Positions 1-64,000 of a stretch of DNA of 64,000 nucleotides are shown here, piece after piece. Position numbers and translations under genes: made by a program. The stretch is from an uncultured Pseudomonadales bacterium (GTDB lineage Bacteria; Patescibacteriota; Microgenomatia; UBA1400; CAYXSR01): the NCBI GenBank assembly GCA_964430265.1, contig CAYSEI010000003.1:65070-129069 (forward strand). The letters are read 5' to 3'. Numbering within the stretch: position 1 is the stretch's first letter; each line of letters begins with the position of its first letter. The notes below the pieces were generated by a model. That model made no database searches. It had not been told where the DNA came from and saw only the letters and a program-made list of their open reading frames with translations.

Positions 1-59
1 AAATAAAAGTAATACTGTTAAACTAAGTTTAAATAATTTTTTCATATTTTTATTTTAAT

Positions 60-1007
60 TTAGTCGGCGATAAATGTATAGATTAATTGGGATATTTGCG
101 GAATTGTTTCAAATGCTTCTTCTCGCGATAAATCCTGAGTCAAAACACACAGAACATATGGATTTGCTGTTAAAACAATTCCACAATCATGATAAATACG
201 TGTTTTGTTGCCTATCTTATGTACTACTTGTATTTCTGCAGGAACACCTTGCGGAATCCTTTTTTCAAAATCTGTCTTAGTTAGAGCAGAATACAATATT
301 TTTTTATTATGGCTGTTAATTAATTCATTATTAACTATCTTATTTAAAAACTCTCCTACTTCTTTAGCTGTAGTTGTGTTTTTTTCAATAGAGGTTTTTT
401 CCATGCCCCATTCTTCTAATTTCTCCTTCATTTTATTAAATCCTACTTGCTTATGCAGAATGTATGCAGCTGTATTGTCACTTATTTTCCCGCTTTTTAA
501 TAAAAGTTCTTCATAAGTAATCTTATATCCCGGAGATTGATAATGCAGATCTCCTGTTCCATATCCTTGAAAATCTTCTGAAATCATTGTGTATTGTTGC
601 TTAAGATCATACGTTCCCTTTTCAATTTCCTGAAGAAAAGCAACCATAACAAATATCTTGTTTACTGATGCCGCTTCAAAAACCTTATTTTCTTGATAAT
701 TCCATTTTAAATCAGAATTGGGCTGATTAAAATATATTGCATACTCTCCTTCTTTTTTTTCTAAGAGCTCTATCAGCTTCTGCTCTAGAATGTTTATATT
801 TTTAATATTTATGGAAAAATTTTCTTCTTCTTTTTTTGAAGTAGCTTTGAAGCGGTAAGTTCTGGGTTTTATAAATTCTTTAAATTGATTTACAATATAG
901 TTTTTTTTCCATACAAAGGTTGATACAGATACAGTAACTATCAAAATAAATAAGGTTATCTTTCTTCTCTTCGGTTTAGTAAGAATTTTCTCCTCTTTTT
1001 CAGACAT
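60..1007 (-). CDS. Serine hydrolase of the class A beta-lactamase / low-MW PBP type, with N-terminal membrane anchor
   Basis: S-x-x-K motif (ASVNK) and SDN motif (KISDNTAAY) at the expected spacing; N-terminal TM helix; KTG-like box degenerate (HKIGNKT). Confidence 0.55.
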   Translation of the reverse strand: MSEKEEKILTKPKRRKITLFILIVTVSVSTFVWKKNYIVNQFKEFIKPRTYRFKATSKKEEENFSINIKNINILEQKLIELLEKKEGEYAIYFNQPNSDLKWNYQENKVFEAASVNKIFVMVAFLQEIEKGTYDLKQQYTMISEDFQGYGTGDLHYQSPGYKITYEELLLKSGKISDNTAAYILHKQVGFNKMKEKLEEWGMEKTSIEKNTTTAKEVGEFLNKIVNNELINSHNKKILYSALTKTDFEKRIPQGVPAEIQVVHKIGNKTRIYHDCGIVLTANPYVLCVLTQDLSREEAFETIPQISQLIYTFIAD

Positions 1008-1930
1008 TATTGCAAAAATTTATTGATTCCTTTTCTCAAAGATTCACTGTCCAATTTATACTCCCGAATTAATTGCAAATAACTGCGAGCAGTTTTACCA
1101 AATTTACCATTAATTCCAATGTTTAATTTTTGATGGGGAATATTAATATTTGCTGCCACTGCAGAAGCAACTCCTCCTATCTTTTGGTGGTCTTCAATTG
1201 TAATCAGTTTTTGAGTTTTTTGTAAAGAATTAAGAACTGTTTCTTTGTCAAATGGTTTTATTGTGTGTAAATTAATGATTTCCAATCCTCTTATATTTTC
1301 AGCTGCGTCTAAAACTTGCTTTAAAATCGGTCCTGAAGAAACAACCGTTGCACGCGCTCCTTTTTTAAGAACTTGTGCTTTACCAATCTTTATATTTTCA
1401 TTACTTTTAGTAAAAACCGCGGTTGGTTCCCGAGTCATACGCAGATACACCGGTCCCGGATATGCATAAATTTGCGGCAGTAAATTTTCTATCTGTCTTG
1501 CATCTGCCGGATAAACAACAGAAATATTGGGCAAACTTTGCATCAAAGCCAGATCTTCTGTAGCCTGAGCAGTAAACCCGTCAGACGGATGAGATAGCCC
1601 CGCATGTGACCCCACTATTTTAACCGGCAGCTTATTGGCAGCAATACAAACACGAATCAATTCCCAAGCTCTTCCTGTTATAAAAGTAGCAAAAGAACAG
1701 GCAAAAGGAATAAATCCAGCCATTGCCAGTCCAGCACTAATTCCAATTAAATTCTGCTCTGCAACCCCAATCTGATAAAAACGCTCTGGGTACTTTTTAT
1801 TAAAAGATTTTAAACGCGTTGACCCTTCTAAATCTGCAGTTAAAGCAATAATGTCTTTATTTTCTTCTGCTATTTGAGTTATTGCTTTTCCAAAAGCATC
1901 CCTTAAAGCAACTTTTTCTACTTTATTCAT
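1007..1930 (-). CDS. Transketolase, C-terminal subunit (pyrimidine-binding plus C-terminal domains)
   Basis: 307 aa matching the Pyr/C-terminal half of transketolase (…FGKAITQIAEEN…GVAEQNLIGISAGLA…); overlaps the N-terminal subunit gene by 8 nt (split tkt). Confidence 0.85.
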   Translation of the reverse strand: MNKVEKVALRDAFGKAITQIAEENKDIIALTADLEGSTRLKSFNKKYPERFYQIGVAEQNLIGISAGLAMAGFIPFACSFATFITGRAWELIRVCIAANKLPVKIVGSHAGLSHPSDGFTAQATEDLALMQSLPNISVVYPADARQIENLLPQIYAYPGPVYLRMTREPTAVFTKSNENIKIGKAQVLKKGARATVVSSGPILKQVLDAAENIRGLEIINLHTIKPFDKETVLNSLQKTQKLITIEDHQKIGGVASAVAANINIPHQKLNIGINGKFGKTARSYLQLIREYKLDSESLRKGINKFLQ

Positions 1931-2783
1931 TTTTATTTTTCCTATCAGTTATTTTAATTTCAATCTGTCTGAGTTCTTTTAGTGCTTCACTATAAAGTTT
2001 CTCATCAACATGCGGATGATGCACATCACTTCTTTTTTCTAAAAATGAAATGTCTTTACATGGTAAAGTCCTACTGATAATAACACTTGGTCCCCTTTTA
2101 TTATTTAAAGTAGTCTTTAAAACCGGAATTATTTGCGAAAAATCATGTCCATCAACCTCTTTAACATTCCAACCAAAACTCTCATACTTTTCTTTTAAGG
2201 GAGAAATTTGCATTTGATTTTTTGTGAACCCTCCTATTTGTACTCCATTACGATCAATAATTGCTGTTAAGTTGTTAAGTTTAAAGTAGCTAGCTGCCAT
2301 AACTGCTTCCCAAGTACTACCTTCTTGTTGCTCACCGTCACTCATCATTACTACTACTCTGTTATTCAGATTTTTCTGCCTAATTCCTAGAGCAATCCCG
2401 ATCCCTTGCGACAAACCCATTCCCAAAGATCCGGAGGAAATTTCAATTCCCTCAAGTCTATTTTTTCTTGGATGTCCTTCCAAACCACTATCCATTTTTC
2501 TTAAATCTTCAATTTTTCCCGTAGGAAAATATCCCTTTTGGGCAAGAATTGCATATAATGCCGGACAGGCATGTCCATTAGATAAAAGAAAATAATCGCG
2601 ATCTTCAGCTTTGGGATTACTTGGATCTAAATTGAGGATATTTCCAAAATACAAAGCCACCAGCATTTCCATAGTTGAAAAAGAACTTCCCAAATGCCCG
2701 CTTTCTGCCTTATATATGCTTTTCAAAACTTTTATTCGTGTTTTAACTGCAATTTTTTTTAAATTAATATAATTAGAATTCAT
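1923..2783 (-). CDS. Transketolase, N-terminal subunit (TPP-binding)
   Basis: GHLGSSFS…; GDG-like TPP-binding box (MMSDGEQQEGSTWEA); 286 aa; immediately upstream of the C-terminal subunit. Confidence 0.85.
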   Translation of the reverse strand: MNSNYINLKKIAVKTRIKVLKSIYKAESGHLGSSFSTMEMLVALYFGNILNLDPSNPKAEDRDYFLLSNGHACPALYAILAQKGYFPTGKIEDLRKMDSGLEGHPRKNRLEGIEISSGSLGMGLSQGIGIALGIRQKNLNNRVVVMMSDGEQQEGSTWEAVMAASYFKLNNLTAIIDRNGVQIGGFTKNQMQISPLKEKYESFGWNVKEVDGHDFSQIIPVLKTTLNNKRGPSVIISRTLPCKDISFLEKRSDVHHPHVDEKLYSEALKELRQIEIKITDRKNKNE

Positions 2784-3427
2784 TGTATGTTTTTGAATTT
2801 ATTATATATTTCCTGATAATCTTTTTGTTTCCAAAAATAGCTGCCAACTGCTACTACCTCTGCCCCTTTTTTAAAACATTTTTTTGCCCTTTTATAATTT
2901 ATACCACCATCAACACATATTTCAAAATCAGCCTTTTGTTCTTTTTTTAATTTATTTAATAATTCAATCTTTTTATAAACTTTTGAGTTAAATTCTTGTC
3001 CGCCAGATCCGGCTTTAACAGCCATGAGTAAAATTTGTCCTAAATGAGTAAATAATTTTTTGTTCAATTTTTTAACTGGCGTATTCAAGTCAATTGCTAA
3101 CCCCGGTTTAATTTTCATTTTAATTGCTTTGTTTACAAATTTTTCTTGATCTTTTAAGGGCTCTATTTGTGTTACAAAATTATTAACTGGGATTTTTTCT
3201 ATTTCTTTAAATAACTGAATCGGCTCTTGGACCATCAGATGTAAATCTACAGCAAAACTCTGAAGAATCTTAATATCCTGTAATTCTTTTATAGAAATAG
3301 TTTTATTGTTAGCAAACTTACCATCTAATATATCAATTTGTACTCGAGGAATAATATTTTTTATATTTTTTAGAAGTTGATTAATTTTTTCTTTTTGGTC
3401 AACTAATACTGCCGGAGTTAATTCCAT
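2780..3427 (-). CDS. rpe: Ribulose-phosphate 3-epimerase
   Basis: IDILDGKF…, HLMVQEP and VDGGIN motifs typical of the RPE TIM-barrel; lies in the pentose-phosphate operon. Confidence 0.7.
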   Translation of the reverse strand: MELTPAVLVDQKEKINQLLKNIKNIIPRVQIDILDGKFANNKTISIKELQDIKILQSFAVDLHLMVQEPIQLFKEIEKIPVNNFVTQIEPLKDQEKFVNKAIKMKIKPGLAIDLNTPVKKLNKKLFTHLGQILLMAVKAGSGGQEFNSKVYKKIELLNKLKKEQKADFEICVDGGINYKRAKKCFKKGAEVVAVGSYFWKQKDYQEIYNKFKNIQ

Positions 3428-4431
3428 TAAGCTCTTGCAATAACTTCTTCCACTAATCTATTTGTATAACCCCATTCATTATCATACCAGGCAAAAACCT
3501 TAACCAAGTTTGAACCTTGAACATTTGTTAGTGAAAGGTCAACTATACTTGAATGGGAATTGCCAATAATATCATTTTGTACAATCGGCTCTTGCGTTAC
3601 ATCAATAATACCTTTAAATTCACCTTGGGAAGCTTTAATTAGAATATTATTTACTTCTTCAGTTGTCGTTTCTTTTTTTGTGTAAAAAACAAAATCCGTT
3701 AAAGAACCAGTAATAGTCGGCACTCGAACCGCCATACCATCAAATTTACCTTTAATTGGTGGATACACTTTAGCAGTTGCTTTTGCAGCTCCTGTTGTTG
3801 TGGGAATCATATTAACAGCAGCTGCCCTGCCTCTGCGTAAATCTTTGGCATGAGAACCATCTAGTAACTGTTGACTTGAGGTATAACTGTGAATTGTTGT
3901 CATTAAGGAATTAACAACGCCAAGCTTTTTGTCAATAAGCTTGACAATGGGAGCAGCACAATTGGTTGTACAGGAAGCAGAAGAAACAATTTTTTCATCT
4001 TTTCTCTGATCGTCATTTACTCCGATCACATACATTGGGATGTCAGGACTTTTTGGAGGAGCTGACATAACTACATTTTTAACAGTTCCTCTTAAATGTT
4101 TTTTTACATCCTTTGATTTTCTAAAAACACCAGTAGATTCAATAACTGTTTTTATTCCATAATTTTCCCAAGGAATCTTTTCCGGATCTCTTTCTCCCAT
4201 TATTGGAATACTTTTCCCCTTTACTAGCATATTGCTACCATCTATTTCAACTTCTCCCGGAAACTTACCATAAGCACTATCATACTTAAAAAGATAAGCC
4301 CATCCCTTTGTATTTACTCTTCCAGACGTATTAATTGCAGCCAAATCAATTTTCTCTGCATGTTTTTGCAAAATAATCCTGGCAGCCAACCTGCCAATTC
4401 TGCCAAAACCATTAATACCAACTTTAAGCAT
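3427..4431 (-). CDS. gap: Glyceraldehyde-3-phosphate dehydrogenase
   Basis: N-terminal GINGFGRIGR Rossmann motif; active-site SCTTNCAAP; 334 aa. Confidence 0.92.
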   Translation of the reverse strand: MLKVGINGFGRIGRLAARIILQKHAEKIDLAAINTSGRVNTKGWAYLFKYDSAYGKFPGEVEIDGSNMLVKGKSIPIMGERDPEKIPWENYGIKTVIESTGVFRKSKDVKKHLRGTVKNVVMSAPPKSPDIPMYVIGVNDDQRKDEKIVSSASCTTNCAAPIVKLIDKKLGVVNSLMTTIHSYTSSQQLLDGSHAKDLRRGRAAAVNMIPTTTGAAKATAKVYPPIKGKFDGMAVRVPTITGSLTDFVFYTKKETTTEEVNNILIKASQGEFKGIIDVTQEPIVQNDIIGNSHSSIVDLSLTNVQGSNLVKVFAWYDNEWGYTNRLVEEVIARA

Positions 4432-4432
4432 T

Positions 4433-4879
4433 TTATTTCTCCCTAAGTTTTTTTATTTGATCAATTCTTCTTTGATGACGCTCTTCTCCACTAAACTCAC
4501 CGGCAACAAAAGTCTTTATAAACCCGGCAGCTTGATCAGCATTAGTCAAATCCGCACCCAAAACTAAAACATTACAATTATTATGTGCTCTACTTTTTAC
4601 CGCTTGTCCCATCCCTGTACATAAAACTGCTCTAACTTCTTTAATTTTATTCGCAGCAATACTCATTCCTATTCCTGATCTACATATTAATACTCCTAAG
4701 GCCTCCGTATCCTCAACTACTTTTTTACCCACATTTTCAGCAAACTCTGGATAATCATCATCTTGCTTTAATACTTTTGCTCCCAAGTCAACTAATTCAA
4801 TATCACTATCACTGAATTTTTTTTTCAAGTCTTCTTTTAGGTTGTATCCTCCGTGATCGGCTCCAATATAAACTATCAT
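4433..4879 (-). CDS. rpiB: Ribose-5-phosphate isomerase B (RpiB/LacA/LacB family)
   Basis: 148 aa; MIVYIGADHGGY…; CRSGIGMSIAANK active-site region. Confidence 0.85.
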   Translation of the reverse strand: MIVYIGADHGGYNLKEDLKKKFSDSDIELVDLGAKVLKQDDDYPEFAENVGKKVVEDTEALGVLICRSGIGMSIAANKIKEVRAVLCTGMGQAVKSRAHNNCNVLVLGADLTNADQAAGFIKTFVAGEFSGEERHQRRIDQIKKLREK

Positions 4880-5562
4880 TTTTCTCCCTCCTTTTTATGG
4901 GATAAATTATCAATATCTTTTTTAAAGTCCGGTCCGTGGTATCCAAGACTCCCTTCAGTAAATGGCTGTTCTTTCGCCGGAATATCAGACTGCAGCATCC
5001 TAGTTTCAAATTCTTTTTCAAATTTTTCTACATGTTTTAATATTTCTTGAGAAGAATTGACATATTCAAAAACCTTGAAATCGTCGTTCCTTAAAAACAT
5101 ATTCTTTTTAATAACCTCAACAATTTCCTTCCAAAATTCACCGTATAATAAAAAGGGCTTATGTACTCCGTAATACAAACGTGCTAAACACCAGGCCGTA
5201 GCAAATTCAGAAAGCGTACCCGTTCCGCCTTTAAAAATAACAAATAGTTCCGCTTCTTTAAAAAGACCAAACATTCTTTCAATATAATCACCTGTTTTTA
5301 TTTCCTTATCTGGAACATTTTGCGGGTACTTGCCTTCAAAATTTACGGCTGCTTGAGGATAAAAAGTTATTGCAACTGTATCTCCCCCCACTTCTTCTGC
5401 ACCCTGGGTTGCTGCATTCATTACTCCCGGACCACCACCATTAACAATTGTGTAGCCGTTTTCTGCTAGAAGTTTAGCTGCTGAATATACTTCTTGATAA
5501 AGGGGTTCGCCTTTTTTGGTGTGTGAAAAGCCAAAAAAGGCAATATTGTTAATTATTCTCAT
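4876..5562 (-). CDS. LOG-family (TIGR00730) Rossmann-fold nucleotide-binding protein
   Basis: GGGPGVMNA motif and FKGGTGTLSEF region characteristic of LOG / lysine decarboxylase-like proteins. Confidence 0.7.
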   Translation of the reverse strand: MRIINNIAFFGFSHTKKGEPLYQEVYSAAKLLAENGYTIVNGGGPGVMNAATQGAEEVGGDTVAITFYPQAAVNFEGKYPQNVPDKEIKTGDYIERMFGLFKEAELFVIFKGGTGTLSEFATAWCLARLYYGVHKPFLLYGEFWKEIVEVIKKNMFLRNDDFKVFEYVNSSQEILKHVEKFEKEFETRMLQSDIPAKEQPFTEGSLGYHGPDFKKDIDNLSHKKEGEK

Positions 5563-5600
5563 TAATATAATTTTAACACAAGTTTGCCAGCAAACCCAAA

Positions 5601-6200
5601 TTAAAACTCAGCTGAAAGAATAATTTCCCCTGGCACATCATCTCCGTTTTCCGGTTCTAGAGTTATGACCATTTTTGAATATTCAGTCAGGTCTTTGTTG
5701 TCCAAATAATACAACGTCCCTTGACCTTCTTGATATCCAACTCTTCCAGTAAAAAGATCATCCATCTCTTCCCCCATCAACCACCCCCCATAGTAATATC
5801 CTTTTGAAAGCATTTCCAAATTTTGTACAGATGCCATCAAATAGAATCTACCGTCTGAAAAAGCTCTTTTAACTGAACCTTTTTCAACTCCTGCTTGATT
5901 ACTCAAACTTACTTGTTCAACTCCTTCTCCTTCTAAAACTGCTTTAACTTCCTGTTTTACTTCTTCAGCTTCTTCTTGACTGAGCTGTTGCTTTTCTTCT
6001 CCTGATTTTCTGACAAATCCATCCTCTTCAATAAAAACTTGTTCAGATGCAGAAGGTTCTTCGTTTTTACCATTATTAGTTCTTGTAAAATACAAAATCC
6101 CTGCTATAACAAGAAAAATTACCCCTAATCCTATAAATACACGCTGTAAATCAAGCTGGCTTATTTGTTTTTTTATTTTTTGTATAACCATTTCTGTCAC
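5601..6200 (-). CDS. Hypothetical membrane-anchored protein
   Basis: Single N-terminal TM helix (FIGLGVIFLVIAGILYF), charged linker, C-terminal globular part; no recognisable family. Confidence 0.5.
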   Translation of the reverse strand: MTEMVIQKIKKQISQLDLQRVFIGLGVIFLVIAGILYFTRTNNGKNEEPSASEQVFIEEDGFVRKSGEEKQQLSQEEAEEVKQEVKAVLEGEGVEQVSLSNQAGVEKGSVKRAFSDGRFYLMASVQNLEMLSKGYYYGGWLMGEEMDDLFTGRVGYQEGQGTLYYLDNKDLTEYSKMVITLEPENGDDVPGEIILSAEF

Positions 6201-6265
6201 CTCCTTTCAAAAAAAGACCCGCAGCGGCAGGCCTATTTTTAGACTATCCGAACTTAACACGAAAG

Positions 6266-6778
6266 TCAATAATCAGTCATACTTTTAAATTCAGGCTCTG
6301 ATATTATTTTTCCAAATATATGTTGGCTAACCCCAAAATATGATTTTTTTCTTACCCCTTCTTTTTTAAGTCCCACTTTATTGTAAAAATCAATTGCTCC
6401 TGGTTGTGAGGCAATTTCAATTTTATGGCAATCTTTTTCTTTTGCTATTTTTATCCATTCTTTAACTAGCCTACTACCAATCCCCTTTTTTTGTTCTTTT
6501 TTAGTTACTCCCAACCAGCGACAAAATGAAACACCACCGTAGGGTCGGTCAATTACAGCAAAGCCTATTATTTTTTCATTTTTTCGGGCAATGATAACGT
6601 TTTTGTAGTTTTTTTCTATCCAAAAACGAAATGAATAAGGGGTATAAATACGACTTAAAAAATAATTGATAATAAGTGGGGGGTAAAAAGTAAATTCCTT
6701 TTTTAATATTCTCTTAAACGTTGGCCAAAATTGATTAACCTGTTCTTTTTTTATCTGTTCTATAATTATATCATTCAT
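6266..6778 (-). CDS. GNAT-family N-acetyltransferase
   Basis: Acetyl-CoA-binding motif (WLGVTKKEQKKGIGSRLV) and C-terminal …FYNKVGLKKEG typical of GNAT. Confidence 0.65.
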   Translation of the reverse strand: MNDIIIEQIKKEQVNQFWPTFKRILKKEFTFYPPLIINYFLSRIYTPYSFRFWIEKNYKNVIIARKNEKIIGFAVIDRPYGGVSFCRWLGVTKKEQKKGIGSRLVKEWIKIAKEKDCHKIEIASQPGAIDFYNKVGLKKEGVRKKSYFGVSQHIFGKIISEPEFKSMTDY

Positions 6779-6831
6779 TAGTTATAGAAAGAGCCAGCAA
6801 TAAAAAAGCTGGCCCTTTCTTTCAAAAAATT

Positions 6832-7044
6832 TTAAACAGTTTTCTTTAAAACTGGCATACCAGTTCTCTTTGTTTCTACTACTTCGTAGCCGAAAGGAAC
6901 TTCATCAATTGCTCCTTCTCTTTCATCACGAGCAAAGTAGTAAATTGTTTGCTGTCTTCCTCCACGAAGGGTAACATCTTTTTTGTGAAGATGATATGTG
7001 TCTCCTTTGCTGTTTGTGTATGTATAAGCCATTCTTCTGTTCAC
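6832..7044 (-). CDS. Small hypothetical protein (70 aa)
   Basis: ORF with good coding appearance; a downstream hairpin (gccagc…gctggc, about 6795-6820) could act as its terminator. Confidence 0.4.
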   Translation of the reverse strand: MNRRMAYTYTNSKGDTYHLHKKDVTLRGGRQQTIYYFARDEREGAIDEVPFGYEVVETKRTGMPVLKKTV

Positions 7045-7146
7045 CTCCTTTTATTAATATTTTTTTCTTTGAATTCATATTAGAGGAATAACAGGCTACT
7101 TGTCAAGAGGAAATCAGAAGAAAATAAAATATTGTATACTTAAAGC

Positions 7147-7734
7147 ATGCAAGATCTACAAAAATTTTTAAAACTCTTTCTTAAAAGACTACTGTTTCCT
7201 TTAAATTATTTTCAAGCCTATTTACCTGATATTGACACTAAATATCTTAGTTTAAATAATATTGTGTCTTTTATTTTGGGAGTTGTTTTGCTGGTTATTT
7301 TTGCTTCCTTTATTTTTACTTCAAAAAACAGCAGTATCCTAGCTGTAAGCCGACAACCTTTATTTCCTGTTAATCACTTTAAAATGGCTGAAGAATTTCT
7401 ATCTAACGGACAATTAAATAAAGCAAAAAAAGAACTTCAATTAGTTAATAATTCCTTTGTTATGAGAAACTTGCTTAAAATTTCACTTTTAAACTATAAA
7501 TACCAGCACACTCAAGATAAAGTATATGAAAGCGACCGCATAAAGGAGCAGTTGTCCCAATTAGATTCAATCTTGGAAAAAAAACCCTTTTATCGTGATC
7601 TTTTATTAAAAAAAAGCATCTTTCTTTGGAAACAATGGAAAAATAAAGAAGCAAAAAATAGTTTGGAAAAAGCTGCTTATTTGGATCCTAATAATTTAAA
7701 AATTAAAAGTTTAAAAAAGAAACTTTCTTTATAA
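7147..7734 (+). CDS. Hypothetical membrane protein with TPR-like C-terminal repeats
   Basis: One TM helix (IVSFILGVVLLVIFASFIF) followed by helical repeat-like sequence (…EAKNSLEKAAYLDPNN). Confidence 0.5.
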   Translation: MQDLQKFLKLFLKRLLFPLNYFQAYLPDIDTKYLSLNNIVSFILGVVLLVIFASFIFTSKNSSILAVSRQPLFPVNHFKMAEEFLSNGQLNKAKKELQLVNNSFVMRNLLKISLLNYKYQHTQDKVYESDRIKEQLSQLDSILEKKPFYRDLLLKKSIFLWKQWKNKEAKNSLEKAAYLDPNNLKIKSLKKKLSL

Positions 7735-7736
7735 AT

Positions 7737-8438
7737 TTATTTTTCTGGAGTTTTTTCTGCTTGTTCAGTCTCTTTTCCCTGTTCTTTTTCTTCTCCCTCT
7801 GCCTCTTCTCCTTCAATTTTTTCTTCCAATCCTTCTTCAAGCGTAATCTCAGGTTCTTCAACCTCTTCAACTTCTTCCTCTGTTGGTTCTTCAATTTTAA
7901 CAATTAATCTTTCTAAATCGTCTGCCATTATAGTCATCTTGTCTTTATCAATAGGTAAATCATTAAGAGAAATTGATTGATCAATTTCTTCTAATTCAGA
8001 AACAGAAATTTCAAGTTTTTCCGGTAACTCCTCTGGAAGAGCCTCAATTTCTACTTCATCCATCATTTGTACTAATACGCCACCCTTATTAACGGCTGGC
8101 GGCTCGCCAATTAATTCAATTGGAACCGATGCCTGAACTTTTTCCTTTAAGTCAATCTGGCGAAATTCAACATGAATCAAGTTGTCACTTAAAGAGTCCT
8201 TTTGCAGATGAGAGATTAATACAGGTTTTTCTTTTCCATTGTTTATCTTAAGTCTAATTACTTTTGTTTCTCCAGCTTCTTCATAAATATCAAGAAATTC
8301 CTTTACATCAATTTTTAAAGCAGTTGATTTAATATCCTTGCCATATACATTGGCCGGAAGATATCCTTTTTCACGAAGTCTTTTTACTTTTCTTCCCAAT
8401 ACTTCGCGTTTTTGTGCACTTAATTTAATTTTATTCAT
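7737..8438 (-). CDS. rplY: 50S ribosomal protein L25 / general stress protein Ctc form, with acidic C-terminal tail
   Basis: N-terminus MNKIKLSAQKREVLGRKVKRLREKGYLPANVYGK matches L25/Ctc; long glutamate-rich C-terminus. Confidence 0.8.
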   Translation of the reverse strand: MNKIKLSAQKREVLGRKVKRLREKGYLPANVYGKDIKSTALKIDVKEFLDIYEEAGETKVIRLKINNGKEKPVLISHLQKDSLSDNLIHVEFRQIDLKEKVQASVPIELIGEPPAVNKGGVLVQMMDEVEIEALPEELPEKLEISVSELEEIDQSISLNDLPIDKDKMTIMADDLERLIVKIEEPTEEEVEEVEEPEITLEEGLEEKIEGEEAEGEEKEQGKETEQAEKTPEK

Positions 8439-8499
8439 GACTTTTAGATTTTAACATTTATGGGAAAATTTTCAAGTTTTTCAGACTTCTAGCTATAAA

Positions 8500-11400
8500 T
8501 TATTTTACCATTTGTACCACAAACAGTTTATCTTTATCCAACTGTTCTTGGTATGAAACTTTTCCTTTTTCTAACTTTCCACCAGGCGAAAGTTTACTAA
8601 CTTGAACATTTTTGGGGTACGAAATTTCCAATTTTACGGGAACATTATTTACTCCCGGCTGCTTTTGCCAGTAGAATTGATAGGTTGCTATATTTTTTTC
8701 AAATTTAATATCTTTTAACTGATATTTTATTTTTAAATATTTTTCATTGCCTACCGGTACATTTAACAAAAAGCCATAACCTTTATAAAAATATTCATTT
8801 GTAATATCAAATTCTTCTTCTGCAATTTTTTCTAGATCAATTGTTGAATTACCTATCCAGATTCCTTCAAGCTTTGCTAAAGAAGGGATAAATATGCGCA
8901 TATAGTTCTTATAGTCCCCTGCTGGCCAACTTTGTTTTTGCGCTTGGTTATTAAAAACAATATTTACTTGTTTTTCCACACTGTTATCCGCGTTTATTTT
9001 AATATTTTGATCAATATTTCTTTTAACATAAAAATTTGCTTTGTTAATTCCCATATTAGCTTCAACTAGCATAAGAAAATCTGAGTAAGTATTTTGCATA
9101 TTTTTTTTAACAATTGCCGAGTCTCTCACTGATCCACGCATTACCCCTGCCCAACCGTTTTCTATTACAGAATCTAAAACTTTTTTGTCTTCAAAGCTTA
9201 ATAAAAGATTCTTTGTTGTTAAGGAATTACTAACAGCTCTCACCATGTTTTTGGTTTTGGTTATATCTGCCATTTTAAATTCATCAAACAAAACAGCTGT
9301 CGTTTCCATAAGAAAATTTTTACTGTCTTCAGAGTTGGGTGTAGCTTGTATATATCCAATTGCCCTTTCATCTATATTGCTTCCGGTAATCTGCTGCCCA
9401 TAAAAGGACGGCATTATTGGACCTGATTCATATAAGATGTTTTTAAGTATTTGCCAATCCAAAGCTATTGTGCCATCCATTTTTTTACCCAATCCTTTTT
9501 CTACAAACCATTGGGCTTGCTCTGCATTTATACGAAAATCAGGACTCCAATTTGAATCTCTCAAATACCATGAGTCCTCTCCTAAATGTTCTTTTAGTTG
9601 CCTTGGAGGATCTATTTTACCGGAAATGTTTTTGTCAATTTTGTAAGTATCAAACAACTGGAAGTCCAAAAATTTTCCATTTTCAAAGGTTAATAAACCA
9701 ACTCCGCTTATATATCCACCACCAGGACGTATTTCCATATTATCTTGGAAAAGGACTAAATATACTTTTTTACCTTGATAAGCAAAAACTTTTGAGAGTT
9801 CATTTATAAATTTGCTTGATTTTTGTAATTGTAGTCTTTTTTGGGCAACGACTTTTTTATATTCAGATCCTTCATTAAATACCCAGGGCAGAAAATTCCT
9901 AATTACTTTTGTTTGGTATTCATCCTTTTTGCCCAAGCTGCTTTCAATCAGTCCTAACTGGTTATACAAATTTTCAATTCCTGTCTTAATATTGTCTGTA
10001 AGAGAAATTAAATCCCCCTGTTTATTATTAAATACAATTTCTTTATATTGAAATATTTCTTCAGCTAGTTCATTTTCATCTTTGTACAATTCGATATATG
10101 TTTTTGCATCAAGATAATATTTTGACAAGTCATTAATTATCTTCAAGTTGTTAATTGGAGTTAGATTACGTGAGATCGTAAACAAAATATTTTGTCCTCT
10201 TTGTATTTCAATATTTGCTTGACTTAAATTTGCGCTTATTTCCTCTTTATCCAATTTTAACTGCCCCTTCTTAATATTTTCAATTCTTTTTGCACTTTTA
10301 AACGAATAATAGCCCAGAATTAGAACAGGAGATAAAAGAATAGTTGTTGTTAAAATAAAGATTAATATAAACTTTAAGAATTTAAAGTGTGATTTTCTAA
10401 CCTTTCCTTGTTTTTTATTTATACTTGTATTTTCTTTTTTTTCATCTGTATTTTCTTCTTTTTTCTTTCCTTTTATTCTTTGCATATTTTTATTACTGTT
10501 GTTTATTGTAAAATCAGTACTCGATTCTTTAATTTGATTTGTTTTTTCTTTTTTTTCAAGTTTATTTTCACTTTTTAAAACCTGTTCTTTTGTTTGCTTT
10601 TCAATTGGTTCCTGTCCATTAATATAATTTTCCCTAATTGATCCCATTTCTTCTGAATCTTTATCTTTTTCTAGTTTTTTTTGTGCTTTGGGTTCTTGCG
10701 TATTTCTTTCTATAAAAGTTCCCACGTTCTGACTTGAATAATCTTCTATATTTTCTTTGTTTTGCTGTACGGTTTCTCCTTTTTTAACATCTTTTGTTAA
10801 AGATTCCTCGACCAATGGTTTTTCCTTGTCTAAACTATTATTAGTTATTGGTTGTCTTTGTTCCTCATGTTTTTTTTGAGCATCATTTGTTCTTACTTTT
10901 ACTTGATTAGTTTCTTGTCTTATTTTATCTTTGTTTTTTTCTGGAATTGTATTAAGATATTCTTTGTTTTTCCGTATCCAGTTAATTGTTTTAAGAAAAC
11001 CTGTTTCAATATCAATCTGTGGTTTCCAATTTAAAAGATGTTGAGAAACCAAAATGTCCTCTTCATCCGGGTTGCTGCCTGTTTCTGTTTTTTCTGCGTA
11101 TTCTATTTCCAATTCTTTTTCTTGGTGTAGATCTTGAATTTTTTTTGCTAATTCACTTAATGTGTACTTATTCAATGAGCCCAAAGTGTATATCTTCCCG
11201 CCGGAATCACTGGAAAACATAGCCTTTAAAAGACCTAAAACAAGATCCTGAATATAAATAGGGTAGACAACTTCTTTCCCTTTTCCCTTTATCAAAATTT
11301 TGTTTTCTGAAGCAATTTTAGAAAATAATCCCTTTGTTAAATCTCCACTGCCAAGATTCATTCCTGGTCCATAAACATCAAAAAGTCTAGCAATCCTTAC

Positions 11401-11949
11401 ATTAACACCGTAATTATTATAATATTGCATTGCTAAAGACTCAGAAAACCGCTTTGCCTCTCCCAAATTAAACATTTCTACCATCTCATTCCCAAAATAG
11501 CTGCTAAGCTCTCTTTTGGTTACTTGTCCTTGAAAAACAGCCAAAGAGGAACCTAATAATAATTTTGCTTTTTTTTCACGCACAAGCTCCAAAAGGTTGT
11601 ATGTTCCTAAAGAATTAACTAAAACAGTATCCAAACTATGAGATTTTTGTCCGTGAAGAAAGTCAAGTCCGGCTAAATGAAAAACGTAATCAAAAGAGGG
11701 AAGTGAAAGACTGTTTAAAGATGTTTTTACATCGTGCTCAATGAAGTTAAAGTTGCTTTTCGCCTGTAAATCACTAATATTATTTTTTGTTCCCGATGTT
11801 AAATTATCCAAACAAAAAACAATACAATTTTGGTCCAACAACAATCTGCACAAACTAGAACCAATAAATCCTGCTCCACCGACAATTAAAACTTTGGATT
11901 CCTGATTTTCAATTTTGGTTTCTTTTCGATATCTTTTCGTTTTTTGCAT
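8500..11949 (-). CDS. Fusion protein: N-terminal NAD-dependent sugar epimerase/dehydratase, low-complexity linker, TM helix, large extracytoplasmic domain of unknown function
   Basis: GGAGFIGSSL Rossmann motif and SDR-extended-fold features in the first ~330 aa; K/E/N-rich linker; TM helix (FLKFILIFILTTTILLSPVLILGYY); ~600-aa C-terminal domain. Confidence 0.7.
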   Translation of the reverse strand: MQKTKRYRKETKIENQESKVLIVGGAGFIGSSLCRLLLDQNCIVFCLDNLTSGTKNNISDLQAKSNFNFIEHDVKTSLNSLSLPSFDYVFHLAGLDFLHGQKSHSLDTVLVNSLGTYNLLELVREKKAKLLLGSSLAVFQGQVTKRELSSYFGNEMVEMFNLGEAKRFSESLAMQYYNNYGVNVRIARLFDVYGPGMNLGSGDLTKGLFSKIASENKILIKGKGKEVVYPIYIQDLVLGLLKAMFSSDSGGKIYTLGSLNKYTLSELAKKIQDLHQEKELEIEYAEKTETGSNPDEEDILVSQHLLNWKPQIDIETGFLKTINWIRKNKEYLNTIPEKNKDKIRQETNQVKVRTNDAQKKHEEQRQPITNNSLDKEKPLVEESLTKDVKKGETVQQNKENIEDYSSQNVGTFIERNTQEPKAQKKLEKDKDSEEMGSIRENYINGQEPIEKQTKEQVLKSENKLEKKEKTNQIKESSTDFTINNSNKNMQRIKGKKKEENTDEKKENTSINKKQGKVRKSHFKFLKFILIFILTTTILLSPVLILGYYSFKSAKRIENIKKGQLKLDKEEISANLSQANIEIQRGQNILFTISRNLTPINNLKIINDLSKYYLDAKTYIELYKDENELAEEIFQYKEIVFNNKQGDLISLTDNIKTGIENLYNQLGLIESSLGKKDEYQTKVIRNFLPWVFNEGSEYKKVVAQKRLQLQKSSKFINELSKVFAYQGKKVYLVLFQDNMEIRPGGGYISGVGLLTFENGKFLDFQLFDTYKIDKNISGKIDPPRQLKEHLGEDSWYLRDSNWSPDFRINAEQAQWFVEKGLGKKMDGTIALDWQILKNILYESGPIMPSFYGQQITGSNIDERAIGYIQATPNSEDSKNFLMETTAVLFDEFKMADITKTKNMVRAVSNSLTTKNLLLSFEDKKVLDSVIENGWAGVMRGSVRDSAIVKKNMQNTYSDFLMLVEANMGINKANFYVKRNIDQNIKINADNSVEKQVNIVFNNQAQKQSWPAGDYKNYMRIFIPSLAKLEGIWIGNSTIDLEKIAEEEFDITNEYFYKGYGFLLNVPVGNEKYLKIKYQLKDIKFEKNIATYQFYWQKQPGVNNVPVKLEISYPKNVQVSKLSPGGKLEKGKVSYQEQLDKDKLFVVQMVK

Positions 11950-12043
11950 TAGGGCAGTATTTTTTCTTAACCTTCATGTGACAATGCTTATTTTTGTCTT
12001 AATAACAATAAATATAGGCTTTAAAAAATAATACTTTAATTAT

Positions 12044-12469
12044 TTAAAGCTTCTCTTTTTCCAGATCTAACGCCTCATTTAGAAGGCTGTCTGCTTCCGT
12101 GTTTTTTTCTCTTCTCACATGATGATAATAAATGTCAAAATTTGCTTGTTTTTCTAACCTTTTTATCTTCATTACCAAGGTTTGCAAATGATTGCTTTTG
12201 ATTTTATATTCTCCGTTTAACTGTTTAACCACTAATTGTGAATCTATGTAAAAATCAACTCTTTGTGGTTTTGCTTGAAGTTTATCCAACCAATGCCAAG
12301 CTAATAAAACACCGTTGTATTCTGCAACATTATTGGTTGTTTTTCCCAAAAAAATGTTTTCCTGGCCAATCCTTTTATTGTTCTGCGACTTGGCTACAAA
12401 TGCAGCTGCTGCTGGACCCGGATTGCCTCTTGAACCGCCGTCACTGTATATGGAAATTTTCTTGTACAT
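12044..12469 (-). CDS. rnhA: Ribonuclease HI
   Basis: MYKKISIYSDGGSRGNPGPAAAAFV… and conserved DEDD-type catalytic residues; 141 aa. Confidence 0.85.
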   Translation of the reverse strand: MYKKISIYSDGGSRGNPGPAAAAFVAKSQNNKRIGQENIFLGKTTNNVAEYNGVLLAWHWLDKLQAKPQRVDFYIDSQLVVKQLNGEYKIKSNHLQTLVMKIKRLEKQANFDIYYHHVRREKNTEADSLLNEALDLEKEKL

Positions 12470-12472
12470 AAT

Positions 12473-12931
12473 TTATTTGGGCTCAACAATTAATCTCCGC
12501 TCGCCCTTTTCTCCTTCAGAACGGGTACTTACATTAGGATTGTCTGACAATGTGATATGAATAATTCTGCGTTCATATGGAGACAAATTTGCCAATACTA
12601 TTGGCCTGCCGCTCATTTCTACTTTGTGTGCTGTCTCTAATGCTTTTTCTGCAAGCCTTTTTTTTTGTTTTTCACGATAACCATCAACATCAAGAATGAT
12701 TTTTTGCCAATCTTCTGTTTCTTGATTTACTAAAAAGCGCAAAATTAATTGAAGAGAGTCTATTGTAACTCCGTGTCTTCCGATTAATAAGGCATTTTTT
12801 TCACCGCAGTTAATGCGCAAATGCCAATATTCATCTTTTTTTTCTAAATCAGCTTCCTGAATTTCAATACCTAATAAATTTAAAAGATTTTTTGTGTGTT
12901 TCTTAATTTTATTTTCAATCGTTTCCGCCAT
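12473..12931 (-). CDS. jag: Jag / KhpB-like R3H domain RNA-binding protein
   Basis: Located immediately downstream of yidC as in the canonical rnpA-yidC-jag cluster; KH/R3H-like sequence (…GEKGERRLIVEP). Confidence 0.65.
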   Translation of the reverse strand: MAETIENKIKKHTKNLLNLLGIEIQEADLEKKDEYWHLRINCGEKNALLIGRHGVTIDSLQLILRFLVNQETEDWQKIILDVDGYREKQKKRLAEKALETAHKVEMSGRPIVLANLSPYERRIIHITLSDNPNVSTRSEGEKGERRLIVEPK

Positions 12932-13730
12932 TTTTTCTTGCCTCCATAATTAATTGTTGAATAACCATTACCAAGGAAAATGACAGCCAGTAGAGAACCA
13001 GACCCGAGGGAAAATTCAAACCGACTAAAAGCGTCATTACCGGCATCATATATAACATTTGCTTTTGCATAGCTGCTGCCATATCATCTTCTGCTTCTTT
13101 TGTTTTTTTTGCTTCTTGTTCAGCAACAGTTGCTTGTCCCATCATTTTTTTGGAATATAAAAATTGAGAGATTGATGCACCAATTAGAATTGGTCCGGGC
13201 AAATACTCTTTCATCCAAACAAAAACCCCAGAATTGGGAAGATTAATTAAATCACTTAGCTTATCAGGCTTTGTAAGCTCCAAATACAAAAACTTGGTAT
13301 TTATGCTAGTATCTTTAACAAGTTTTAATGCAGGGTAGAGGATATCATTTAATTTGGAAACAACATCTCCATCAACCTGTAAAGTTTGTCTAAATGCTTG
13401 AAAAAGAGCAATTAAAAGAACAATTCTAACTATTTGTGGAAGACATCCGGAAACAGGATTTACTCCGTGCTTTTTATATAGTTCAAGCTGTGCTTGGGAA
13501 AATTTTTGCGGATTCTCTTTGTGCTTTTTTTTAAGTTTATCAAGTTCTGGTTTTAGTTCCTTCATTTTTTTAGAAGCTTTTAGCGCGGGTAAAGTCAAAG
13601 GTAAAAGAAGTAATCTTATAAATATTGTCATGGCAATAATTGCCAAACCCAAATTGTGACCCAATAGTTTATAAAAAAGAATAAGTCCATTTACAAGCGG
13701 CTGATAAAGTAAAGTAAACCAAATATTCAT
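12915..13730 (-). CDS. yidC: Membrane protein insertase YidC/Oxa1
   Basis: 271 aa polytopic; conserved synteny with yidD/rnpA/rpmH; hydrophobic core typical of short Gram-positive/CPR YidC. Confidence 0.85.
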   Translation of the reverse strand: MNIWFTLLYQPLVNGLILFYKLLGHNLGLAIIAMTIFIRLLLLPLTLPALKASKKMKELKPELDKLKKKHKENPQKFSQAQLELYKKHGVNPVSGCLPQIVRIVLLIALFQAFRQTLQVDGDVVSKLNDILYPALKLVKDTSINTKFLYLELTKPDKLSDLINLPNSGVFVWMKEYLPGPILIGASISQFLYSKKMMGQATVAEQEAKKTKEAEDDMAAAMQKQMLYMMPVMTLLVGLNFPSGLVLYWLSFSLVMVIQQLIMEARKNGGND

Positions 13731-13757
13731 ATTTACTATTTTAACAAATTTTACAAT

Positions 13758-13985
13758 TTAAGATACCGGATCTCTTCCCCCCTTGTTCCAAGGATTACAA
13801 CGAACAATCCGAAAAACACACTTAGGCACGCCTTTTATAATACCATATTGCTTAATTGCCTGCGCACAATAATTTGAACACGTGGGTTTAAAGCGGCAGG
13901 AATTATTCAAAAGACCAATTTTCAACAGTCTTTTTTTTATTTTCTGATATACATTAATTACAAAAAGCAGAAGGTTCCTAATCAT
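13758..13985 (-). CDS. yidD: Membrane protein insertion efficiency factor YidD
   Basis: 75 aa, …[10 protein letters not shown]…[11 protein letters not shown] signature of the YidD/hemolysin-like family; between rnpA and yidC. Confidence 0.85.
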
Positions 13986-14305
13986 TTAATTTTATTAACT
14001 AAACTATCAAAGCTTTCTTTAATTTGATTTTGTTTTTGCCCAATTATTTCTTTTTTTGCAAGAATTACTGCATTAATTTTTATTTCTTCTTTATCTAATT
14101 TCTTTCTTAGTGCTTCTCTAATTAATCTTTTTATTTTGTTTCTTTCAACTGCTTTTTTACTTACTTTTTTTGGGCAAATTATTGTAAATTTGGAATTTCC
14201 ATTTAATTCATAATAAATTTTTAAAAGAGATGATTCCTTTTTAGTTCCTTTTTTTAAAATATTGGGAATTTTACTTCCAGGAAGCCTGTTTTTCTTTGAA
14301 AGCAT
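13982..14305 (-). CDS. rnpA: Ribonuclease P protein component
   Basis: 107 aa basic protein immediately downstream of rpmH; KNRLPGSK… N-terminus typical of RnpA. Confidence 0.75.
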
Positions 14306-14334
14306 TTGCCTCTTTTCTTTTTTAAAGTCAAAGG

Positions 14335-14484
14335 TTATTTGTGTTTTTTTACAGGAGTTAGTTTTTTCCTGCCTTTATTGCGGCGTCTTTTTAGGATTTT
14401 TTTCTTGCTTCCTTTTCTTCGGCTCCTAAATCCGTGTTTTTTTGCTCTCTTTTTTTTACTTGGTTGGTATGTTCTTTTTGGCAT
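14335..14484 (-). CDS. rpmH: 50S ribosomal protein L34
   Basis: MPKRTYQPSKKKRAKKHGFRSRR… matches L34; start trimmed to the internal Met (ATG at 14482-14484) of the 69-aa track ORF. Confidence 0.85.
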   Translation of the reverse strand: MPKRTYQPSKKKRAKKHGFRSRRKGSKKKILKRRRNKGRKKLTPVKKHK

Positions 14485-14545
14485 AGTATTAAGTAGTATA
14501 ACACAGCACAGGCCAATCTGTAAATAAACGAGTTTTATTAACAAT

Positions 14546-14689
14546 TGTGGATTACTATTCTCTATTTTATTATATGTTTGTAATTATTTGTCTATAATAG
14601 TTAATTTATAACAGAGAAAGATCAGGCAATACTTCTATATTCAAGTTTACAAAAATACACGCAACTAATACTTGACTAATTGTGGAAAA
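14546..14689. promoter_or_regulatory. DnaA-box-like 9-mers upstream of dnaA (dnaA promoter / left part of oriC)
   Basis: TGTGGATTA at 14546-14554 and TGTGGAAAA at 14681-14689 in the AT-rich rpmH-dnaA divergent intergenic region. Confidence 0.55.
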
Positions 14690-14754
14690 CTTTGTAGTTT
14701 AGAAGTAGTTATTTAATTTCTCCATTTTGTCCTCTGCCCAAAAAAGATAAACAC

Positions 14755-16140
14755 ATGGATAAACAAAAGCTTTGGAAATCGGTTTTAGAAGAACTACAAA
14801 TCTCTCTTTCTAAAGCTAGTTTTTCTGCTTGGTTTGCCCAAACTCAAATCTTGGATTTAAAAAACGGCGAAAAAAATTCACACCAAAAAATTGAAATTGG
14901 GGTACCAAACCCATTTGTAAAAGAAACAATTAAGAATAAGTACAATAATCAAATAAAAGAAATTTTGGATCGGATTACCAGAAAAAACAATCTCCTCAGT
15001 TTTACAATCAAAACTCACACCAAACAAGGAGAGAGTGATGAATTAGGTCCCCTTTTTAATAAAAAGAAAAAAACAGACAAAGAAAAAAAACACGATCCCA
15101 CAAAACGAGTAATTCAAAAATCAGGTTTAAAAGAGGATTATACTTTTAAAACTTTTGCCGTTTCTTCCACAAATGAAGCTGCTTATGCAGCTGCTGAAAG
15201 TGTTGCTAAAAATCCGGGAATGACATATCAGCTACTTTTTTTGTATGGCGGAGTAGGGGTAGGCAAAACACACTTAATGCATGCGATTGGACATCAAGTT
15301 ATTCAGGATGATCCCAAAACCAAGCTTGTTTACTGCACCGGAGAAGAATTTACCAATGAAATTATAGAAGCAATTCGAAAAAAAAGCACCTCAAACTTCA
15401 GAAGAAAATACCGGTCCGCAAAACTGTTATTAATTGACGACATCCAGTTTATTGGAGGGAAAGATGCAGTCCAAGAAGAATTTTTTCATACATTTAATAC
15501 TATTCACCGCGCAAAGGGTCAAATTATAATAACCAGCGACCGTGATCCTCACGAGATTAAAGGGCTTGAAGACCGTCTACGTTCACGCTTTGAAGGTGGT
15601 TTGGCAATTGATATTCAAAGACCAAACTTTGAACTCCGATCCGCTATTCTTTTAATTAAATCTAAACAAAGAAATATTCACCTGCCAATGGATGTTGCTC
15701 AATTAATTGCTGCCAATATTGAAAGCACCCGGGCCCTAGAAGGATTTTTAATGCGCTTAATAACTGAAGCCCAAAGACAAAACTCTCCAATTAATCCAGA
15801 AATGGCAAATGCCTTGCTAGGAAAAACAAAAAAAGAAAAAGCACAAAAAAAACACACTACTGCCAAGGATATAATGCGTCAAGTTTCCGACTTCTACGAC
15901 TTAAAAATAAAAGATCTCAAAGGAAAAAGAAGAAAAAAAGAGATTGTTGTTCCCAGACAAATTGCAATGTATTTATTGCGAACAGAAATGGGAGTTCCTT
16001 TTATGAAAATTGGAGATCTTTTTGGAGGAAGAGACCACACTACTGCAATGCACTCTGTGGAAAAAATAACCAATGAACTTTCTAACTCTGAGTCTTTAAG
16101 AGTAGACATTGCTGCTTTAAAGAAACAGTTATTCACATAA
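14755..16140 (+). CDS. dnaA: Chromosomal replication initiator protein DnaA
   Basis: AAA+ Walker A GGVGVGKTHL, Walker B LLLIDDIQF, sensor motifs, C-terminal DNA-binding domain (…GGRDHTTAMHS…). Confidence 0.95.
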   Translation: MDKQKLWKSVLEELQISLSKASFSAWFAQTQILDLKNGEKNSHQKIEIGVPNPFVKETIKNKYNNQIKEILDRITRKNNLLSFTIKTHTKQGESDELGPLFNKKKKTDKEKKHDPTKRVIQKSGLKEDYTFKTFAVSSTNEAAYAAAESVAKNPGMTYQLLFLYGGVGVGKTHLMHAIGHQVIQDDPKTKLVYCTGEEFTNEIIEAIRKKSTSNFRRKYRSAKLLLIDDIQFIGGKDAVQEEFFHTFNTIHRAKGQIIITSDRDPHEIKGLEDRLRSRFEGGLAIDIQRPNFELRSAILLIKSKQRNIHLPMDVAQLIAANIESTRALEGFLMRLITEAQRQNSPINPEMANALLGKTKKEKAQKKHTTAKDIMRQVSDFYDLKIKDLKGKRRKKEIVVPRQIAMYLLRTEMGVPFMKIGDLFGGRDHTTAMHSVEKITNELSNSESLRVDIAALKKQLFT

Positions 16141-16141
16141 A

Positions 16142-16480
16142 TGTGGAAAACTACGTGCATAAGTCCGTGGATAATTTTTCCAATTTTGTTAAAAAGTGGA
16201 TTTCTCTTTTTGGGTTTTCCACTTATCCAACTTTTTTAACAAGTTATTCCCATTTTATATCCACAAATCAATTAGATTAAATCCACACTAGTTGATTTAA
16301 AGTATGCCTGTATTTTCATTTTTTCCACGTTTCCACCGTGCCTATTACTACTACTACTGTATATTTACTATAAAGATAATACGAACGTTTTATATTTACG
16401 TATAAATTAAATAATTTTAATTGTTAAAAGTTTAATATTAAATAACCCCTAGCAAATAAACTTCAAAATTGTTAAAATAT
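16142..16480. promoter_or_regulatory. oriC: DnaA-box cluster plus AT-rich DNA-unwinding element between dnaA and dnaN
   Basis: At least 6 near-consensus TTATCCACA/TGTGGATAA 9-mers between 16142 and 16337 (16142, 16166, 16195, 16257, 16280, 16321), followed by ~120 bp of >80% AT (16360-16480). Confidence 0.75.
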
Positions 16481-16485
16481 AAAAG

Positions 16486-17607
16486 ATGAAAGTAAAAGTC
16501 CTTCAGGAAAATCTAGCTAATAGCTTATCAACAGTCAGCAGAGTTGTTGGCAGCGGAACAAATCTTCCGATTTTGGAAAATATACTTTTAAGTGCAGAAG
16601 AAAAAGGTCTAATTGTATCTGCTACTGATTTGGAAACAGGAATTAGTGTTAGGGTACCAGCAAAAGTTGAGCAAAAAGGAAAACTAACTTTACCAGCAAA
16701 AAAAATAACTCAATTTATAGCTTCCCTTCCAGCAGAAAATGTATCCTTGGAAAAAAAAGGGGAAAAACTTGAAGTTGAGTGTCAAAACTTTGAAGCTACT
16801 TTTAACGGAATATCGGCTGAAGAGTTTCCAGAGCTTCCAAGTTTAAAAAACAAAAAGAAGCTTGAAAACGTGGAAGTTTTTAAAATGGATTCAGCTGTTT
16901 TTATATCAGCTATAGAAAAAGTTGTTTTTGCAGCAGCAGTGGATGAAAGTCGTCCGGTTTTGAACGGTGTAAGAATATCAAGCGAGGAAAATGGACTGCA
17001 AATGGTTGCAACTGATGGATATCGTTTGAGCATTGAAACAATTAAGATGGAAGACAAAATACGCCTACCTGAACTTCTAGTTCCGGGAAAAGCCTTAAAA
17101 GAATTAATAAGAATTTTCCCCAGCGATAAAGAGTTTAAAATTGCCTTAACCAGTAGGGAAAATCAAGTTATTTTTGAATTTGAAGATATTGAAATTGTTA
17201 CTCGCTTAATTGAAGGAGAATTTCCTCAGTTTGAAAAAATTATTCCGGAAGAAGGAAAAACAAAGGTAGTTATTGATAAAGAACCTTTGGAAAGGGCAAT
17301 TCGTGCTACAGCAATTTTTGCAAGGGAAAGTGCCAATATTATGAAAATGGAGTCTGACGAACAAAAAATTTATATTAGTTCCAATGCAGCACAAGTTGGT
17401 AAAAACAAGATTGAAATTGAGGTTGAAAAAGAAGGTCCAGAATTTGAAATTGCTTTTAACTGGCGCTTTTTACAGGATTTTTTAAATATTATAGAAAGCG
17501 AAAAAGTGAATTTTGAATTTAGTGGATCCTTAAAACCGGGAATATTTCGCTCGCAAAAAGATAAAGATTTTCTTCATGTAATTATGCCTGTACGCATTCA
17601 GGACTAA
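16486..17607 (+). CDS. dnaN: DNA polymerase III beta sliding clamp
   Basis: 373 aa, three-domain beta-clamp pattern; position directly after dnaA/oriC. Confidence 0.9.
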   Translation: MKVKVLQENLANSLSTVSRVVGSGTNLPILENILLSAEEKGLIVSATDLETGISVRVPAKVEQKGKLTLPAKKITQFIASLPAENVSLEKKGEKLEVECQNFEATFNGISAEEFPELPSLKNKKKLENVEVFKMDSAVFISAIEKVVFAAAVDESRPVLNGVRISSEENGLQMVATDGYRLSIETIKMEDKIRLPELLVPGKALKELIRIFPSDKEFKIALTSRENQVIFEFEDIEIVTRLIEGEFPQFEKIIPEEGKTKVVIDKEPLERAIRATAIFARESANIMKMESDEQKIYISSNAAQVGKNKIEIEVEKEGPEFEIAFNWRFLQDFLNIIESEKVNFEFSGSLKPGIFRSQKDKDFLHVIMPVRIQD

Positions 17608-17611
17608 AAGA

Positions 17612-19579
17612 TTATTCCTTTTTTGGTGGTTTTGGTGGAGTTATTGATCCGCGAATATTACTCTCATTATTTTCTTTCTTCTCTATTTTTGGTTTAGGAG
17701 ATGTTTGGGGTATTGGAGAAGGTGAAGGGGGCGGGGTTGGTTTTGGAGAGGAAGATGAACTGGAAATTGAAGAACGAGGTTTTTTTTGAATATCATTGGG
17801 ATTGGAAGTTATTATTTTATGTTCTTCTTCTGATGCAACAACATTCATGGCAACGTGGTTTGCACCGGCAAAAAATATTCCGTGACCAACGTCAGCTGAC
17901 AAGAGTAGATTTTTTTCACCCTGTGAAAGATAAAAAGTTTTTGCTAGCAGATCAATTGCTGCAGGACTTTGTTTTAAAAGGATTTGAATTGAAGAGTTGG
18001 TAATAATTGCTTTTCCATGGTCGCTGTGTAAAAAGTCTTCAACGTCTTGTGTAATGGTTGTTAGACCCAGATTGTATTTTCTTGCACGTTTAGCAATACT
18101 GTAAAGAAAGTTTGCAGAGTCCTCATGTTGCATTAAGTACCATGCTTCATCAACGATTAAAATGCGCTTCTTGCGGTCACGTTTAATTTTTGTCCAAATG
18201 TAGTCCAAAATCATAAATATTGCTACCGGTCTTAGCTTATCTTCCAATTCCCGTGTTGAAAAAACAGTGAAAGGATTATTAAGTTTTACAGAGCTTTGCT
18301 GGTCAAAAACTCCGCGTAAAGAACCTTTAACAAATCGTTCCAGTTTAGCAGCCATTGTTTCTGACTCCTTTTTTTCCATCCCAACTAGAACCTTATAAAG
18401 ATCTTCCAATAATGGAGGTTGGTTGGAAAAGGTTGCAGGGTCTTGAGTAATACCTTTTTGCTTGTAGGTTAATACAAGTGCCTGGTCAAGAATGGCTTCT
18501 TCAGTGGGAGAAACTTCTCCCATAATAATTTTAAACAAGGCGTGTAAAGAAAGAATTTTTTGACTTAAAGCGCTTTCATTTTCTGATTCCATTCCGGATA
18601 AATCAAAAGGATTAATTTTTTGGGGAGAGTCAAGGGAGAAGTTAATATATTCGCCTCCCACAGACTCACAAAGGTCGCGGTATTCAGATTCCGGGTCAAT
18701 AACCAAAATTTCTGTTCCAAACATTAAGGAACGCAGAGCTTCAAGCTTAACCATGTAGCTTTTTCCGGCTCCCGACTTTGCCAAAACAAGCGTGTTTGCG
18801 TTTTCCAAAGAAAAGCGGTCAAATATTATTAATGATTCATTGTGTTCATTTATTCCGTATAAAATCCCTTTATTTGCTGTTAGTTGAGAAGAAGTAAAAG
18901 GAAAGGTTGTTGCTAATGAGGTTGTATCCATGTTTCTGGTAATGTTTAATTTGTCCTTGCAAGCTGGCAAAGTGCTTTTAAAAGCTTGTTCCATTTGCAA
19001 TGTGGCTGGTTTGGAAACTATCATTAAAGACCCAAGAGTTGACTGCATTTTTTGAGAGATAGAATTAAGGTCTTTTTTATTTTTTTCTGGTAGGGTTATA
19101 TACAAGCCCAACCTAAAGAACTTTTCTGAACCTTTGGCTAGTTGTTCCTGTAAAGAATGTGCGTCTTCCAATTTAACTTTGGTTTGAATATTGGCAATTC
19201 TGCCTCTTTCAAGATCTGTTTGAATCTCGGCTTCCATTTCTCCTATTTTTCTTTTTAGGTTTTCAAGAATACCTTTGCCCTCAATCGGATAAATAAACAT
19301 CGAGATATCCAAAGAATGGTCAAAGTTGATTAAAGGGGAAAGCCAATTTGCGTTAACAAATCTAGGATATCCAGCCACAAAGAAAGTTCGGAAAAAAGTG
19401 TTGGAAATTTTTAAATCATTAAAATCAACTTCAATAGCAGGGGGAGCAATAACGTCTTTTACTGAAACCATGCCTTCGGATAGTTTGTCAATTGTGGACT
19501 TTTTTTGCTCAGGTTTATTGTCTTTTTTTTCTTTTTTCTTTTTTGACAAAAATGGTAAGTCAAAAGGTAAGTCAACCAT
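17612..19579 (-). CDS. VirB4/TrbE/TraC-family type IV secretion ATPase with Pro/Ser-rich C-terminal tail
   Basis: Walker A LVLAKSGAGKSYMV, Walker B KRILIVDEAWYLM, N-terminal …FFVAGYPRFVNANWLSPL… region typical of VirB4/PrgJ-type ATPases; start trimmed to the Met at 19579; low-complexity SSSSSSPKPTPPPSPSPIP tail. Confidence 0.65.
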   Translation of the reverse strand: MVDLPFDLPFLSKKKKEKKDNKPEQKKSTIDKLSEGMVSVKDVIAPPAIEVDFNDLKISNTFFRTFFVAGYPRFVNANWLSPLINFDHSLDISMFIYPIEGKGILENLKRKIGEMEAEIQTDLERGRIANIQTKVKLEDAHSLQEQLAKGSEKFFRLGLYITLPEKNKKDLNSISQKMQSTLGSLMIVSKPATLQMEQAFKSTLPACKDKLNITRNMDTTSLATTFPFTSSQLTANKGILYGINEHNESLIIFDRFSLENANTLVLAKSGAGKSYMVKLEALRSLMFGTEILVIDPESEYRDLCESVGGEYINFSLDSPQKINPFDLSGMESENESALSQKILSLHALFKIIMGEVSPTEEAILDQALVLTYKQKGITQDPATFSNQPPLLEDLYKVLVGMEKKESETMAAKLERFVKGSLRGVFDQQSSVKLNNPFTVFSTRELEDKLRPVAIFMILDYIWTKIKRDRKKRILIVDEAWYLMQHEDSANFLYSIAKRARKYNLGLTTITQDVEDFLHSDHGKAIITNSSIQILLKQSPAAIDLLAKTFYLSQGEKNLLLSADVGHGIFFAGANHVAMNVVASEEEHKIITSNPNDIQKKPRSSISSSSSSPKPTPPPSPSPIPQTSPKPKIEKKENNESNIRGSITPPKPPKKE

Positions 19580-20276
19580 TTTGTTTTTCCTGTTGTTTTT
19601 TAATTGCTGCTTGAACAAGAGAGCGAGTATAGTTTTCAGAAGATGTAAATTTTTGACCTTCACTTTCCGGATTGTATATTTGGTAAAAAAGACGGATCAG
19701 CTCTTTTGTTTCCAGTTGCCGGCTGTTTAGTCCGATTCGGGTTAATTGTTTTATCATATGATCTCTTTTAGGATATAGATTGTTTTTGGCTTTTTCCAGT
19801 ATATAGTCAATTGGATAAGGAAGTTTTTGAGATTTTTTAAATGAAGAACTGATTGAGCTGGCAACTCCCAACTCAGTGGTTGAAAAAGGAATAATAACAT
19901 AAAAGTTTTTATCCAATATTTCTCTGTTTTTAACAGTTTCTTCAATAAACGAGTAATATTTTTTTAACCATTCTTTAATTTGTCTTGGCTTTTTTTTATT
20001 TATTTCATTGTCTAAAAGTTTAAGATAAGAAGAAATATCTTTTTGCTGAGAACGAATAAAAACTTGAATTGTAAAAGAAAGAGAATTTAAAAGCTCTCCG
20101 TATGCATAAATTGTTGCGTCCTGCTCTTTTTCTGATAAAAGACCAAAGTTAACAGCTGTTGTTTGTAAAATAATACAGCAGGAACCGTCTTTAAAAATAA
20201 CGATGTTGTCTTTTACATCTTCAATATCGAGGTGTTCTTGTGTGCTTGCTCTGATTGGAGTTTGGGCAGGGTTCAT
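19572..20276 (-). CDS. Hypothetical protein resembling the CagE/TrbE/VirB4 N-terminal domain (T4SS-associated)
   Basis: …IVIFKDGSCCIILQTTAVNFGLLSEKEQDATIYAYGELLNSLSFTIQVFIRSQ… resembles the N-terminal domain of VirB4/TraC; directly upstream of the ATPase gene with a 5-nt gap. Confidence 0.4.
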   Translation of the reverse strand: MNPAQTPIRASTQEHLDIEDVKDNIVIFKDGSCCIILQTTAVNFGLLSEKEQDATIYAYGELLNSLSFTIQVFIRSQQKDISSYLKLLDNEINKKKPRQIKEWLKKYYSFIEETVKNREILDKNFYVIIPFSTTELGVASSISSSFKKSQKLPYPIDYILEKAKNNLYPKRDHMIKQLTRIGLNSRQLETKELIRLFYQIYNPESEGQKFTSSENYTRSLVQAAIKKQQEKQNG

Positions 20277-20294
20277 TTTTTTATTTATATAATA

Positions 20295-21431
20295 TTAATA
20301 TAGCTCAATGTGCTCTTTTTTTCCTTCTTCTTTTATTTGTTTTTTCTTTTGAGCTTGTATACGTAATGGATCAATAATTTCTCCTTCTAACTCAAGAGTT
20401 ATTATATCAAATTCAAAGAGTTCATGTTCAGGAATTATTTTATAAGAACCGTTTTTTAATGGAGTGGCTGTATAAAATTGTCCCAGCTTGTTTGTTTTAA
20501 GCGCTCGGACAATATTGCCTTTTGAATCTTGAATTTCAATTAAAGCATTAGGGAGAATTTTGGATTCAGTGTCTAAAACCATGCCGACCAAAAGATTTGA
20601 AATGTCTGGTTTCTGTGGAATAGGCAGTTCCTTTTCAAATTCCGCTTCGGAAAACTTTTGGTCTTTTCTGCGGTTTTCTACTTTAAGAGGAGGTGTTAAA
20701 GGCTCTGCGGGTTTAACTTGTGGTTTCTTTTGAAATTTGGATTCGTGGTTGTTGATTAAAGGTTCTTCCCTGTCCTTTTTTATTTTAAGCGGTTTTTCCT
20801 TTTGTATTTCTACGGGCTTTTTTTGTACAAGAGATGTATAAACTGTTTGGTCTTTTTTCAGGTTTCTTTTGCTACTGAGCTTTCTTACTTTTACTTCAGG
20901 CTTTTGTTGTTTTTCTGTTTCTGGCTGAGTTTGTGGTCTTTTTTGTATTGAAACTTTTTGCGGTTGAATATTTTGTAAAAGATTGTTTATTCTGGCTAAT
21001 TGTTGGTCCTCTTCTCCGGCCCCGGCTTGTGCATCAGGAAGTGTTTTTAAAAAGCTTTGCAGATCTTTTGTTTGTTTTTTGTTTTTATCTTCTTTTATAT
21101 TTATTTTTTTATGATAGGTGAATTCAAAAGCGGGGGGAGTAATTGATTTCTTTTTCCAAATAAATTGTGTAGGATGGGTAATTGATTTGATAAAGTTTTT
21201 AAACCAAACGTCTAAAGGTCTTTCCTCTACCGGAAAAAAAGCCATGGCTATACCTGTAAACGCAGAGAGCACTATTAAAGGAATACGGAAAAATGAATGG
21301 ATGGGAAGAATATAAAAAAAGACGGCCACGGCAATGCCGCCGGCAAGTTCAAAAAACTGTTTTAAAGTCATGTCTCCAACCAAGCGGAACTCGTAAGAAG
21401 CAATATCTTGTGGAATTGGGTGTTGTTTCAT
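20295..21431 (-). CDS. Two-TM membrane protein, TcpE/PrgI(VirB3)-like N-terminus with K/Q-rich linker and C-terminal domain
   Basis: N-terminal …YEFRLVGDMTLKQFFELAGGIAVAVFFYILP… plus a second TM helix, a topology common to VirB3/TcpE proteins that precede VirB4; remainder lysine-rich with no homology recognised. Confidence 0.35.
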   Translation of the reverse strand: MKQHPIPQDIASYEFRLVGDMTLKQFFELAGGIAVAVFFYILPIHSFFRIPLIVLSAFTGIAMAFFPVEERPLDVWFKNFIKSITHPTQFIWKKKSITPPAFEFTYHKKINIKEDKNKKQTKDLQSFLKTLPDAQAGAGEEDQQLARINNLLQNIQPQKVSIQKRPQTQPETEKQQKPEVKVRKLSSKRNLKKDQTVYTSLVQKKPVEIQKEKPLKIKKDREEPLINNHESKFQKKPQVKPAEPLTPPLKVENRRKDQKFSEAEFEKELPIPQKPDISNLLVGMVLDTESKILPNALIEIQDSKGNIVRALKTNKLGQFYTATPLKNGSYKIIPEHELFEFDIITLELEGEIIDPLRIQAQKKKQIKEEGKKEHIELY

Positions 21432-21482
21432 ATATGATTAAGTATACAAGATAAAATTAATTCTTAAAAGGAGTTTTTTTCT

Positions 21483-22133
21483 TTACGGATTAAAAGTGTA
21501 TTCTATTTTGTAAGCAGAGGTATCAATACCAATTTCTTCCAATTTTTGCGGAGCTTCTGTTTTTATTTTTTCAATTTGCTCGTTCCTTGATAAAGGTGAG
21601 GTAATATCAATTTTCATTAAAACCCGGAATTGATCTTTAGAACCAAGATACTGAATCTTGTAGTTGTTTGTCTTTATTGGCATATTTGCAATCCATGGTT
21701 TTTCTTTCAGATTTTTTTGCAGTACTTCTCCTGCTGGATCGTCAAGGGTTGGTTTTGCAGTTTTAAAACTCCATTGATAAACTATATTTTGATTGTAGTA
21801 GACATCTATTTTATACTCAGTGCCTTCTTTAAAGTAATTAATTGGGGCGGCTTTCAAAGTTTGTTGATCCAGCCATTTCTTAAGCAGTTGAATTGATGGG
21901 GTGATTTGTATAGAGACTTTGTCTTGTTGTTCGCTGGTCAATTGTTTATGTAATGTAACCAAAATTGGTGTTTCTAGTTTTTCCAAAGTTGAATTTGCAG
22001 CCGGTTGTACTTCTTTTATTTGTGGTTTTTCTTCTATTAACTGATTGACAATTATTAATCCTAGAACTATAAGGGCAAGACTGGTTAAGAGCACGTATTT
22101 GGCTGGTGTTTTTTTAAATATATTTAATCGCAT
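21483..22133 (-). CDS. Hypothetical bitopic membrane protein (possible VirB8-like scaffold)
   Basis: N-terminal TM anchor (VLLTSLALIVLGLIIV) plus ~180-aa extracytoplasmic domain; assignment to VirB8 is by size, topology and context only. Confidence 0.3.
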   Translation of the reverse strand: MRLNIFKKTPAKYVLLTSLALIVLGLIIVNQLIEEKPQIKEVQPAANSTLEKLETPILVTLHKQLTSEQQDKVSIQITPSIQLLKKWLDQQTLKAAPINYFKEGTEYKIDVYYNQNIVYQWSFKTAKPTLDDPAGEVLQKNLKEKPWIANMPIKTNNYKIQYLGSKDQFRVLMKIDITSPLSRNEQIEKIKTEAPQKLEEIGIDTSAYKIEYTFNP

Positions 22134-25100
22134 AGGTGTACAATTGAATTAATTTCCAGTCCGGAATGAGTATCAAACCGGCCGTTTACAAAAGGATAAT
22201 GCTGTCTGTTTTTAGTACCAATGTTTGCTTCACAAGAAACCACTTCATCAGGATGAACTTCGCAAACCAAGCCAACATGGCAGAATCTGCACAAGCCAGT
22301 TGCACGGCGGACATCAAATAGTATCATGTCGCCTTCAGAAACTTCAGAAATATCGACATTTCCATTATTTTTAATTAGTTTTCCTCTATCTTCCCAATTC
22401 TGACTCCAGGGTCCAGGATTCCTGCCGGTAGCGCAAATATCGTCTGCGTCAGGATGTCCAGCTTCACGGTATGAAATACAAACTAAAGAATTACACCAGA
22501 CGCATTCACCTCGGGTGGTTGAATAGTTGTAGTAGTCGCTCCAGTCTGGGCCGCTTACACTACATTCTGGATGGTTCTTTTCCAGGCTATCTCTGATATT
22601 TTCTGCTATTTCTACAATGTCGTTGCAGTTGCCGTTGATAATAACAGAATCAGATCTGGTAATGCTTTCTCCTTCATATTCTGCAGTTGCTGTGACAGTG
22701 TTTCTGATTTTAGTATTGCTGGTTGTACCTGGTTTAGTTGTTGCTGTATAAGTTATTGTTAAACTGTTTCCTGTTTTGGAAAAGTCAAAATCCTCCCAGA
22801 AAAGAGTGTTTCCGTTTATGTTTGTTGGCTGTGGAGAAATAGAATTGGTATTGATATTTAAACTTTGTTCATCAAACGTGTCTTTAATTACTACATTTTG
22901 CACGTCATCAACTGAAGCGGAAATGTCAATAGTGTAAGTGATTGTTTCCCCGCCGCTGTTTACGGTTTTGGGACTAGATTGTTTGTTTACCTTTAAGTAT
23001 TTCTGTGTGCTTGGACCTGGTCCTCCGACGCCAAAATAGGGAACGTATGTAGAAGCATAAATAGTCATTACCAGCATTGCAAGACTGCTTAAACCAACAC
23101 CTGCTCCTACCATAGGGGTTACAATTTCCGCGCTGGAAACTCCAGTATTAACAACTTGATTAGCTGCTTTTGCTGCTGCATTTTTTGCTCCTTTAAACAT
23201 TCCAGTGATTCCGTTCCATATTTTCCCGCCAAATTTAATAATTGTAGCGGCAGCAGTGACAATAGGTACAATAATTGTCAAAGCAGGTAAAATAAAGTTC
23301 ATAAAAAAGAGAGCTATTGGTAGAAAAGGTAAAAGAATTTTAATTGCTTTTTTAACATCTTCGGGAAGCTTGTCCCAGGAGTGTTTTTTAATGAATCCGA
23401 TTGTATGTTTACCAATAAACTTAATTAGGCGGTAGCCTACTTCAAAAACGAGGGTGCCAATAATCCAGCCTATTGCTTGTCCTACCACAGGAATTGGAAT
23501 TACAGATCCGATTGCAGCTCCAATCGTTCCTCCAAGTCCTTCAACAGCAGCATAGCGTAGTAAAGACTTGAAACCTTCTTTTAAAAGTTTATCGGCTGCC
23601 TTTTCTAAACCTTTTTCCAGAAGCTTTTTAGCAACTTTTTTTCGTGCCCAATGCGAAACTTTATTTTTTACTGTTTTGCCAATTTTACCCGGCATCCATT
23701 TTCTTACTTTTTTGCGTGTTTTATTTAGTTTAGGATGTTTATCTAAAAATTTTGCTACTTTGACTCTTGTTTTGTAGCGCGGAGTTAAAAGCCAGCCGAC
23801 AGGTCTTTTTTTAATTTCTTCAACAACCTTATCTTGAACTTTAAATTTAATTTCGTAATATTTGTCAGTGACATACTGTTTTCCAAATACAAGCGGACGG
23901 AAGGGGTTGAGTTTGTTTGCTTGGTCAACAAAGGTGTAGCGCATATTATTAATGTGGGCGCGGACTTGTAAGGTTTTAAACAGGTTTCTGGTAAATAATT
24001 GACCGGAAAAATCCTGCGGAGTGATGTTTTCAAGTTTTTCCAGTTGGTCTGCAAATTCAAGTATTTTAGTAACTCTAGGATCCAAAGGGTTGAGTTGTTC
24101 AGTCAGTTTTATTCCTGCAAACTGATATCCTCTTTGAAGTGAAGTCGCCAAGTCGCGCAAAGTCTGTGCGTTGTGTCCTTTTAAAAACGCATGCAAAGCA
24201 AGATAATCAACGTCAATTTTTTCTGCCAAAACAAGAATTTGCGCGTCTGTTAATTTTCCCGGCTTTGAAAGAAAACTAACAGCATAGTCCTTTACTAGCT
24301 GTGGATCTGAAGATAAAAGGGCTTGTGAAATTGTTAGACCGGGAAGGCTTTCTCCAGATTCAAGCGCTTGGAAGTGAAATTCAAGAAATTCTTTTGTTTG
24401 AGGTTCAATTTTTTCGGAAAGTTCGCTTGCTGCACGGGAAATAACTTGGTCGTCAACTTTAAGAAGAGAAGAGGGAATATCATAGTCTGCTTTTCTGATA
24501 AAATCCTGACGGGCATTATTAATTATAACTTCTAGATTTTCGCGAGTTGTTTTGTGAATATTGTTTTCAATTTGGGTTTGTAAAAGACTGTCTTGCTGGT
24601 ATTGTTCCCAGAGGTTATGTTCAAGTCTGTTTATCTGAATTCCGGTTCTTTGTGAGATTATTTCTTCATTTTCTGTAGCATAATCTTGTAAGTGGTCAGC
24701 AAATTGAGATTGATAAATCTGTTTTTGTGTTGGTGTTTCTTCTTCAGAAAGGCTGGGTTTAATTTTTTCTGCAATTGTTTTTACTTTTTCCTGATAAACC
24801 CTAACGAATTCCTTTTCAATTCTGTTTCTCTTAGGTGGGGGTGCAACTATGGTTTTAAGATTTTCTTTCTTTGTTGTTTTAGTTTGGTGTTGGTCCCACT
24901 CTTTTTTTTGTTCAAAAACTTGTTCTTGATTAAAGTTCTGGAAATCTTGTCTATTTAAGGTCTGTGTAATTGTTTGTGATAGAAGTTTTTTTCCCTCGCT
25001 ATGCATGAAATATGCTTGGTTTGGATCTTGAATCTGGTTCAGCCTATTTATTGTGTTTTTTTGCGCTTTTTGCAGAGCTGCTTGGTGGGCTTGTTGAGCA

Positions 25101-25813
25101 GATATTCCAGGTTGTTGAATCTGTTTTTCAAATTCTTGGGTATATTCATTAAGAGCTGTTTCAGATATTAGAGTTGTATAGGATTGGCGGATTTTTTTTC
25201 TTGTTTGCAGGGTAATGACATCTTCTTGTTTTTGCAGCACCTCTTTTCCGGTTGTAGGGGTTCCGGTTGGTTTTTTTGCTTCCGCTTGTGCTTTTTTTTG
25301 ATTAAGGTTTTCATATATTTGGTCAAAGTAGGAATCAGTTGCTGTTTGGAGGTCTTTTTTTGTTTGTGCGTATGGATTAGCTGTGACTTTAAACCAATTT
25401 TCAATGTTGTTTTGTTCAGCCGTGTCAATCGTTCTTCTTACTACACTACGAATATCTGCTTGTTGTTGCGGGTTTTCTTTATCCAGTTGTTCCAAATAGT
25501 TTTCAAGTATTTCCTTGGGTGGCAGCTTGCCGGTTTCTTCAACAATTTCTGTTTGGTGAAAGGCAATAAAAGCATAAAGGGATTGCTTTAAAATATTTAA
25601 ATTATTAAGCGGATTTTGGGTTAAAACACTAAATTTATTTGCAGATACGTTTTCTCGAAAAATGTTGTTTAGAAATGTTTGGTACTGAGGGTTTTTAATG
25701 TATTCAAGTATTTGTTGACGGGCATTCGGGTTTCCTGTTTCCTGAAAGTCTGCAATTACAGAAAGGATTTGGTTTGTTTTTTGGACTAACTCTTGCGAAA
25801 CTGTTTCGGCCAT
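22124..25813 (-). CDS. Large multidomain envelope protein: N-terminal soluble region, polytopic membrane core, Ig-like (DUF11-type) domain, C-terminal CHAP peptidoglycan hydrolase domain
   Basis: Multiple TM helices around residues 750-930; …TITYTIDISASVDDVQNVVIKDTF… repeat-domain signature; C-terminal CHAP domain with the Cys (…CVWCNSLVCISYREAG…) and His (…CRFCHVGLVCEVH…) catalytic pair; architecture reminiscent of PrgK/TcpG T4SS cell-wall hydrolases. Confidence 0.6.
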   Translation of the reverse strand: MAETVSQELVQKTNQILSVIADFQETGNPNARQQILEYIKNPQYQTFLNNIFRENVSANKFSVLTQNPLNNLNILKQSLYAFIAFHQTEIVEETGKLPPKEILENYLEQLDKENPQQQADIRSVVRRTIDTAEQNNIENWFKVTANPYAQTKKDLQTATDSYFDQIYENLNQKKAQAEAKKPTGTPTTGKEVLQKQEDVITLQTRKKIRQSYTTLISETALNEYTQEFEKQIQQPGISAQQAHQAALQKAQKNTINRLNQIQDPNQAYFMHSEGKKLLSQTITQTLNRQDFQNFNQEQVFEQKKEWDQHQTKTTKKENLKTIVAPPPKRNRIEKEFVRVYQEKVKTIAEKIKPSLSEEETPTQKQIYQSQFADHLQDYATENEEIISQRTGIQINRLEHNLWEQYQQDSLLQTQIENNIHKTTRENLEVIINNARQDFIRKADYDIPSSLLKVDDQVISRAASELSEKIEPQTKEFLEFHFQALESGESLPGLTISQALLSSDPQLVKDYAVSFLSKPGKLTDAQILVLAEKIDVDYLALHAFLKGHNAQTLRDLATSLQRGYQFAGIKLTEQLNPLDPRVTKILEFADQLEKLENITPQDFSGQLFTRNLFKTLQVRAHINNMRYTFVDQANKLNPFRPLVFGKQYVTDKYYEIKFKVQDKVVEEIKKRPVGWLLTPRYKTRVKVAKFLDKHPKLNKTRKKVRKWMPGKIGKTVKNKVSHWARKKVAKKLLEKGLEKAADKLLKEGFKSLLRYAAVEGLGGTIGAAIGSVIPIPVVGQAIGWIIGTLVFEVGYRLIKFIGKHTIGFIKKHSWDKLPEDVKKAIKILLPFLPIALFFMNFILPALTIIVPIVTAAATIIKFGGKIWNGITGMFKGAKNAAAKAANQVVNTGVSSAEIVTPMVGAGVGLSSLAMLVMTIYASTYVPYFGVGGPGPSTQKYLKVNKQSSPKTVNSGGETITYTIDISASVDDVQNVVIKDTFDEQSLNINTNSISPQPTNINGNTLFWEDFDFSKTGNSLTITYTATTKPGTTSNTKIRNTVTATAEYEGESITRSDSVIINGNCNDIVEIAENIRDSLEKNHPECSVSGPDWSDYYNYSTTRGECVWCNSLVCISYREAGHPDADDICATGRNPGPWSQNWEDRGKLIKNNGNVDISEVSEGDMILFDVRRATGLCRFCHVGLVCEVHPDEVVSCEANIGTKNRQHYPFVNGRFDTHSGLEINSIVHLCD

Positions 25814-25859
25814 TTGTTATATATGATATCAGAAAGAGGATTTTTTCGTAATTGCCAAT

Positions 25860-26612
25860 CTATTGCTTAATTTTTTCTAAAACTCTTCTTCCCAATATTT
25901 TTTGGGAAATAATTGTTAAGATTTTGGCTAACAATAAAAAAACAATGTCAATGCTAATGGTTGCTAACAAAGAATAGTTTAGGCTTTGTAAGATATTTAA
26001 AAAGAAGTCGCGTGTTTGTTGATTTAAGCTTACTTTGATTGTTATGCCCCCGATTTGTAAAGCAACTACCAGGATAATTAATAAAACAATGGGATAAATT
26101 GCTTGCTCCAGGTCTTTTTTTGAAGAAAACATGGTGTTGGAAACAACAAAAAGGGCATAGCTTGACAAGCCAAAAAGTAAATAATACTGCCAGTTGTTAT
26201 TTAAAAATAAAGAAGGATTTTTAATTATTGGTAGAATTTGCAAGTAAAAAAGGACGCTAATGAGTACTAATCCAAGAAAAATTGGAGACACTCCAATAAT
26301 GGTTCTTCTTATTGGATCGGATTTGGCTATTTTAATCCCGCCAATTCTTATTTCATTACTGTTTTCTTTTTTCTGCGGCATAAAATTAAACTCTCCGGTT
26401 CTTACTCCAAGAATTTCAGCAACTAACATGTGGGAGACTTCATGAATTACAGTACCGGGAAGCAGAAGAACTGCCATTAAGGAAATGCTTAGTTGTTTGC
26501 TTTTGGTTAATAAGTAAAAAAACAAATAGAGTTTTTTCTGGTAGTTAGTTGATACAAGATAAAGAACAAAAAGTTGCAGGATGAATAAAAAAAACCAGAT
26601 AAGTAAGCTCAT
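25860..26612 (-). CDS. Polytopic membrane protein with HExxH motif (putative intramembrane metalloprotease)
   Basis: HEVSHMLVAEILG within a TM segment; no LDG motif seen, so an M50 assignment is uncertain. Confidence 0.3.
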   Translation of the reverse strand: MSLLIWFFLFILQLFVLYLVSTNYQKKLYLFFYLLTKSKQLSISLMAVLLLPGTVIHEVSHMLVAEILGVRTGEFNFMPQKKENSNEIRIGGIKIAKSDPIRRTIIGVSPIFLGLVLISVLFYLQILPIIKNPSLFLNNNWQYYLLFGLSSYALFVVSNTMFSSKKDLEQAIYPIVLLIILVVALQIGGITIKVSLNQQTRDFFLNILQSLNYSLLATISIDIVFLLLAKILTIISQKILGRRVLEKIKQ

Positions 26613-26630
26613 AAATCTAATTATACAAAA

Positions 26631-27806
26631 CTATTTTTCATATATGAAATAAAAAGCAAAAGCTGTTAGTAAAAGTCCTTGCTGTAAAGTGTAAAAATAA
26701 TGATCAAACAAAGATAGTAAAAGCCAGCTTAGCAAATATATTAAAACAAAAGGATTTTTTTCCACTTTTAAAAAGGCTCTTTTAAATGATTTTGTAAGAA
26801 AACAAATAAAAATTATCAGTCCTGTAACTCCCATTTCCGAAGATAACAATAAAAAGAAATTATGTACGGGCTGAAAAAAATTAATATTTGCTGGACGCAA
26901 ATAATTAGGCAGTATAACCAAAAAATTATTTAATCCTGCACCAAATAAAATATTATCCTTTATTATTTGAAAAGAAGCCTTTATAAGAGTTAGGCGTTTA
27001 TAAAAAGAATCTAAAATTGTTTCTGATAAATAATCGTAAAAAGCTATTGCAATTCCCACAAATACAGCTGCAAACACTAAGCCAATCTTTTTGTTTTTAT
27101 TAAATATATAAAAAACCAAAACTAAAAAAGACAAGAAAATTGCCGGCAAAGAAAAAGTTAAAACTAAAGCTGTTTCAATAATAAACAATATAAACCACTG
27201 CCATAATTTTTTAAGTCTTTTAATATTTAAAGCAAGTGTAAAAGCCAAAAAAGCAGCTAAAATGTTGGAGTGGGGAAATGTTCCCATAGAAACTGCTCTT
27301 AAAGCGCCATTGGGAAGAATAATTTTTTTAATATCAGGTGAATTTATTGTGAATGGTTGTTCACCAAAAGGTACATAAGAAAGAACAGAACCGCCTTTTA
27401 AAAACTGTGCGATTGCCAAAAGTGATTGAGCTAAAGCAGAAAAAAATAGTATTTGTACAATTTTTTTTTGCTTAATCTTTTTAGTTCTTAAATAATAAAA
27501 AAGTAGGATAATTTCAGAAAACTTTAGTGCTTTATAAAATGCAATTCCTTTTCTTTGGGCAAATAAAATAAAGAAAAAAGGAAGGATAGTAAACAAAACT
27601 TTTTTTGGGTCTTTAAATATTTTTTTAAAACTGGAAAAATTAAGAATAAAAAGAAAAAAGATTAAGATATCAGTTAAATATATAGTAGGAATTAAATAGT
27701 CCTGATATATTCCCAAAACCAAAGCAGAAGAATTTTTAAAGTGCAAAGCTAAGTTGGAAGGAAGAAAAAAAATAAGTAGGTATAAAACAACAGTTTTAAA
27801 TTTCAT
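26631..27806 (-). CDS. Polytopic membrane protein (O-antigen ligase/Wzy-like polymerase candidate)
   Basis: 391 aa, ~10 predicted TM helices with a larger loop near the C-terminal third; family call from topology only. Confidence 0.3.
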   Translation of the reverse strand: MKFKTVVLYLLIFFLPSNLALHFKNSSALVLGIYQDYLIPTIYLTDILIFFLFILNFSSFKKIFKDPKKVLFTILPFFFILFAQRKGIAFYKALKFSEIILLFYYLRTKKIKQKKIVQILFFSALAQSLLAIAQFLKGGSVLSYVPFGEQPFTINSPDIKKIILPNGALRAVSMGTFPHSNILAAFLAFTLALNIKRLKKLWQWFILFIIETALVLTFSLPAIFLSFLVLVFYIFNKNKKIGLVFAAVFVGIAIAFYDYLSETILDSFYKRLTLIKASFQIIKDNILFGAGLNNFLVILPNYLRPANINFFQPVHNFFLLLSSEMGVTGLIIFICFLTKSFKRAFLKVEKNPFVLIYLLSWLLLSLFDHYFYTLQQGLLLTAFAFYFIYEK

Positions 27807-27901
27807 TAAGTAAAGTTTAACATAAAGAGTAAGTCTGTTGAATTTTAAAATGAATCCTTATAATATTTCTAATATATTATTTAATTTTTAGAAAGGTTTA
27901 A

Positions 27902-28255
27902 ATGGCAGAAACAAATGCAGAAATTAATTTAAAAAAAGAAGTAGCTCAAACTGATGGATCAGAAAATATTCAAATTGAAAACAAGACTTATTCACGAGAA
28001 GAGGTTGCAGAAATGGCAGAAGAAATGTGGGAGAGTCATATTGATTCCCATCCTTCTTTAAAGAAAATTGTTAAGAGAATAGAAGAACTTGACGAAGGGT
28101 CAAAGTTAGCACTTTTACTTCTTAAAAGAGGACATTTTGACCGAGCAATTGTTGAAGGTGCGGGCCCATATGTAACTGTTGCAGCTAATGAGGTTTTGCC
28201 TTCCTTAAACAATAGAATAGATGAATTAATGCAAGTAGGGAGAGAAGATTTATAA
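27902..28255 (+). CDS. Hypothetical protein (117 aa)
   Basis: Clean ORF convergent with the giant gene; no family recognised. Confidence 0.4.
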   Translation: MAETNAEINLKKEVAQTDGSENIQIENKTYSREEVAEMAEEMWESHIDSHPSLKKIVKRIEELDEGSKLALLLLKRGHFDRAIVEGAGPYVTVAANEVLPSLNNRIDELMQVGREDL

Positions 28256-28260
28256 GAGTC

Positions 28261-31200
28261 TTATTTTGTTACCCATTCTGGATGTTCACGTTGCTTGTAT
28301 TTCTCTAACAGGGGTTTAAGTGCTTCAATATCTTTTATTTCTAGGTGAACTCCTTCTTTTAACAAATCCTTAAGTCTTGTTGCTTTGTTTTCAGAAGAAA
28401 AATCTATTTCAAGTCTTTCTGCAGCTTCTTGAAAAGATTGGCACTGGTCAATTTCTTGGTCAAAGCGTAATTGATAACTGTTTTCTGGTAACCCGAGAAA
28501 GAAAAAAGTGCGGTCTAAATATTCTCTTAATTTTTGGCAGGAAGCAGCAAAATCATTTTTTGTATCTACGGGATTGTTTTCTTCTTTATGTCCATAGAGA
28601 TACAGAAGTCTTAGATAGTACCTAATGTAAGTTTCAAAATGCATCTGCATATTTTCTTTTGTGAGTTCAGCATTAGGTGGTAGGGGTTGTTTTAGAATAC
28701 TGTCAATTCCTTTGTCTGAAATTCTTTCTCGATCTTCAAATTGTAAATATGAATAATGCATTGGTAAACCTTCCCAAATAGCGGCTAGATTTCTTCTAGG
28801 ATCATCAAGTGCCATCAAATATCTACCTCTTCTCCATAGATCTTTTGGCTTTAGTTTTTTTTCTGATGCTTTTTTTCTAATGCTTTTTCTTAATCTCTTG
28901 TTAAGATCAATCTCTTCTGCTAATCTGTAATCTGGATTGAATCCTCCTGCCTCAGAATATAATGAACTACGATAAACGCCACAACCTAATAAACTTTTTC
29001 TTTGTGTGTATTGAAGATTCATGATCTCTCTAAATCTTTCCACAACGTGTAAGAGAGGTATATGTTCGTATATTTCTGGAGAAAAATCTGCTCGAAAATT
29101 ATATTGTTCTATTTGTGGAGATTGTTCGGAAAGCTTTAGTACACGATTGATATATTCAGGGTTTCTTGCAAAAGCATCTGCGCCTCCAGTTTTCATGAGT
29201 AGATTTGCCTTTTCCTCTGAATTTTTTCTTTTTGAATTTCTGAGAACAACAAGGTCTGCGGGAAGGGTGTATACTAATCCCATTCTAACGCCACCTTTGA
29301 CTGTTACTGTTTTATCTCCAAATTTAACTTCTTCGGCTTTTCCTGAAGGAGGAAAATTAAAAGTCTTTTTTATTGTATGAATATTATATCTTTGATAATC
29401 AGGGTGTTCTTTTAATTCTTGGATTTTTTCATACGTTTCATCAAATTCAACATCTTTATTTGGTCTGTTGATCAATACGATTATTTCAAAAAGATCTGGA
29501 TCTAAGGGTTCTCCATTTTCAGTAAATTGTTCAACCCAGTCTTTTAAAGTGTCTTGAATATTTTGTTCCTCTAGATAAGCAGGGATTACAATTGAGAAAC
29601 GACACTCTTCCTTCATTGGTGGAAGCTGAGAATTTATTTGTTTAAGCTCGGCAAAAAAACTTCTTTCTCCGCCATTTAATCTATATAAAGTTTTTAGTAC
29701 TCTTGGATTTGAACTTTCTAATGTCCATCTTTCTTTAAGCCTGTTTAAGTAATTGTCTTGTGCCTGAAGCCTTTCTTTAATAAGTTTTTCTGGAGTTTGA
29801 TGGGAGGATTCTCTTTTATCTAATCGTTCTTGTTTTTTTTTACCAGTTTTGTCAGTATTTTCAAAGCAAACAGCAGAAACATTATCGCCTGAATAAATAC
29901 CAGATTCTTTATTTGTTAGTGTGTTGACTATTTGTTCTGGTGTTTCCATTTCTGAAATATGTTGTTCTAAATGTTTAGCATATATTTCTCTTGTTATTTC
30001 TCTTCTTGCTTCAGGAGTTAATTTTCTCCATTCTTGACTTATGTTTCTTTCGTTTAATATTTGTCTATAAATTTCTTCTAAGGTTCTTGCTGCTTTTTCT
30101 TTGGGTTCTATTCCTTCCCAGACCCCATCGCAACACAATAAGACCCTCTCTCCTTTTTTAATTTCAATTGAAAATGTAGAAATTTTATTTTCGTCTAATT
30201 TTCTCCCTTTTTCTATTGCAGCTAGAATTCCGCTTCTTTGTGGGTGTGTAATCATTTCGGTAGGAGTAATAACTCCTTGAATTGTCTGTTTCCATACCAA
30301 GCTATCATCATCAGTTAATAATTCAACTTTTCCGTCCTTTCCTATTTTATATCCACGAGTGTCTCCTATATTTGCCCCAACAACGTTATTTCCTTGCTGT
30401 AATGAAATGGTTATTGTTGATCCGCTTCCATGTGGGACTGCAGAAAGATTATTAGTGATACTATCTGCTTTAATCAAAGCTTGTTTAAGGAGGTCTTCAT
30501 TAATTGAATATCCTTTTTCCACTTTGCTAACTAAATTTTGGACAGTAGCAAGTACAATTGCTGAAGAATGAATTTCTCCTCCATGGTAACCACCCATTCC
30601 GTCTGCAACTATGCTGATATTATCAATCTTACCTTCTTTTTTAAGCTTATTATATTTTCCCTCCAGTTCTTTAGCATTAATTTGCAGTTGATCTTCAAGA
30701 GTTTTTATATCTTCAGCATTTAAAATAAAGTTTCCGTCGACAAATATTCCATCTTCATCAGTACTCCTTCCTCCTTTTTCAGTTTTTCCGGCAGTTGTTT
30801 CTGTATAAACAGCATTTTCTTCGATTCGTACTTCTGTTTCAAAGCTAACAGTTGATGGGAGATTCTCCTTTGGCTGTATTCTTAGTTTATCTTGAATTTG
30901 TTTTATTTGCTCAACAATTGGTGTCTCTGATAAGCTTACTTTTGTTTTTCTCGCTATTTCTTTAATCCTTTTTTTTGGAGAAAGTCTTCTTAATTCTTGC
31001 TTTTCTGCTTCAGAGATCTCTAATGAATTATATAGTTCTTCATAAGTTGGAATATTTTTGATTGCTTCATACTCTGGATATTCAAATTTTTTTGATTTTA
31101 TCTCGTGTTCTGGATAACTTGTTTTTGAAACAACAAATTCCTGATATTCAGGGTATTCTTGATAATAGTCAGGATATTCTTCTGCGTACTCGTCTTCATA

Positions 31201-34200
31201 AATTGGAGAGACTAAGCTAGGAGAATGTTGTTCTTTTTCTCCCATTTCCAATGCTCTTCTGCCAGGGCGGAAAATGCTTGGCGGCCATGCTGTTATTTCC
31301 TGTATTTTCTGCGGCAATGCAAAAGATATGCTTTTAAGTTGTTCTTCAACAATTTTGGTTACAGGTCTGACCAAATCAATTGCTGCTTTTGGCACTTCTA
31401 TAATATTAGGGACTGTTTCTTCTGTTACGATTTCTCCTACACTGTCAGTGCCTTTGTATGTTGCAACCGGCATAATATCCGTAACTCCTTCTGCTGCGTC
31501 TTTGATCTGGGCAATTTCTACATAAGCGCCCAAAAATTTGCCGTCTTCAAATAGCTGTGCAACCGGGCTTTCCGCAGGAATACGTGCAACTCCGCTGGCA
31601 TTAAATTCAAAGACAAAAGTGCGGGAAGTATCGGCACTGGATGGTGTTATTATTAATTTTGCTGCATTTTGTTTTACAAACTGACCAACATTTAAACTAG
31701 TTCCCGGTAGTTGTGTTGAAGTGGCGTCTCCAAGATCTCTAAATGACTGAATGACATTACCAGCTTCGTCAACTTTGGGAATTGCCAATCCCAGCTCTGA
31801 ATATTCATAAGGGCCGTCCGGGGTCATATTGTCCCACCAACCCCTTCTTATTACACTTTTAACACCCTTGGCATTATGTATCCATTCACTTATTTTTTTG
31901 GTTACCCTAGTTGTTGTTTCGCCGTCTTGAATATATCTTTTTCTGCTTGAGAAGTCGAGTAAACCCGATTTCTGAACCTGCTGGCGGATTACAGCTTGAT
32001 TAACTATTTCTCCATCAGAATTAAGCTGGATGTTTTTTAATAAAGGAATGTCTTCATTATTAGTTAACAAAGAATAAGTATCTTTTCCAGTTGCTTGTAA
32101 GTGTGTTCCTTCCGGAATTTCCAAAGATGCTTGTTCGTGGCCAATTCTTAATCTTTCAAGAGCATCATAAGCTTTTTCAGTTGGCTCTTGGATTACTTCG
32201 GGTCTGCTGATTGTAGCAACACTTGTTCTTAAAGTACTGACGCCGTGATCTTCCAAAGTATTTTTAATTGCATCAATATCTTGGCTGATATTAGTTATTT
32301 TTTCTCCGTTGGGCAGAGTGATGTCAACTGTGTCTGTTGCTTCGTTAATTTCAAAGCTTGAACCTTCGGGCAGAAAAGCTTTTTCTCCATCATCAAGCGC
32401 CATTGCAACAGTTGGTCCCAATTCCGGGGGAGGGGCAGCTTCTTTAAGGATTCCGAGTTTTTGCAGACCTTTTTCAATTAAAGGGACAGTCTCAAGTTCA
32501 TGTCCAAGAACTTTTTCCCTAAACAAGTGGACGCCTTCCTGGGCCAAAGCGCTGATTACAAATCCTTGAGCGGCGCGGCTCACTGCTCTTAGTCCGGAAC
32601 GTTTAACCCGCCACCTGTTAAATGATTTGTTAATTTCCTTTATTCCCTGAATTTCTGCTGTATCAACGTCATTGCTGACTCCGTCCAAAAGCTTATTTCG
32701 GTGGTAATCGGTTAAATCAGCTATTAAATTATCCGGTTCAATAGTTATTTCATCGTGTTCTTTACTGTATTGCTGCAGTCTGACTTCTGCTTCGGCCAGA
32801 TTGGAAACCAAATCTGATTTTTTACCTTCACTTTGCTCCAGCCCAACAATTAAAGTGTCAATTTCATGTTCATTATTTAAAGAAATTCTAGCTTTTGCCT
32901 CGGCAATAATGGCGCTTGCATTAATAACATCTTGTTCAGTCAGTCTGTCTTTTTGCAAAACTGCATCTAAGGGCTGTAAGATTTCTGAATCAATTTCTTT
33001 CGTGTTGTACAAAAAGCGGGTGAATTCCTGCGTTGGAGTTTTTTCAGGTATTTCCCTTTCCTGAGCAGACCAGCGTGAAACCGCTGTTCTTTCCACTTTT
33101 AGTCTGCCCATTTCATGGAAAAAGCCTCTTATTCCGCCGACAGCGGTAGTAAATACGGGCATTGTTCCAGCAGAAACTAGGCTTGCAAGTTCCTGGTTAC
33201 CGGTCAGTCTTAAGGTAAGGCCGGCAAAACGGGCCGGCAATTTTGCTGCTGAGGTAACCCCAGCTGCAATCGCAGACAAAGTTGTTTCGTGTAGTCCGAC
33301 GTTAATAGTTTTACCCAGGATACTTAATTCTGGTTTATTTTTAATAATTTTTTCCACTGCTTGCTCGGTAATATTTCTTTCTTGTTTTGTTCTAGCGCCA
33401 AAATGTGCTGTTCCTAAAGCAACTTGTAGTTCAGTTTCAGACAATTCTCCTAAGCATTGTTCAAGAGTCTCTTGAAGATCTCCTTCAATTCGGGCGCGTC
33501 CGGCTTGGTGGTGCAGCCAGGTTTTCATTTCATTGGCTGTTTCCAAAAGGGTGTCTCCGTAAAAAAGGGAGGAGGGAAGTAATTCAGGTTTTTTCTTAGC
33601 AATTTCCCGGGCATAATCATGGACTTTGCTGATAAAGCCTTCTTCTGTCATACCTTGTGTAGGAATCTCAAACCCTTCAATTGTTTGCGCATCGGGCATT
33701 AATCCTGATGCCGCATATTCAATTGCCAAGTTTCTTAGACTATCAACAATCCCTTTATGAAACGTATCAGCTTCAGGATTTAGAAGAACAACTCTTTCTC
33801 CGCTGGAAGTGATGAGTTCTTTTTTCTTAGCAAATATATCTTCCGCCTCAGGCAGGAAACGCTGTGCCATTTCTGTCATTGCTTTTCTGTGGGCTTCCAT
33901 CCCGGCCTGACCAGCAAAAATGTTTTCTTCTTGCTCAATTCTTTTTTGTGCGTCTGCAGTTGCCCTAAAGTCAAAATATTCTTTGGCCAAATCATGCTTC
34001 CAGACTCGAACCGCAAATTCCTTTGCCCGCTTAAAAAATCCAGCTTCTTTGTATGCTTCAACAGCGCCAGTAAAAACACTGCCCATTTTATTTAGGAATC
34101 CTGAGGAATTTTTAAAATGTTTTCTTACATAAGAAAGTACACCTTTCTGACTACCGACGGTTTCAGTTCTTTCAAGCATCCCCATATCTCTTGCCATTTC

Positions 34201-37164
34201 AACTTCTGCCCGTGGAGCAGCTGCAAGAGCTGCTCTAAATACTTCACTCAATTCCGGCTCCGGTTCTTTCCCAGAAACTGTTATGTCTTCAGAATCATCA
34301 TATTCTTCAGTGTGAGTATTTTCTTCATATTCAGTATCTTCGTATTCAACGTCGGGATATTCTGTTTGGGAAGTAGGAGTTTCTGTAGAAGTTTCTAGAT
34401 CAGAGGCTTCAGCTTTTTCCTCAATTTCAAGATCATCTTTAGGTATGCCTATTTGTTCATAAACTGTAACTTTTTCTTGGTCAGGCAATGATTCCAAAGT
34501 GTCTTTGTTTTGAATAAATTTTCTTTCCGGAATTGTTTTTGATTTTAGAATATCAGGTCTTTCCGGAGAAGTAGGCTTATCCGGAAATTCGGGAACGTCG
34601 ACTGCTCGGCGTCTTTCAAAAAGAGTGAGACCTTTTAAAACGTGTTCGGAAATGTCACTCATCCGCAATTCTCTTGGAGATCCGTCTTTTCCCTCGCCGA
34701 CCTTCCGTGTCCAGCGAGTTCTTAATTTATCTCCTTGTTTTGTAAAGCTTCTGCCTTGCTGTTTTTCTTCTTCAGTAAAATATTCGTCCATAAACTGTTC
34801 AAAGCTTAATGATCGAAGCCGGTTAAACTCTTCCCAAGCTTGATTTAATTCGGGGTTTTCTTCTGTGTTAAAAGGATTGTTTTCTGTATCAGCATTTTGT
34901 ATGACGGTTTTTAATTTTTCTTTTACTTGTTCAGTTGTTAATTCACCGGTTTGTAAAATTGGGGTAAGTTTTTGGGAAACAATTTGTAAGGTCTGTAAAT
35001 CCATAAAAGGTGTTTCGGAAAATCCTTTTCTTTCTTCTGATAGTGCTTGCATTTCTCCGGTTATATTCTCCAAGCTCCAGTCAATTTGGCTGGCCAGGCT
35101 TTGCCTCTCTCCACTTTTCTGTATTTTGGTTCGTTGTTCTTTTACATTCCCAGTTTGCTGTTCAAAAGCTTGTATTTTTTGTTGGTATTCTTCCAACTGG
35201 TGTTGGTATTCTTGTTGAGCATTTTGGTAGCGGACAACATCTACTGCCATGGACCCAATAACACTGCGCACATTATTTCTGTCCAAACCGCTCAATACTT
35301 TTAAGGCGGTAGAAGTGCGTACACTTGGATCGGAGAAATATCCAGAGCGGTCGGCAATTTCTTGAATTTGGCTGAGTAGTTTTTCTACTGAAGTTTCCGA
35401 GTTTTCTTGTTTTAGCTCCTTTAAAATATTTCTGATTGTTTCAACAGCTTTTTGTGACCCTGGTTTGTTTAAAAACTCATCAATGTCTAATTCTTCTCCG
35501 GTTTCAACAACTAAGGGAAACTTAATGTCTTCAATCGTTTCTATTTCCGGTGCTTTAACAGCAACTTCTGCGGTTTCTTCACCTTTGTCTGCAATTTCTG
35601 TTTCTGCTTCCGGTTCTTTATCCGGCTGGTATTCTTCCTCGTAGTCTCCGTGCAATGCATGTTCAGAAGCATCACCCCTTCTGGCATGTTCTGTTTGGAT
35701 ATTTTCATGATCATCCAGTGATTCGGTTTTTTCTGGCTTTTTTAAGGAGAGATTTTCTTTATCAACCAGTATTTTGTCGCCTTCCTGCGGAACTAGGCTG
35801 ATTCTTTTAACAACTTCCCAGTTATAAAAGTCTCCGGGCCTTGTTTGTGTGTGGGCTGGTCCGGATCCGGAATCTGTAATGACTGCAATTTGTTGCAGAT
35901 CCAAGTCTTTTAAATATTCATTGTTTGTATTCAGGGATATTTTTTCCAGTTTTTTACCATTAGGAAGTTCAATAGGCTCATTTAAATAGAGTGTGGTGCC
36001 TTGCTGATCTTCTTGTTCAACTGCTTCTGGGTTGGCTACTTTAATTTTTACAATTTCATCTTTTTGTTTTTCTGTTTCTGTTGGCAGTGGTTCTTCTGAG
36101 ATTTCTTCTCCCGGCACTCCATTTGGATATACGGTTTCAAAAAGGCCGGGAAAATATTGGTCGACCACTTCTCTTGGTAGTCCTTCGGCATAGTCTAAAA
36201 AGTCTTTTTGGTATTCTGCAAGTTCTTGGGCAAGCTTGGGATATTTTTTAATAGCTTCTGGACTAGTAAGCGTTTTCTGTTCAGTAATTGCTTGTTTGTT
36301 TCTCCAGTCAAGAAGACCCTTTTCCATTAATTCTTTTACGCTTGTACTGGGAAAATCAAACTTTTGTGTCTGATCAGTTGCAATTGCTGCCTCACCAACA
36401 CCTTTGTTTTTTAATTCAATTGAAAGATTATTAATTGCTTCTTGAACTTCGCTTAGATATGAATCCAAGCTTTCTTTATTTTCTTGATAATATGAATTTC
36501 TTTGCTCTACGGACATAATTTCTTGCTCTTTTTGCCCGGTTTCTTCTGTTGAAGCCTGGGGTTGTTCTTCCTGGTTTAAAACGCGTCCGCTTTCATCAAA
36601 GTCTTGTTGAGGTTGTACTTCTTGTTCAGTTTTAATATCGCCGTATTCGTCAATTTCTGGTTTCTTTTGGGTTTGCATATTGGGTTCTTGTTCAGGTTCA
36701 TCTTGTTTTTTTGACTCTTTTAAAATTGATGTTGGTGCTTTTTTATGAATTTCTCTGATTTGTGCCATAATTCTGTAAGAAGACTTGTTCAATCGTTTGA
36801 TTGTCTCCCCACTTATCCCCGGTTTTTTTACTGCTTCAATTAACTGTTGACTTTTTTCATTTAATTGTTGCAAGGTTTGTTTTAAAGCCTCTTTGCCTCC
36901 TGGATAGTTTTGAACCCACTCAGCTTTTTTTTCCGGAGTCCATTCCTTTTGTTCTTGGATGTCAGGACCTGAAGTGGTTTCGGTTGTTTCTTTTTGTTTT
37001 GGTTGGGCTGTTTCAATTTCCGGAGTGCTTTCCGCGGCAGGTTTTTCTTGGACAGGGACTTCTGCATCCGGAGTTTCTACAGAGCCGGGCTCTTCTACTG
37101 AAGCGGGTGATTCTTTTGGTACATCGGGATTAATATTAGCTTCTGGATTCTTGGTTTCCGGCAT
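28261..37164 (-). CDS. Giant (2967 aa) multidomain protein with PP2C-type Ser/Thr phosphatase domain and C-terminal GT-A (family 2-like) glycosyltransferase domain
   Basis: Uninterrupted 8.9-kb ORF; PP2C motifs ISIVADGMGGYHGGE (about nt 30600) and LLCCDGVWEGIEP (about nt 30120); GT-A signature RFSIVIPAYLEEQNIQDTL…IIVLINRPN (about nt 29520-29600); acidic, repeat-poor N-terminal 1800 aa. Confidence 0.75.
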   Translation of the reverse strand: MPETKNPEANINPDVPKESPASVEEPGSVETPDAEVPVQEKPAAESTPEIETAQPKQKETTETTSGPDIQEQKEWTPEKKAEWVQNYPGGKEALKQTLQQLNEKSQQLIEAVKKPGISGETIKRLNKSSYRIMAQIREIHKKAPTSILKESKKQDEPEQEPNMQTQKKPEIDEYGDIKTEQEVQPQQDFDESGRVLNQEEQPQASTEETGQKEQEIMSVEQRNSYYQENKESLDSYLSEVQEAINNLSIELKNKGVGEAAIATDQTQKFDFPSTSVKELMEKGLLDWRNKQAITEQKTLTSPEAIKKYPKLAQELAEYQKDFLDYAEGLPREVVDQYFPGLFETVYPNGVPGEEISEEPLPTETEKQKDEIVKIKVANPEAVEQEDQQGTTLYLNEPIELPNGKKLEKISLNTNNEYLKDLDLQQIAVITDSGSGPAHTQTRPGDFYNWEVVKRISLVPQEGDKILVDKENLSLKKPEKTESLDDHENIQTEHARRGDASEHALHGDYEEEYQPDKEPEAETEIADKGEETAEVAVKAPEIETIEDIKFPLVVETGEELDIDEFLNKPGSQKAVETIRNILKELKQENSETSVEKLLSQIQEIADRSGYFSDPSVRTSTALKVLSGLDRNNVRSVIGSMAVDVVRYQNAQQEYQHQLEEYQQKIQAFEQQTGNVKEQRTKIQKSGERQSLASQIDWSLENITGEMQALSEERKGFSETPFMDLQTLQIVSQKLTPILQTGELTTEQVKEKLKTVIQNADTENNPFNTEENPELNQAWEEFNRLRSLSFEQFMDEYFTEEEKQQGRSFTKQGDKLRTRWTRKVGEGKDGSPRELRMSDISEHVLKGLTLFERRRAVDVPEFPDKPTSPERPDILKSKTIPERKFIQNKDTLESLPDQEKVTVYEQIGIPKDDLEIEEKAEASDLETSTETPTSQTEYPDVEYEDTEYEENTHTEEYDDSEDITVSGKEPEPELSEVFRAALAAAPRAEVEMARDMGMLERTETVGSQKGVLSYVRKHFKNSSGFLNKMGSVFTGAVEAYKEAGFFKRAKEFAVRVWKHDLAKEYFDFRATADAQKRIEQEENIFAGQAGMEAHRKAMTEMAQRFLPEAEDIFAKKKELITSSGERVVLLNPEADTFHKGIVDSLRNLAIEYAASGLMPDAQTIEGFEIPTQGMTEEGFISKVHDYAREIAKKKPELLPSSLFYGDTLLETANEMKTWLHHQAGRARIEGDLQETLEQCLGELSETELQVALGTAHFGARTKQERNITEQAVEKIIKNKPELSILGKTINVGLHETTLSAIAAGVTSAAKLPARFAGLTLRLTGNQELASLVSAGTMPVFTTAVGGIRGFFHEMGRLKVERTAVSRWSAQEREIPEKTPTQEFTRFLYNTKEIDSEILQPLDAVLQKDRLTEQDVINASAIIAEAKARISLNNEHEIDTLIVGLEQSEGKKSDLVSNLAEAEVRLQQYSKEHDEITIEPDNLIADLTDYHRNKLLDGVSNDVDTAEIQGIKEINKSFNRWRVKRSGLRAVSRAAQGFVISALAQEGVHLFREKVLGHELETVPLIEKGLQKLGILKEAAPPPELGPTVAMALDDGEKAFLPEGSSFEINEATDTVDITLPNGEKITNISQDIDAIKNTLEDHGVSTLRTSVATISRPEVIQEPTEKAYDALERLRIGHEQASLEIPEGTHLQATGKDTYSLLTNNEDIPLLKNIQLNSDGEIVNQAVIRQQVQKSGLLDFSSRKRYIQDGETTTRVTKKISEWIHNAKGVKSVIRRGWWDNMTPDGPYEYSELGLAIPKVDEAGNVIQSFRDLGDATSTQLPGTSLNVGQFVKQNAAKLIITPSSADTSRTFVFEFNASGVARIPAESPVAQLFEDGKFLGAYVEIAQIKDAAEGVTDIMPVATYKGTDSVGEIVTEETVPNIIEVPKAAIDLVRPVTKIVEEQLKSISFALPQKIQEITAWPPSIFRPGRRALEMGEKEQHSPSLVSPIYEDEYAEEYPDYYQEYPEYQEFVVSKTSYPEHEIKSKKFEYPEYEAIKNIPTYEELYNSLEISEAEKQELRRLSPKKRIKEIARKTKVSLSETPIVEQIKQIQDKLRIQPKENLPSTVSFETEVRIEENAVYTETTAGKTEKGGRSTDEDGIFVDGNFILNAEDIKTLEDQLQINAKELEGKYNKLKKEGKIDNISIVADGMGGYHGGEIHSSAIVLATVQNLVSKVEKGYSINEDLLKQALIKADSITNNLSAVPHGSGSTITISLQQGNNVVGANIGDTRGYKIGKDGKVELLTDDDSLVWKQTIQGVITPTEMITHPQRSGILAAIEKGRKLDENKISTFSIEIKKGERVLLCCDGVWEGIEPKEKAARTLEEIYRQILNERNISQEWRKLTPEARREITREIYAKHLEQHISEMETPEQIVNTLTNKESGIYSGDNVSAVCFENTDKTGKKKQERLDKRESSHQTPEKLIKERLQAQDNYLNRLKERWTLESSNPRVLKTLYRLNGGERSFFAELKQINSQLPPMKEECRFSIVIPAYLEEQNIQDTLKDWVEQFTENGEPLDPDLFEIIVLINRPNKDVEFDETYEKIQELKEHPDYQRYNIHTIKKTFNFPPSGKAEEVKFGDKTVTVKGGVRMGLVYTLPADLVVLRNSKRKNSEEKANLLMKTGGADAFARNPEYINRVLKLSEQSPQIEQYNFRADFSPEIYEHIPLLHVVERFREIMNLQYTQRKSLLGCGVYRSSLYSEAGGFNPDYRLAEEIDLNKRLRKSIRKKASEKKLKPKDLWRRGRYLMALDDPRRNLAAIWEGLPMHYSYLQFEDRERISDKGIDSILKQPLPPNAELTKENMQMHFETYIRYYLRLLYLYGHKEENNPVDTKNDFAASCQKLREYLDRTFFFLGLPENSYQLRFDQEIDQCQSFQEAAERLEIDFSSENKATRLKDLLKEGVHLEIKDIEALKPLLEKYKQREHPEWVTK

Positions 37165-37517
37165 TATATTTTCCCTAGATATTTTTTACGGAAATTGGAA
37201 AGGACGTCAATTAAAAAACTATCAATATCCGGTATCTTTTCTTTGATAAAGTCCTGGGTCTCTTTTTCAGTGGCATTGTTTTCCACCATTTGGACAAATT
37301 CTTTTCTATCTTCTTCCTCCATTTTAGCCAGTATTTTGGCATTAATGGTTCTTTGCAGCAAGTCTTGAAGATCAGCTTTTATTTTTTCAATTACCTGGGG
37401 GTCCATTTTGGCGGGATATTTTTTTTCTTTAACTAGTTGGTCAATAAAAGTTTCAAGGGAAGTATCAGCTTTGCTTTCTTCCGGGGGAGAATTTGTTTGG
37501 TCACTTTGGGCAGGCAT
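37164..37517 (-). CDS. Small helical hypothetical protein (117 aa), co-operonic with the giant gene
   Basis: Stop overlaps the start region of the giant ORF; charged helical sequence. Confidence 0.45.
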   Translation of the reverse strand: MPAQSDQTNSPPEESKADTSLETFIDQLVKEKKYPAKMDPQVIEKIKADLQDLLQRTINAKILAKMEEEDRKEFVQMVENNATEKETQDFIKEKIPDIDSFLIDVLSNFRKKYLGKI

Positions 37518-37660
37518 AATCGGCTCCTTTAATAATCATAATATTGATTAAAGTTACTATATCATGAAAAAAATCTCTGGTTCAACTGCTAATAATTGAA
37601 AGTTAACATGAGATATACTATTCTAAGATTAGTTAATAATTAAGTTAAAAGGATTTTAAA

Positions 37661-38575
37661 ATGGAAACAGGAGGAAAACCAATGCCGGAAGAAATACAAA
37701 CAAATGTTTCGCAAACAAATGCGGAAGCAGAAGCAGGAAGTGAGAAACAAGTATTAGCCTTGCTGGAGGAAACAGAAAACTTTATAGAAAAAACTGAAAA
37801 AGCAATTGAACAAGCGGATGCAGCAGTAGGTGGGAAAAAAGAAAAAATAGAATCAGAAAACTCAAGCCAGGATGAAAACTCAGATGAAAATTTGGATTTA
37901 GCTACTGCTGAAGCAGTGGCAGACCATTTGGAGGAAGTTGCTAAAAAGGAAGAAGAAAAACTTAATTCTGATCAAACTTCGGCTGAAGTAGGTGCTTTAG
38001 ATACTGCAGAGCAAGGACTGGAAACTGATAGCGCTGATGGAGAAGGTGTGGAATCAACAGAAGATAAAGAAGCTGATGTTAGTGAAGAGCAAATACAAGC
38101 AGGCGAAGAGGCAATGGAAATTTTAGACGAGGAAATTGATCCGGACGATCCGCAGTCTGCGGAAAAATTTACTGAATATAGGCAGAAACTAGTACAGTTG
38201 CTTAAAGATCATTATCACTTTGATAAGTTAAATTCTGAGCAAAAGCAGGCATTACTGGAAAAAATCAGTAATCTAACAATTAAGGATCTAGAAAAGCAAA
38301 ACTTGCAAGTTTTGGCAGAGCAACTGGGTATTGAACCACAACGTTTTTTTGATTTTAAGAATATGGCCTTGTCAGCTTTATTAAAAGGTCATGCACGTAA
38401 AAAAGACGGAAGTTTGGATTTGGACAAGATAGAAAAAGTAAACAAAGCATATTCCAAGTGGTTGAAAGCCAAAGAGATTGCGGATGCGCCGATCGGAGCT
38501 TACAATAATGCAAAAAGCTGGTTTGTCTTTATTTTTGAACAGTTTATGCAGCATGTTGTTGAAGAGAGGGTATAA
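37661..38575 (+). CDS. Acidic hypothetical protein (304 aa)
   Basis: Very glutamate/aspartate-rich N-terminal half, more structured C-terminal half; divergent from the giant-gene operon. Confidence 0.45.
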   Translation: METGGKPMPEEIQTNVSQTNAEAEAGSEKQVLALLEETENFIEKTEKAIEQADAAVGGKKEKIESENSSQDENSDENLDLATAEAVADHLEEVAKKEEEKLNSDQTSAEVGALDTAEQGLETDSADGEGVESTEDKEADVSEEQIQAGEEAMEILDEEIDPDDPQSAEKFTEYRQKLVQLLKDHYHFDKLNSEQKQALLEKISNLTIKDLEKQNLQVLAEQLGIEPQRFFDFKNMALSALLKGHARKKDGSLDLDKIEKVNKAYSKWLKAKEIADAPIGAYNNAKSWFVFIFEQFMQHVVEERV

Positions 38576-38626
38576 TTTCCTTTTCGGGCTTAATTTGGTA
38601 TAATAACTCCTTAAGAAAGGAGAAGA

Positions 38627-41600
38627 ATGAACGATTTAAACACACAACAAACTACTTCCACAACTCCGGAAAATGAACCAATGCCTGTTATTGATTTGGA
38701 AAGAGAAGAGAAAAAGGAAACTAAAAAGGAGAAAGAAAGTGTTGAAAAAAAACTACAAGATTTGAAGAATAAAGCAGAAGATCAAGTTCAAAACAAAACC
38801 TTGCGCGAGGAAGTGCAAAAAGAAATCGGAGAAATTGAAAAACTCCATCAAGCTTTGGAAGGTACATTTTTAGGTATTTTTTTGGAAGGAATAGACGACC
38901 GTATTCAAAGGGTCAATTCAGTAATTAATAAGGCAAAAGAAATAGAAGAGACAGAAACTATTGATGAAGCAAAAATGCAAAGAGTTGGCTTAAAAGAGCT
39001 TCAGAAACAACCAGTAAAAGAACAATTTTTAAATAGTGTGCAACAAAAGGCGATTGATATTTCTAAAGAAGAAACAGTAGAACAAACACTTTCTCAGGAT
39101 GAACTGAGTAGGTATCGTCAACAAGTGCTGGAGGTTGTTGAAAAAGCAAAACAAGAAGGAGATCTAGAAAGTACAACCAAAGCAGTGGAAAGATTAAAAA
39201 ATGGATTAAGTCAACTTGCGGAAAGCAAGGAAAGGACTGAGCAGGCGGAAAGAAGTCGGGAAAGACAGGTAGCAGTTGAAAGAGCCAGGGAAAAAGCGGA
39301 AGAAAAAGAACAAAAAATCAAAGAAAAAAGTAGGGTGACTGAGGAGGAAAAAGAGGAAGTTGTTGATCTTGCAGAACAATTAAAAGCAAGGCTGCGAAGA
39401 AGTGAAATTACAGAAGCTGGGAGGAAGATTATAAGGGATGAGGAATTAAAAAGTGTTTTACAGGGGCAAAGAGAGTCTGGATTGGATGTTGTAGACAATT
39501 TTCTGGATCAATTTAATGAATTAACAAATGAGGATATTTTAAATACTTTGGAAAGGGCGGGCAAAGAGCACATTGAAGAAGTAAAAAATCAGTTTGCCAG
39601 GTCCGCAGGTAGAATCAGGGAAAGGTTGATAAGCGAAAATTACAATACCCAAGATTTTGACGAAGCAATCAATAAAGTTTTTGTAAGACTGGACCAGCTT
39701 GCTGATCCGGAGCAAGCAAGGGAAGAGCAACAAGAACAAGAGGCAGAAAGACTAGAACACAATTTTGGCGGTAGAAGGGAAGAAAGCGGTCTGTTTGCTT
39801 TTAGAATGACAGAAAAAGATAGAGAACAAATGCAAGCCAGGCCATATTTTTATATCCGTAAACTTTTGGCTCAAGTTCATAGTGCAGGAGGAGAAAAAAG
39901 AATATTAATGGATACTTTGGAAACTGCGCAAAGATATTGGGAAGATTTGTACATTAATCATAAAGGAGAAATATTTAGCAAAGACTCAAAGTATACACAA
40001 GAAGAAAAACAAGAAATTTATAAACTGGTAAAAGAAACTTTTAGTAATGAAAAGCTTTTTATTGCTGCATACGGTAGTGCAGGTGTAGGTCAGAGTTTGG
40101 AAGGCAGGCAAAGAACCCGTGACTATTTTGATATTGAACAGATGCTGTTTTTTGATGAAGATTGGAGAATGCGTTTGTTTAAATCTGTTTATGAACAGGA
40201 AGATGTATCTTTTTTGCTGATGCGTTTGGGAGATCGGGTCAGAGAAGGAACCAATATCAGCGGATCTCTAGAAAATATGCGTGAATTTGCTAATAGTCTT
40301 CTTAAAGATGCTTTATCAGCAGAAAACCCCAATGCAGAACAAAGACGTCTGATTGAAAATGCTTTTTCAGGCATGTTTGATAATCCTTTGGAAAAAATGG
40401 ATTTGATCCGGGATATTACCGGGTTTAGTTCTGGAAAAGAAGAGGATTTTGGTATTTTAGAAGAGGAAATGGAGATGTTTTGGAGCTATGAAGACTGGAT
40501 TGGCAAGAACCCAGGTCTTGATATTTTATACCAGGACAAACATTATTGGCTGCCGGTTCATAGGGAAGGTGAAGAAGAAAACACAAGAGATCTGGGCAAT
40601 CCTTATTTAGACGAAGGATCAAGAATGGAAGTGATGATGGTGAAATTGGAAAAACTTAAAGGTAAGGAATTAAGTGAAGTGCTTGATAAATTAAGGTCTG
40701 TAGGGAAATATCGTTTTGAAACAGACAAAGGAAGTTTGGAAATTGATTTTGAAGAAGTTTTAGAAGGAGTTTCTGATAAAAAAGGAGCGGAAAGAATAAG
40801 AAATCAATTGCTTGAAACTCTGCTTAAAATAGAAGAAAAAAAACCAAGAAGTGAAAGAAAATCTAAACAGGAAATTATTCGCTCAGCAAAACAAAAAGCC
40901 CATGTTTTTGAACAGTTTTTTGAATACTGTAGAAGAGCGGATATGGGAGGAAGTCTTAGGGAATTGATTTCAATTAAAACAACTGCTAGAAGAAACAACT
41001 GGGATGGAGTGGAAAGTCTTGTTGATGATATTCAAAGAACAGCACCAGCAGGCGACTTTCATACAGAGTTTTTAGATTCGGCAGTTTTTAAAGGCAAAAA
41101 AAGAGCAATTGAACATGATGTTAAACAGGAAAAGTTTAGTAAAGAAGTTTTAAAAGGAAGAAAAGATGTTTCTGACGAAGAAAGGGACATGCTTTATGAA
41201 GAGTGGGAGCAAGAGTTAGGCAAGGAAGATAAAGAAAGTGAAAGAAACAAAATTAAGGATGAGGTTGATAAAAGGTTTTCCGAATGGAAAAAGGAATATG
41301 TTTTAGGAGAGGCAGCCCAGTTAATAGGTCCGGTGGGACAAGAAATTGGTGCACGTTTGGTTGAAGAAGGAGGCGGATGGATGATAAAAATGCCGGAGAT
41401 TGGTAGCAAAGCTAACATGGAACAAGTCTTAAAAAAGTTTAACCATGCTTTGGAAACCTGGAGTGCACTTTCAAAAGATGCATATGCGCATAAAAAAGTT
41501 GGTAATGCTGGAGACTGGCACGGGAGGTATGCAACTACGCATAAGGCACTAGAACATTTAAAAGAAATTGTGCGAATGGGAAGAAACAAGGCATTTATGG

Positions 41601-42091
41601 AAGGCAAAATTGGAGAACTATATGAATCATTAGGAGCGGACAATTATAAAACACCACCTAATGAAGGTAAAGCTGAATGGTATGATAGGCCGTTTGAAAT
41701 TCTTTTGGGTGGTGAACCTTTGGTAAAAACCCGGGCTGAAGAAGGGAAATTAAGGTCTTATCAAAACTGGTTGCGTGTGGCTCCTTTTCCAATTGAAGCA
41801 AAAGAAACAATATTAAGAAGCTTGCTTGCAGATCAATTGCCGGATGTTGATGCTTCAGAACCAATATATAAACAGTGGAAAGATAGATTAAAAAGGGAAA
41901 TTACTTATCAACGCTGGAAATTTAATGTATTAGGGCTTTATGAGACTATTGGTAAAAAATCCGCTCGCTGGGCATGGCTATTTTTACTGGGCCATTTAAT
42001 TGCTTCTGTTAATGTTTTGTTGAGTGAAACTGAGGGAATCGGAGATGTGGATGTTACTCCGTTTTTTGATCCGTTACAGGTTCTAAAATAA
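38627..42091 (+). CDS. Large (1154 aa) hypothetical protein with charged coiled-coil N-terminal region
   Basis: ~400 aa of E/K/R-rich heptad-like sequence, then a ~750-aa globular region; no NTP-binding motifs seen. Confidence 0.55.
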   Translation: MNDLNTQQTTSTTPENEPMPVIDLEREEKKETKKEKESVEKKLQDLKNKAEDQVQNKTLREEVQKEIGEIEKLHQALEGTFLGIFLEGIDDRIQRVNSVINKAKEIEETETIDEAKMQRVGLKELQKQPVKEQFLNSVQQKAIDISKEETVEQTLSQDELSRYRQQVLEVVEKAKQEGDLESTTKAVERLKNGLSQLAESKERTEQAERSRERQVAVERAREKAEEKEQKIKEKSRVTEEEKEEVVDLAEQLKARLRRSEITEAGRKIIRDEELKSVLQGQRESGLDVVDNFLDQFNELTNEDILNTLERAGKEHIEEVKNQFARSAGRIRERLISENYNTQDFDEAINKVFVRLDQLADPEQAREEQQEQEAERLEHNFGGRREESGLFAFRMTEKDREQMQARPYFYIRKLLAQVHSAGGEKRILMDTLETAQRYWEDLYINHKGEIFSKDSKYTQEEKQEIYKLVKETFSNEKLFIAAYGSAGVGQSLEGRQRTRDYFDIEQMLFFDEDWRMRLFKSVYEQEDVSFLLMRLGDRVREGTNISGSLENMREFANSLLKDALSAENPNAEQRRLIENAFSGMFDNPLEKMDLIRDITGFSSGKEEDFGILEEEMEMFWSYEDWIGKNPGLDILYQDKHYWLPVHREGEEENTRDLGNPYLDEGSRMEVMMVKLEKLKGKELSEVLDKLRSVGKYRFETDKGSLEIDFEEVLEGVSDKKGAERIRNQLLETLLKIEEKKPRSERKSKQEIIRSAKQKAHVFEQFFEYCRRADMGGSLRELISIKTTARRNNWDGVESLVDDIQRTAPAGDFHTEFLDSAVFKGKKRAIEHDVKQEKFSKEVLKGRKDVSDEERDMLYEEWEQELGKEDKESERNKIKDEVDKRFSEWKKEYVLGEAAQLIGPVGQEIGARLVEEGGGWMIKMPEIGSKANMEQVLKKFNHALETWSALSKDAYAHKKVGNAGDWHGRYATTHKALEHLKEIVRMGRNKAFMEGKIGELYESLGADNYKTPPNEGKAEWYDRPFEILLGGEPLVKTRAEEGKLRSYQNWLRVAPFPIEAKETILRSLLADQLPDVDASEPIYKQWKDRLKREITYQRWKFNVLGLYETIGKKSARWAWLFLLGHLIASVNVLLSETEGIGDVDVTPFFDPLQVLK

Positions 42092-42094
42092 GAA

Positions 42095-43579
42095 TTAGGT
42101 TCTTCTGTTTCTTTCTGAAAGCTGTGCTTTAGTAAGCGCATCGCTTCTTCTCTGACGTCTCCATTGCTGATAAGATTGACGTACTTGCATAGGTCTTGCC
42201 ATACTGCCGGCAATTTGTTGGGCAACCATTCCACCCATTTTATCTTCAACACCAAAAGCTCCCTTAACAATTTCAGGTACTTTGGTAATCATTAAGATCA
42301 TGCCAAAGCCGATTACGGACAGAATTGGATTACCAAGAGAATTTCCTGATGTATTGAAGAATCCGAATAATGGAGGGACCCAAACGTTTTCATCGTTTTC
42401 AGTTGCACTATAATAACCCACATCGCAAGAAACACACCAAGGGTTTGAATCATCATTACATGCAGAATCACAATCTCCTGGTGTTACGTGTGATCTATTT
42501 CCCATCATTAAAGCGGCAACAAGAAACATTATCCCTACGGCGGGAAAAACTAAGATATTTGCAAGCAGGCTTTTAATCCAGTTTTTAAAACTGTCATTTC
42601 CGGGAATAGCGTTAAATAGAATTACTAAAGGTGAAAAAACAATTTGAACAACAACACTGACATATGTTTTTGCCAGTGAAAAGAAAATTTTGGCAATGTT
42701 AAAGAAAAGAACAAAAAACATAAAGGTAAACCCCAAATTTCCAACAAGTTTTCCTGAGATCCACCCAAGTCCTCGTCGGACTAAATTTTCATCACCAAAA
42801 AGACTATTGACTAAGTTATCCAATGCATGAGCAGGAGCTCTGGCAAAAAGCTTTTTACCAGAGAAGGTTATTTCAAACAGGTTTTTTCTTAATAAGTTTT
42901 GAATTACTTCTTCGGAACTAGTAATTAAACCGGAAAATTGTAAAAGACCGACAAAACCGTAAATAATAATATAAATAAGGTCAATTAGTAATCCGGCAAT
43001 TGCATAGGAAAAAGTAATTAAAAGCAATGTAACTACAATCCTTGGGAGGGCGGATTGCACAGTAATAACTGTTTGCGGGTCAATCTTGCTTCTAAACATT
43101 ATCATGAAGCCAACTATTATAAATATAAAAACAAAAAATACATAAGAGAGATTTCTAAAAGCCTTCCAGATTTCCAAAAAAGGAGCCAGTGCACGCCATC
43201 CTGTTGAATTTTCTTGTGCAAAAGCAGGGGAAGCAATCCCAATCCTTTGTCCAATATCTGCAAAATATTCAATACTGCTTGCGGGTGGACTGTCAATCAT
43301 GTAAGCAACTTGATTGGTTAACATTGGAATTAAACCGCTGGTACTTCCGTCTTGTTCGGAAGTTTCATACATGACTGTATTCAAGGATCCTGAGGTTGCT
43401 GCTACTGTTTGTGCCACCCAGCATTCTTGGTTCATCTGACCTTCTTCACATTTCTCCAGTGCATTTTTAAAGCTTTGTTGAGCTTCAGATTGGGCAATAG
43501 CAGGATTAGGGGATAAGAAAAGGAAAGCGGTAAAAACAAACAGTAAACTAACAAATATAATAGTTTTTAAATTTTTCAT
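42095..43579 (-). CDS. Polytopic membrane protein with signal peptide and large N-terminal extracytoplasmic domain (VirB6/TrbL-like candidate)
   Basis: Signal peptide ending AIAQ, ~150-aa periplasmic domain, at least 5 TM helices, Cys-rich loop; immediately downstream of the pilin array. Confidence 0.45.
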   Translation of the reverse strand: MKNLKTIIFVSLLFVFTAFLFLSPNPAIAQSEAQQSFKNALEKCEEGQMNQECWVAQTVAATSGSLNTVMYETSEQDGSTSGLIPMLTNQVAYMIDSPPASSIEYFADIGQRIGIASPAFAQENSTGWRALAPFLEIWKAFRNLSYVFFVFIFIIVGFMIMFRSKIDPQTVITVQSALPRIVVTLLLITFSYAIAGLLIDLIYIIIYGFVGLLQFSGLITSSEEVIQNLLRKNLFEITFSGKKLFARAPAHALDNLVNSLFGDENLVRRGLGWISGKLVGNLGFTFMFFVLFFNIAKIFFSLAKTYVSVVVQIVFSPLVILFNAIPGNDSFKNWIKSLLANILVFPAVGIMFLVAALMMGNRSHVTPGDCDSACNDDSNPWCVSCDVGYYSATENDENVWVPPLFGFFNTSGNSLGNPILSVIGFGMILMITKVPEIVKGAFGVEDKMGGMVAQQIAGSMARPMQVRQSYQQWRRQRRSDALTKAQLSERNRRT

Positions 43580-43623
43580 TGCTTTGATTTTAATTAATTT
43601 TACTCTTATTTACAAGCTGATGT

Positions 43624-43953
43624 TTAGTTAACAATTTTAAAAACAGTTACTTCAACACCGGTAAAGGATTCAATTATTCGGAATATAAACCAGACTCCTA
43701 TTATCAATATTAATCCAATTAATGCAGTAGTAATTGTTTTTTTTGCTTGCTGGGTTTGTTCTGGGTTTGCTCCTGCGGTAAGGAATTGGAAACCTCCAAT
43801 TAAAAGCATAATAAAAAGTACAATTGCACCGGCAGTGGTGATCAAAGATAAAATATTGCCAATCAATATTTCCAGATCGCCAAAGTCTGCCGGTTCATTT
43901 GCAGGAGAATCCCATTCTTCTAATTGAGCATAAACAGTTGATACTAGGCTCAT
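43624..43953 (-). CDS. VirB2/TrbC-like pilin paralog
   Basis: Leader ending VYAQ; helix 1, GGFQFLTAGANPEQ…AKKTITTALIGLILI, helix 2: a two-helix pilin pattern shared with the neighbours. Confidence 0.5.
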   Translation of the reverse strand: MSLVSTVYAQLEEWDSPANEPADFGDLEILIGNILSLITTAGAIVLFIMLLIGGFQFLTAGANPEQTQQAKKTITTALIGLILIIGVWFIFRIIESFTGVEVTVFKIVN

Positions 43954-43962
43954 AAATATGTT

Positions 43963-44343
43963 TTATCTAATAGATGGGATGTCAATTTCGCTAAAGCTGA
44001 CGCCAAAGAATTGACCCACCAATTGCATAACTGCCCAAGCTGCGGCAACAATTGCCAAGCCAACTAAAGCAGCAGTTATTTTGTTGCGTGCCTCTTCATA
44101 TTGTGCTTTGTCTCCACCTGAGGTTATCCATTGAATTCCGCCCCAGACTAGGTATACAAAGGTTAAAAGTCCGGCGATTGCCAAAATAACAGTAATGCCA
44201 TTTTGAATTAATTGTCCTAATCTGCCTTCGGGAACGCCTTGTTCTGGCGGTTCCACTACAATGTCTTGTGCATAAGCAACAGATCCAGACAATAAAGTTG
44301 TTAAAACTGAACTGCCTAATTTTGCTAATTTTTTCATATTCAC
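43963..44343 (-). CDS. VirB2/TrbC-like pilin paralog
   Basis: Signal peptide ending AYAQ; WGGIQWITSGGDKAQYEEARNKITAALVGLAIVAAAW core. Confidence 0.5.
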   Translation of the reverse strand: MNMKKLAKLGSSVLTTLLSGSVAYAQDIVVEPPEQGVPEGRLGQLIQNGITVILAIAGLLTFVYLVWGGIQWITSGGDKAQYEEARNKITAALVGLAIVAAAWAVMQLVGQFFGVSFSEIDIPSIR

Positions 44344-44399
44344 CTCCTTTAATCTTATTTTTTAATTATAACTATCCCTTCTCTGTTGTCAAGGGAAAA

Positions 44400-44756
44400 T
44401 TAGATACCGAGATTAAATACTGCGTTTGTTCCGGTTGTCCCAATACCCAAGAATTTAATTGCCAGCCGCCAAATTACCCAAGCCACTGCTAGTAATGCAA
44501 GTCCAATCAAAGAATGAAGCATTTTGTTGCGTGCATCTTCTACCCGTGACTTGTCGCCTTCAGCAGTAATATATTCTAAAGCACCCCATACAAAATATCC
44601 CAGTGTAAGAAGGGCTCCAATAGCAATTGCAAAGGTAACTATATTAGAAACAAGAGTTCCAATATTTTTGATTTCAAACAATGCATCTGCTTCATCCCGG
44701 ATATTAGTGTTTACGGGTTGTGCGTATACTGGAGGAATAATGTTTAATAAATTCAT
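44400..44756 (-). CDS. VirB2/TrbC-like pilin paralog
   Basis: VYAQ leader; WGALEYITAEGDKSRVEDARNKMLHSLIGLALLAVAW core. Confidence 0.5.
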   Translation of the reverse strand: MNLLNIIPPVYAQPVNTNIRDEADALFEIKNIGTLVSNIVTFAIAIGALLTLGYFVWGALEYITAEGDKSRVEDARNKMLHSLIGLALLAVAWVIWRLAIKFLGIGTTGTNAVFNLGI

Positions 44757-44757
44757 T

Positions 44758-45093
44758 TTATTGTGGTGTTGGCCAAACTATATTTAATATATCAAAACCA
44801 AAGATTGCTTCCGCCAGGATCATAATAGCAAAGGATCCGGCTAAAAGAGCCATACCAATGAAAGCATGAGTGATTTTATTTTTAGCTGCTTCCAGTTTAT
44901 CTGGTTTGCCTTCACTCATCAGCCAGTCAACTGCACCCCAGACAAAGTATAGAAGAAGAGCCACACCGCCTACGACAACAACAGTCCTCCATAAACGGAC
45001 AAATAATGGTGCAAGTGGGTTACCGGCAACGCCAGTATATCCGCCTTCTGAATTTGGCAAAACTGGATTAGTAATTTGTGCTATTTTTTTCAT
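44758..45093 (-). CDS. VirB2/TrbC-like pilin paralog
   Basis: WGAVDWLMSEGKPDKLEAAKNKITHAFIGMALLAGSF core. Confidence 0.5.
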   Translation of the reverse strand: MKKIAQITNPVLPNSEGGYTGVAGNPLAPLFVRLWRTVVVVGGVALLLYFVWGAVDWLMSEGKPDKLEAAKNKITHAFIGMALLAGSFAIMILAEAIFGFDILNIVWPTPQ

Positions 45094-45473
45094 CAGCTCC
45101 AGAAATTTCTTATATATTCTCCCGGGTTTAATATATTTACTCCCAGGATTGATCCTACTATAAATATTACTGCATAAGCTGCCACAACTACAATAAGACC
45201 AATAGCAGCGTCTGTCAGCATTTTTTTGGATTTTTCCACTTGGTCCTGCTTACCTCCAGCAGTTATCCAATTCAGCCCGCCAATAAAAAAGTAGATAATA
45301 AAAAGAATTCCGGCAACAATTGTAAATGTGCCAATTACATTGGAAAGAATTTTTTCAAGTGTAGGAATTCCGTAATCTCCGGTATTGGGATTATAAGCTC
45401 CGGTAATTCCTTCTATTGCACCAAGATTCTCTTGGGCATAGACTTCTGTTATTAAGTTATTTAAAATTTTCAT
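45093..45473 (-). CDS. VirB2/TrbC-like pilin paralog
   Basis: VYAQ leader; IGGLNWITAGGKQDQVEKSKKMLTDAAIGLIVVVAAY core. Confidence 0.5.
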   Translation of the reverse strand: MKILNNLITEVYAQENLGAIEGITGAYNPNTGDYGIPTLEKILSNVIGTFTIVAGILFIIYFFIGGLNWITAGGKQDQVEKSKKMLTDAAIGLIVVVAAYAVIFIVGSILGVNILNPGEYIRNFWS

Positions 45474-45856
45474 ATTCCTGGTCCATAAATTTTAGGTTGT
45501 AATATTGCTGTTGCATCTTTAAAGATCAGCCATCCAAGTAAAGCAGCGATAGTAAATGAAGCAACAATGATTACCAGACCAAGAAGTGAATTAAATATTT
45601 TTTGCCAGGCGTTTTGAATTTTCTCAGGATCACCACTGGCAGTAATAAAGTCAAATCCGGCCAGAAGAAGATTAAAAAAAGTCCAAATTCCGGCAACAAT
45701 AGTTAAGGTTTTAACAATATTGCTGAGAAATCCTACCAGTCCGCCGTTGGGATTATTGTAGTCTCCATATCCGTCTTGAAGAGGGTTGCTGATATTGCCA
45801 AAAACGTCTTGCGCATAGGCAGTGGAAACAATTTTGTTATATATTTTATTAATCAT
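45470..45856 (-). CDS. VirB2/TrbC-like pilin paralog
   Basis: AYAQ leader; LAGFDFITASGDPEKIQNAWQKIFNSLLGLVIIVASF core; start trimmed to the Met giving an ATGA overlap with the upstream gene. Confidence 0.5.
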   Translation of the reverse strand: MINKIYNKIVSTAYAQDVFGNISNPLQDGYGDYNNPNGGLVGFLSNIVKTLTIVAGIWTFFNLLLAGFDFITASGDPEKIQNAWQKIFNSLLGLVIIVASFTIAALLGWLIFKDATAILQPKIYGPGI

Positions 45857-46173
45857 ATTCCAGTACCTTCCAAAATTGGCACTCCTGTAATGTATTGTAC
45901 TATTTGAATAATCCAAAAAGCAGCAAATACCAAAATAAATCCAATTATTGCTGCTGTGATCGCTTTACTGCCTTGTGCTTTTTGCTGCGGATCATTTCCA
46001 CTCGTTATTATAGCAAAACCGCCTCCTATGAGCAAAAAGAAAAGTAATAGGCCTGCTACCATTAGGACGTTGGGTAAAATAGCGGTAATAAATTCGCCAA
46101 TGCTGCCGTAGCCGGTTTTATTGGCTATTCCTTCGTTTCCAAGTTTAAATTTGTCTCCAATATCTACTGGCAT
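45853..46173 (-). CDS. VirB2/TrbC-like pilin paralog (first gene of the array)
   Basis: IGGGFAIITSGNDPQQKAQGSKAITAAIIGFILVFAAF core; a TGcTATAAT-like -10 element lies ~8 nt upstream of the ATG on the minus strand (about 46180-46190). Confidence 0.5.
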   Translation of the reverse strand: MPVDIGDKFKLGNEGIANKTGYGSIGEFITAILPNVLMVAGLLLFFLLIGGGFAIITSGNDPQQKAQGSKAITAAIIGFILVFAAFWIIQIVQYITGVPILEGTGI

Positions 46174-46253
46174 TTGCAGATATTATAGCATGTAAAACTA
46201 AAAGAGTGAAAGAGGGGAAGCTTTTTAATTGTAGGTGTTGATATAATACGTTT

Positions 46254-47237
46254 ATGCTGAAAAAAGAAATTTTAAAGTTTAAAAACCAGTTTGATCCGCT
46301 GTTAAAGAAAAAACTAAAAAAGGAAGAAAGTCTTTTTTTTAAAGAATATTCACTGCTTATTAGAGAGATTGAAAGAGTAACCTTTTCTGGAGGAAAACGG
46401 ATCAGGCCATTGTTGGTATGTTGGGGGTATCAAGCAGTTGGTGGAGGAAATTTTGCAGATGTAGTTGATGCATGCTTTAGTATTGAACTTTTTCATACAT
46501 TTGCTTTGATACACGATGATATTATGGATAAATCAGAAAAACGTAGAGGTAAAATAACTACTTGGAAAAAAATAGGAGTTGATAAAGCAATTTTGACAGG
46601 AGACTTGTGTTTAAGTTTAGCGGATGAATACTTTCCTCAAAAAGCAAATAAAAAATATTTTAATTTATTAAAAAAAGAAACCTGTCTGGGTCAGTATTTG
46701 GATATTCAGAACAATAAAGAATTTAGTGAAAAACAAGTAAGAAAAATTTTAGATTTTAAAACTGCAAAATATACAATTGTCCGTCCTTTGCAGATTGGTG
46801 CTAGTTTTAAAACGCAAGATGATAAAATTATGAAGCTTTTTTTGAAATATGGTAAAAGAATGGGAACAGCATTTCAAATAAAAGATGATTTATTGGGTGT
46901 TTTTGGAGAAGATAATAAAACAGGCAAGCCAGTTGGAGAAGATATTAGTGAAGGGAAAAAAACCTTGCTGATTGCAAAGTTAAAAAAAATAGGAAAAAGT
47001 ATGAAAAAAAAGGAGAAAGAAAAATTTTCAAATTTGTTTAACTGTAAAAAAAGATTAAACAAGAGTGAACAGAAATTCATTATTAACCTTTTTAAAAAAT
47101 ATAATATAGACAAAGAAGTAATTGCAGAAATGCAAAAAGAAGCAGAACAGGCAAGAAAGATAATCAACAATTCGGATATAAAAGAAAAAGAAAAACTTTT
47201 ACAAATGACTCAATATCTTATTAATAGAGAACATTAA
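46254..47237 (+). CDS. Short-chain trans-polyprenyl diphosphate synthase (GGPP/FPP synthase type)
   Basis: First DDxxD motif LIHDDIMD and second FQIKDDLLG; 327 aa. Confidence 0.85.
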   Translation: MLKKEILKFKNQFDPLLKKKLKKEESLFFKEYSLLIREIERVTFSGGKRIRPLLVCWGYQAVGGGNFADVVDACFSIELFHTFALIHDDIMDKSEKRRGKITTWKKIGVDKAILTGDLCLSLADEYFPQKANKKYFNLLKKETCLGQYLDIQNNKEFSEKQVRKILDFKTAKYTIVRPLQIGASFKTQDDKIMKLFLKYGKRMGTAFQIKDDLLGVFGEDNKTGKPVGEDISEGKKTLLIAKLKKIGKSMKKKEKEKFSNLFNCKKRLNKSEQKFIINLFKKYNIDKEVIAEMQKEAEQARKIINNSDIKEKEKLLQMTQYLINREH

Positions 47238-47780
47238 ATGAACGAAAAAAAACTGATTAGCAAAATACTTAAAGGAAACAAGCGAGCAAAAAAGAAATTT
47301 TATCAGTATTATAAGCCGCGGCTGGTTAAATATATCCAAATAAAAACGCCAAATAAACAAGATGCAGAAGAGATTTTACAAGATACATTTATGTCTGCTT
47401 TTTTATCTTTGCCTAATTTTAAACAGGACAGTTCTTTGTATACATGGCTTTGTTCAATAGCCCGGCATGAAATAGCGGATTTTTACCGCAAAAAAAAGAT
47501 TAAGACTATTGTTTTTTCCCGCTTGCCTTTTCTAGAAAATTTATTTTCTGAAGCTTTGGGACCGGAATTAAAATACAAGGAAAAGAAGATAAAGGAAAAG
47601 ATTAGTGATTCTTTTGGCAGTTTAAAAAAAGAATACGTGCAAATTCTCAAACTTAAATATATTCATAACAAATCGGTGAAAGAGATTGCTAAAATACTGG
47701 GTAAGAGTTTTAAAGCAACAGAATCACTTCTTTACCGGGCAAGAAAAGCATTTCAAAGGGAATACTTATTGCTTGATTAA
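47238..47780 (+). CDS. ECF-type RNA polymerase sigma-70 family factor
   Basis: Region 2 (…DTFMSAFLSLPNF…YTWLCSIARHEIADFYRKK) and region 4 HTH (…VKEIAKILGKSFKATESLLYRARKAF…). Confidence 0.65.
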   Translation: MNEKKLISKILKGNKRAKKKFYQYYKPRLVKYIQIKTPNKQDAEEILQDTFMSAFLSLPNFKQDSSLYTWLCSIARHEIADFYRKKKIKTIVFSRLPFLENLFSEALGPELKYKEKKIKEKISDSFGSLKKEYVQILKLKYIHNKSVKEIAKILGKSFKATESLLYRARKAFQREYLLLD

Positions 47781-47824
47781 AAGCAAATTCGAATGATTTT
47801 TCTTTTTTTTACGACAGATATAGT

Positions 47825-48166
47825 GTGACTAACAAAGTAAAAAAAGTTTGTAAATACACGATATTGTTTTCTATCAAAGAATCTTATCTTTTTGTGCGCA
47901 ATTTACTGGGTTTATGGACACATCCGTATAAAACACTGCGTTTAATTAAAAAAGAAAAAGATTATAGTCAGGCAATTCTTGTATTAGGATTCCCTTTTTA
48001 CATTATTTTCTTTGGCACCTTTTTTATATTCTTTTCTCGGATACTGATTGGTGCTCCCTCTGATTGGGGAAGATTAGCGCAAGCAAGTTTTTATTCATTG
48101 TTTTTTATTTCTTTTATGGTTTTTATATACATTACTTATTGGGGAATGAAGGTTAGAAAGGATTAA
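47825..48166 (+). CDS. Small membrane protein (possible anti-sigma factor partner)
   Basis: 113 aa with 2-3 TM helices immediately downstream of the ECF sigma gene; function from context only. Confidence 0.3.
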   Translation: MTNKVKKVCKYTILFSIKESYLFVRNLLGLWTHPYKTLRLIKKEKDYSQAILVLGFPFYIIFFGTFFIFFSRILIGAPSDWGRLAQASFYSLFFISFMVFIYITYWGMKVRKD

Positions 48167-48167
48167 A

Positions 48168-48464
48168 ATGGGAAAATATGAACGATATCGTAGTGAACGA
48201 TTATTTAGGGCAAGTTTTTCCCGGGATGGATTTGAAAATGGTTTAGGATTAGCTCATAGAACAGGATTACAGAAAGAGATGATTACCATTCCCAAAAGTG
48301 TTTGGGGGATACAAAGGTCTTCGCCTACTGAAAGTTTAGGCGAGGAGAAAATAATTGAAATGAGAGAAGATGTTGAAGCAATGTTAAAGCTAAGAAGCAA
48401 TGGCCATAATTTGGATGGACTTTATACTATTAAAGATTTTGAAGAAGTAGGAATATTGGAATGA
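48168..48464 (+). CDS. Hypothetical protein (98 aa)
   Basis: ORF translationally coupled with idi (overlap ATGA at 48461); no family recognised. Confidence 0.4.
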   Translation: MGKYERYRSERLFRASFSRDGFENGLGLAHRTGLQKEMITIPKSVWGIQRSSPTESLGEEKIIEMREDVEAMLKLRSNGHNLDGLYTIKDFEEVGILE

Positions 48465-48970
48465 AAGTTGTTGTAGTTAATAAAAATGACAAAGAAATAA
48501 GTTTTTTGGGCAAAATAAAAGCACACAAAAAAGGAAAACTACACCGCGCATTTTCTATTTTTGTGTTTAATGATCAAGGTGAATTATTAATTCAAAAACG
48601 TTCCAAACACAAATTGTTGTGGCCGGAATTTTGGTCAAATACTGTATGTTCACATCCTTTACCAAAAGAAGAAACTATTGATGCCGCACAAAGAAGGCTA
48701 AAGGAAGAATTTGGTTTTTCAACAGAATTAGGGCTGGAGTATAGATTTCAGTATTATGCTGAATATGGTGATGTGGGAATAGAACATGAGCTTTGCCATG
48801 TTCTTATCGGGAATTACAATGGTAAAGTAAAGCCGGACAAAAAAGAAATTGCTGATTATAAATGGATAAATATTAACAAATTAAAACAACAGATTAAAAG
48901 AAGTCCGGATAAGTTTACTCCTTGGTTTAAAAAGGAGTTTAAAGAATTAGTAAAAAGGGGAATAATTTAA
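48461..48970 (+). CDS. idi: Isopentenyl-diphosphate delta-isomerase, type 1 (Nudix)
   Basis: HRAFSIFVFNDQGELLIQKRSKHKLLWPEFWSNTVCSHP and Nudix-box-like ETIDAAQRRLKEEFG. Confidence 0.85.
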   Translation: MKVVVVNKNDKEISFLGKIKAHKKGKLHRAFSIFVFNDQGELLIQKRSKHKLLWPEFWSNTVCSHPLPKEETIDAAQRRLKEEFGFSTELGLEYRFQYYAEYGDVGIEHELCHVLIGNYNGKVKPDKKEIADYKWININKLKQQIKRSPDKFTPWFKKEFKELVKRGII

Positions 48971-49929
48971 TGGTTAAAGTTTCTGCGCCTGGGAAAATCC
49001 ATTTATCCGGTGAACACAGTGTCGTTTACAAAGAGCCAGCTCTTTTATCAACTCTTAATAAGAGACTGTATATAGAGATACAAGAAAAGGAAAATCAAGG
49101 ATTTATAATTGAAGATTTAGAACAAAAGCTAGAAGAAAAAATTAATTTTCCAGAATTAAAGGAATTTTCAAAAAAAACAGTAGAAGTTTGGAAGAATAAT
49201 GATAGATTAGGATTAGTGAAGGCTAGTATTGTGGAGTTTTTTAAATATTTAAACCAAGAGCCGAAAAAGGGGTTTCAGGTAAAAATTAAATCACAAATTC
49301 CTATTGGAGTAGGATTGGGTTCTTCAGCTGCATTGTCAGTCTCTTTAGCAGGAGCATTTTTAAAATATTATAAAAAATGGTCATTGAGTGAAATAAACAA
49401 GGTAGCCTATTTAATTGAAAAAAGGCAGCATAAAAGTCCTAGTGGTGGTGACAATACTGTATCGACGTATGGTGGATATATTTACTATGTTAAAAATGAA
49501 GAGATACAAAAATTTAATGGAAAGACATTAAAAGATTTTTATATTATAAACTCAGGAAGACCATTGGAATCAACAGGAGAAATGGTGGATTTGGTAAGTA
49601 ACAATTTAAATAAAAAAACTATAAAAAAAATGGGGGAAACTACAGTTGCTTTAAAAAATGCAATTGAGAAAAAAGAATATCAAGAAATAAAAAAGCTAAT
49701 TAAGAGAAATGAAAGATTGTTAGAAGAAATTGGAGTTGTGGGAGAAAGAGCGAAAAGAATAATTAGAGAGATTGAGAAAAATAGAGGTTCTGCTAAAATA
49801 TGCGGAGCTGGAGCGGTAAAGCAAGGATCAGGTATAATATTAGCCTATAAGCCGGATATTGATAGTTTAAATGTGGAATTTGAAAAACTAAAATTAGGGG
49901 TGGAAGGAGTCAGAATTGAAAAAAGTTAA
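48970..49929 (+). CDS. GHMP kinase, mevalonate kinase
   Basis: N-terminal APGKIHLSGEHSVVY; ATP-binding PIGVGLGSSAALSVS; 319 aa. Confidence 0.65.
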   Translation: MVKVSAPGKIHLSGEHSVVYKEPALLSTLNKRLYIEIQEKENQGFIIEDLEQKLEEKINFPELKEFSKKTVEVWKNNDRLGLVKASIVEFFKYLNQEPKKGFQVKIKSQIPIGVGLGSSAALSVSLAGAFLKYYKKWSLSEINKVAYLIEKRQHKSPSGGDNTVSTYGGYIYYVKNEEIQKFNGKTLKDFYIINSGRPLESTGEMVDLVSNNLNKKTIKKMGETTVALKNAIEKKEYQEIKKLIKRNERLLEEIGVVGERAKRIIREIEKNRGSAKICGAGAVKQGSGIILAYKPDIDSLNVEFEKLKLGVEGVRIEKS

Positions 49930-50890
49930 ATGCTCTGCACCAGGTAAATTAATGCTTTTTGGTGAACATGCAGTTGTACACGGAAAGCCTTGCATTGTAA
50001 CTGCGGTTGACCAAAGGATTCATGTAGAGGCAGAAGAGAATGGAAAAGATGAATTGGTTGTAAATGCTCCCCAGTTAGGGATTAAAAACTATCATAAAAC
50101 AGTAAAAGAGCTTTGTAACCAGGAAATGCCTAAACAGGTCAGTTTTATTGAAGCTTTGGTAAAGCGGTTTTATGAAAAATATGGACTTGAAAAAGGTTTA
50201 AATATTACTACCAATTCAGAGTTTTCCCATACATACGGTTTTGGGTCTTCATCAGGAGTAACAATTGCTACTACAAAAGCTTTGTCACTTTTATATGATA
50301 TTCAGCTGTCGGAAAAAGAGATCTTTGACCTTGGGTATCAAGCGGTTCTTGATATCCAAAAAGTCGGCAGCGGATTTGACTTGGCTGCAGCTTTATGGGG
50401 GAAGATTATTTATTACAAAAAAGGTGCAGAAATAGTAGAAAGACTAAGTGTGCATAATCTCCCCCTTGTTGTTTGTTATTCAGGAATTAAAGCAGATACA
50501 CCTACGCTTGTAGAGCAAGTTAATGAATTTAAAAGAAAAAAACCTAAAAAAGTTGCAAACATTTTTAAACAAATGCAGGAAATTGTAGATCTAGCAAAAA
50601 AACTTATACCCCAGAATAAATGGGAGGAGTTAGGTAAACTAATGAATCAAAACCAGGAATTATTGGAAGAATTAGGTGTTTCAACCTACAGATTGGAAAA
50701 CTTGATTAGTGCGGCAAGAGATGCGGATGCATTGGGTGCTAAATTGTCTGGAGCTGGAGGGGGAGATTGTATTATTGCCTTGGTTGAGGAAAATAAAAAG
50801 ATAAAAGTTAAAAAGGAACTGGAAAATGCAGGCGGACAAATAATGGATGTTAAATTAAATTCCAAGGGGGTTAAATGTCAGGAAATATGA
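49916..50890 (+). CDS. GHMP kinase, probable phosphomevalonate kinase
   Basis: APGKLMLFGEHAVVHG; GFGSSSGVTIA; second GHMP kinase, placed between mvk and mvaD. Confidence 0.5.
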   Translation: MKKVKCSAPGKLMLFGEHAVVHGKPCIVTAVDQRIHVEAEENGKDELVVNAPQLGIKNYHKTVKELCNQEMPKQVSFIEALVKRFYEKYGLEKGLNITTNSEFSHTYGFGSSSGVTIATTKALSLLYDIQLSEKEIFDLGYQAVLDIQKVGSGFDLAAALWGKIIYYKKGAEIVERLSVHNLPLVVCYSGIKADTPTLVEQVNEFKRKKPKKVANIFKQMQEIVDLAKKLIPQNKWEELGKLMNQNQELLEELGVSTYRLENLISAARDADALGAKLSGAGGGDCIIALVEENKKIKVKKELENAGGQIMDVKLNSKGVKCQEI

Positions 50891-51870
50891 AAGCCAGCTG
50901 CAAGTCTCCGGCAAACATTGCTTTTATAAAATATTGGGGAAAGACTGATCCTGAAACACGTGTGCCGCAGAACAATTCCATTTCAATGTGTTTGTCTAAT
51001 CTTTACAGTATATGTACTGTAAAATTTGATGAAAAATATGCTGAAGACGAAGTCCAATTTTTAAATGAAAAAGTAGTTAAGGATAGGGAAATTAAAAGAA
51101 TAATTGAAACTTTGGATCGGGTGAGGAATAAAGCAGGGATAAGTTATAAAGCAAAAGTAGTAACTAAAAACAACTTTCCCAAAGCAACTGGGATTGCTTC
51201 TTCAGCTTCCGGACTGTCTTCTTTAACTGTGGCTGCGGCAAAAGCAGCTGGATTAGATTTGAATAAAAAAGAGATGTCGAAGCTGGCAAGACTGGCTTCA
51301 GGTACTGCTTGTAGGTCAATACCGGATGGTTTTGTGGAATGGGAAAAAGGAACGTGTAAAAAAGACTCATATGCAAAACAAATATATCCCACCGATTACT
51401 GGGATATAGTGGATATTGTAGCTATTGTGACTAAGAAAATGAAAAAAATTTCCTCAACCAATGGCCACAGTATGGCGGATACCAGCCCTTTTCAAGAAAC
51501 AAGAATTAAAAATATGCCAGAAAAAATTAAAAGATTTAAAAAAACACTTGAAAAAAAGGATTTTTATGAATTTGGCAATATTTTGGAAAAAGAAAGTTTA
51601 AATATGCATGCAATCTGTTTAACCAGTAAGCCGCCGATCCTTTATTGGGAAGCAACAACCATGACAATAATGCGTAAAGTTCGGGAGTGGCGTTCAAAGG
51701 GTTTGCCTGTGTATTTTACAATTGATGCTGGTCCAAGTGTGCACATAATTTGTAAAGGTAAAAGTGCGGAAATTGTGCAGGAAAAGCTGAAAAAAATAAA
51801 AGGGATTGACAGGATTTCTCTTAACAGGTCTGCAAAAGGGGCAAAAATAATAAAAAAACATTTGTTTTAA
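50875..51870 (+). CDS. mvaD: Diphosphomevalonate decarboxylase
   Basis: SPANIAFIKYWGK N-terminal signature and GHMP-like ATP loop (…TGIASSASGLSSL…). Confidence 0.85.
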   Translation: MSGNMKASCKSPANIAFIKYWGKTDPETRVPQNNSISMCLSNLYSICTVKFDEKYAEDEVQFLNEKVVKDREIKRIIETLDRVRNKAGISYKAKVVTKNNFPKATGIASSASGLSSLTVAAAKAAGLDLNKKEMSKLARLASGTACRSIPDGFVEWEKGTCKKDSYAKQIYPTDYWDIVDIVAIVTKKMKKISSTNGHSMADTSPFQETRIKNMPEKIKRFKKTLEKKDFYEFGNILEKESLNMHAICLTSKPPILYWEATTMTIMRKVREWRSKGLPVYFTIDAGPSVHIICKGKSAEIVQEKLKKIKGIDRISLNRSAKGAKIIKKHLF

Positions 51871-51885
51871 GGAGTTGCGGTAATA

Positions 51886-52584
51886 ATGCAGAAATTATGC
51901 GGTAATAAACTACCTAAACACGTTGCTTTTATAGTTGATGGCAACCGTCGCTGGGCAAAAAAGAATAATCTTTCAAGTATGGCTGGACATCGTCATGCAA
52001 TGTACAATGTTTTGGATCCAATTGCTTTTCATTGCATAAAGTTAGGTATTCCATATTTAACTTACTGGGTTTTTTCCACGGAAAATTGGAAAAGAGGCAA
52101 AAGGTTTTACAATGCGCTTTTTAAGCTTTTGGAAGAAGGGTTAAACAAGGGTTTTGAAAAATATGACAAGGCAGGCATCCGTTTAAATACTATTGGCAAC
52201 TTAAGTGAAATCCCTTCCCATTTGGCAAAGAAAATAAAGGAGTGGGAGGAATTAAGTAAAAATAACAAAAATTTAACAGTTACTATTGCTTTAAATTACG
52301 GTGGTAGAGAGGAAATAGTTCGAGCAGTAAACAAATACAACGAGCAGGAAAAAAGAAAATTAAATGAAGAAAAATTCCCTCAGTATTTAGATACCGCAGA
52401 CTTGCCGGATCCGGATTTAATTATTCGTACTGGAGGAGAAAAAAGACTTTCCGGCTTTTTATTATGGCAGTGCCAGTACTCGGAGCTTTATTTTACTGAC
52501 ACATTAATGCCGGATTTCAGTATAGAAAAATTTGAAAAAGCTTTAAAAGATTTTTGTCAAAGGCAGAGGCGCTTTGGAAAATAA
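51886..52584 (+). CDS. uppS: Undecaprenyl-diphosphate synthase (cis-prenyltransferase)
   Basis: HVAFIVDGNRRWAKK, …YWVFSTENWKR…, and C-terminal RFG. Confidence 0.85.
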   Translation: MQKLCGNKLPKHVAFIVDGNRRWAKKNNLSSMAGHRHAMYNVLDPIAFHCIKLGIPYLTYWVFSTENWKRGKRFYNALFKLLEEGLNKGFEKYDKAGIRLNTIGNLSEIPSHLAKKIKEWEELSKNNKNLTVTIALNYGGREEIVRAVNKYNEQEKRKLNEEKFPQYLDTADLPDPDLIIRTGGEKRLSGFLLWQCQYSELYFTDTLMPDFSIEKFEKALKDFCQRQRRFGK

Positions 52585-52902
52585 TTAGATACCTAGCATG
52601 GCTTTAACAATTTGGTAGATCCAAAAAGAAAGAAAAACAACTCCAAAACCAATAGCTCCATTTGTCAAGCTTTTTTTAGCATTAGCCATTGTTTCTTCAT
52701 TACCAGCAGAAGTCATTAATTGAAAGCCACTGCCTAAAATGATAAAAAGAAGAATTAAGCCAGCGATTACAAAAACATAGTCTAAAGCAGAAGTAATAAC
52801 TGTTCCTAAAGTTGCATCTGGACCACTAAATTTAAAACCGCTTGGATCATTTACGTGTCCTGAGCCGGTTAGTCCTGGCAAAGACAGCCATAATAACATC
52901 AT
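52585..52902 (-). CDS. VirB2/TrbC-like pilin paralog
   Basis: LGSGFQLMTSAGNEETMANAKKSLTNGAIGFGVVFLSF core matching the 43.6-46.2 kb array. Confidence 0.45.
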   Translation of the reverse strand: MMLLWLSLPGLTGSGHVNDPSGFKFSGPDATLGTVITSALDYVFVIAGLILLFIILGSGFQLMTSAGNEETMANAKKSLTNGAIGFGVVFLSFWIYQIVKAMLGI

Positions 52903-52903
52903 T

Positions 52904-53755
52904 TTATAACCCCCATCCTGGTATTTTTAATATTCTGTACCCGATTAATTCTAGTATAAAAACAGAGAAGATAATAAACAAAAGGCCGGCACCAGCAGAA
53001 ACTAAAATGTTTTTACCTTCTTGTAATTTTTCCGGATCCCCGGAGCTAGTCATTACTTGGAAAGCTCCCCAAATCATAATTAAAAAAGCTATACCGCCGC
53101 CAATTGAGATTGCTTTGTTTAAAAACCAGCGGATAAAAATTGTGGATTGGGTGGGAACACATCCAAGAACAGTTTCAATACCTTCAAAATAGTCATTAGG
53201 ATTACTTCCTACAGGAATTCTGCAATCATTAGGTTCATAAAAAGTTTTTGTGTTGTCATTGGTATTAGAGGGATCTTGACACCTAAATACTCCTGCTTGA
53301 ATTTCTGTACATACTTGAGATCCAGGGCATGTACATACACCTCCGCCGCAGTTGTCATTAGGGCCACATTCGTCAGTTGCGCTTTCCTCACATGTTCCAA
53401 TGAAATATCCGGAAGCTGTGCATGTATTAGGACAGTTTCCTGGAAAATGAGAACCATCACATTTATCATCGTAATATTCACAAAAACTACCTTGTTGAGT
53501 ACAGATATATTCGTTGGTGGAAAAATCAACAAGTTGGCATTCGCGAGGATCTATTGTGCACTCAGTTATATCTAATCCAGAACAGTCACCAGGAATAAAT
53601 CCGCTTTCGCAGTTATTGCTACCGGATAACTCACATTGTCCGGGTGGTTGCCATACACATTGATATGTCCCTTGTGAATAGACACCCCTTGTAAAAAATA
53701 AAAAAAAGTTACAGAACAAAAAAAGGTTTAATATTAATTTTAATTTTTTCTTCAT
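52904..53755 (-). CDS. Cysteine-rich extracellular domain fused to a C-terminal VirB2/TrbC-like pilin module
   Basis: Signal peptide; ~170-aa domain with ~30 Cys (…CVWQPPGQCELSGSNNCESGF…CTCPGSQVCTE…); C-terminal …WGAFQVMTSSGDPEKLQEGKNILVSAGAGLLFIIFSVF… pilin core. Confidence 0.5.
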   Translation of the reverse strand: MKKKLKLILNLFLFCNFFLFFTRGVYSQGTYQCVWQPPGQCELSGSNNCESGFIPGDCSGLDITECTIDPRECQLVDFSTNEYICTQQGSFCEYYDDKCDGSHFPGNCPNTCTASGYFIGTCEESATDECGPNDNCGGGVCTCPGSQVCTEIQAGVFRCQDPSNTNDNTKTFYEPNDCRIPVGSNPNDYFEGIETVLGCVPTQSTIFIRWFLNKAISIGGGIAFLIMIWGAFQVMTSSGDPEKLQEGKNILVSAGAGLLFIIFSVFILELIGYRILKIPGWGL

Positions 53756-53801
53756 TAGTTCAATATTTTATCAAAAAAAATTTAAAATAGTAAATGATAT
53801 A

Positions 53802-55517
53802 ATGGTGAGGATGAAAAAACTGCTCAAATTTTCTATTTCTATTTTTGTGGTTTTAAGCGTATTTTCTGCTGCTGTTTTACCGGCCAAAGGATATGATGAA
53901 ATTGAAAAGCTGCAAAAAGAGATTGAAGAACTGGAAAAAGCAAAAAAAATGAGTGAAGAGGCAACTGAGCCTTTGGAAGCAGAGCTTGTGAGATTACAGC
54001 AAAAACTACAAAATATCCAAGCGGGAATTGCACAAGCGGAAAATGATTTGAATAAGTTGGAGCAGAGTATAAATACACGGGAAAAAGAGTTTGAGGATCA
54101 GTATGTTATTTTAGCTGAAAGAGCTTCACGATATTATAAGTCTTTACGTATGCCGTCACGGATGATGTTTTTATTGTCTTCGGAAACAGCTTCTTCTTTA
54201 ACCAAGAATATTGCTTACAAAAACGCAGTCACCCAGGAGGATAAAAAAATTATTTCACAAATCAGCAAAGATCTTTTAAAGCTGGAAGAAGATAAGCTTA
54301 AGCTTGAGCAGCAAACAAAGCAACTGGCTTCTTTAAAAGCAAAAACTGATAATCAAGCAGCATTTTTTCAAAAAGAAATTGCTGGTGCAAAAGATTATCA
54401 AGAAGATTTAAGTCAAAAAATAGAGGAGCTTACCGAAAAACAAAAGGAAATTTTGGCAGCCAGATCAGGAACTTTTACTACGAGTGTAGGTAATGTGCCT
54501 GACAGCAGTATTCCTTGTTCTGGTCCTCCAGGAACTCCATCATATTGTGATCCGGGCGGTGGAACCTGGTTTGCTGCTTTTTCTTTTGGCGCTTGGACTC
54601 ACAGAAAAGGAATGAGTCAGTACGGAGCCAAAGCAAGGGCGGAATCTGGCCAGAATTACAAAGATATATTAAAAGCTTATTATGGAAAAGAGCCGGTAAG
54701 CAAAGATACAGGTGGAAATATTTCCGTACAGGGATTTGGGGACTTGAATTTTGAAGATTACTATTTAATGGGAATTGCAGAAATGCCTTCAAGTTGGCCG
54801 GAAGATGCTTTAAAAGCACAAGCAATAGCAGCCAGAACATATGCTTACCGCTATAAAAAGGAAGGCAGTGCAATTTGTACCACCCAAAGTTGCCAGGTGT
54901 TTAATAATGGCAAAGCTGCCAGCCCGCCGGAAAAATGGAAAAAGGCAGTCCAGGATACAAAAGGACAAATAATAGAGGATGTAACCACTTTTTATTCTTC
55001 TACTTCGGGAGGATATTTAACCACACATACTGGCTGGGATACCAAGTGTGGGAGCAAAGATTGCTGGCCGGATGATGCCTGGGAAGTTGAAGCAAATTCT
55101 CCCTGGTTTTATAGTGCCTGGTACACTGATACGTATAATCCAAATTCTGCTAAATGCGGCAGAGGTAATCCTTGGCTGAACTCAGAAGAAATGGCAGATA
55201 TTTTAAATGCTTGGAAAGTTTTGCAAAAAGAGAATGATGAAAGAATCTTGCCGGTGACAATTAATGAATGTCCGATTGGCGGTAACACTGGGAATCCGTA
55301 TTCAATGGAAGAGTTGCGCAGTAAAGGAGGCGGTTATTCCAGTATTTCTTCTGTAAGTGTAAGTTACAGTAATGGTGGAGAAACAGGTTCAATCTCATTT
55401 CAGACAGATAAAGGATCAGTAACAGTTTCTGGTTCAGAATTTAAAAAGGCGTTTAATTTACGTGCACCCGGATATATTGCAATCCGCAGTCCCTTGTTTA
55501 ATATTGAGAAAAAATGA
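53802..55517 (+). CDS. SpoIID/LytB-domain protein with N-terminal coiled coil (peptidoglycan remodelling)
   Basis: Signal/anchor, ~200-aa coiled coil; SpoIID/LytB signature …WTHRKGMSQYGAKARAESGQNYKDILKAYYGK…. Confidence 0.5.
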   Translation: MVRMKKLLKFSISIFVVLSVFSAAVLPAKGYDEIEKLQKEIEELEKAKKMSEEATEPLEAELVRLQQKLQNIQAGIAQAENDLNKLEQSINTREKEFEDQYVILAERASRYYKSLRMPSRMMFLLSSETASSLTKNIAYKNAVTQEDKKIISQISKDLLKLEEDKLKLEQQTKQLASLKAKTDNQAAFFQKEIAGAKDYQEDLSQKIEELTEKQKEILAARSGTFTTSVGNVPDSSIPCSGPPGTPSYCDPGGGTWFAAFSFGAWTHRKGMSQYGAKARAESGQNYKDILKAYYGKEPVSKDTGGNISVQGFGDLNFEDYYLMGIAEMPSSWPEDALKAQAIAARTYAYRYKKEGSAICTTQSCQVFNNGKAASPPEKWKKAVQDTKGQIIEDVTTFYSSTSGGYLTTHTGWDTKCGSKDCWPDDAWEVEANSPWFYSAWYTDTYNPNSAKCGRGNPWLNSEEMADILNAWKVLQKENDERILPVTINECPIGGNTGNPYSMEELRSKGGGYSSISSVSVSYSNGGETGSISFQTDKGSVTVSGSEFKKAFNLRAPGYIAIRSPLFNIEKK

Positions 55518-55532
55518 TAAAATAAGGCTCAA

Positions 55533-56312
55533 ATGCCGGATATTTACGTTGCCTCTGAAGAAAAAAACAAAGAAAATAAGAATGAAACTGTTCAGAAAGA
55601 GGATAATCAAGTGGTTTCCAAAGAAAAAGAAGATAAAAAAAACAAAAAAGAAAATCAGAAAAACGATCATACAAAGACAAGTATAAAAAGGGAAGCAAAA
55701 GAGATTAAAAAAAAGGTTAAACAAGTTATTGAAGAAGTTGGAGAGAAAAAAACACATGAAGGATTGACTGCTTTTGCTGTCTGGCCGGATAAAGTTCGTT
55801 TTGAAACCCAGGAAAGCAAGGAAGAAATAATCCTTTTATTAAGGCGGCACATAATAACTAACGTTGCCTGGATTTTAACAGCTGTTTTTATGTTTTTTGT
55901 ACCGTTTTTTTTACGCTTTATACCGGTTCTTGATTTTCTGCCTTTTAGGTTTCAATTTATTATTGTCTTAATGTGGTATTTGATTATTCTAGCTTTTATT
56001 TTTGAAAAGTTTCTTTCCTGGTATTTTAATGTTTTTATTGTTACTGATGAAAGAATAATTGATGTAGATTTTCTCAGTTTGGTTTACAAGGAAATTACCG
56101 AAAGCAAAATCGATAGAATTCAGGATGTAACTTTAACAATGGGAGGAATTTGCTGTTCAATATTTAATTACGGAACTGTGTATATTCAAACAGCAGGGGA
56201 CGTACCAAAAATTGAATTTGAACAAGTGCCTAAGCCGCAAAAAGTTGTAAAAATTCTAAATCAACTGCAGATTCAAGAAGAACAGGAACAAATTGAAGGA
56301 AGGGTAAGATAA
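55533..56312 (+). CDS. Membrane protein with K/E-rich N-terminus and bacterial PH (YdbS/YdbT-like) domain
   Basis: Two TM helices followed by …FIVTDERIIDVDFLSLVYKEITESKIDRIQDVTL…GTVYIQTAGDVPKIEFEQVPKPQKV, typical of bPH_2. Confidence 0.45.
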   Translation: MPDIYVASEEKNKENKNETVQKEDNQVVSKEKEDKKNKKENQKNDHTKTSIKREAKEIKKKVKQVIEEVGEKKTHEGLTAFAVWPDKVRFETQESKEEIILLLRRHIITNVAWILTAVFMFFVPFFLRFIPVLDFLPFRFQFIIVLMWYLIILAFIFEKFLSWYFNVFIVTDERIIDVDFLSLVYKEITESKIDRIQDVTLTMGGICCSIFNYGTVYIQTAGDVPKIEFEQVPKPQKVVKILNQLQIQEEQEQIEGRVR

Positions 56313-56542
56313 TGGAAGATTTTTTATATGAAGCAATCGGAATCTCAATTTGGTCTGTGGCAAAGTTTGCTGTAGTTTTTGCGTTGTTTGTTTATGTTCT
56401 TTTTGCAGTGATAGTGGTACGTCAAGTTAAACTGATGGGAAAGACATTAAACGGTAATTTAAACCTGCCGTTGAAGGTTATTTCTTGGATCCATTTATTA
56501 TTGGCACTTTTGGTGGTGTTTTTGGCTTTTGTAATTTTATGA
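56312..56542 (+). CDS. Small two-TM membrane protein (76 aa)
   Basis: ATGA-coupled to flanking genes; hydrophobic. Confidence 0.4.
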   Translation: MEDFLYEAIGISIWSVAKFAVVFALFVYVLFAVIVVRQVKLMGKTLNGNLNLPLKVISWIHLLLALLVVFLAFVIL

Positions 56543-58479
56543 AACAGCTTAAATTGGAATATGCCAAAATTGTAGGGGCAGGACCTGAGGCTATACCTGA
56601 ATTGGATAATAAACAAGGATGGGCGCAAACGCACATTTTTATTCCTCAAGACAACAAAAAAAAACAAGCTGGTAATTTACTGGCAACTTTTTCTTTAAAA
56701 GCCAGGCAAAAAGGAATTGATGTAATATCATATGGTAAAGAAATAATTACCCGTTTCCACGAAATTTATTATTCTTCTGCAGAAAATGAGATTTTTAAGC
56801 GTTTAGAAGAAAGTTTAAAAAATTTACAAAATGAATTTATAAACGAGGTTAACCTTTCAGTTATTGCCGGTGTTGTTTTTGAAAAAAAGGACAAAAGTAT
56901 TGGATATTTTAGCAAAACCGGAGAAGGTGGAGCCTTTTTATTCAGAAACGATAAACTAATAACTTTGCTTGCTCCACAGAGTGGAAAAAAAACAGTCTCT
57001 GGAGTGCTTGAATCACAGGACAAATTATTGCTGGCAACAGAACAATTTTTTACTCCTTTGTCTTTGGGTGTTTTAAGGGCTGGATTCAAAAAAGAAAAAA
57101 CTGAAGAAATAGCAGAAGAATGGTCAACTATAATTCACGGACGACAAAACAATACAGAGACAGCAGCGGTTATTGTAAAGGTTGAAATAGAACAAGTTTT
57201 TGAAAAAAAAGAAGTTTCTTTGCAGCCGGTTGCAAAGAAAAAACAAACAAAAAAAAAGAACCTAAAGGATAAATTAGATGCTTTAAAAAAGTTTCCTTCA
57301 ATTTTTAAAGGATTTTTAAAGGATTTTAAAAGGGAGCGAAGCAGATATTACCAAAGTAAAAAGAAAAAAAAGAAAAGTAAAAAAACAACTTTAATAGTGG
57401 CAGTAGGTTTAATTATTCTTTTATTAGTCAGTGTATTTTTTGGTGCAAAACAAAAAACACAGCAGCAAGAAAAAGCAGCTTATCAAACAGTTGCTGAGGA
57501 AGTAAATCATTTATATGATGAAGCAGTTTCACAAATTGAAGTAAATCCGGTACGTAGTCAAAGTCTTTTAAAAGAAAGCAAAATTCTTTTGGAAGAGAAA
57601 ATGCCTGAGATAAGTGAAGAGTATCAAGCGGACCTTGAACAAATGCAAAAAAAAGTGGAAGCAAAAATTGAGGAACTCTCACGCAGCTACCAAATAAAAG
57701 AACCTGATCTTTGGCTGGATTTGAATCTGGCAAAAGAAGGTTTTTCCGGTAATGTATGGGGAGTAACAGAAAAAAAACTATATATTCTACAAGAAAACGC
57801 AGAAAGTATTTTAAGTGTGGATCAAAAAAGCAAGTCTTACCAAATTGCTGCTGGCGGTGATGAATATGTATCTACTGAAAAAGTGGCGGCAGTTAATGAT
57901 CGGCTATTTTTAAACACTTCAAGCAATAATTTATGGGTAATTGATGTTTTAGAAAAAGAATCAATTCAGAAAAAGCAAGAGCAAGAATGGGGGGAGATAA
58001 CTGATACAGTTGGATTTGGCAGCAACTTGTATTTGTTGGATAAAGGAGAAAAGCAAATATGGAAGTATGTAGGTATAGAGGCAGGATTAGGGGACAAAAC
58101 AAAATATTTGCAAGAAGATGTTGATCTTTTACAAGAAGCTGAGTCATTGGCTATCGACGGATCAATTTGGGTATTGACGAAAAACGGGGGAATTTTAAAG
58201 TTTATCCGTGGTGAAAGGGATCATTTTGTGGTTACAAGTCTTTTAGATCCCTTTATTGAACCCACTGATTTATATACCAGCCCTGAAGTTGACAATCTTT
58301 ATATCTTAGATAGAAAAGGATTACGGATTGTATTGATTGACAAAAAAACCGGTGAATACAAAGCGCAATACAAATGGTCGGGATTAGCTGCAGCAAAACA
58401 GATATTTGCTGACGAAGAAAACGGATATATCTTGGTTTTAACAGGAAATAGAATATATGAGTTGGAGCTGAAAAAATGA
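56539..58479 (+). CDS. Hypothetical membrane-anchored protein (646 aa)
   Basis: N-terminal cytoplasmic domain, K-rich segment, TM helix (TLIVAVGLIILLLVSVFF), C-terminal extracytoplasmic domain; start trimmed to the Met at 56539. Confidence 0.5.
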   Translation: MKQLKLEYAKIVGAGPEAIPELDNKQGWAQTHIFIPQDNKKKQAGNLLATFSLKARQKGIDVISYGKEIITRFHEIYYSSAENEIFKRLEESLKNLQNEFINEVNLSVIAGVVFEKKDKSIGYFSKTGEGGAFLFRNDKLITLLAPQSGKKTVSGVLESQDKLLLATEQFFTPLSLGVLRAGFKKEKTEEIAEEWSTIIHGRQNNTETAAVIVKVEIEQVFEKKEVSLQPVAKKKQTKKKNLKDKLDALKKFPSIFKGFLKDFKRERSRYYQSKKKKKKSKKTTLIVAVGLIILLLVSVFFGAKQKTQQQEKAAYQTVAEEVNHLYDEAVSQIEVNPVRSQSLLKESKILLEEKMPEISEEYQADLEQMQKKVEAKIEELSRSYQIKEPDLWLDLNLAKEGFSGNVWGVTEKKLYILQENAESILSVDQKSKSYQIAAGGDEYVSTEKVAAVNDRLFLNTSSNNLWVIDVLEKESIQKKQEQEWGEITDTVGFGSNLYLLDKGEKQIWKYVGIEAGLGDKTKYLQEDVDLLQEAESLAIDGSIWVLTKNGGILKFIRGERDHFVVTSLLDPFIEPTDLYTSPEVDNLYILDRKGLRIVLIDKKTGEYKAQYKWSGLAAAKQIFADEENGYILVLTGNRIYELELKK

Positions 58480-58907
58480 AAGTTGTAAACAGAAAAGCAC
58501 GCTATGAATATGAAATTTTGGAAAAGTATGAAGCAGGAATAAAACTCAAAGGACACGAGGTTAAAAGTATTAAAGAAGGAAGAATTAAACTAGAAGGAAG
58601 TTATGTCAAAATAATTGACAATGAAGCATATTTAATTAATGCCCATATTCCTCTTTATCAATATTCGGTTGATCCGGATTATGAACCCAGCCGCAGCCGT
58701 AAACTGCTTTTGCATAAAAAAGAAATTCTTAATCTTAAAGACAATGTAAAAGAAAAAAATTTAACAATTGTCCCTTTAGCCTGTTATGCCCTTAAGGGAA
58801 ATATAAAAGTACAAATTGGACTTGCCAGGGGTAAGAAGAAATGGGATAAGAGAAGAAAAATCAAGGAAAGAGAACTACAAAGAAGAAAAAAACAGATTAT
58901 CAAATAA
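58476..58907 (+). CDS. smpB: SsrA-binding protein
   Basis: MKVVNRKARYEYEILEKYEAGIKLKGHEVKSIKEG… canonical SmpB N-terminus, basic C-terminal tail. Confidence 0.9.
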   Translation: MKVVNRKARYEYEILEKYEAGIKLKGHEVKSIKEGRIKLEGSYVKIIDNEAYLINAHIPLYQYSVDPDYEPSRSRKLLLHKKEILNLKDNVKEKNLTIVPLACYALKGNIKVQIGLARGKKKWDKRRKIKERELQRRKKQIIK

Positions 58908-58965
58908 TAAGCCTGTTAAAGTCTATTTACATTCATCCTATAATTTAGTAAAATATACCTGTAAT

Positions 58966-59400
58966 GGGGATGAAGAGATTCGACGGAAAGGGTTCTTTAA
59001 AAACTGCAAGCCGACTTTGAACAATAGTCGCAAAACAGGTTTAAAAAAATAAACGTCAGCAAATTATCTGACAAACTAGCCGATCTAGGCAACGAAGTTG
59101 CTGCTACTTTTAGTCAGCAACCACGCGTAGTTTACGCTTAAAGTTACTAGAAAAGCTACTCCACCTTGATGTGGAGCGTTTTAGTCCGTTTTCCCTGGGG
59201 AATTGGCTAAGGCGAGAACTTACTCAGGGCGTCATTTTTAAAACATTGAGGCCGGTTTTAAAAAGGAGTTAAATTAAAGGTCTTATTCCCAAAGAATTTG
59301 TTTTGTTTGTTTCTCTCTTTGGGTTATAAAACAGACTAAGCTTGTAGAAGTTTTTACTGAGGCTTTTCGGACGGGAGTTCACTGCTCCCCATCTCCACCA
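58966..59400 (+). ncRNA. ssrA: tmRNA (transfer-messenger RNA)
   Basis: 5' GGGGATGAAGAGATTCGACGG… and resume region AATAGTCGCAAAACAGG…GCAAACGAAGTTGCTGCT…TAA (tag ANEVAATFSQQPRVVYA); 3' tRNA-like end GGACGGGAGTTCACTGCTCCCCATCTCCACCA with acceptor pairing GGGGATG/CATCTCC that includes a G3:U wobble (alanine identity); directly after smpB. Confidence 0.8.
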
Positions 59401-59404
59401 CTTT

Positions 59405-59428
59405 GGGGCTTTTTAAAGCCCCTTTTTT
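59405..59428 (+). terminator. Rho-independent terminator after ssrA
   Basis: GGGGCTTT/AAAGCCCC hairpin followed by TTTTTT. Confidence 0.7.
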
Positions 59429-59444
59429 GTTTTATGCTAAATTA

Positions 59445-60137
59445 ATGGTTTTGGATTTTTTCTTCCCTAAGAAATGTCTGGGCTGCTCAAAAAGCGGAGG
59501 ATACTTGTGTGAGCAATGTTGGAGTAAGCTTCAATTTCAGCATGAACAGATTTGTCCTTACTGTGAAAAAGATTCTCTTGAGGGGAAAGCGCACTTTAAT
59601 TGTTTAAAGCAAAGCTGTTTGTCAGGAAACATTTCTGTTTTAAAATACTCAAACCCACTAAGCAAAAGAATTTTGCACCAGTTTAAATATGCATATATCT
59701 CAGATTTAAAAACACTGATAGGACAAATAATTTATAAATACTTGAGTACAAACAATAAAATAACAAGCTTTACAAACTTTATTAAAAGCAGACCCGTAAT
59801 TATACCGATACCTTTGCATAAAAAAAGACAATCTTGGAGGGGATTTAACCAGTCAGAGCTGATAAGCAAGGAAATTGCAAAATATTTTGATTTAAAAGTA
59901 AACAATAATTGTTTATACCGTAAAAAGGAAACTCTGCCGCAAGTTGATTTAAGAAGAAAGCAAAGAAAAGAAAATATTAAAGGTGTTTTTAGGGTTGATA
60001 AAAGCAATCCTCTTGAAAATAAAAAAGTGCTGCTTATTGATGATGTTTGGACAACCGGGAGCACGCTTAGAGAAGCTGCCAAGAGTTTGAGAGGAAATTT
60101 TGATTGTAAAGTTTGGTCTTTTACTCTTTGCCGCTGA
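59445..60137 (+). CDS. comFC: ComF-family competence protein (double zinc ribbon plus phosphoribosyltransferase domain)
   Basis: CLGCSKSGGYLCEQC…CPYC zinc-ribbon cysteines and C-terminal PRT motif VLLIDDVWTTGSTL; start taken at the ATG at 59445 downstream of the ssrA terminator. Confidence 0.75.
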   Translation: MVLDFFFPKKCLGCSKSGGYLCEQCWSKLQFQHEQICPYCEKDSLEGKAHFNCLKQSCLSGNISVLKYSNPLSKRILHQFKYAYISDLKTLIGQIIYKYLSTNNKITSFTNFIKSRPVIIPIPLHKKRQSWRGFNQSELISKEIAKYFDLKVNNNCLYRKKETLPQVDLRRKQRKENIKGVFRVDKSNPLENKKVLLIDDVWTTGSTLREAAKSLRGNFDCKVWSFTLCR

Positions 60138-61152
60138 ATCGCAAAGGTTTGAATTTTAAAAGTAAATTTTGCGCTTTATTTTTAGTTTTTAAATCCACTT
60201 TTACTGCAACTAGACCTTTACCCGGTTGGCCGTAGAAAACAAAAGTTTTTAAAGGGGATAAGAGAATAAGCGGCAATACGCTCAAATCTTCCTCACCTAA
60301 AAGAGTTATTATTTGTTTTTTGCCTTTTAAACTTTTATTGATTGCAACAATGATAGTTTGGATTAAATCTTTAGTAATTGTTCCGGAGGGATTTTGTGTA
60401 TGTAATTTGTTTGCTTTAAGAGAGAAAAGGGGTTGGTGCAAATGCGCACTGATTTTTTCTCTGCGGTGCTTAAAATCAAGTACAGCAATATTAAAAGGTA
60501 AGTTATTTTTAATAAAAGAATGCGTAGTTATATCACCGACTGTAATAATCAAGAGGGGATTGTTTTTTTTAATAATTTTCTTTGCTTGTAACGCAGACCA
60601 GCGTAAGGAATGATCTGAACCGGAAAGAAGCTTTCCCATTGGTTTTTTAAAGTGTTTGCGTTGTTTTTCTGGAAGTAAAAGGGTGTTTTTAAAAAGATTA
60701 AGATGATTTATCCCTTTTTTGTTTGCTTTTCCCATGCGGATTTTTGTTGAGGAAACATTTTTATGCAAGGGTATTTTTTCAATTTTAAGCGAAGGAAGGT
60801 TTAGAATCTGTCTTTGTCTGTTTAAATATTTTGCACCGGAGAAAGTATTCTGGGTTGCAAAAATTGCTTGCAAAGACTGATTGGTAAAATAAGGGCCTAA
60901 GGGATTTTTAATAGGAAAAAGCCGGGTACGGTGCCAGTAGTTATTTTGTTTTAAGAACTTTTTTAGGTTTTTCTGGCGAAGCGTATATGGCTCAATCAGG
61001 TTATTTAAAGCTTTGTTTTTGGTTTTTTTGACTAAACCGCAGTAAATATATTGTGCTTTTTGATAAGCTTTGTTAAGAAACTTTTTGTGTCCCTGATGCA
61101 GGTGGTCAAATGTTCCGCCCAGAATTGCGTGTTTGTATTTGTATTGTGTCAT
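60121..61152 (-). CDS. Nucleotidyltransferase (HxGH cytidylyltransferase-like) fusion protein
   Basis: GGTFDHLHQGHKKFL (HxGH motif of CoaD/TagD-like nucleotidyltransferases) near the true N-terminus; start trimmed to the Met at 61152 because the track ORF extends across tRNA-Ser (spurious …GFEPL… translation). Confidence 0.55.
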   Translation of the reverse strand: MTQYKYKHAILGGTFDHLHQGHKKFLNKAYQKAQYIYCGLVKKTKNKALNNLIEPYTLRQKNLKKFLKQNNYWHRTRLFPIKNPLGPYFTNQSLQAIFATQNTFSGAKYLNRQRQILNLPSLKIEKIPLHKNVSSTKIRMGKANKKGINHLNLFKNTLLLPEKQRKHFKKPMGKLLSGSDHSLRWSALQAKKIIKKNNPLLIITVGDITTHSFIKNNLPFNIAVLDFKHRREKISAHLHQPLFSLKANKLHTQNPSGTITKDLIQTIIVAINKSLKGKKQIITLLGEEDLSVLPLILLSPLKTFVFYGQPGKGLVAVKVDLKTKNKAQNLLLKFKPLRFSGKE

Positions 61153-61218
61153 ACAGAGATTGTAGAATTCGGATTTATTGAAGTCAAGAAAGAATGATAT
61201 AATATATAAGCTTAACAG

Positions 61219-61304
61219 AGGAGGGTTGGCTGAGCGGTCAAAAGCGATGGTCTTGAAAACCATTGGGGTTAAACCCCGCAGAGGTTCGAATCCTCTACCC
61301 TCCG
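61219..61304 (+). tRNA. tRNA-Ser (anticodon TGA)
   Basis: GGAGGGT acceptor arm, anticodon loop CTTGAAA, long variable arm (TGGGGTTAAACCCCGC), T-arm GGTTCGAATCC. Confidence 0.8.
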
Positions 61305-61345
61305 CCTTTTTTTGCAATTTTGAATCAGATATAATTAAGCATATT

Positions 61346-61433
61346 GGAGGAGTCGCATAGTCCGGTCAAGTGCGTCGGTTTGCTAAACCGATGAGCCTTA
61401 AAGCTCACGTGGGTTCGAATCCCACCTCCTCCG
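61346..61433 (+). tRNA. tRNA-Ser (anticodon GCT)
   Basis: GGAGGAG acceptor, anticodon loop TTGCTAA, long variable arm, GGGTTCGAATCCC T-arm. Confidence 0.8.
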
Positions 61434-61434
61434 C

Positions 61435-63651
61435 ATGGATAAAAATTACGATCCGGATAAATCAGAAATTGATATATATAAATTTTGGGAGAAAAAAGGA
61501 TACTTTACTCCTAAAATAAAAGAGGGGGAAGCCCCTTTTTGTGTTTTACTGCCTCCGCCCAATGCAAATGATCCTTTACATTTAGGCCATGCTCTATTTG
61601 TAGTTGAAGATATTTTGTGCCGTTGGCACAGAATGATGGGTGATCCGACTTTGTTTTTACCGGGAACGGACCATGCAGGTATTGAAACTCAGTTTGTTTT
61701 TGAAAAAAAACTGCAGGAAAAAGGGAAATCCCGTTTTGATTTTGAAAGAAGCAAATTGTATGAAATGATTGAAGAATATGTGGAAGAGAACAGAGGGATA
61801 GCTAAAAAACAGTTAAAAAGGCTGGGATTTTCTCTGGATTGGTCAAGGGAAAGATACAGTCTGGATCCTGAAGCTTTAGATATTGTTTTTGAAACATTTA
61901 GAAAATTACATAAAGACGGATTGATTTATCGCGGGAAGAGAATTGTTAATTACTGTCCTCACTGCGGTACTGCTTTTTCTGATCTTGAAGTGGAATATAT
62001 AGAAAGAAAAGATTTTTTATATTATTTAGATTATGGTTCCATAACTATAGCTACAACGCGGCCGGAAACAATTTTTGCTGATGTTGCAGTAGCAGTTAAT
62101 CCGAAGGACAAACGCTACAAGGGTTTAGTGGGTAAAAAAGCAGTTTTACCTATATTAAACAAAAAACTACCTATTATTGCAGATGATTTGGTTGAAAAGG
62201 AATTTGGAACCGGAGCTTTAAAAATAACGCCTGGGCATGATAAAACTGATTTTGAAATTGGTGAAAAACATGGCTTGCCGGTTAAAAAGGTAATTAATAT
62301 TAAGGGAAAGATGATTAATGTGCCGGAAAAATATACGGGAATGAAAGTATTGGAGGCAAGAAAAGAGGTTCTTAAAGAACTGGAAGAAAAAGACAAGTTG
62401 GTTAAGAAAAAGAAAATTGAGCATGCAGTGGGAACCTGTTACCGTTGTGACAATCTAATTGAACCTTTGACCATGCCGCAGTGGTATGTAAAGATCAAAC
62501 CTCTGGCAGAAAAAGCAATGCAGGTTGTTAAAAAAGGCGAAGTTAAATTTATTCCCAAAAGGTTTGAAAAACTCTTTTTTAACTGGATGGAGAATATTGA
62601 AGATTGGAATATCAGCCGCCAAATTGTTTGGGGGCCAAGGATTCCTGCCTGGTATTGTTTAGACTGTAACCAGGAAATTATTGTTTCATATATAAATGAT
62701 AAGGGAGAAAAAATTACCCAAAGGTTTAAAAAAGTTAAAGATGATTTTAAAATCGTTAAAAAAGGATTACAGTCTTTGACAGCACCTGTAGATGCAAAAT
62801 ATATTTTACAAAATGTAGAAGCATGTCCAAAGTGTGGTGGTAAGAAAATATTGCAGGAGACAGATACGTTTGATACCTGGTTTTCTTCCGGACAGTGGCC
62901 TTTAACAACTTTACGTTTTCCTGATTCAGAAGATTTTGAATATTTTTATCCTACTTCTGTTTTGGATACGATGTGGGATATTCTCTTTTTCTGGGTAGCA
63001 AGAATGATTATGCTTTGTACGTACAGGGCTGAAAAAGTTCCTTTTAAACTTTCACACATGCACTCCCGAGTAGTGGATGAAAAAGGACAGAAAATGAGTA
63101 AGAGCAGGGGGAATGTAATCAATCCTATGCAAATGGTTAACAAATACGGTGCAGACGCCTTGCGAATGGCTTTAATTTATGGTGTGGCTCCGGCAAGCGA
63201 TGTTTCCTTGGGAGAGAAAAAGATTGAAGCAATGCGGAATTTTTGCAACAAGATATGGAATGCAACCCGATTTTTAATGTTTTATGTGCCCGAAGGGCTG
63301 GAATACAAAAAACCAGAACAAGTAAAACACGAAGATGACCAATGGATATTAAGTGAATTAAACAGGACAATTAAGGAAGTGAATTCTGATTTGGATAAAT
63401 ACCGTTTTGGTCAAGCCTTGGAAAAGATTTATCAGTTTTTCTGGCACGGATTTTGTGATGAATATATTGAAAAAGTAAAAGACCGTAAAGAAGAAACAAT
63501 GCCAATTCTTTTGTATGTCCTAATTACCAGCTTAAAATTAATCCATCCTTTTGCTCCTTATGTTAGTGAACAAATTTTCCAGATTCTAAAAGATGAAAAG
63601 AATATTCAGGGACTTGAGGAAGCAATTATCATTGAATCTTGGCCAAAATGA
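61435..63651 (+). CDS. valS: Valyl-tRNA synthetase (compact form lacking the long C-terminal coiled coil)
   Basis: Class I HIGH region PPPNANDPLHLGHA (ValRS-type PPPN…G.LH.GHA), KMSKS motif; editing/CP1 region present; 738 aa. Confidence 0.8.
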   Translation: MDKNYDPDKSEIDIYKFWEKKGYFTPKIKEGEAPFCVLLPPPNANDPLHLGHALFVVEDILCRWHRMMGDPTLFLPGTDHAGIETQFVFEKKLQEKGKSRFDFERSKLYEMIEEYVEENRGIAKKQLKRLGFSLDWSRERYSLDPEALDIVFETFRKLHKDGLIYRGKRIVNYCPHCGTAFSDLEVEYIERKDFLYYLDYGSITIATTRPETIFADVAVAVNPKDKRYKGLVGKKAVLPILNKKLPIIADDLVEKEFGTGALKITPGHDKTDFEIGEKHGLPVKKVINIKGKMINVPEKYTGMKVLEARKEVLKELEEKDKLVKKKKIEHAVGTCYRCDNLIEPLTMPQWYVKIKPLAEKAMQVVKKGEVKFIPKRFEKLFFNWMENIEDWNISRQIVWGPRIPAWYCLDCNQEIIVSYINDKGEKITQRFKKVKDDFKIVKKGLQSLTAPVDAKYILQNVEACPKCGGKKILQETDTFDTWFSSGQWPLTTLRFPDSEDFEYFYPTSVLDTMWDILFFWVARMIMLCTYRAEKVPFKLSHMHSRVVDEKGQKMSKSRGNVINPMQMVNKYGADALRMALIYGVAPASDVSLGEKKIEAMRNFCNKIWNATRFLMFYVPEGLEYKKPEQVKHEDDQWILSELNRTIKEVNSDLDKYRFGQALEKIYQFFWHGFCDEYIEKVKDRKEETMPILLYVLITSLKLIHPFAPYVSEQIFQILKDEKNIQGLEEAIIIESWPK

Positions 63652-63688
63652 TTTTGCTTGGATCTGAAATTGGTATATAATGATTAAA

Positions 63689-64000
63689 ATGGCAGATATA
63701 AAAAAAGCTCTTCCAAAAGAAGAACAAATCAATCCACAGGAAGTTTCCTTTGTCCCACCACCATTAAAAACACTTCTGGAATGGGAATCGCCTGCCAGAC
63801 CGTTTAAAAAAAGAGACCGTGAATATTTTACCACCATTGCTGCAATTGTTTTTTTAGTCTCGGTAATTTTACTATTTATCCAGGAGTGGCTTTTAATTGC
63901 AGTAATAATTTCTCTAATGTTTATTTCCTATGTTTTGGCAACTGTCAAGCCTGAGAACGTGAAGCATAAAATAACTACCCGGGGAATAAAAACAGGTAAA
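63689..64000 (+). CDS. Hypothetical membrane protein, 3'-truncated by the window end
   Basis: ATG at 63689 then an open frame to the window edge; two TM helices (…IAAIVFLVSVILLF…LLIAVIISLMFISYVL…). Confidence 0.4.
   Translation, partial: MADIKKALPKEEQINPQEVSFVPPPLKTLLEWESPARPFKKRDREYFTTIAAIVFLVSVILLFIQEWLLIAVIISLMFISYVLATVKPENVKHKITTRGIKTGK

Follow-up and report, generated by a model that had tools for sequence, protein, structure and literature searches.

What is the role of seven divergent copies of a small membrane protein gene lying side by side in a bacterial chromosome? The window analyzed here, a 64,000-nucleotide stretch of contig CAYSEI010000003.1, carries such a set. A preliminary description of the sequence took the products for VirB2/TrbC-like pilins followed by a VirB6-like protein, and suggested antigenic or functional diversification of a surface filament. 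The seven consecutive small genes are indeed present as ORFs on the minus strand in the window ORF list, and together with the VirB6-like gene they form a single co-oriented block (Table 1). The length of 148 aa quoted earlier is that of pil2 read from an upstream TTG; the ATG giving an ATGA overlap yields 128 aa. Similarly, the pil6 product measures 124 aa if read from the ATG that follows AAAGGAGGTG and 126 aa if read from a GTG.

Table 1. Features of the T4SS (type IV secretion system) locus and its surroundings, in window positions.
Feature	Position	Strand	Remarks
dnaA	14755-16140		
dnaN	16486-17607		
VirB4-type ATPase (CD1110 family, monoderm type)	17612-19663	-	adjoins dnaN; NF045971 389.5 bits vs 325
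ORF related to 'TraC-like' VirB4 N-terminal domain	19572-20276	-	234 aa; 50% identity to L004 313-aa TraC-like protein
PrgI family (VirB3-like) protein	20295-21431	-	378 aa; PF12666 40.1 bits vs 27
VirB6-like polytopic membrane protein	42095-43579	-	494 aa; invariant internal PAYAQG-type motif (AFAQ, residues 119-122)
pil7	43624-43953	-	109 aa, T4SS_pilin; PF18895 45.5 bits
pil6	43963-44337	-	124 aa, T4SS_pilin; PF18895 42.6 bits
Internal promoter-like site	44365-44392	-	TTGACA-16-TATAAT, then ribosome-binding site AAAGGAGGTG; 12/12 matches (perfect consensus)
pil5	44400-44756	-	118 aa, T4SS_pilin; PF18895 43.5 bits
pil4	44758-45093	-	111 aa, T4SS_pilin; PF18895 29.1 bits; without YAQ leader; conserved ITNPVL and RLWR motifs
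pil3	45093-45473	-	126 aa, T4SS_pilin; PF18895 33.1 bits
pil2	45470-45856	-	128 aa, T4SS_pilin; PF18895 35.2 bits; conserved C-terminal ILxPKIYGPG tail
pil1	45853-46173	-	106 aa, T4SS_pilin; PF18895 36.3 bits; without YAQ leader
Promoter-like site of array	46182-46210	-	TTCACT-17-TATAAT, TG upstream; 10/12 matches
Ninth paralog	52585-52902	-	105 aa, T4SS_pilin; PF18895 43.6 bits
Eighth paralog	52904-53755	-	283 aa; PF18895 32.5 bits at residues 213-270

Read from the sequence, the pil1/pil2 and pil2/pil3 junctions are ATGA overlaps, pil3 and pil4 overlap by one nucleotide (TGATG), and a 1-nt spacer separates pil4 from pil5. The ATGA or zero-gap junctions initially ascribed to the whole array thus hold for the first five genes, but not from pil6 on, with gaps of 62 nt before pil6, 9 nt before pil7 and 44 nt before the 494-aa gene.

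All seven array proteins exceed the gathering score of the Pfam family T4SS_pilin (PF18895; 29.1–45.5 bits vs 26.6), so the likeness is not due to chance and the VirB2-like family membership first proposed is borne out. The TrbC/VirB2 family itself (PF04956), which had been suggested as the check, gives a different result: in a Pfam scan of the seven proteins pil1 and pil3–pil7 have no match, and the sole match, that of pil2, reaches 18.3 bits (E 0.0027) against a gathering threshold of 27.9. Precomputed PF04956 matches exist for a few gene-6 orthologs (P0161, P0193). The best NCBIfam match for all seven is NF045849, the Mbov_0395 pilin-like conjugal transfer protein of a Mycoplasma integrative and conjugative element (ICE), for which pil7 passes the cut-off (41.2 bits vs 40). 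Pairwise identity among the seven is 23–45%, and pil5 is the paralog nearest to pil6 (45%).

Each protein has two hydrophobic segments by Kyte-Doolittle analysis, as the two-helix architecture originally described implies. The AF2 model of pil6 is a helical hairpin (helices 39–72 and 77–111; pLDDT 81.6, core above 90). The structure search with this model returned no significant fold match, since a two-helix hairpin is not diagnostic, and among solved structures no VirB2, TraA or TrbC chain was matched by the sequence profile of the pilins. A leader ending in (V/A)YAQ, described as frequent, is found in five of the seven (genes 2, 3, 5, 6 and 7) but is absent from pil1 and pil4, which have no leader at all. 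In genes 2, 3, 5 and 7 the leader spans 10–16 residues. Only pil6 among the seven has a putative Sec-type signal peptide of classical n-h-c form (…SGSVAYA|Q; read from the sequence).

The gene directly downstream of the array encodes a protein that has a signal-like segment at its N-terminus and, beyond it, some six or seven more hydrophobic segments (Kyte-Doolittle). These seven or eight segments agree with the VirB6/TrbL topology of at least five transmembrane helices proposed for it. The protein has no match to TrbL/VirB6 (PF04610) at E ≤ 1, so this proposed check failed for the window copy; four of the 65 members of its family match PF04610, with a best E of 2.1e-5. Searched against the PDB, the profile of this family matches no sequence. 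The VirB6 fold was nevertheless the top match by two methods, and the best structural match is TrwI/VirB6 of plasmid R388 (PDB 7O3V), at 14–16% identity and a low TM-score of 0.22–0.35. Like the window protein, TrwI is a polytopic, helical membrane protein whose gene neighbors pilin genes. However, the window protein is approximately twice as long, has an additional helical domain at its N-terminus, and differs in its invariant PAYAQG motif and in the four-Cys loop, which is lineage-specific. A weak TrbC match falls at residues 115–165. The Cys-rich loop noted previously is real (C370, C374, C382 and C385), but it is a local peculiarity rather than a family feature, as four cysteines are found in five of 65 aligned homologs and none at that place in 52. 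In the window, as in loci L001, L002 and L007, the VirB6-like gene adjoins the pilin array; in most other loci the two are linked.

Further T4SS components lie elsewhere in the window. The VirB4-type ATPase matches the Pfam families P-loop_TraG, AAA_10 and CagE_TrbE_VirB, as well as the mycoplasma ICE VirB4 model (284 bits). The VirB4 protein appears to be split over two genes. VirB4 and PrgI/VirB3 are next to dnaA and dnaN and to the cumulative GC-skew minimum. Within 16 kb, L004 has the pilin array together with the VirB6-like gene, PrgI and the VirB4 N-domain. We found no relaxase or coupling protein (T4CP) domain among the window ORFs of at least 100 aa scanned against Pfam, an absence that holds within the limits of Pfam, as several large window proteins have no Pfam match.

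Arrays of 2–11 VirB2-like pilin genes have been described in Patescibacteria, especially Microgenomatia (Quiñonero-Coronel et al. 2025, PMC12102498); such arrays are frequent in Microgenomatia and Saccharimonadia, and identity within an array averages 25%. In Southlakia epibionticum, a cultured Saccharibacterium, a six-gene pilin array within a T4SS cluster is essential (Wang et al. 2023, PMC10633639). The window locus is an instance of this published system. It shares the monoderm-type VirB4, PrgI/VirB3, tandem divergent PF18895 pilins, the lack of a relaxase and the position beside dnaA/dnaN, as in the chromosomal, MPF-FATA-derived T4SS of Patescibacteria, which is derived from monoderm (Firmicutes/Actinobacteria/Tenericutes/Archaea-type) conjugation machinery. 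VirB6 homologs have been reported as scarce in Microgenomatia ('extreme sequence divergence'; PMC12102498); unlike in that account, the gene right after the array here is VirB6-like by fold.

The pilins resemble the diderm VirB2/TrbC/TraA pilins (PF04956) in length (~100–130 aa), in having a leader, two hydrophobic helices and a short polar loop, and in being encoded beside virB6-like and virB4 genes. However, PF04956 matches are sub-threshold here, most paralogs have a 10–16-residue leader or none, nine paralogs take the place of one gene, and the host is a monoderm. VirB5, VirB7, VirB9 and VirB10 of the diderm T4SS are also absent here.

The nine paralogs mentioned in the preliminary description can be accounted for: a search of the window with an HMM of the seven brings up two further genes, and all nine exceed the PF18895 cut-off. 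The eighth paralog combines a signal peptide with a Cys-rich ectodomain (~180 aa) and has its T4SS_pilin hairpin at the C-terminus. Over this pilin domain it shares 49% identity with the central part of a 1362-aa protein that in L005 is placed between pil7 and the VirB6-like gene. In other loci the eighth/ninth pair is again found upstream of the main array. We consider the eighth paralog a candidate tip or adhesin subunit.

We compared 54 complete arrays from Microgenomates-group genomes. Thirty have seven genes, 16 have six and three have eight, so the set is not absolutely fixed, and the gene order is always 1-2-3-(4)-(5)-6-7; these counts and the single order run against the copy-number variation that had been expected between related genomes. 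For 32 arrays of seven genes, 221 of 224 best matches in other genomes fall at the identical array position. Four loci with VirB6-like proteins 49, 46, 33 and ~35% identical all have seven pilins in the same order, and the BLASTP matrices are strictly diagonal. In L001, the closest locus, the pilin orthologs are 60–73% identical (72% for pil3), compared with 49% for the VirB6-like protein, 38% for a polyprenyl synthase and 29% for a 1154-aa neighbor. Positional orthologs of pil1 are 60–61% identical in L001, L002 and L005. The termini, previously thought variable against a conserved loop, carry class-specific conserved motifs in both the N- and C-terminal tails; the ILxPKIYGPG tail of pil2 is kept across 55 orthologs.

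Each of the seven genes represents an ancient paralog class of its own, whose 1:1 orthologs occupy the same array position across the Microgenomates group, and all seven are under strong purifying selection. The duplications are older than the radiation of the group. The seven genes do not vary rapidly but form an old, fixed and strongly conserved set, which favors the functional diversification suggested earlier, in the form of fixed, specialized subunits.

Expression signals set pil6 apart. The -10 box of the array promoter-like site ends 8 nt before the pil1 ATG, so the transcript is probably leaderless, and a -10 box is found at equal distance from the gene-1 ATG in L001, L002 and L004. 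The internal promoter-like site sits in the 62-nt gap before pil6, with equivalent motifs in the same three loci. In a crude scan, a promoter-like site was present at array position 6 in 18 of 51 arrays; at positions 1, 2, 3 and 7 the count was 1–4 of 51, and among middle-position genes 10 of 90. A strong Shine-Dalgarno sequence (SD) was found at position 6 in 31 of 51 arrays, at positions 1, 2, 3 and 7 in 2–18 of 51, and in 12 of 90 middle-position genes. In addition, pil6 is the most conserved paralog, with a mean same-position identity of 56% (44–48% at other positions) and orthologs in L001 and L002 that are 73–75% identical. From its consensus promoter, strong ribosome-binding site, full signal peptide and highest conservation we infer that pil6 could be the major, bulk subunit, with the others as accessory subunits of one heteromeric assembly. 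Resting on expression signals and conservation, with the promoter-like motif present in 18 of 51 arrays, pil6 is a candidate for this role.

We put at about even the chance that the region is the pilin module of a chromosomal, origin-proximal Patescibacteria T4SS whose paralogs are co-assembled with pil6 as the bulk subunit. In such an assembly, the seven pilins and the two paralogs 6 kb away would insert into the membrane as helical hairpins and assemble together on the VirB6-like platform, with energy from the VirB4 ATPase, to give one heteromeric extracellular conduit or short pilus. Genes 1–5 and 7 would supply low-abundance, 'minor' subunits, with translation by coupling from the leaderless transcript, and the 283-aa Cys-rich fusion may form the tip or adhesin. 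The structure would serve host-cell contact and exchange rather than conjugation. A public protein library contains polyproteins with 2–17 tandem pilin hairpins per chain, which we count in favor of co-assembly; they could equally reflect a membrane-embedded bundle.

Known T4SS pili are essentially VirB2 homopolymers with VirB5 at the tip, so a heteromeric set would be a new pilus architecture. More specifically, the Microgenomates T4SS may be a heteromeric filament or conduit of a fixed set of seven to nine distinct VirB2-like subunits. The set would comprise a major pilin transcribed separately, six minor pilins in a given order and, as the tip protein, a pilin-anchored Cys-rich subunit, and would assemble on a strongly diverged VirB6; we advance this model only tentatively and think it rather doubtful in full. 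If it were true, the 'missing' VirB6 of Microgenomatia would be identified, and the design would have converged on the major/minor pilin scheme seen in type IV pili and the pseudopili of type II secretion. We know of no filament yet seen for any Patescibacteria T4SS, and pilus formation is thus an extrapolation from diderm VirB2.

Alternatively, the hairpins could form no pilus at all and instead join the VirB6-like and VirB3-like proteins in the cytoplasmic membrane, where a hetero-oligomeric ring or helical gate of these components would serve the monoderm T4SS as its translocation pore. The FliPQR export gate, itself built of hairpins, offers a parallel in principle, and such an arrangement is possible but somewhat unlikely. 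Polyproteins of 2–17 linked hairpins fit a fixed membrane bundle better than a polymerizing filament, and hhalign finds a weak profile similarity (probability 30%) between the pilin hairpin and residues 114–201 of the VirB6-like protein. Outside Pfam, the closest curated relative is NF045849, which also points this way. Mycoplasmas have no cell wall, and to our knowledge conjugative pili are not known in them. The Mycoplasma ICE shares with the window both this pilin match and the VirB4 match, but has a single gene on a mobile element, whereas here nine chromosomal copies occur with no mobile-element hallmarks. Against a pore, nine hairpin proteins, one with a 180-aa Cys-rich ectodomain, seem more than it would need, and the separate, strong expression signals of pil6 suggest a polymer with one abundant component.

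The paralogs might instead be alternative major subunits that vary a surface filament for immune or host-defense evasion or for host-strain matching, a reading proposed for the Bartonella Trw and Anaplasma VirB2 paralogs and tentatively for Patescibacteria arrays (PMC12102498). The tandem trwL genes of Bartonella Trw and the virB2 families of Anaplasma and other Rickettsiales have been read as amplifications that arose within single lineages and serve to vary the surface (as cited in PMC12102498). They resemble the window array in the tandem multiplication of VirB2-like genes in a non-conjugative T4SS of a host-associated bacterium, but here the duplications predate the Microgenomates radiation and every copy is individually conserved. 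Beyond this analogy, already made in the literature, the multiple divergent tandem copies (23–45% identical) and array sizes that differ somewhat among genomes (6 to 9) would fit a variable repertoire. However, the pattern of such a repertoire, with lineage-specific amplification and with copy number and sequence differing between close relatives, is not what the Microgenomates arrays show: positional orthology is strictly 1:1 across genomes with VirB6-like proteins just 30–49% identical, the pilins are better conserved than their flanking genes, and the exposed tails carry class-specific motifs rather than being hypervariable. Additionally, the translational coupling of genes 1–5 within a single operon implies that they are co-expressed, and covalently fused multi-hairpin proteins exist. 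The antigenic diversification suggested at first is for these reasons very improbable. Paralogs have also been suggested to aid adaptation to different hosts (PMC12102498); the set here is, in contrast, fixed, ordered, orthologous and under purifying selection.

That an unrelated two-helix membrane family (holins, bacteriocin immunity proteins or small transporter subunits) lies here by chance is scarcely credible: the proteins are small, with two transmembrane segments and weak sub-threshold matches to assorted DUF and membrane families, but nine of nine paralogs pass the T4SS_pilin cut-off, there are no PHROG holin matches, and linkage to the VirB6-fold protein is kept in dozens of genomes, in some of which PrgI and the VirB4 N-domain are also linked within 10 kb. 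A holin or bacteriocin-immunity identity is effectively refuted by these matches and this linkage. All relatives come from Patescibacteria (CPR), mainly the Microgenomates group, in keeping with the CPR origin assumed for the DNA from the start.

The locus contains seven small consecutive ORFs, here numbered genes 1–7, whose products comprise 106, 128, 126, 111, 118, 124 and 109 aa from the likeliest starts. The array is as real as the preliminary description held, with small corrections to lengths and junctions. The lower limit of 106 aa given there is borne out, but the upper limit of 148 aa derives from an upstream TTG start of gene 2; the ATG at 45856, which overlaps gene 1 as ATGA, yields 128 aa. 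For gene 6 the likeliest start is the ATG at 44337, directly behind AAAGGAGGTG. The ATGA or zero-gap junctions described earlier hold for the near-contiguous genes 1–5, where neighbors share an ATGA, share a single nt or lie 1 nt apart. However, gaps of 62, 9 and 44 nt precede gene 6, gene 7 and the gene for a 494-aa protein, respectively.

Each of the seven small proteins has two hydrophobic segments, and all seven exceed the gathering score of the T4SS_pilin family PF18895 (29.1–45.5 bits vs 26.6). The canonical TrbC/VirB2 family, PF04956, gave a sub-threshold match in gene 2 only (18.3 bits vs 27.9). In NCBIfam each of the seven is matched best by NF045849 ('Mbov_0395 family pilin-like conjugal transfer protein', Mycoplasma ICE), although its cut-off is passed by gene 7 only. 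A holin or other phage protein identity is rejected for the pilins, as a PHROG search returned no matches. With an alignment of 56 sequences, AlphaFold2 modeled the gene 6 product as a helical hairpin (helices 39–72 and 77–111, pLDDT 81.6). Foldseek comparison of this model with the PDB returned nothing significant or informative, and because a fold as simple as a two-helix hairpin has no diagnostic value the result is not used as evidence for VirB2 membership. Searching the PDB by sequence with the pilin profile gave chance matches only and no solved pilin. By their profile matches the seven genes are members of the T4SS_pilin family with a predicted VirB2-like architecture, and no more than possible members of the canonical VirB2/TrbC family.

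An HMM built from the seven proteins identified two further paralogs in the window, both above the PF18895 cut-off. The larger, of 283 aa, consists of a signal peptide, a very Cys-rich ectodomain of ~180 aa and a C-terminal T4SS_pilin hairpin. The two genes recur as a pair in several other loci, again upstream of the main array. Between gene 7 and the gene corresponding to that of the 494-aa protein, most other Microgenomates encode a much larger protein. In locus L005, from a Beckwithbacteria MAG, this protein has 1362 aa, and part of it is 49% identical to the pilin domain of the 283-aa protein.

At its N-terminus the 494-aa protein carries a signal-like segment, which is followed by six or seven more hydrophobic segments. 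The assignment to VirB6/TrbL made in the preliminary description finds no support in Pfam, where the protein has no match to TrbL/VirB6. We identified 492 homologs at E <= 0.001, essentially all in Patescibacteria; PF04610 is precomputed for 1 of the 120 homologs listed and is matched by only 4 of 65 aligned homologs (best E 2.1e-5). A PDB search by sequence with the family profile returned nothing. However, when an AlphaFold2 model of the protein (pLDDT 83, pTM 0.67) was searched with Foldseek, chains of TrwI, the VirB6 of plasmid R388 (PDB 7O3V), occupied ranks 1–8 with a best E of 0.018 and a probability of 0.97–0.98. The fold matches are modest (identity 14–16%, TM-score 0.22–0.35). Since two methods concur and the genomic context fits, the label 'VirB6-like' is supported for the modeled protein. 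The Cys-rich loop noted earlier does exist in the protein, but a four-Cys loop is ruled out as a feature of the VirB6 family because only the closest relatives have it (5 of 65 homologs).

The most conserved stretch of the VirB6-like family includes a PAYAQG-type motif just ahead of the first core helices. It is invariant or nearly so in the 65 homologs and sits in a low-confidence linker of the model. The motif is similar to the (V/A)YAQ with which pilin leaders end, and hhalign placed a pilin hairpin profile on residues 114–201 of the 494-aa protein, the two helices after the motif, with a probability of only 30%. The resemblance and the weak profile alignment may be regarded as a lead that is still unproven. 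Across pilin orthologs the N-terminal leaders, YAQ included, are poorly conserved, which rules out YAQ as a dedicated processing motif of the family. Class 3 and 6 orthologs keep only an Ala at -1, as expected of an ordinary signal-peptidase site.

Few machines have been shown to be essential to a cultured Patescibacterium living as an epibiont, and the T4SS is one of them; in Southlakia epibionticum ML1 six pilins are essential (Wang et al. 2023, PMC10633639). A possible pilus in a monoderm was highlighted in a 2025 review. In a survey of 3,035 genomes with PF18895 and PF04956 (Quiñonero-Coronel et al. 2025, PMC12102498), 441 arrays of 2–11 pilin genes were identified, abundant in Microgenomatia and Saccharimonadia and with a mean identity of 25%. 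The same study reported proximity to dnaA, a lack of relaxases, and a scarcity of VirB6 homologs in Microgenomatia 'suggesting extreme sequence divergence'. The locus described here is therefore a case of an already published system and not a new kind. What is new is the identification of a divergent, hard-to-detect VirB6 next to the array, a candidate major subunit, and evidence from this clade against the published possibility that pilin arrays are a source of variability.

We compared the window with loci from other genomes whose VirB6-like proteins are 49% (L001), 46% (L002/L003), 33% (L004) and about 35% (L005) identical to the 494-aa protein. All have seven T4SS_pilin genes upstream of the VirB6-like gene in the same orientation; in L005 gene 4 is broken by a run of N. 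The Saccharimonadia locus L006 lacks an adjacent array. BLASTP matrices of the window seven against each array are strictly diagonal, with the best match at the same array position. Identities of the window pilins are 60–73% with L001, 47–75% with L002, 36–65% with L004 and 44–60% with L005. This level of conservation is near the highest in the locus: in the comparison with L001 the polyprenyl synthase is 38% identical, the 1154-aa protein 29%, the sigma factor 68% and the NUDIX isomerase 60%.

A profile scan for VirB6-like proteins with one genome per species returned 80 loci, most of them from the Microgenomates group (Beckwith-, Chisholm-, Curtiss-, Collier-, Shapiro-, Gottesman-, Roizman- and Pacebacteria). 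When all pilin ORFs were typed with class-specific HMMs, 54 arrays proved to be complete. Their size varies, with seven genes in 30, six in 16, eight in three, nine in one and fewer than six in four, but the order is always 1-2-3-(4)-(5)-6-7. In a test independent of the HMMs, covering 32 seven-gene arrays, the best foreign match occupied the same position in 221 of 224 cases. Conservation in these arrays is highest at position 6, with a mean identity of 56% compared with 44–48% for the others. Additionally, class-specific motifs are kept in the presumably exposed tails of the 20–65 orthologs per class. For example, class 2 has ILxPKIYGPG at its C-terminus, class 4 has ITNPVL and RLWR, and class 1 has DIGDKF. 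The fixed order, the same-position orthology and the retained tail motifs speak against the antigenic diversification proposed in the preliminary description, which had the families right but is wrong for this lineage in its account of the array as a source of variants.

The 62-nt gap ahead of gene 6 holds a perfect TTGACA-N16-TATAAT followed by AAAGGAGGTG, and similar signals occur in the equivalent gap of L001, L002 and L004. In a crude scan of 51 arrays, a strong promoter-like site was found at position 6 in 18 arrays, at positions 1, 2, 3 and 7 in 1–4 arrays each, and in 10 of 90 middle-position genes. For a strong Shine-Dalgarno motif the corresponding figures are 31 arrays, 2–18 arrays each, and 12 of 90 genes. 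Among the paralogs of the window, gene 6 alone also has an apparently full Sec-type signal peptide. It is the probable major subunit. In the array promoter, the last base of the -10 box lies 8 nt before the gene 1 ATG, and there is no Shine-Dalgarno motif. The same -10/ATG layout is present at gene 1 of L001, L002 and L004, and this spacing in four loci suggests that the gene 1 transcript is leaderless.

Old duplications, a fixed order, individual constraint on every copy and translational coupling of genes 1–5 together form the signature of cooperating subunits and not of interchangeable variants, and they favor a heteromeric assembly. In such an assembly the gene 6 product would be the abundant subunit, the remaining array genes would provide accessory subunits, and the VirB6-like protein would serve as the assembly platform, with the Cys-rich pilin fusion as a candidate for its distal or adhesive part. 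An exhaustive search with the pilin profile identified 82,295 cluster representatives at E <= 0.001, and many of the top ones line up 2–17 tandem hairpins within one chain, which again suggests that different hairpins work side by side. Relatives of this kind in a public protein library (P0242, P0245, P0253, P0295 and P0265; examples have 6 units in 552 aa and 11 units in 1147 aa) carry a single signal peptide, at the N-terminus, and show no obvious break from one unit to the next. We give roughly even weight to the view that the array product would be an extracellular filament or conduit; a gate or channel embedded in the membrane is a less probable form. In a whole class of CPR bacteria, the array is conserved as a set of genes in fixed order, one of which probably encodes the major subunit. 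The question for experiments is then no longer which variant the cell uses but which heteromeric structure the subunits jointly form.

Features of the pilin locus and its surroundings (window coordinates)
Feature	Position	Strand	Remarks
dnaA	14755-16140		At cumulative GC-skew minimum
dnaN	16486-17607		At cumulative GC-skew minimum
VirB4 ATPase, 683 aa	17612-19663	minus	Monoderm CD1110 family, 389.5 bits vs 325; immediately next to dnaA/dnaN
VirB4 N-terminal-domain protein, 234 aa	19572-20276	minus	50% identity to stand-alone 'TraC-like' 313-aa protein of L004
PrgI/VirB3-family protein	20295-21431		Next after VirB4 N-domain ORF; then several large unannotated proteins, the 2967-aa giant among them
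PP2C-containing giant, 2967 aa	within 28261-37517	minus	Weak glycosyltransferase-2 matches; preceded by DUF5663 protein
Two acidic Glu/Lys-rich proteins, 304 and 1154 aa	37661-42091	plus	No family match
VirB6-like protein, 494 aa	43579-42095	minus	Follows gene 7
PAYAQG-type motif (AFAQ in window)	43213-43236		Residues 115-122 of 494-aa protein; 65-homolog alignment
Pilin genes 1-7	46173 to 43624	minus	Seven small consecutive ORFs
Array promoter	46173-46210
Isoprenoid genes	46254-52584		Polyprenyl synthase, lower mevalonate pathway, UppS; between main array and extra pilin pair
ECF-type sigma factor and small membrane protein	47238-48166		Divergent from pilin array
Ninth paralog, T4SS_pilin, 105 aa	52585-52902	minus	HMM of seven; PF18895
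Eighth paralog, 283 aa	52904-53755	minus	HMM of seven; PF18895
SmpB, tmRNA (58966-59400), ComFC-like (59403-60137), two tRNA genes	58476-61433

VirB4 seems to be encoded by two overlapping ORFs (17612–20276, minus strand); in L004 there is no ATPase gene between the N-domain gene and dnaN. No relaxase or coupling-protein domain was identified in any window ORF scanned. The 2967-aa giant and its DUF5663 partner separate the VirB4 block from the pilin block. The syntenic pair in L001 includes a giant of 3132 aa with FHA, YscD-like and GT9 domains. The 304- and 1154-aa genes are convergent on the VirB6-like gene. Their L001 homologs occupy the same place with 29–33% identity, and the 1131-aa convergent neighbor in L004 has no detectable similarity anywhere in the window. 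The 1154-aa protein (38627–42091) has a C-terminal hydrophobic segment.

The isoprenoid cluster beside the pilin array varies among related genomes. The window encodes two GHMP kinases, MVD, a NUDIX protein and UppS. L001 (1–7337) has thiolase, HMG-CoA synthase, HMG-CoA reductase, GHMP-kinase and NUDIX genes, and L002 (1–6597) has at the same position the MEP-pathway genes for Dxr, IspD, IspF, an IspE-like protein, GcpE and LytB. The sigma factor gene is found at the same position in the window, L001, L002, L004 and L005, and the small membrane protein beside it is possibly an anti-sigma factor. Further downstream, the tRNA at 61220–61304 overlaps the annotated TTG start of the minus-strand ORF 60121–61317, which therefore probably starts further downstream.

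Follow-up and report, generated by a model that had tools for sequence, protein, structure and literature searches.

The stretch from 46254 to 52584 on the + strand of the window (the whole 64-kb piece of DNA that was analysed) carries nine closely packed genes which, judged from open reading frames and profile matches, form an isoprenoid and lipid-carrier locus. We read it, with a probability of about 0.7, as a Microgenomates-type operon for isoprenoids and the cell-wall lipid carrier whose upper half has been deleted and which would be switched by its ECF-type sigma factor through a conserved promoter motif. The features of the locus and its flanks lie in the following order.

43963..46173, − strand: six small T4SS-pilin-like genes in an array, divergent from the operon (PF18895 above cut-off in the three members tested)
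46239..46247, + strand: candidate housekeeping promoter with an extended −10 box, TGaTATAAT, read from the sequence, 6 nt before the tIPPS ATG
46254-47237, + strand: short-chain trans-prenyl diphosphate synthase (tIPPS; FPP/GGPP synthase type; PF00348, 184.8 bits)
47238-47780, + strand: ECF-type (group 4) sigma-70 factor (Sigma70_r2 and r4_2; TIGR02937, 86.9 bits, cut-off 42.9)
47789..47815, + strand: ECF-type promoter motif TCGAATGATT-N10-TTACGAC (−35 GAAT, 17 nt, −10 CGAC)
47825-48166, + strand: 113-aa two-helix membrane protein, GTG start, no family match
48168-48464, + strand: ORF98, lineage-restricted orphan of 98 aa, in the slot of HMGR-HMGS-AACT-DUF35 (dN/dS 0.15)
48461-48970, + strand: type 1 isopentenyl-diphosphate isomerase, IDI-1 (Nudix fold; NF002995, 159 bits, cut-off 127)
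48970-49929, + strand: GHMP kinase A, mevalonate-kinase paralogue (TIGR00549, 181 bits, cut-off 163)
49916-50890, + strand: GHMP kinase B, archaeal-type mevalonate kinase (TIGR00549, 216 bits, cut-off 163)
50875-51870, + strand: mevalonate (di)phosphate decarboxylase, MVD (TIGR01240, 281 bits, cut-off 171)
51886-52584, + strand: undecaprenyl diphosphate synthase, UppS (cis-IPPS; PF01255, 249 bits; TIGR00055, 236 bits, cut-off 110)
52585..53755, − strand: two T4SS-pilin-like genes converging on UppS (PF18895, 43.6 and 32.5 bits)
53802-55517, + strand: SpoIID-domain gene, past the two pilin-like genes (SpoIID, 71 bits)

The layout is operon-like, since neighbouring genes among the nine overlap by at most 16 nt and are separated by at most 44 nt. 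None of the nine ORFs is broken, and they are translationally coupled. Purifying selection acts on the retained genes, each of which has a dN/dS value within 0.04-0.23 at dS 0.6-2.8. An earlier note on this DNA had described the genes as a lower mevalonate operon that includes the two prenyl-chain synthases, and the expected families were indeed matched on the + strand; all the genes it named are present, and it overlooked a ninth, the 98-aa ORF. The organism groups with CPR/Microgenomates, in line with the CPR affiliation given in that note, the closest named relatives of MVD being Beckwith-, Shapiro-, Woese-, Levy-, Roizman- and Gottesmanbacteria. A horizontal origin from Firmicutes or archaea, which had also been raised, found no support, the closest sequences after CPR being those of Chloroflexi.

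Looking at the enzymes of the lower pathway, IDI-1 (also TIGR02150, 139 bits, cut-off 106) has intact Cys (NTVCSHP) and Glu (EHE) motifs, and both of the GHMP kinases previously claimed match their family above the cut-off. Kinase B scores 142 bits against the Methanosarcina mazei mevalonate kinase 6MDE and is 82-89% identical in close relatives (dN/dS 0.06). Kinase A is fast-evolving (dN/dS 0.23), and its gene is missing in the related locus L084. Its best PDB sequence matches are mevalonate kinases, as are all of the top 16 Foldseek matches of its AlphaFold model (pLDDT 90.9), with the S. pneumoniae PMK entries 1K47 and 3GON outside the top 50; public records likewise label its homologues 'mevalonate kinase'. 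Neither kinase matched the phosphomevalonate kinase (PMK) families, kinase A falling far below the PMK-model cut-offs. Because no protein matches such a family, we only infer the phosphomevalonate kinase step, which kinase A is presumed to perform. MVD is most likely a diphosphomevalonate decarboxylase; its catalytic Asp284 (FTIDAGP) and K23 (YWGK), the equivalent of Lys21, are both present. UppS contains the DGNRRWA motif (dN/dS 0.05). In NCBIfam, tIPPS (dN/dS 0.18 versus L084) comes nearest to short-chain enzymes (IdsA, FPP/GGPP synthases), though none of these best matches reaches its cut-off. Two DDxxD motifs had been reported in this synthase: the first is there (FARM, DDIMD at residue 88, with a Phe at position −5), and the second, the SARM, reads DDLLG at residue 211.

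We mapped synteny over 82 loci found by tblastn and compared the window with about 50 related loci. The conserved Microgenomates order is pilin array, sigma, small membrane protein(s), HMGR, HMGS, AACT, DUF35, (IDI), kinase A, kinase B, MVD, UppS, pilins, SpoIID, and by synteny the window locus is orthologous to it. L085 and L088 (63-66% MVD identity) read tIPPS-sigma-TM-HMGR-HMGS-AACT-OB-IDI-kinA-kinB-MVD; the window lacks the HMGR-HMGS-AACT-DUF35 block, which in the nearest full-cluster relatives separates the membrane-protein gene from IDI. A TM-to-IDI junction likewise without the upper genes was found in the independent assemblies L084 (76%) and L087 (86-91%, three gene pieces), and L083 (89%), whose sequence starts within IDI, matches over the remainder of the operon. 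Thus, as synteny shows, the four upper genes were excised cleanly in this lineage and an orphan 98-aa gene now occupies their slot. Searching all 64 kb by tblastn with the proteins of three relatives gave no match to HMGR, HMGS, AACT or DUF35, in agreement with the previous statement that HMG-CoA synthase and reductase lie outside the window. The isoprenoid autonomy deduced in the earlier note does not follow, since the upper genes that sit inside the cluster in relatives are deleted from it here. Similar upper-less clusters are also found, independently, in L089 and in the Woesebacteria-type loci L003, L004, L007 and L009.

ORF98 has a single true homologue, 87% identical, among 1.84 billion representatives, and the differences between the two fall 13:4:22 by codon position; together with the dN/dS of 0.15, this pattern indicates a real gene. 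The end of ORF98 overlaps the beginning of IDI by 4 nt. No similarity was found to upper-pathway genes or to the 107-aa ORF present in the same slot of L084.

The sigma gene starts immediately after the tIPPS stop codon and is the most constrained of the cluster (dN/dS 0.04). It had been seen, along with the membrane protein, as an unusual insertion into a biosynthetic operon, a view that the comparison overturned: in 24/26 Microgenomates loci with enough upstream sequence, a sigma homologue and small membrane proteins adjoin the mevalonate genes, the sigma gene lying within about 1.15 kb of them. Sigma is thus a conserved neighbour and probably a regulator of the mevalonate operon. The 113-aa protein (dN/dS 0.12; 79% identity in L084, 40% in L085) has a cytoplasmic N-terminus in which the motif GL..(H)PY.T.R is conserved. 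Membrane partner families are conserved in 22-23 lineages, and that of the 113-aa protein follows sigma in 23. It gave no Pfam or NCBIfam match and has no recognisable anti-sigma domain, so that of the announced sigma/anti-sigma pair the ECF-type sigma stands and the pairing is a supposition; the protein is a candidate anti-sigma or sensor partner. Relatives also encode a single-pass membrane protein of ~76 aa.

The core of the promoter motif, GAATGATT-N11-TACGAC at 47791-47815, ends 9 nt before the GTG of the membrane-protein gene, and with 17 nt from AAT to CGA it has the spacing classically found in ECF promoters. This copy is the sole match in the 64 kb (0.02 expected). Across 52 Microgenomates sequences the general pattern GAATGATT-N11-14-CGAC, which was defined after the data had been seen and was counted in related lineages that are not fully independent, is found 20 times on the strand that carries the mevalonate genes and not once on the opposite one (0.35 expected, shuffle mean). 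All 20 copies precede HMGR, small membrane-protein genes or IDI, and none a pilin gene: 12 lie directly before HMGR (in six lineages, where the motif is closest, the start codon is 10-12 nt past CGAC), five inside the 3' end of sigma ahead of membrane-protein genes, two between sigma and the membrane protein (the window and L084) and one before IDI in the upper-less L089. The sigma region-4 helix signature ESL(L/I), mostly FKATESLL, was present in 16/20 motif-bearing loci and in 0/11 motif-less ones; the window and L084 have both signature and motif, the two of which are lacking in their nearest sigma relatives. Gottesman-type loci do not have the motif, nor do L085, L088 and L090, the full-cluster relatives closest to the window, so the sigma-motif circuit is not universal. 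As the motif lies downstream of sigma, the positive autoregulation usual for ECF factors is missing. A regulator other than sigma could bind the motif, the link between the two being presumed; from the sequence comparison, sigma probably switches the operon on through this conserved promoter.

As for tIPPS, it also lies upstream of sigma in L085, L088 and L084, and it is this gene that was added in the clade. The pattern TGnTATAAT was found upstream of the first gene's start codon in 4/4 relatives inspected, the distance being 6-8 nt in L084, L088 and L090 and larger in L085. The extended −10 box is a candidate housekeeping promoter of tIPPS and sigma, and its position only 6 nt before the ATG would imply a leaderless transcript. 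A generic promoter scan did not list it because its −35 is weak.

Under our reading, and with enzyme steps taken from family membership, kinase B would phosphorylate mevalonate, kinase A would presumably add the second phosphate, and MVD would yield IPP, which IDI-1 would isomerise. tIPPS would build FPP (possibly GGPP), the allylic primer that UppS would extend to undecaprenyl diphosphate. tIPPS and sigma would be transcribed from the housekeeping promoter, and sigma would be held by its membrane partner, here the 113-aa protein. An envelope or lipid-carrier signal might then release sigma to fire the promoter at 47791-47815. This would drive ORF98, IDI, both kinases, MVD and UppS and also the membrane protein itself, which would close a negative feedback loop. 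While synteny, motif orientation and spacing to start codons are direct observations, who binds what we infer.

The loss of the upper block could mean that HMG-CoA synthesis is truly gone and that mevalonate or phosphomevalonate, supplied by a host or the environment, is salvaged by the retained lower pathway under sigma control. Such mevalonate auxotrophy would not conflict with our preferred reading, adds a claim on the rest of the genome, and seems to us possible though rather improbable. It fits the absence of the block from its ancestral position in the window, L083, L084 and L087, the independent upper-less clusters and the purifying selection on what is retained, and among the 120 best HMGR matches listed none falls on a contig of 130,698 bp, the length of the source contig; however, the absence was seen in 64 kb of genome, no mevalonate transporter is evident within that window, and in CPR the late-step and early-step enzymes are stated to share one distribution, some taxa having two separate clusters (Hoshino & Gaucher, PMC6107057). 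Far less credible is a remnant decaying towards pseudogenisation: the upper genes are lost, the constraint on kinase A is relaxed, and in L084 kinase A is gone as well and a PIN toxin-antitoxin pair has been inserted ahead of UppS, but intact, coupled ORFs, intact catalytic motifs and the low dN/dS values all speak against it.

The enzymes might instead follow the Chloroflexi/haloarchaeal route, in which the product of kinase B is mevalonate 5-phosphate, MVD works as a phosphomevalonate decarboxylase (PMD), an isopentenyl phosphate kinase (IPK) is encoded elsewhere, and kinase A is dispensable or otherwise employed. The closest solved structure to MVD is the Anaerolinea thermophila enzyme (6N0X, identified as a PMD in PMC9254496), at about 47% identity and 303 bits versus 213 for the best true MDD, with Arg29 and His198 in common; kinase A is the fastest-evolving gene, resembles mevalonate kinases rather than PMKs and is deleted in L084, and IPK homologues are reported in Microgenomates (PMC6107057). 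Yet K23 is present as in all true MDDs, where Chloroflexi relatives have Asn or Val, and Lys21 contacts the terminal phosphate of the diphosphate substrate (Table 4 of Dellas et al. 2013, PMC3857490). Ser142 and Ser194 are also MDD-like, the MDD model outscores the PMD model (281 versus 188 bits), the second kinase is kept and no amino-acid-kinase-family gene, hence no IPK, was seen in the window or annotated relatives; we consider this route unlikely. Equally doubtful is that sigma is a mere syntenic neighbour, serving for instance the pilin arrays or general stress, with the motif being another protein's operator or an unusual housekeeping promoter. In L002 sigma stands beside a pilin array 4 kb from the mevalonate genes, several sigma-keeping lineages lack the motif, and no autoregulatory copy precedes sigma. 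Against this, sigma adjoins the mevalonate genes even without nearby pilins (Levy-type and Woese-type loci), every motif copy points into mevalonate or membrane-protein genes, its geometry is not that of TTGACA/TATAAT, and its presence tracks the region-4 helix.

Among known systems, the mvaK1-mvaD-mvaK2 operon of Gram-positive cocci is a lower mevalonate operon feeding undecaprenyl phosphate for peptidoglycan synthesis, and it resembles the window in supplying the lipid carrier. Those operons include a true phosphomevalonate kinase of the GHMP type (TIGR01220) as well as IDI-2, and show no linkage to a sigma factor or UppS, whereas the window has IDI-1, no PMK-family match and both linkages. 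The mevalonate route in CPR/Microgenomates and its synteny with cis-IPPS are already published (Hoshino & Gaucher 2018, Mol Biol Evol, PMC6107057); that cluster comprises MVK, a second GHMP kinase (their PMVK), DPMD, IDI-1 and cis-IPPS in the same taxonomic group, and the window differs in lacking the archaeal-type AACT, HMGS and HMGR-I, in-cluster in most relatives, and in having tIPPS at the 5' end. The sigma factor, membrane partners and promoter motif are not mentioned there (the word 'sigma' is absent from the text); the conservation of sigma and its partners, the ECF-type motif, and the upper-block loss with constraint on the retained genes thus go beyond the published cluster. In Bacillus subtilis sigM-yhdL-yhdK, an ECF sigma gene is likewise followed by membrane proteins, and the circuit is tied to the undecaprenyl-phosphate lipid carrier (Roney & Rudner 2024, PMC11081497). 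SigM_subfam is the second-best NCBIfam match of the window sigma (86 bits, below the family cut-off of 148 bits). The window partners nonetheless show no sequence relationship and are far smaller, the promoter follows sigma, without positive autoregulation, and SigM controls carrier use and recycling while the target proposed here is the synthesis operon itself; sensing of UndP by the window system would be pure analogy. Myxococcus xanthus CarQ is held by CarR, a multi-pass membrane anti-sigma without a classical anti-sigma domain, and switches on isoprenoid (carotenoid) genes from ECF-type promoters (reviewed in PMC8156234). CarQ is light-responsive and targets a carotenoid desaturase and its own operon, the proposed target here being the core C5 precursor pathway and UppS, and the window membrane protein has no sequence relationship to CarR (DUF1109).

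T4SS-pilin-like arrays also flank the locus in relatives. On the UppS side, the order of pilin-like genes followed by SpoIID recurs in L001, L020, L023, L032, L050 and L085.

The earlier note had described a lower mevalonate operon lying contiguously on one strand, and this observation is confirmed, whereas the interpretation built on it is supported in part. Nine plus-strand ORFs were found at 46254-52584, with the families named in the note matched; neighbouring ORFs overlap by up to 16 nt or are separated by up to 44 nt. In order, and all within this interval, they are:

46254-47237, +, trans-prenyl diphosphate synthase (tIPPS), PF00348
47238-47780, +, sigma factor of 180 aa, Sigma70_r2 and r4_2 only (TIGR02937 86.9 bits, cut-off 42.9)
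47825-48166, +, 113-aa protein with two hydrophobic helices, no family match
48168-48464, +, 98-aa ORF (ORF98), no family match, omitted from the earlier note
48461-48970, +, type 1 isopentenyl diphosphate isomerase, IDI (NF002995 159 bits, cut-off 127)
48970-49929 and 49916-50890, +, GHMP kinases A and B (TIGR00549 181 and 216 bits, cut-off 163)
50875-51870, +, diphosphomevalonate decarboxylase, MVD (TIGR01240 281 bits, cut-off 171)
51886-52584, +, UppS, a cis-IPPS (TIGR00055 236 bits, cut-off 110)

The tIPPS had been credited with two DDxxD motifs, of which only the first holds. It reads DDIMD with a Phe at position -5, which points to a short-chain enzyme (the product chain length is a prediction), and the second reads DDLLG, its third Asp being lost (DDLLD in the related locus L085, DDYLA in L088). 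The isomerase required by the classical lower pathway is present as the type 1 enzyme. UppS lies 15 nt after MVD, as it adjoins MVD in most relatives too, and this synteny of mevalonate genes with cis-IPPS matches the cluster typical of CPR genomes (Hoshino & Gaucher 2018, PMC6107057). Since such clusters have been reported, the operon is of an already published kind for Microgenomates and its gene content is ordinary. Two additions are absent from the literature searched, a conserved sigma/promoter circuit and a clean deletion of the upper half of the pathway, and both are directly testable. The named relatives of the decarboxylase belong to Beckwith-, Shapiro-, Woese-, Levy-, Roizman- and Gottesmanbacteria, then to Chloroflexi, and a scan of reference genomes gave no close relative (best identity 56%). 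A horizontal origin from Firmicutes or archaea was unsupported by the hit lists.

Proteins of the window, and upper-pathway proteins taken from relatives, were mapped onto 82 related loci and then onto eight more. A recurrent Microgenomates order emerged: a pilin array on the minus strand; sigma, one or two small membrane proteins, HMGR, HMGS, AACT, DUF35, kinase A, kinase B, MVD and UppS on the plus strand; pilins again on the minus strand; and SpoIID on the plus strand. The flanks of the window operon match this arrangement, as confirmed with Pfam, and because the flanks agree the window locus is orthologous to the Microgenomates one. The flanking genes form T4SS-pilin-like arrays (PF18895), six genes at 43963-46173 (-) and two at 52585-53755 (-); such arrays are conserved across Microgenomates, and the last flanking protein (283 aa) bears a Cys-rich extracellular extension.

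In the nearest relatives with a full cluster, L085 and L088 (MVD identity 63-66%), the order is tIPPS, sigma, membrane protein, HMGR, HMGS, AACT, OB (DUF35), IDI, kinase A, kinase B and MVD, and L090 has the same order minus tIPPS. The window lacks the block of four genes that separates the membrane protein from IDI in these relatives. The earlier note was right that HMG-CoA synthase and reductase are missing: AACT, HMGS (with DUF35) and HMGR-I queries from L001, L002, L085 and L088 gave no tblastn match in the 64-kb window, and no upper-pathway enzyme had a Pfam match among the scanned window ORFs. Remnants of HMGR, HMGS, AACT and DUF35 sought in 47700-49000 by tblastn and tblastx were not found either. 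Two independent assemblies, L084 (76% identical) and L087 (86-91% across three gene pieces), have the same junction from membrane protein to IDI as the window, and L083 (89%), which starts in IDI, agrees with it downstream. As these independent assemblies share the window's layout, the deletion of the upper block is real and is no assembly artefact. Upper genes are likewise missing from the clusters of L089 and of the Woesebacteria-type loci L003, L004, L007 and L009. Purifying selection acts on the genes that were kept, their dN/dS values running from 0.04 (sigma) to 0.23 (kinase A). In L084:2532-5920 kinase A is lost as well, IDI overlapping kinase B directly, and a PIN-domain toxin with a 97-aa partner stands between MVD and UppS. 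The protein match P0138, found among the best 120 listed for the HMGR of L088, belongs to a separate genome with a complete cluster.

ORF98 sits in the slot of the deleted block. A search of 1.84 billion representative proteins gave one true homologue, and Pfam and NCBIfam gave no match; the 107-aa ORF occupying the same slot in L084 is not related to it. ORF98 evolves as a coding sequence does and is clearly constrained by purifying selection (dN/dS 0.15; differences by codon position 13:4:22). It is a lineage-restricted orphan. Its being a fragment of the upper genes was considered and rejected, as no tblastn or tblastx similarity was obtained; with no remnants in 47700-49000, it is not a recognisable piece of them.

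With regions 2 and 4 only in 180 aa, the sigma factor has the make-up of the ECF type (group 4). Among the 26 loci having HMGR and enough upstream sequence, 24 carry a sigma homologue at most about 1.15 kb from the mevalonate genes, either co-directional with them or divergent, and sigma is thus a conserved partner of these genes. Within an incomplete coverage of the literature, we found no paper that connects the mevalonate genes of Patescibacteria with a sigma factor. Two families of small membrane proteins, both conserved, lie downstream of sigma: a single-pass family of about 76 aa, missing from the clade of the window, and a second family with the cytoplasmic motif GL..(H)PY.T.R, to which the 113-aa protein belongs. 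Neither the 113-aa protein nor the ~76-aa proteins of relatives had a Pfam or NCBIfam match, hence no recognisable anti-sigma domain; we infer a candidate anti-sigma role from the conserved adjacency and the conserved cytoplasmic motif. A second anti-sigma-like protein may be encoded elsewhere in the window, at 5601-6200 (-): it is 199 aa long and has the C-terminal domain of anti-sigma-K (RskA_C), with no sigma gene beside it among the scanned ORFs. Tandem heptamer repeats, absent from the window, are found in relatives directly upstream of the sigma gene or at its start: (GGGCTAC)n in L089:5240-5350, and (ATGATTT)n in L001:3080-3122 and L084:1240-1290.

Inspection of intergenic regions brought out a motif, TCGAATGATT-N10/11-TTACGAC. 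The window has exactly one copy, GAATGATT-N11-TACGAC at 47791-47815 (0.02 expected by chance), 9 nt ahead of the GTG of the 113-aa gene. We then scanned 52 Microgenomates sequences (854 kb, both strands) with the pattern GAATGATT-N11-14-CGAC and a shuffle control, and obtained 20 copies on the strand that carries the mevalonate genes and 0 on the opposite one; shuffled sequences gave 0.35 copies on average and at most 2. Twelve of the 20 copies are directly 5' of HMGR, and where the motif is closest to that gene the distance from CGAC to ATG is 10-12 nt, in six lineages. Five copies fall within the 3' end of sigma, before the genes for the membrane proteins; the window and L084 each have one in the stretch from sigma to the membrane protein, and the upper-less L089 has one ahead of IDI. 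HMGR is preceded by looser variants in L029, L037 and, as a second copy, L005, and IDI-UppS by one in L008. ECF target promoters were taken to combine an AAC-like -35 with a CGT or CGA -10 across a spacer of about 16-17 nt, and the motif at 47791-47815 has this layout; 17 nt from AAT to CGA is the classical ECF promoter geometry. A generic promoter and terminator scan did no better than on shuffles and was discarded.

The sequence of sigma tracks the presence of the motif. A region-4 helix signature, ESL(L/I), mostly as FKATESLL(F/Y)RAR, is found in 16/20 motif-bearing loci against 0/11 motif-less ones, and within the sigma clade of the window itself the window and L084 have both motif and helix whereas L085, L088 and L090 have neither. 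With synteny, motif, orientation and spacing all observed, we infer that the candidate motif is recognised by the window sigma. An autoregulatory promoter was not seen before sigma, the motif occurring only downstream; upstream of tIPPS-sigma there is just a housekeeping-type box, TGnTATAAT. This box is also upstream in 4/4 relatives inspected; its distance to the start codon is 6-8 nt in L084, L088 and L090, as in the window, and larger in L085. Such a placement points to a leaderless tIPPS-sigma transcript made from a housekeeping promoter. Sigma would then be produced constitutively and restrained by its membrane partner; once released, it would fire the internal promoter and so raise the partner gene together with the whole set from precursor to UppS. 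If confirmed, the circuit would be of use as a sigma regulon predicted for a member of the CPR, uncultured organisms whose transcription is almost uncharacterised. Its parts are open to tests in vitro that need no culture: sigma, the membrane partners, a defined promoter and, as an equally defined target, the essential pathway to isoprenoids and the lipid carrier.

The recurrent loss of upper genes beside a lower pathway under selection suggests either genome rearrangement or scavenging of mevalonate from a host. Early and late enzymes have been reported to co-occur in CPR, and some CPR taxa have two separate mevalonate clusters (PMC6107057), so that relocation of the upper genes elsewhere in the genome is more likely than their true loss. 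True loss with mevalonate salvage is the less likely alternative and, if real, would be a natural mevalonate auxotrophy binding an ultra-small bacterium to a mevalonate-producing host; the deletion, if confirmed, provides a concrete metabolic dependency to look for. The joint reading, in which a dedicated ECF sigma/membrane-sensor circuit governs how Microgenomates supply their cell-wall lipid carrier, by directly driving the mevalonate-to-undecaprenyl-diphosphate operon, and the window lineage, devoid of HMG-CoA synthesis, salvages host-derived mevalonate, is accordingly a tentative one, to which we give a chance of about one in five.

The two phosphorylation steps are less easily assigned. 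Both kinases exceed the mevalonate kinase cut-off of TIGR00549, and the best PDB matches of both are mevalonate kinases, kinase B (142 bits to 6MDE) resembling, by sequence, the archaeal ones. No member of a recognised phosphomevalonate kinase (PMK) family, whether GHMP type (TIGR01220/ERG8), archaeal (NF040957) or animal P-loop type, was found among the window kinases: the two scored 55.6 and 118.5 with TIGR01220 (cut-off 165.7) and 30.7 and 103.5 with NF040957 (cut-off 500). The structure model of kinase A (pLDDT 90.9) retrieved mevalonate kinases at all of the top 16 Foldseek ranks, the PMK-like Lin0012 at rank 19 and no bona fide PMK among the top 50, 1K47 and 3GON lying outside these; homologues of kinase A are also labelled 'mevalonate kinase' in public records. 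Family models, PDB sequence search and structure search thus singled out no PMK, both kinases coming out as 'mevalonate kinase'. By pathway logic alone, the second phosphorylation would fall to kinase A as a mevalonate-kinase paralogue.

The decarboxylase bears on the choice of route. The solved structure nearest to it is that of an enzyme from Anaerolinea thermophila (303 bits, vs 213 for the best true MDD), identified as a phosphomevalonate decarboxylase, PMD (PMC9254496). Set against the MDD signature residues of Dellas et al. (Table 4, PMC3857490), the window protein has Tyr20, Lys23, Arg29, Ser142, Thr144 (Ser to Thr) and Ser194, with the catalytic Asp284 intact, that is, the catalytic Asp and the Tyr/Lys/Ser/Ser/Ser diphosphate-binding signature of an MDD, in line with its 281 bits to TIGR01240; the substrate preference is a prediction. 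A PMD would have Leu, Met, Asn or Val for the Lys21-equivalent, the residue that contacts the terminal phosphate, and the window has K23. Neither Lys nor Arg stands at this position in 33 of 39 non-CPR loci (Asn 17, Val 13, Gln 2, Asp 1), most Chloroflexi relatives having Asn or Val, and five have Lys or Arg (L042, L048, L055, L074, L078); CPR loci have Lys or Arg except L014 (Val) and L031 (Thr). A route through PMD and isopentenyl phosphate kinase (IPK) is a live rival, since kinase A is lost in L084 and the closest solved structure is a PMD, but it has to contend with the retained K23. No IPK (amino acid kinase fold) was found among the scanned window ORFs or the annotated relatives. As the terminal-phosphate Lys is kept and Asp284 is intact, we favour the classical diphosphate route over the PMD/IPK one by roughly two to one.

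At the site equivalent to residues 276-294 of the window MVD, the window and all Chloroflexi read FTIDAGPxVH. In 23 of 51 Microgenomates loci (L005, L008, L010-L017, L019, L025, L026, L029-L031, L033, L034, L041, L047, L054, L070 and L071) the decarboxylase homologue instead reads (F/Y)(T/A)(V/I/L/M/F)NTG(Q/H)(D/N)(I/V/M)H, the catalytic Asp having become Asn. Because a decarboxylase that loses this Asp becomes a 3-kinase (PMC9254496), decarboxylation may be lost in many CPR 'MVDs'; the change does not touch the enzyme of the window.

The window is chromosomal, its markers being dnaA, dnaN, smpB beside tmRNA, two tRNA-Ser genes and pentose-phosphate genes. dnaA (14755-16140) and dnaN (16486-17607) lie at the cumulative GC-skew minimum, behind a gene-free stretch of about 1 kb, and 13730-17607 is probably the replication origin. 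The tmRNA gene directly follows smpB at 58476-59400 (+); it scored 108.5 bits with Rfam and was missed by ARAGORN, and Rfam gave no non-coding RNA in the operon region, only this tmRNA and the two tRNAs elsewhere in the window. A type IV secretion-like set occupies 17612-37164 (-), with a VirB4/TraG-type ATPase (17612-19663), a PrgI-family protein (20295-21431) and very large ORFs; the product of one, 2967 aa long, combines segments of a PP2C phosphatase and of a glycosyltransferase-2. At 1007-2783 (-), beside rpe, gap and rpiB, a transketolase is split into two genes for its N- and C-terminal halves; a reading of this pair as Dxs was rejected, DXP_synthase_N scoring 45 bits against 148 bits for Transketolase_N.

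Follow-up and report, generated by a model that had tools for sequence, protein, structure and literature searches.

A candidate modular pilin with a hypervariable cysteine-rich head at position 1 of a Microgenomates pilin array

We describe a 283-residue protein, here called the head-pilin, from an uncultured, ultrasmall bacterium of the Microgenomates (CPR), which from its sequence we read as a modular VirB2-like pilin. A hypervariable cysteine-rich head is joined to a conserved C-terminal two-helix module, and the gene occupies the first position of an array of pilin genes. With moderate confidence we propose that the head-pilin is the position-1 VirB2-like pilin of the monoderm T4SS encoded next to dnaA, at the replication origin, and that its swappable head is a candidate for host contact. 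The features discussed are collected in Table 1; the window is the whole 64,000-nucleotide stretch of DNA that was analysed. Both sequences of the pilin pair, of 283 and 105 residues, are identical to called genes in NCBI.

Table 1. Positions of the head-pilin, its parts and the surrounding genes in the window
Feature	Position	Strand	Basis or remark
dnaA 14755-16140; dnaN 16486-17607			adjoin T4SS machine genes
T4SS machine genes: VirB4-like ATPase 17612-19663, PrgI/VirB3-like 20295-21431	17612-21431	-	Pfam
494-aa polytopic membrane protein	42095-43579	-	directly downstream of array; homologs likewise in 12 other loci
Array positions 3-8, seven genes, position 7 seemingly duplicated	43624-46173	-	all PF18895, 29-45 bits
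Isoprenoid block (polyprenyl synthase, sigma factor, IDI/NUDIX, two GHMP kinases, MVD, UPPS)	46254-52584	+	ORFs and Pfam
Position-2 small pilin, 105 aa	52585-52902	-	PF18895 43.6 bits; NF045849 39.7 bits vs cutoff 40
Head-pilin ORF, 283 aa	52904-53755	-	signal peptide, ~150-aa head, disulfide neck, C-terminal two-helix module
C-terminal tail (LKIPGWGL) and stop codon	52904-52930	-	family consensus ends ILKIPGF(G)
Two-helix pilin-type hairpin, aa 204-275, loop TSSGDPEK	52931-53146	-	PF18895, NF045849, AF2
Conserved neck, aa 178-203, C178...GIETVLGC199VPT	53147-53224	-	121-sequence conservation; AF2
Hypervariable cysteine-rich head, aa 28-177, 18 Cys	53225-53674	-	Cys enrichment; single relative P0123; unalignable with close relatives
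Signal peptide, aa 1-27, MKKKLKLILNLFLFCNFFLFFTRGVYS, followed by Q	53675-53755	-	hydropathy and sequence
Divergent intergenic region, 46 bp	53756-53801	.	promoter-like site for pilin pair; 94% identical in L003
SpoIID/LytB-domain protein, N-terminal coiled coil	53802-55517	+	PF08486 E=1e-19, TIGR02669

The N-terminus of the head-pilin has a lysine-rich start, hydrophobic residues 6-24 and a VYS/Q site, which identify a Sec-type signal peptide and agree with an earlier sequence-only reading of this DNA. Cleavage probably occurs after VYS27, as judged from the -3/-1 rule and a VYAQ/VYSQ motif that recurs in the paralogs. Residues 213-270 match the Pfam family PF18895 (T4SS_pilin) with 32.5 bits against a gathering cutoff of 26.6, and NF045849 is matched with E=6e-5. 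Of the 121 family members, 112 match PF18895. In the AlphaFold model this region forms two helices, 204-236 and 241-275, with pLDDT >90, and the protein has the layout of a conjugative pilin by hydropathy and AF2, namely a leader peptide followed by two hydrophobic helices with a short polar loop between them. The C-terminus aligns with the seven array paralogs at 21-32% identity and belongs to the same Pfam family, so the two-helix core shared with the array at 43.6-46.2 kb, which the sequence-only reading had called VirB2-like, was recovered. The head-pilin has no match to PF04956 (VirB2/TrbC/TraA); one array paralog matches this family with E=0.0036 and 17.9 bits, below the cutoff of 27.9. 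PDB profile searches with 9 and with 91 pilins found no pilin. There is also no Pfam match of the head-pilin to a type IV pilin, the signal peptide being of the Sec type and the pilin module C-terminal. A signal peptide followed by a helical hairpin, which would lie N-out/loop-in/C-out, supports a bimodular pilin-family protein in which the N-terminal domain must be extracellular.

Within this domain the cysteines are the most conspicuous feature. The head-pilin has 21, one in the signal peptide and 20 in the mature protein, where they make up 11.4% of residues 28-203 (176 residues); among 47 other genes of the window the figure is 0.51% (P about 7e-21), and the eight free pilins lack cysteine altogether. 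The sequence-only reading had put the number at ~30 with CxC/CxxC-like spacing, and neither statement held: there is a single CxC (C141-T-C143), no CxxC, and the spacing is mostly 4-12 residues. It had also given the extracellular cysteine-rich domain a length of ~170 residues. The cysteine-rich character was confirmed, but the head proper spans about 150 residues (28-177) and is followed by a conserved neck of 26. In the neck C178, T195, G198 and C199 are near-invariant among 121 sequences, and the AF2 strands at 177-181, 189-195 and 198-201 (pLDDT 85-92) predict a three-stranded sheet with a conserved cysteine pair.

When the head was searched exhaustively with phmmer against 1.84e9 representative proteins, one true relative was returned, P0123, which keeps 18 of the 19 cysteines at 38% identity (aa 28-178; C178, placed in the neck in Table 1, is counted here as the nineteenth). 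The cysteine conservation on which the sequence-only reading depended is therefore present in the sole relative with the same head. The remaining matches were short and to repeat proteins, with a 30-residue local resemblance to a repeated cysteine-containing motif in large repeat proteins. A profile built from the window head and P0123 retrieved nothing further, and tblastn of the head against 124 fetched loci gave matches in the P0123 loci only. Of 73 mature family proteins, 67 have an even number of cysteines (p=4e-14), which implies complete disulfide pairing. From conservation and parity taken together we infer that the head is stabilised by about ten disulfides. An MdbA/VKOR-type oxidoreductase family has been reported to be enriched in CPR (bioRxiv 10.1101/335083).

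A Pfam search of the head at E up to 0.1 returned no domain, including no EGF or knottin, and a Pfam fold domain was found in the head of only one of the 121 family members. AlphaFold gave pLDDT <50 across residues 35-139 in both runs, made with alignments of 121 and of 2 sequences, so that neither Pfam nor these runs allow an EGF, knottin or other fold to be assigned. The low values reflect the shallow alignment and do not demonstrate disorder. By eye the head appeared to contain an internal duplication (YxC-x6-7-C-x6-7-C-xxG-x-x-PG-x-C), which was not significant on self-alignment (z=1.4); the motif occurs in 11 family proteins compared with 3.4 +/- 1.8 in shuffles, a mild enrichment. The GC content of the head is 0.40 against 0.36 for the module, a difference that cysteine and glycine codons can explain and that is not diagnostic of a foreign origin.

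The head-pilin is followed by a second pilin that starts 1 nt past its stop codon. This 105-residue paralog had been pointed out in the sequence-only reading, and its PF18895 match (43.6 bits) confirms it. A small pilin on the same strand lies downstream of the head-pilin in 73 of 76 species loci, and for the 105-residue protein the cross-genome comparison points to array position 2 in 27 of 30 genomes. The best hits of the window head-pilin fall on position 1 in all 30 of 30, and in 21 of the 46 loci longer than 12 kb the head-pilin opens a run of exactly eight pilin genes in one orientation. Positions 3-8 were assigned by cross-genome best hits, which return to the same position in 100, 93, 93, 93, 89, 80, 92 and 91% of cases for positions 1 to 8. 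On this sequence evidence the array turns out to comprise eight orthologous families, each tied to its position, and not a set of copies that could stand in for one another. The position-1 family of the Microgenomates eight-gene array, as defined in this analysis, is first in the array and has a signal peptide, a neck of the form C...TA[LI]GC[IV]P and a module of the form GGIAFLLM...TSSGDPEK...ILKIPGF; the head-pilin belongs to this family.

The eight genes are contiguous in many Microgenomates genomes, or separated elsewhere by a 1-3-kb gap holding UPPS only. In the window a 6.3-kb isoprenoid block parts genes 1-2 from genes 3-9, between positions 2 and 3, and the pair is thus the detached 5' end of the eight-position array and not the small satellite locus that had been suggested. 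In this genome 6.3 kb separate the pair from the remaining pilin genes and about 33 kb separate it from virB4, a point against reading it as part of the T4SS. The VirB4/PrgI machine genes expected alongside a conjugative pilin are present in the same window at 17.6-21.4 kb (PF19044 E=3e-32; PF03135; PF12666 E=5e-10). No VirB5/TraC family match was found for the head-pilin or its neighbours, and the 494-residue membrane protein downstream of the array matched nothing in Pfam or NCBIfam.

Comparison between related loci sets the head apart from its surroundings. At the DNA level locus L003 is 91-94% identical to the window over SpoIID and the promoter region, 93-97% over UPPS and 77-82% over the module, falling to about 50% with gaps over the head. 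In L001 residues 171-283 are 72% identical, and the head does not align with that of the window (25% over 60 alignable residues). The last 88 residues, which comprise the hairpin and C-terminal tail, are 80-81% identical in both loci (80.5% in L001). BLAST clustering sorts the heads of 56 species into 47 groups of unrelated sequence, 39 with a single member, and head size ranges from 0 to about 500 residues; some orthologs have no head, yet retain the neck and module. The one genome that shares the head type of the window is distant (SpoIID 48% identical), and closer genomes (93% and 76%) bear other heads. Hypervariability extends to the exposed N-terminus of the position-2 pilin, where DNA identity is 49-58% against 72-83% in the rest of the gene. 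These comparisons strengthen the earlier reading: the locus is otherwise conserved and belongs to the core genome, and the head is its hypervariable part, a pattern that fits a molecule in contact with another cell or with a phage. Within the window the head DNA has no further copy and no repeat resembling a template, as a DGR or silent-cassette mechanism would use. An RVT_3 match at 12044-12469 is an RNase H.

VirB2-like pilin arrays are known from Patescibacteria (Quinonero-Coronel et al. 2025, PMC12102498; Wang et al. 2023, PMC10633639), and as set out in parts of these papers they share with the present array PF18895, the two-helix module, the tandem arrangement beside a monoderm-type T4SS near dnaA and an abundance in Microgenomatia. 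The pilins described in PMC12102498, in the passages that concern them, are small and divergent, with an average identity of 25%, and may provide antigenic or host-range variation. In contrast, the head-pilin has a large N-terminal head, a disulfide neck and a highly conserved module (63.6% mean identity across species), and the matching passages of PMC12102498 and PMC10633639 make no mention of a head-bearing pilin or of eight position-specific families. Its design principle, with many grafted architectures, is that of the modular type IV pilins PilB and PilC of Streptococcus sanguinis (Raynaud et al. 2021, PMC8179133), of which PilB has been proposed to sit at the pilus tip (PMC8179133). Type IV pilins, however, start with a class III signal peptide and one long N-terminal helix, are processed by prepilin peptidase and carry the graft at the C-terminus, whereas the head-pilin combines a Sec signal peptide with a domain grafted N-terminally and, at its C-terminus, the two-helix hairpin of a T4SS family; scaffold and machine are unrelated. 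By analogy the head-pilin may work like a modular pilin, but it is not a member of the modular type IV pilin family. The comparison shows what appears to be an independent origin, on a T4SS-type scaffold, of the module-on-pilin grafting known from type IV pili.

Other likenesses are more partial. The VirB5/TrwJ/CagL tip proteins of Gram-negative T4SSs are likewise proposed to act at the distal end in target-cell recognition, and in pilus priming, but VirB5 is a separate helical protein, a pentamer on VirB6 and not a pilin fusion, and the head-pilin has no sequence match to it. The Mbov_0395-family pilin-like proteins of Mycoplasma ICEs (NF045849) resemble the hairpin in sequence and come from a monoderm conjugation-type system, but are about 80 residues long with no ectodomain; the position-2 pilin falls just below the curated cutoff of this family. 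Phage receptor-binding proteins and tail fibres also combine a conserved anchor with a distal domain that is replaced among close relatives. This is an analogy only, with no kinship in sequence or structure, and the locus here is chromosomal and part of the core genome.

In the mechanism we favour, Sec would export the head-pilin, the signal peptide would be cut after VYS27 and the ~150-residue head would fold outside the cell, held by its disulfides. The neck and hairpin would be seated in the membrane in the N-out/loop-in/C-out orientation, and the protein would be made together with the translationally coupled position-2 pilin. A VirB4-type machine could then pull the module from the membrane for co-assembly with the other seven pilin families. 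Since the module and neck are conserved and the head varies from 0 to about 500 residues and is swapped among related genomes, the module would be a constant adaptor that attaches to the filament or machine, and the head an exchangeable recognition or adhesion module, present in low copy and most plausibly at the distal end. The head-pilin would thus take the part that belongs to VirB5 or PrgB-type adhesins in other T4SSs. Pilus incorporation, a tip position and a function in adhesion are thus parts of the proposal that we infer. In known VirB2-type pilins the N-terminus points to the outside of the pilus, so the head may instead be displayed along the shaft. The relevant passages of the published survey report no PrgB-like adhesin in Patescibacteria (PMC12102498), and VirB5 is absent from monoderm T4SSs in a published table (PMC12624023); together these leave the role of adhesin unassigned.

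It is also conceivable that the head-pilin is a membrane-anchored surface protein in which the hairpin is a mere C-terminal anchor and not a filament subunit. The array proteins would then associate within the membrane as a hetero-oligomer, perhaps as a piece of the T4SS channel or as an attachment plaque, and the head would reach out through the thin wall. The hydrophobicity of the hairpin equals that of ordinary transmembrane helices, the sequence searches matched no solved pilus subunit and the fold comparison gave no match specific to one, and eight position-specific families resemble a complex of fixed stoichiometry more than a homopolymer with variants. Moreover, no T4SS pilus has been observed in CPR, to which reviews grant only the 'potential to elaborate conjugative pili'. 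On the other hand Pfam and NCBIfam both place the module among pilin-like conjugation families and one paralog weakly matches TrbC/VirB2. Filaments assembled from several kinds of minor subunit are also familiar from type IV pili and the T2SS. We consider a simple anchor rather unlikely, and it departs from the pilin explanation only in where the head is located, not in what the head does. That role is what changes if the head is a shield or decoy instead of an adhesin, its variability an escape from phages or host defences that hit the exposed end of the apparatus, and its contribution structural (capping, spacing through the wall, protease resistance) with no specific receptor. Headless versions keep the locus, indicating a core function that does not need the head, the hypervariable N-terminus of the position-2 pilin suggests a general diversification of the surface, and adhesin-type domains were not detected in the heads. 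Yet whole replacement by unrelated folded domains of 50-500 residues with intact cysteine frameworks is more typical of receptor-binding modules, and shielding and recognition can coexist; a shield in place of an adhesin seems to us improbable.

The gene at 53802-55517 had been called SpoIID/LytB-like in the sequence-only reading, and both TIGR02669 (97.8 bits, cutoff 83.3) and PF08486 (71.3, cutoff 23) are matched above their curated cutoffs. It lies divergently upstream of the pilin pair in 59 of 62 species loci, and the block SmpB, ~640-residue protein, DUF5657, bPH protein and SpoIID, facing the pilin pair, is kept in all examined loci, with UPPS after the pair in most of them and missing from many. 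This raises the question of whether the pair acts with the SpoIID operon in cell-wall remodelling or division, apart from the T4SS, the divergent layout with SpoIID, the bPH membrane protein, DUF5657 and the roughly 640-residue protein reflecting shared envelope biogenesis. We regard such a role as very improbable. The pair physically starts the eight-gene pilin array in many genomes and shares its protein family with array genes adjoining T4SS components, and a peptidoglycan hydrolase beside pilins would fit a VirB1-like role in the T4SS equally well. As the block also holds unrelated housekeeping genes (SmpB, UPPS), its synteny may be an ancestral order in streamlined genomes, and because these housekeeping neighbours are conserved too, a functional link between SpoIID and the pilins is not demonstrated.

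If the head-pilin is indeed the position-1 pilin of the T4SS, a conserved subunit with a disulfide-locked, swappable head would constitute a sequence-defined candidate for a host-contact determinant in Microgenomates. We know of no cultured representatives of this group. Head types could be correlated with co-occurring hosts in metagenomes and the heads used as host probes, and the eight position-specific families provide a subunit list for modelling a possible first Gram-positive-type T4SS pilus. We also put forward, as a possibility that we ourselves somewhat doubt, that the products of the pilin array are eight subunits with an ordered place in a heteromeric filament or tip complex of a monoderm T4SS and not a set of interchangeable antigenic variants, the leading subunit being a conserved adaptor with a freely exchangeable host-recognition domain. 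If true, these uncultured epibionts would owe their host range to a cassette-like targeting system that needs no VirB5. In the only tested case, a Saccharibacterium, passages of two reports (PMC10633639; PMC12857230) describe the T4SS and pilin array as essential for epibiotic growth of Patescibacteria.

The short region between SpoIID and the pilin pair contains a promoter-like TTTACT-18-TAAAAT on the minus strand (53794-53765) with an upstream TG, as in an extended -10 element, although the number of such sites is not above shuffled expectation. A scan for terminators near the pair returned none. A metagenome scan with SpoIID recovered 36 loci, the best of them 57-67% identical.

The gene upstream of the 105-aa pilin encodes a 283-aa protein, here called the head-pilin. 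It combines a signal peptide, as the sequence-only reading had proposed, with a hydrophilic region at residues 28-203 that holds 20 cysteines and a C-terminal part made of two strongly hydrophobic segments (~206-232 and ~249-275) on either side of a polar loop, TSSGDPEKLQEGK. The signal peptide is of the Sec type: its start is rich in lysine, residues 6-24 are hydrophobic and it ends in VYS|Q. The head-pilin, the 105-aa pilin and the 571-aa SpoIID protein are all present with identical sequences as unnamed called genes on a 130,698-bp NCBI contig. Cysteines make up 11.4% of residues 28-203, against a mean of 0.51% in the other 47 genes of the window (P ~7e-21), and the eight free pilins contain no cysteine at all. 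The same reading had overstated the pattern, giving ~30 cysteines in CxC/CxxC-like spacing over a ~170-aa domain; we counted 21 in the whole protein, with one CxC and no CxxC, and the head proper spans ~150 aa. Several free pilins of the array at 43624-46173 have very short leaders with a common VYAQ/AYAQ end (MSLVSTVYAQ, MNLLNIIPPVYAQ, MKILNNLITEVYAQ, ...STAYAQ), comparable to the VYSQ at the end of the head-pilin signal peptide, and the hydrophobic regions of these leaders seem too short to be those of ordinary Sec signal peptides. The 105-aa pilin has neither this motif nor a signal peptide.

Coordinates, strands and products of the features discussed (window positions)
Feature	Position	Strand	Remarks
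dnaA	14755-16140		
dnaN	16486-17607		
VirB4-like ATPase	17612-19663	minus	directly after dnaN
PrgI/VirB3-like protein	20295-21431		
Very large protein, 1229 aa	22124-25813	minus	almost without recognisable domains
Very large protein, 2967 aa	28261-37164	minus	sole domain match: PP2C-like region, aa 2177-2371
Very large protein, 1154 aa	38627-42091	plus	almost without recognisable domains
Membrane protein, 494 aa	42095-43579		beside seven-gene pilin array
Isoprenoid gene block	46254-52584	plus	6.3 kb; splits array positions 2 and 3
Position-2 pilin ORF	52585-52902	minus	105 aa; ATG 1 nt past head-pilin stop codon
Head-pilin ORF	52904-53755	minus	283 aa
SpoIID ORF	53802-55517	plus	571 aa; 46 bp from head-pilin gene
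Operon 3' of SpoIID	55533-58479	plus	bPH_2-like membrane protein (259 aa), DUF5657 (76 aa), ~640-aa protein

Residues 213-270 of the head-pilin match the Pfam family PF18895 (T4SS_pilin) at 32.5 bits, for a gathering score of 26.6, and the 105-aa pilin and all seven ORFs of 43624-46173 score 43.6 and 29-45 bits, respectively. Together with an alignment in which the module is 21-32% identical to its eight window paralogs, these matches uphold the suggestion of a two-helix core in common with the array pilins. Against NCBIfam NF045849 (Mbov_0395-family pilin-like conjugal transfer protein) the 105-aa pilin reaches 39.7 bits (cutoff 40) and the head-pilin E=6e-5. The AlphaFold model built on a 121-sequence alignment is confident for residues 175-275 (pLDDT 85-95), where a small three-stranded neck (177-181, 189-195, 198-201) leads into a helical hairpin (204-236, 241-275). 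The protein is bimodular and, as judged by profile matches, belongs to PF18895; membership among the solved VirB2/TrbC/TraA pilins is not demonstrable.

A genome scan identified 256 genomes encoding a relative. For comparison of the loci we used six metagenome contigs and 80 species-representative genomes, searching all ORFs with an HMM made from the window's pilins. Of the 46 loci longer than 12 kb, 21 have exactly eight co-oriented pilin genes with the head-pilin in first place; the eight are contiguous in many loci, and elsewhere a 1-3-kb gap with UPPS separates genes 2 and 3. Across 30 arrays, cross-genome best hits kept their array position in 100, 93, 93, 93, 89, 80, 92 and 91% of cases (positions 1-8 in order), and the array is therefore a set of eight distinct, ordered orthologous families. 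Nine pilin genes are present in the window: the head-pilin at position 1 (30/30 best hits), the 105-aa pilin at position 2 (27/30), and, from 46173 down to 43624, positions 3, 4, (5), 6, 7, 7 and 8, with position 5 ambiguous. The pair first described as part of a small satellite locus is thus the start of the array, contiguous with the rest in many other genomes. Its two members are tightly coupled, and a small pilin lies 3' of the head-pilin in 73 of 76 loci. Mean identity is 63.6% for the position-1 neck and module versus 45-62% for the other positions. The eight position-specific families contrast with a published suggestion of antigenic or host-range variants. Among the loci fetched from other genomes and metagenome contigs, the eight-family array is listed for L010, L023, L031, L035-L037, L040, L047 and L048, and further for L058, L059, L068-L070, L075, L076, L083, L084 and L086. 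Position 7 is apparently duplicated in the window (44400-44756 and 43963-44343).

On this conserved scaffold the head is highly variable. L003 is closely related, with protein identities of 93% for a SpoIID fragment and 89% for UPPS. Its DNA matches that of the window at 91-94% across SpoIID and the intergenic region and at 93-97% in UPPS, compared with ~50% and 30-50% gaps in the head-coding region (~53700-53160) and 77-82% in the module. The exposed N-terminus of the position-2 pilin (52811-52934) is also hypervariable in this comparison, at 49-58% versus 72-83% for the remainder of the gene. In L001, where SpoIID is 76% identical to that of the window, identity is 72% over the neck and all that follows it (aa 171-283) and 80.5% over the last 88 aa; the two heads (144 and 112 aa) give no alignment, with 25% identity over 60 alignable residues. 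Head-pilin length ranges from 104 to 665 aa across species. The 56 species heads of at least 40 aa form 47 BLAST clusters, 39 of them singletons, and 114 database homologs form 69 head clusters; headless orthologs also exist, consisting of the signal peptide, a C-x7-10-C neck (C...TAIGCIP) and the module only. Pfam matches in the heads are almost absent, and only one head among 121 members carries a fold domain (CarboxypepD_reg). The window head type has a single relative, P0123 (E=1e-10), among 1.84 billion representative proteins. The genome that has P0123 at this locus is distant (SpoIID 48%, module 62% identical), and much closer genomes carry unrelated heads; head replacement is therefore faster than divergence of the flanking genes. 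We found no template repeat or silent cassette in the window able to drive such replacement. At the array start in L055 (5359-8107), L012 (1-3176), L015 (4822-7075) and L067 (3079-6492), two or three long head-pilin-like genes seem to stand in tandem, which would mean several different heads per genome.

Head residues 35-139 have pLDDT <50 with both a 121-sequence and a 2-sequence alignment, and short beta-hairpins, for example 148-160, are all that recurs in the models. When the cysteine pattern was checked for conservation, 18 of 19 head cysteines were found aligned in P0123, the only same-head relative, at 38% overall identity. The head count is odd in 100 of 115 database homologs, which with the invariant neck cysteine gives an even total, and for the mature protein the count is even in 67 of the 73 species orthologs (p=4e-14). 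Even parity across the family is what complete extracellular disulfide pairing predicts; cysteine conservation and parity argue against reading the head as a disordered linker. A previous study describes an MdbA/VKOR-type oxidoreductase system enriched in CPR bacteria (bioRxiv 10.1101/335083). The head also seemed to contain an internal repeat, but this was too weak to use, as was a local resemblance of residues ~112-149 to the repeat-protein motif GTYYYGACVDSVxGESDxNDNCSS. Head aa 112-138 (53341-53421), GYFIGTCEESATDECGPNDNC, give short local matches to this motif in P0121, P0122, P0126 and P0129; it occurs in many copies per large multi-repeat protein. Repetition inflates the E-values of these matches, and they do not establish homology.

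The window genome belongs to the Microgenomates group of the Patescibacteria (CPR), and the nearest named relatives of the head-pilin are in Beckwithbacteria, Shapirobacteria and Woesebacteria MAGs. The head-pilin lies in a T4SS neighbourhood. Homologs of the 494-aa membrane protein are found 3' of the array in 12 other loci, and several very large proteins, sparsely annotated or not annotated at all, lie between its gene and that for the PrgI/VirB3-like protein. The cumulative GC-skew minimum coincides with the dnaA/dnaN region, near 14-16 kb, and rnpA and yidC are also present. This layout matches the published picture of Patescibacteria, in which a monoderm-type T4SS near dnaA occurs with VirB2-like arrays (PMC12102498). 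The same survey counts 441 such arrays, abundant in Microgenomatia, and reports that PrgB-like adhesins were not detected in Patescibacteria (PMC12102498). The pilin array of Southlakia is essential (PMC10633639; PMC12857230). Within 13982-19663, the replication origin region (rnpA, yidC, dnaA, dnaN) directly adjoins the VirB4-like gene, and the T4SS and array genes at 17.6-53.8 kb are mostly on the minus strand, head-on to replication of that replichore. The 2967-, 1154- and 1229-aa proteins all lie between VirB4 and the array, and no homologs of them were found in the fetched loci.

We propose that Sec would export the head-pilin with removal of its signal peptide, that the head would oxidise and fold extracellularly, and that the hairpin would sit in the membrane in an N-out/loop-in/C-out topology. 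A VirB4-type machine could pull the module out for co-assembly with the seven other families. The head-pilin may then be a low-copy adaptor subunit, most plausibly at the distal end, bearing an exchangeable recognition or adhesion module; we suggest this because the head varies from 0 to ~500 aa while few parts of the array are as conserved as the neck and module. In the main rival reading, the array proteins build a membrane-embedded complex and no filament, leaving the head on the cell surface. The head may also be a shield or decoy, driven by phage pressure. A cell-wall function in common with the SpoIID operon is a further possibility: SpoIID is divergently upstream of the head-pilin in 59 of the 62 loci with sufficient sequence, and the order SmpB / ~640-aa protein / DUF5657 / bPH protein / SpoIID | pilin 1 / pilin 2 is present in every locus examined. 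Housekeeping genes stand within this conserved block, so synteny alone is no proof of a functional link to SpoIID.

The adaptor reading has parallels in VirB5, with its proposed distal recognition role in Gram-negative systems (PMC12624023), and in modular minor pilins such as PilB, which have the same role in type IV pili (PMC8179133). VirB5 is similar in proposed role but unrelated as a protein; the modular type IV pilins share the working principle, but the head-pilin lacks their defining features, having no class III signal peptide and a C-terminal pilin module. Pilin arrays are already published. In the available text of the literature on these T4SS and pilin systems we found no description of a pilin with a fused large ectodomain. 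Within the searchable literature, the ectodomain grafted onto a T4SS-type pilin scaffold, its turnover between related genomes and the position-specific orthology of the eight array members appear to be new. The head-pilin is of interest to the CPR host interaction and T4SS fields, where its role is a candidate one.

UPPS follows the pilin pair in most loci. In the window the isoprenoid block comprises a polyprenyl synthase, a sigma-70-like factor, IDI/NUDIX, two GHMP kinases, diphosphomevalonate decarboxylase and UPPS, and its site in other genomes holds UPPS alone or nothing. Genes for HMG-CoA synthase, HMG-CoA reductase and thiolase are present in L001 as well, and a mevalonate pathway is therefore apparently encoded in these CPR genomes. 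The operon 3' of SpoIID is conserved, and in other genomes SmpB comes next; its ~640-aa protein has a central transmembrane segment, and the gene for this protein lies between SpoIID and the head-pilin in a few loci (L021, L051, L063 and L078). Many MAG records carrying this Microgenomates-specific locus (L007, L010, L011, L013 and others) are titled 'uncultured Gammaproteobacteria' or 'uncultured Pseudomonadales', with one Bathyarchaeia and one Clostridia, and look like mislabelled or contaminated bins.
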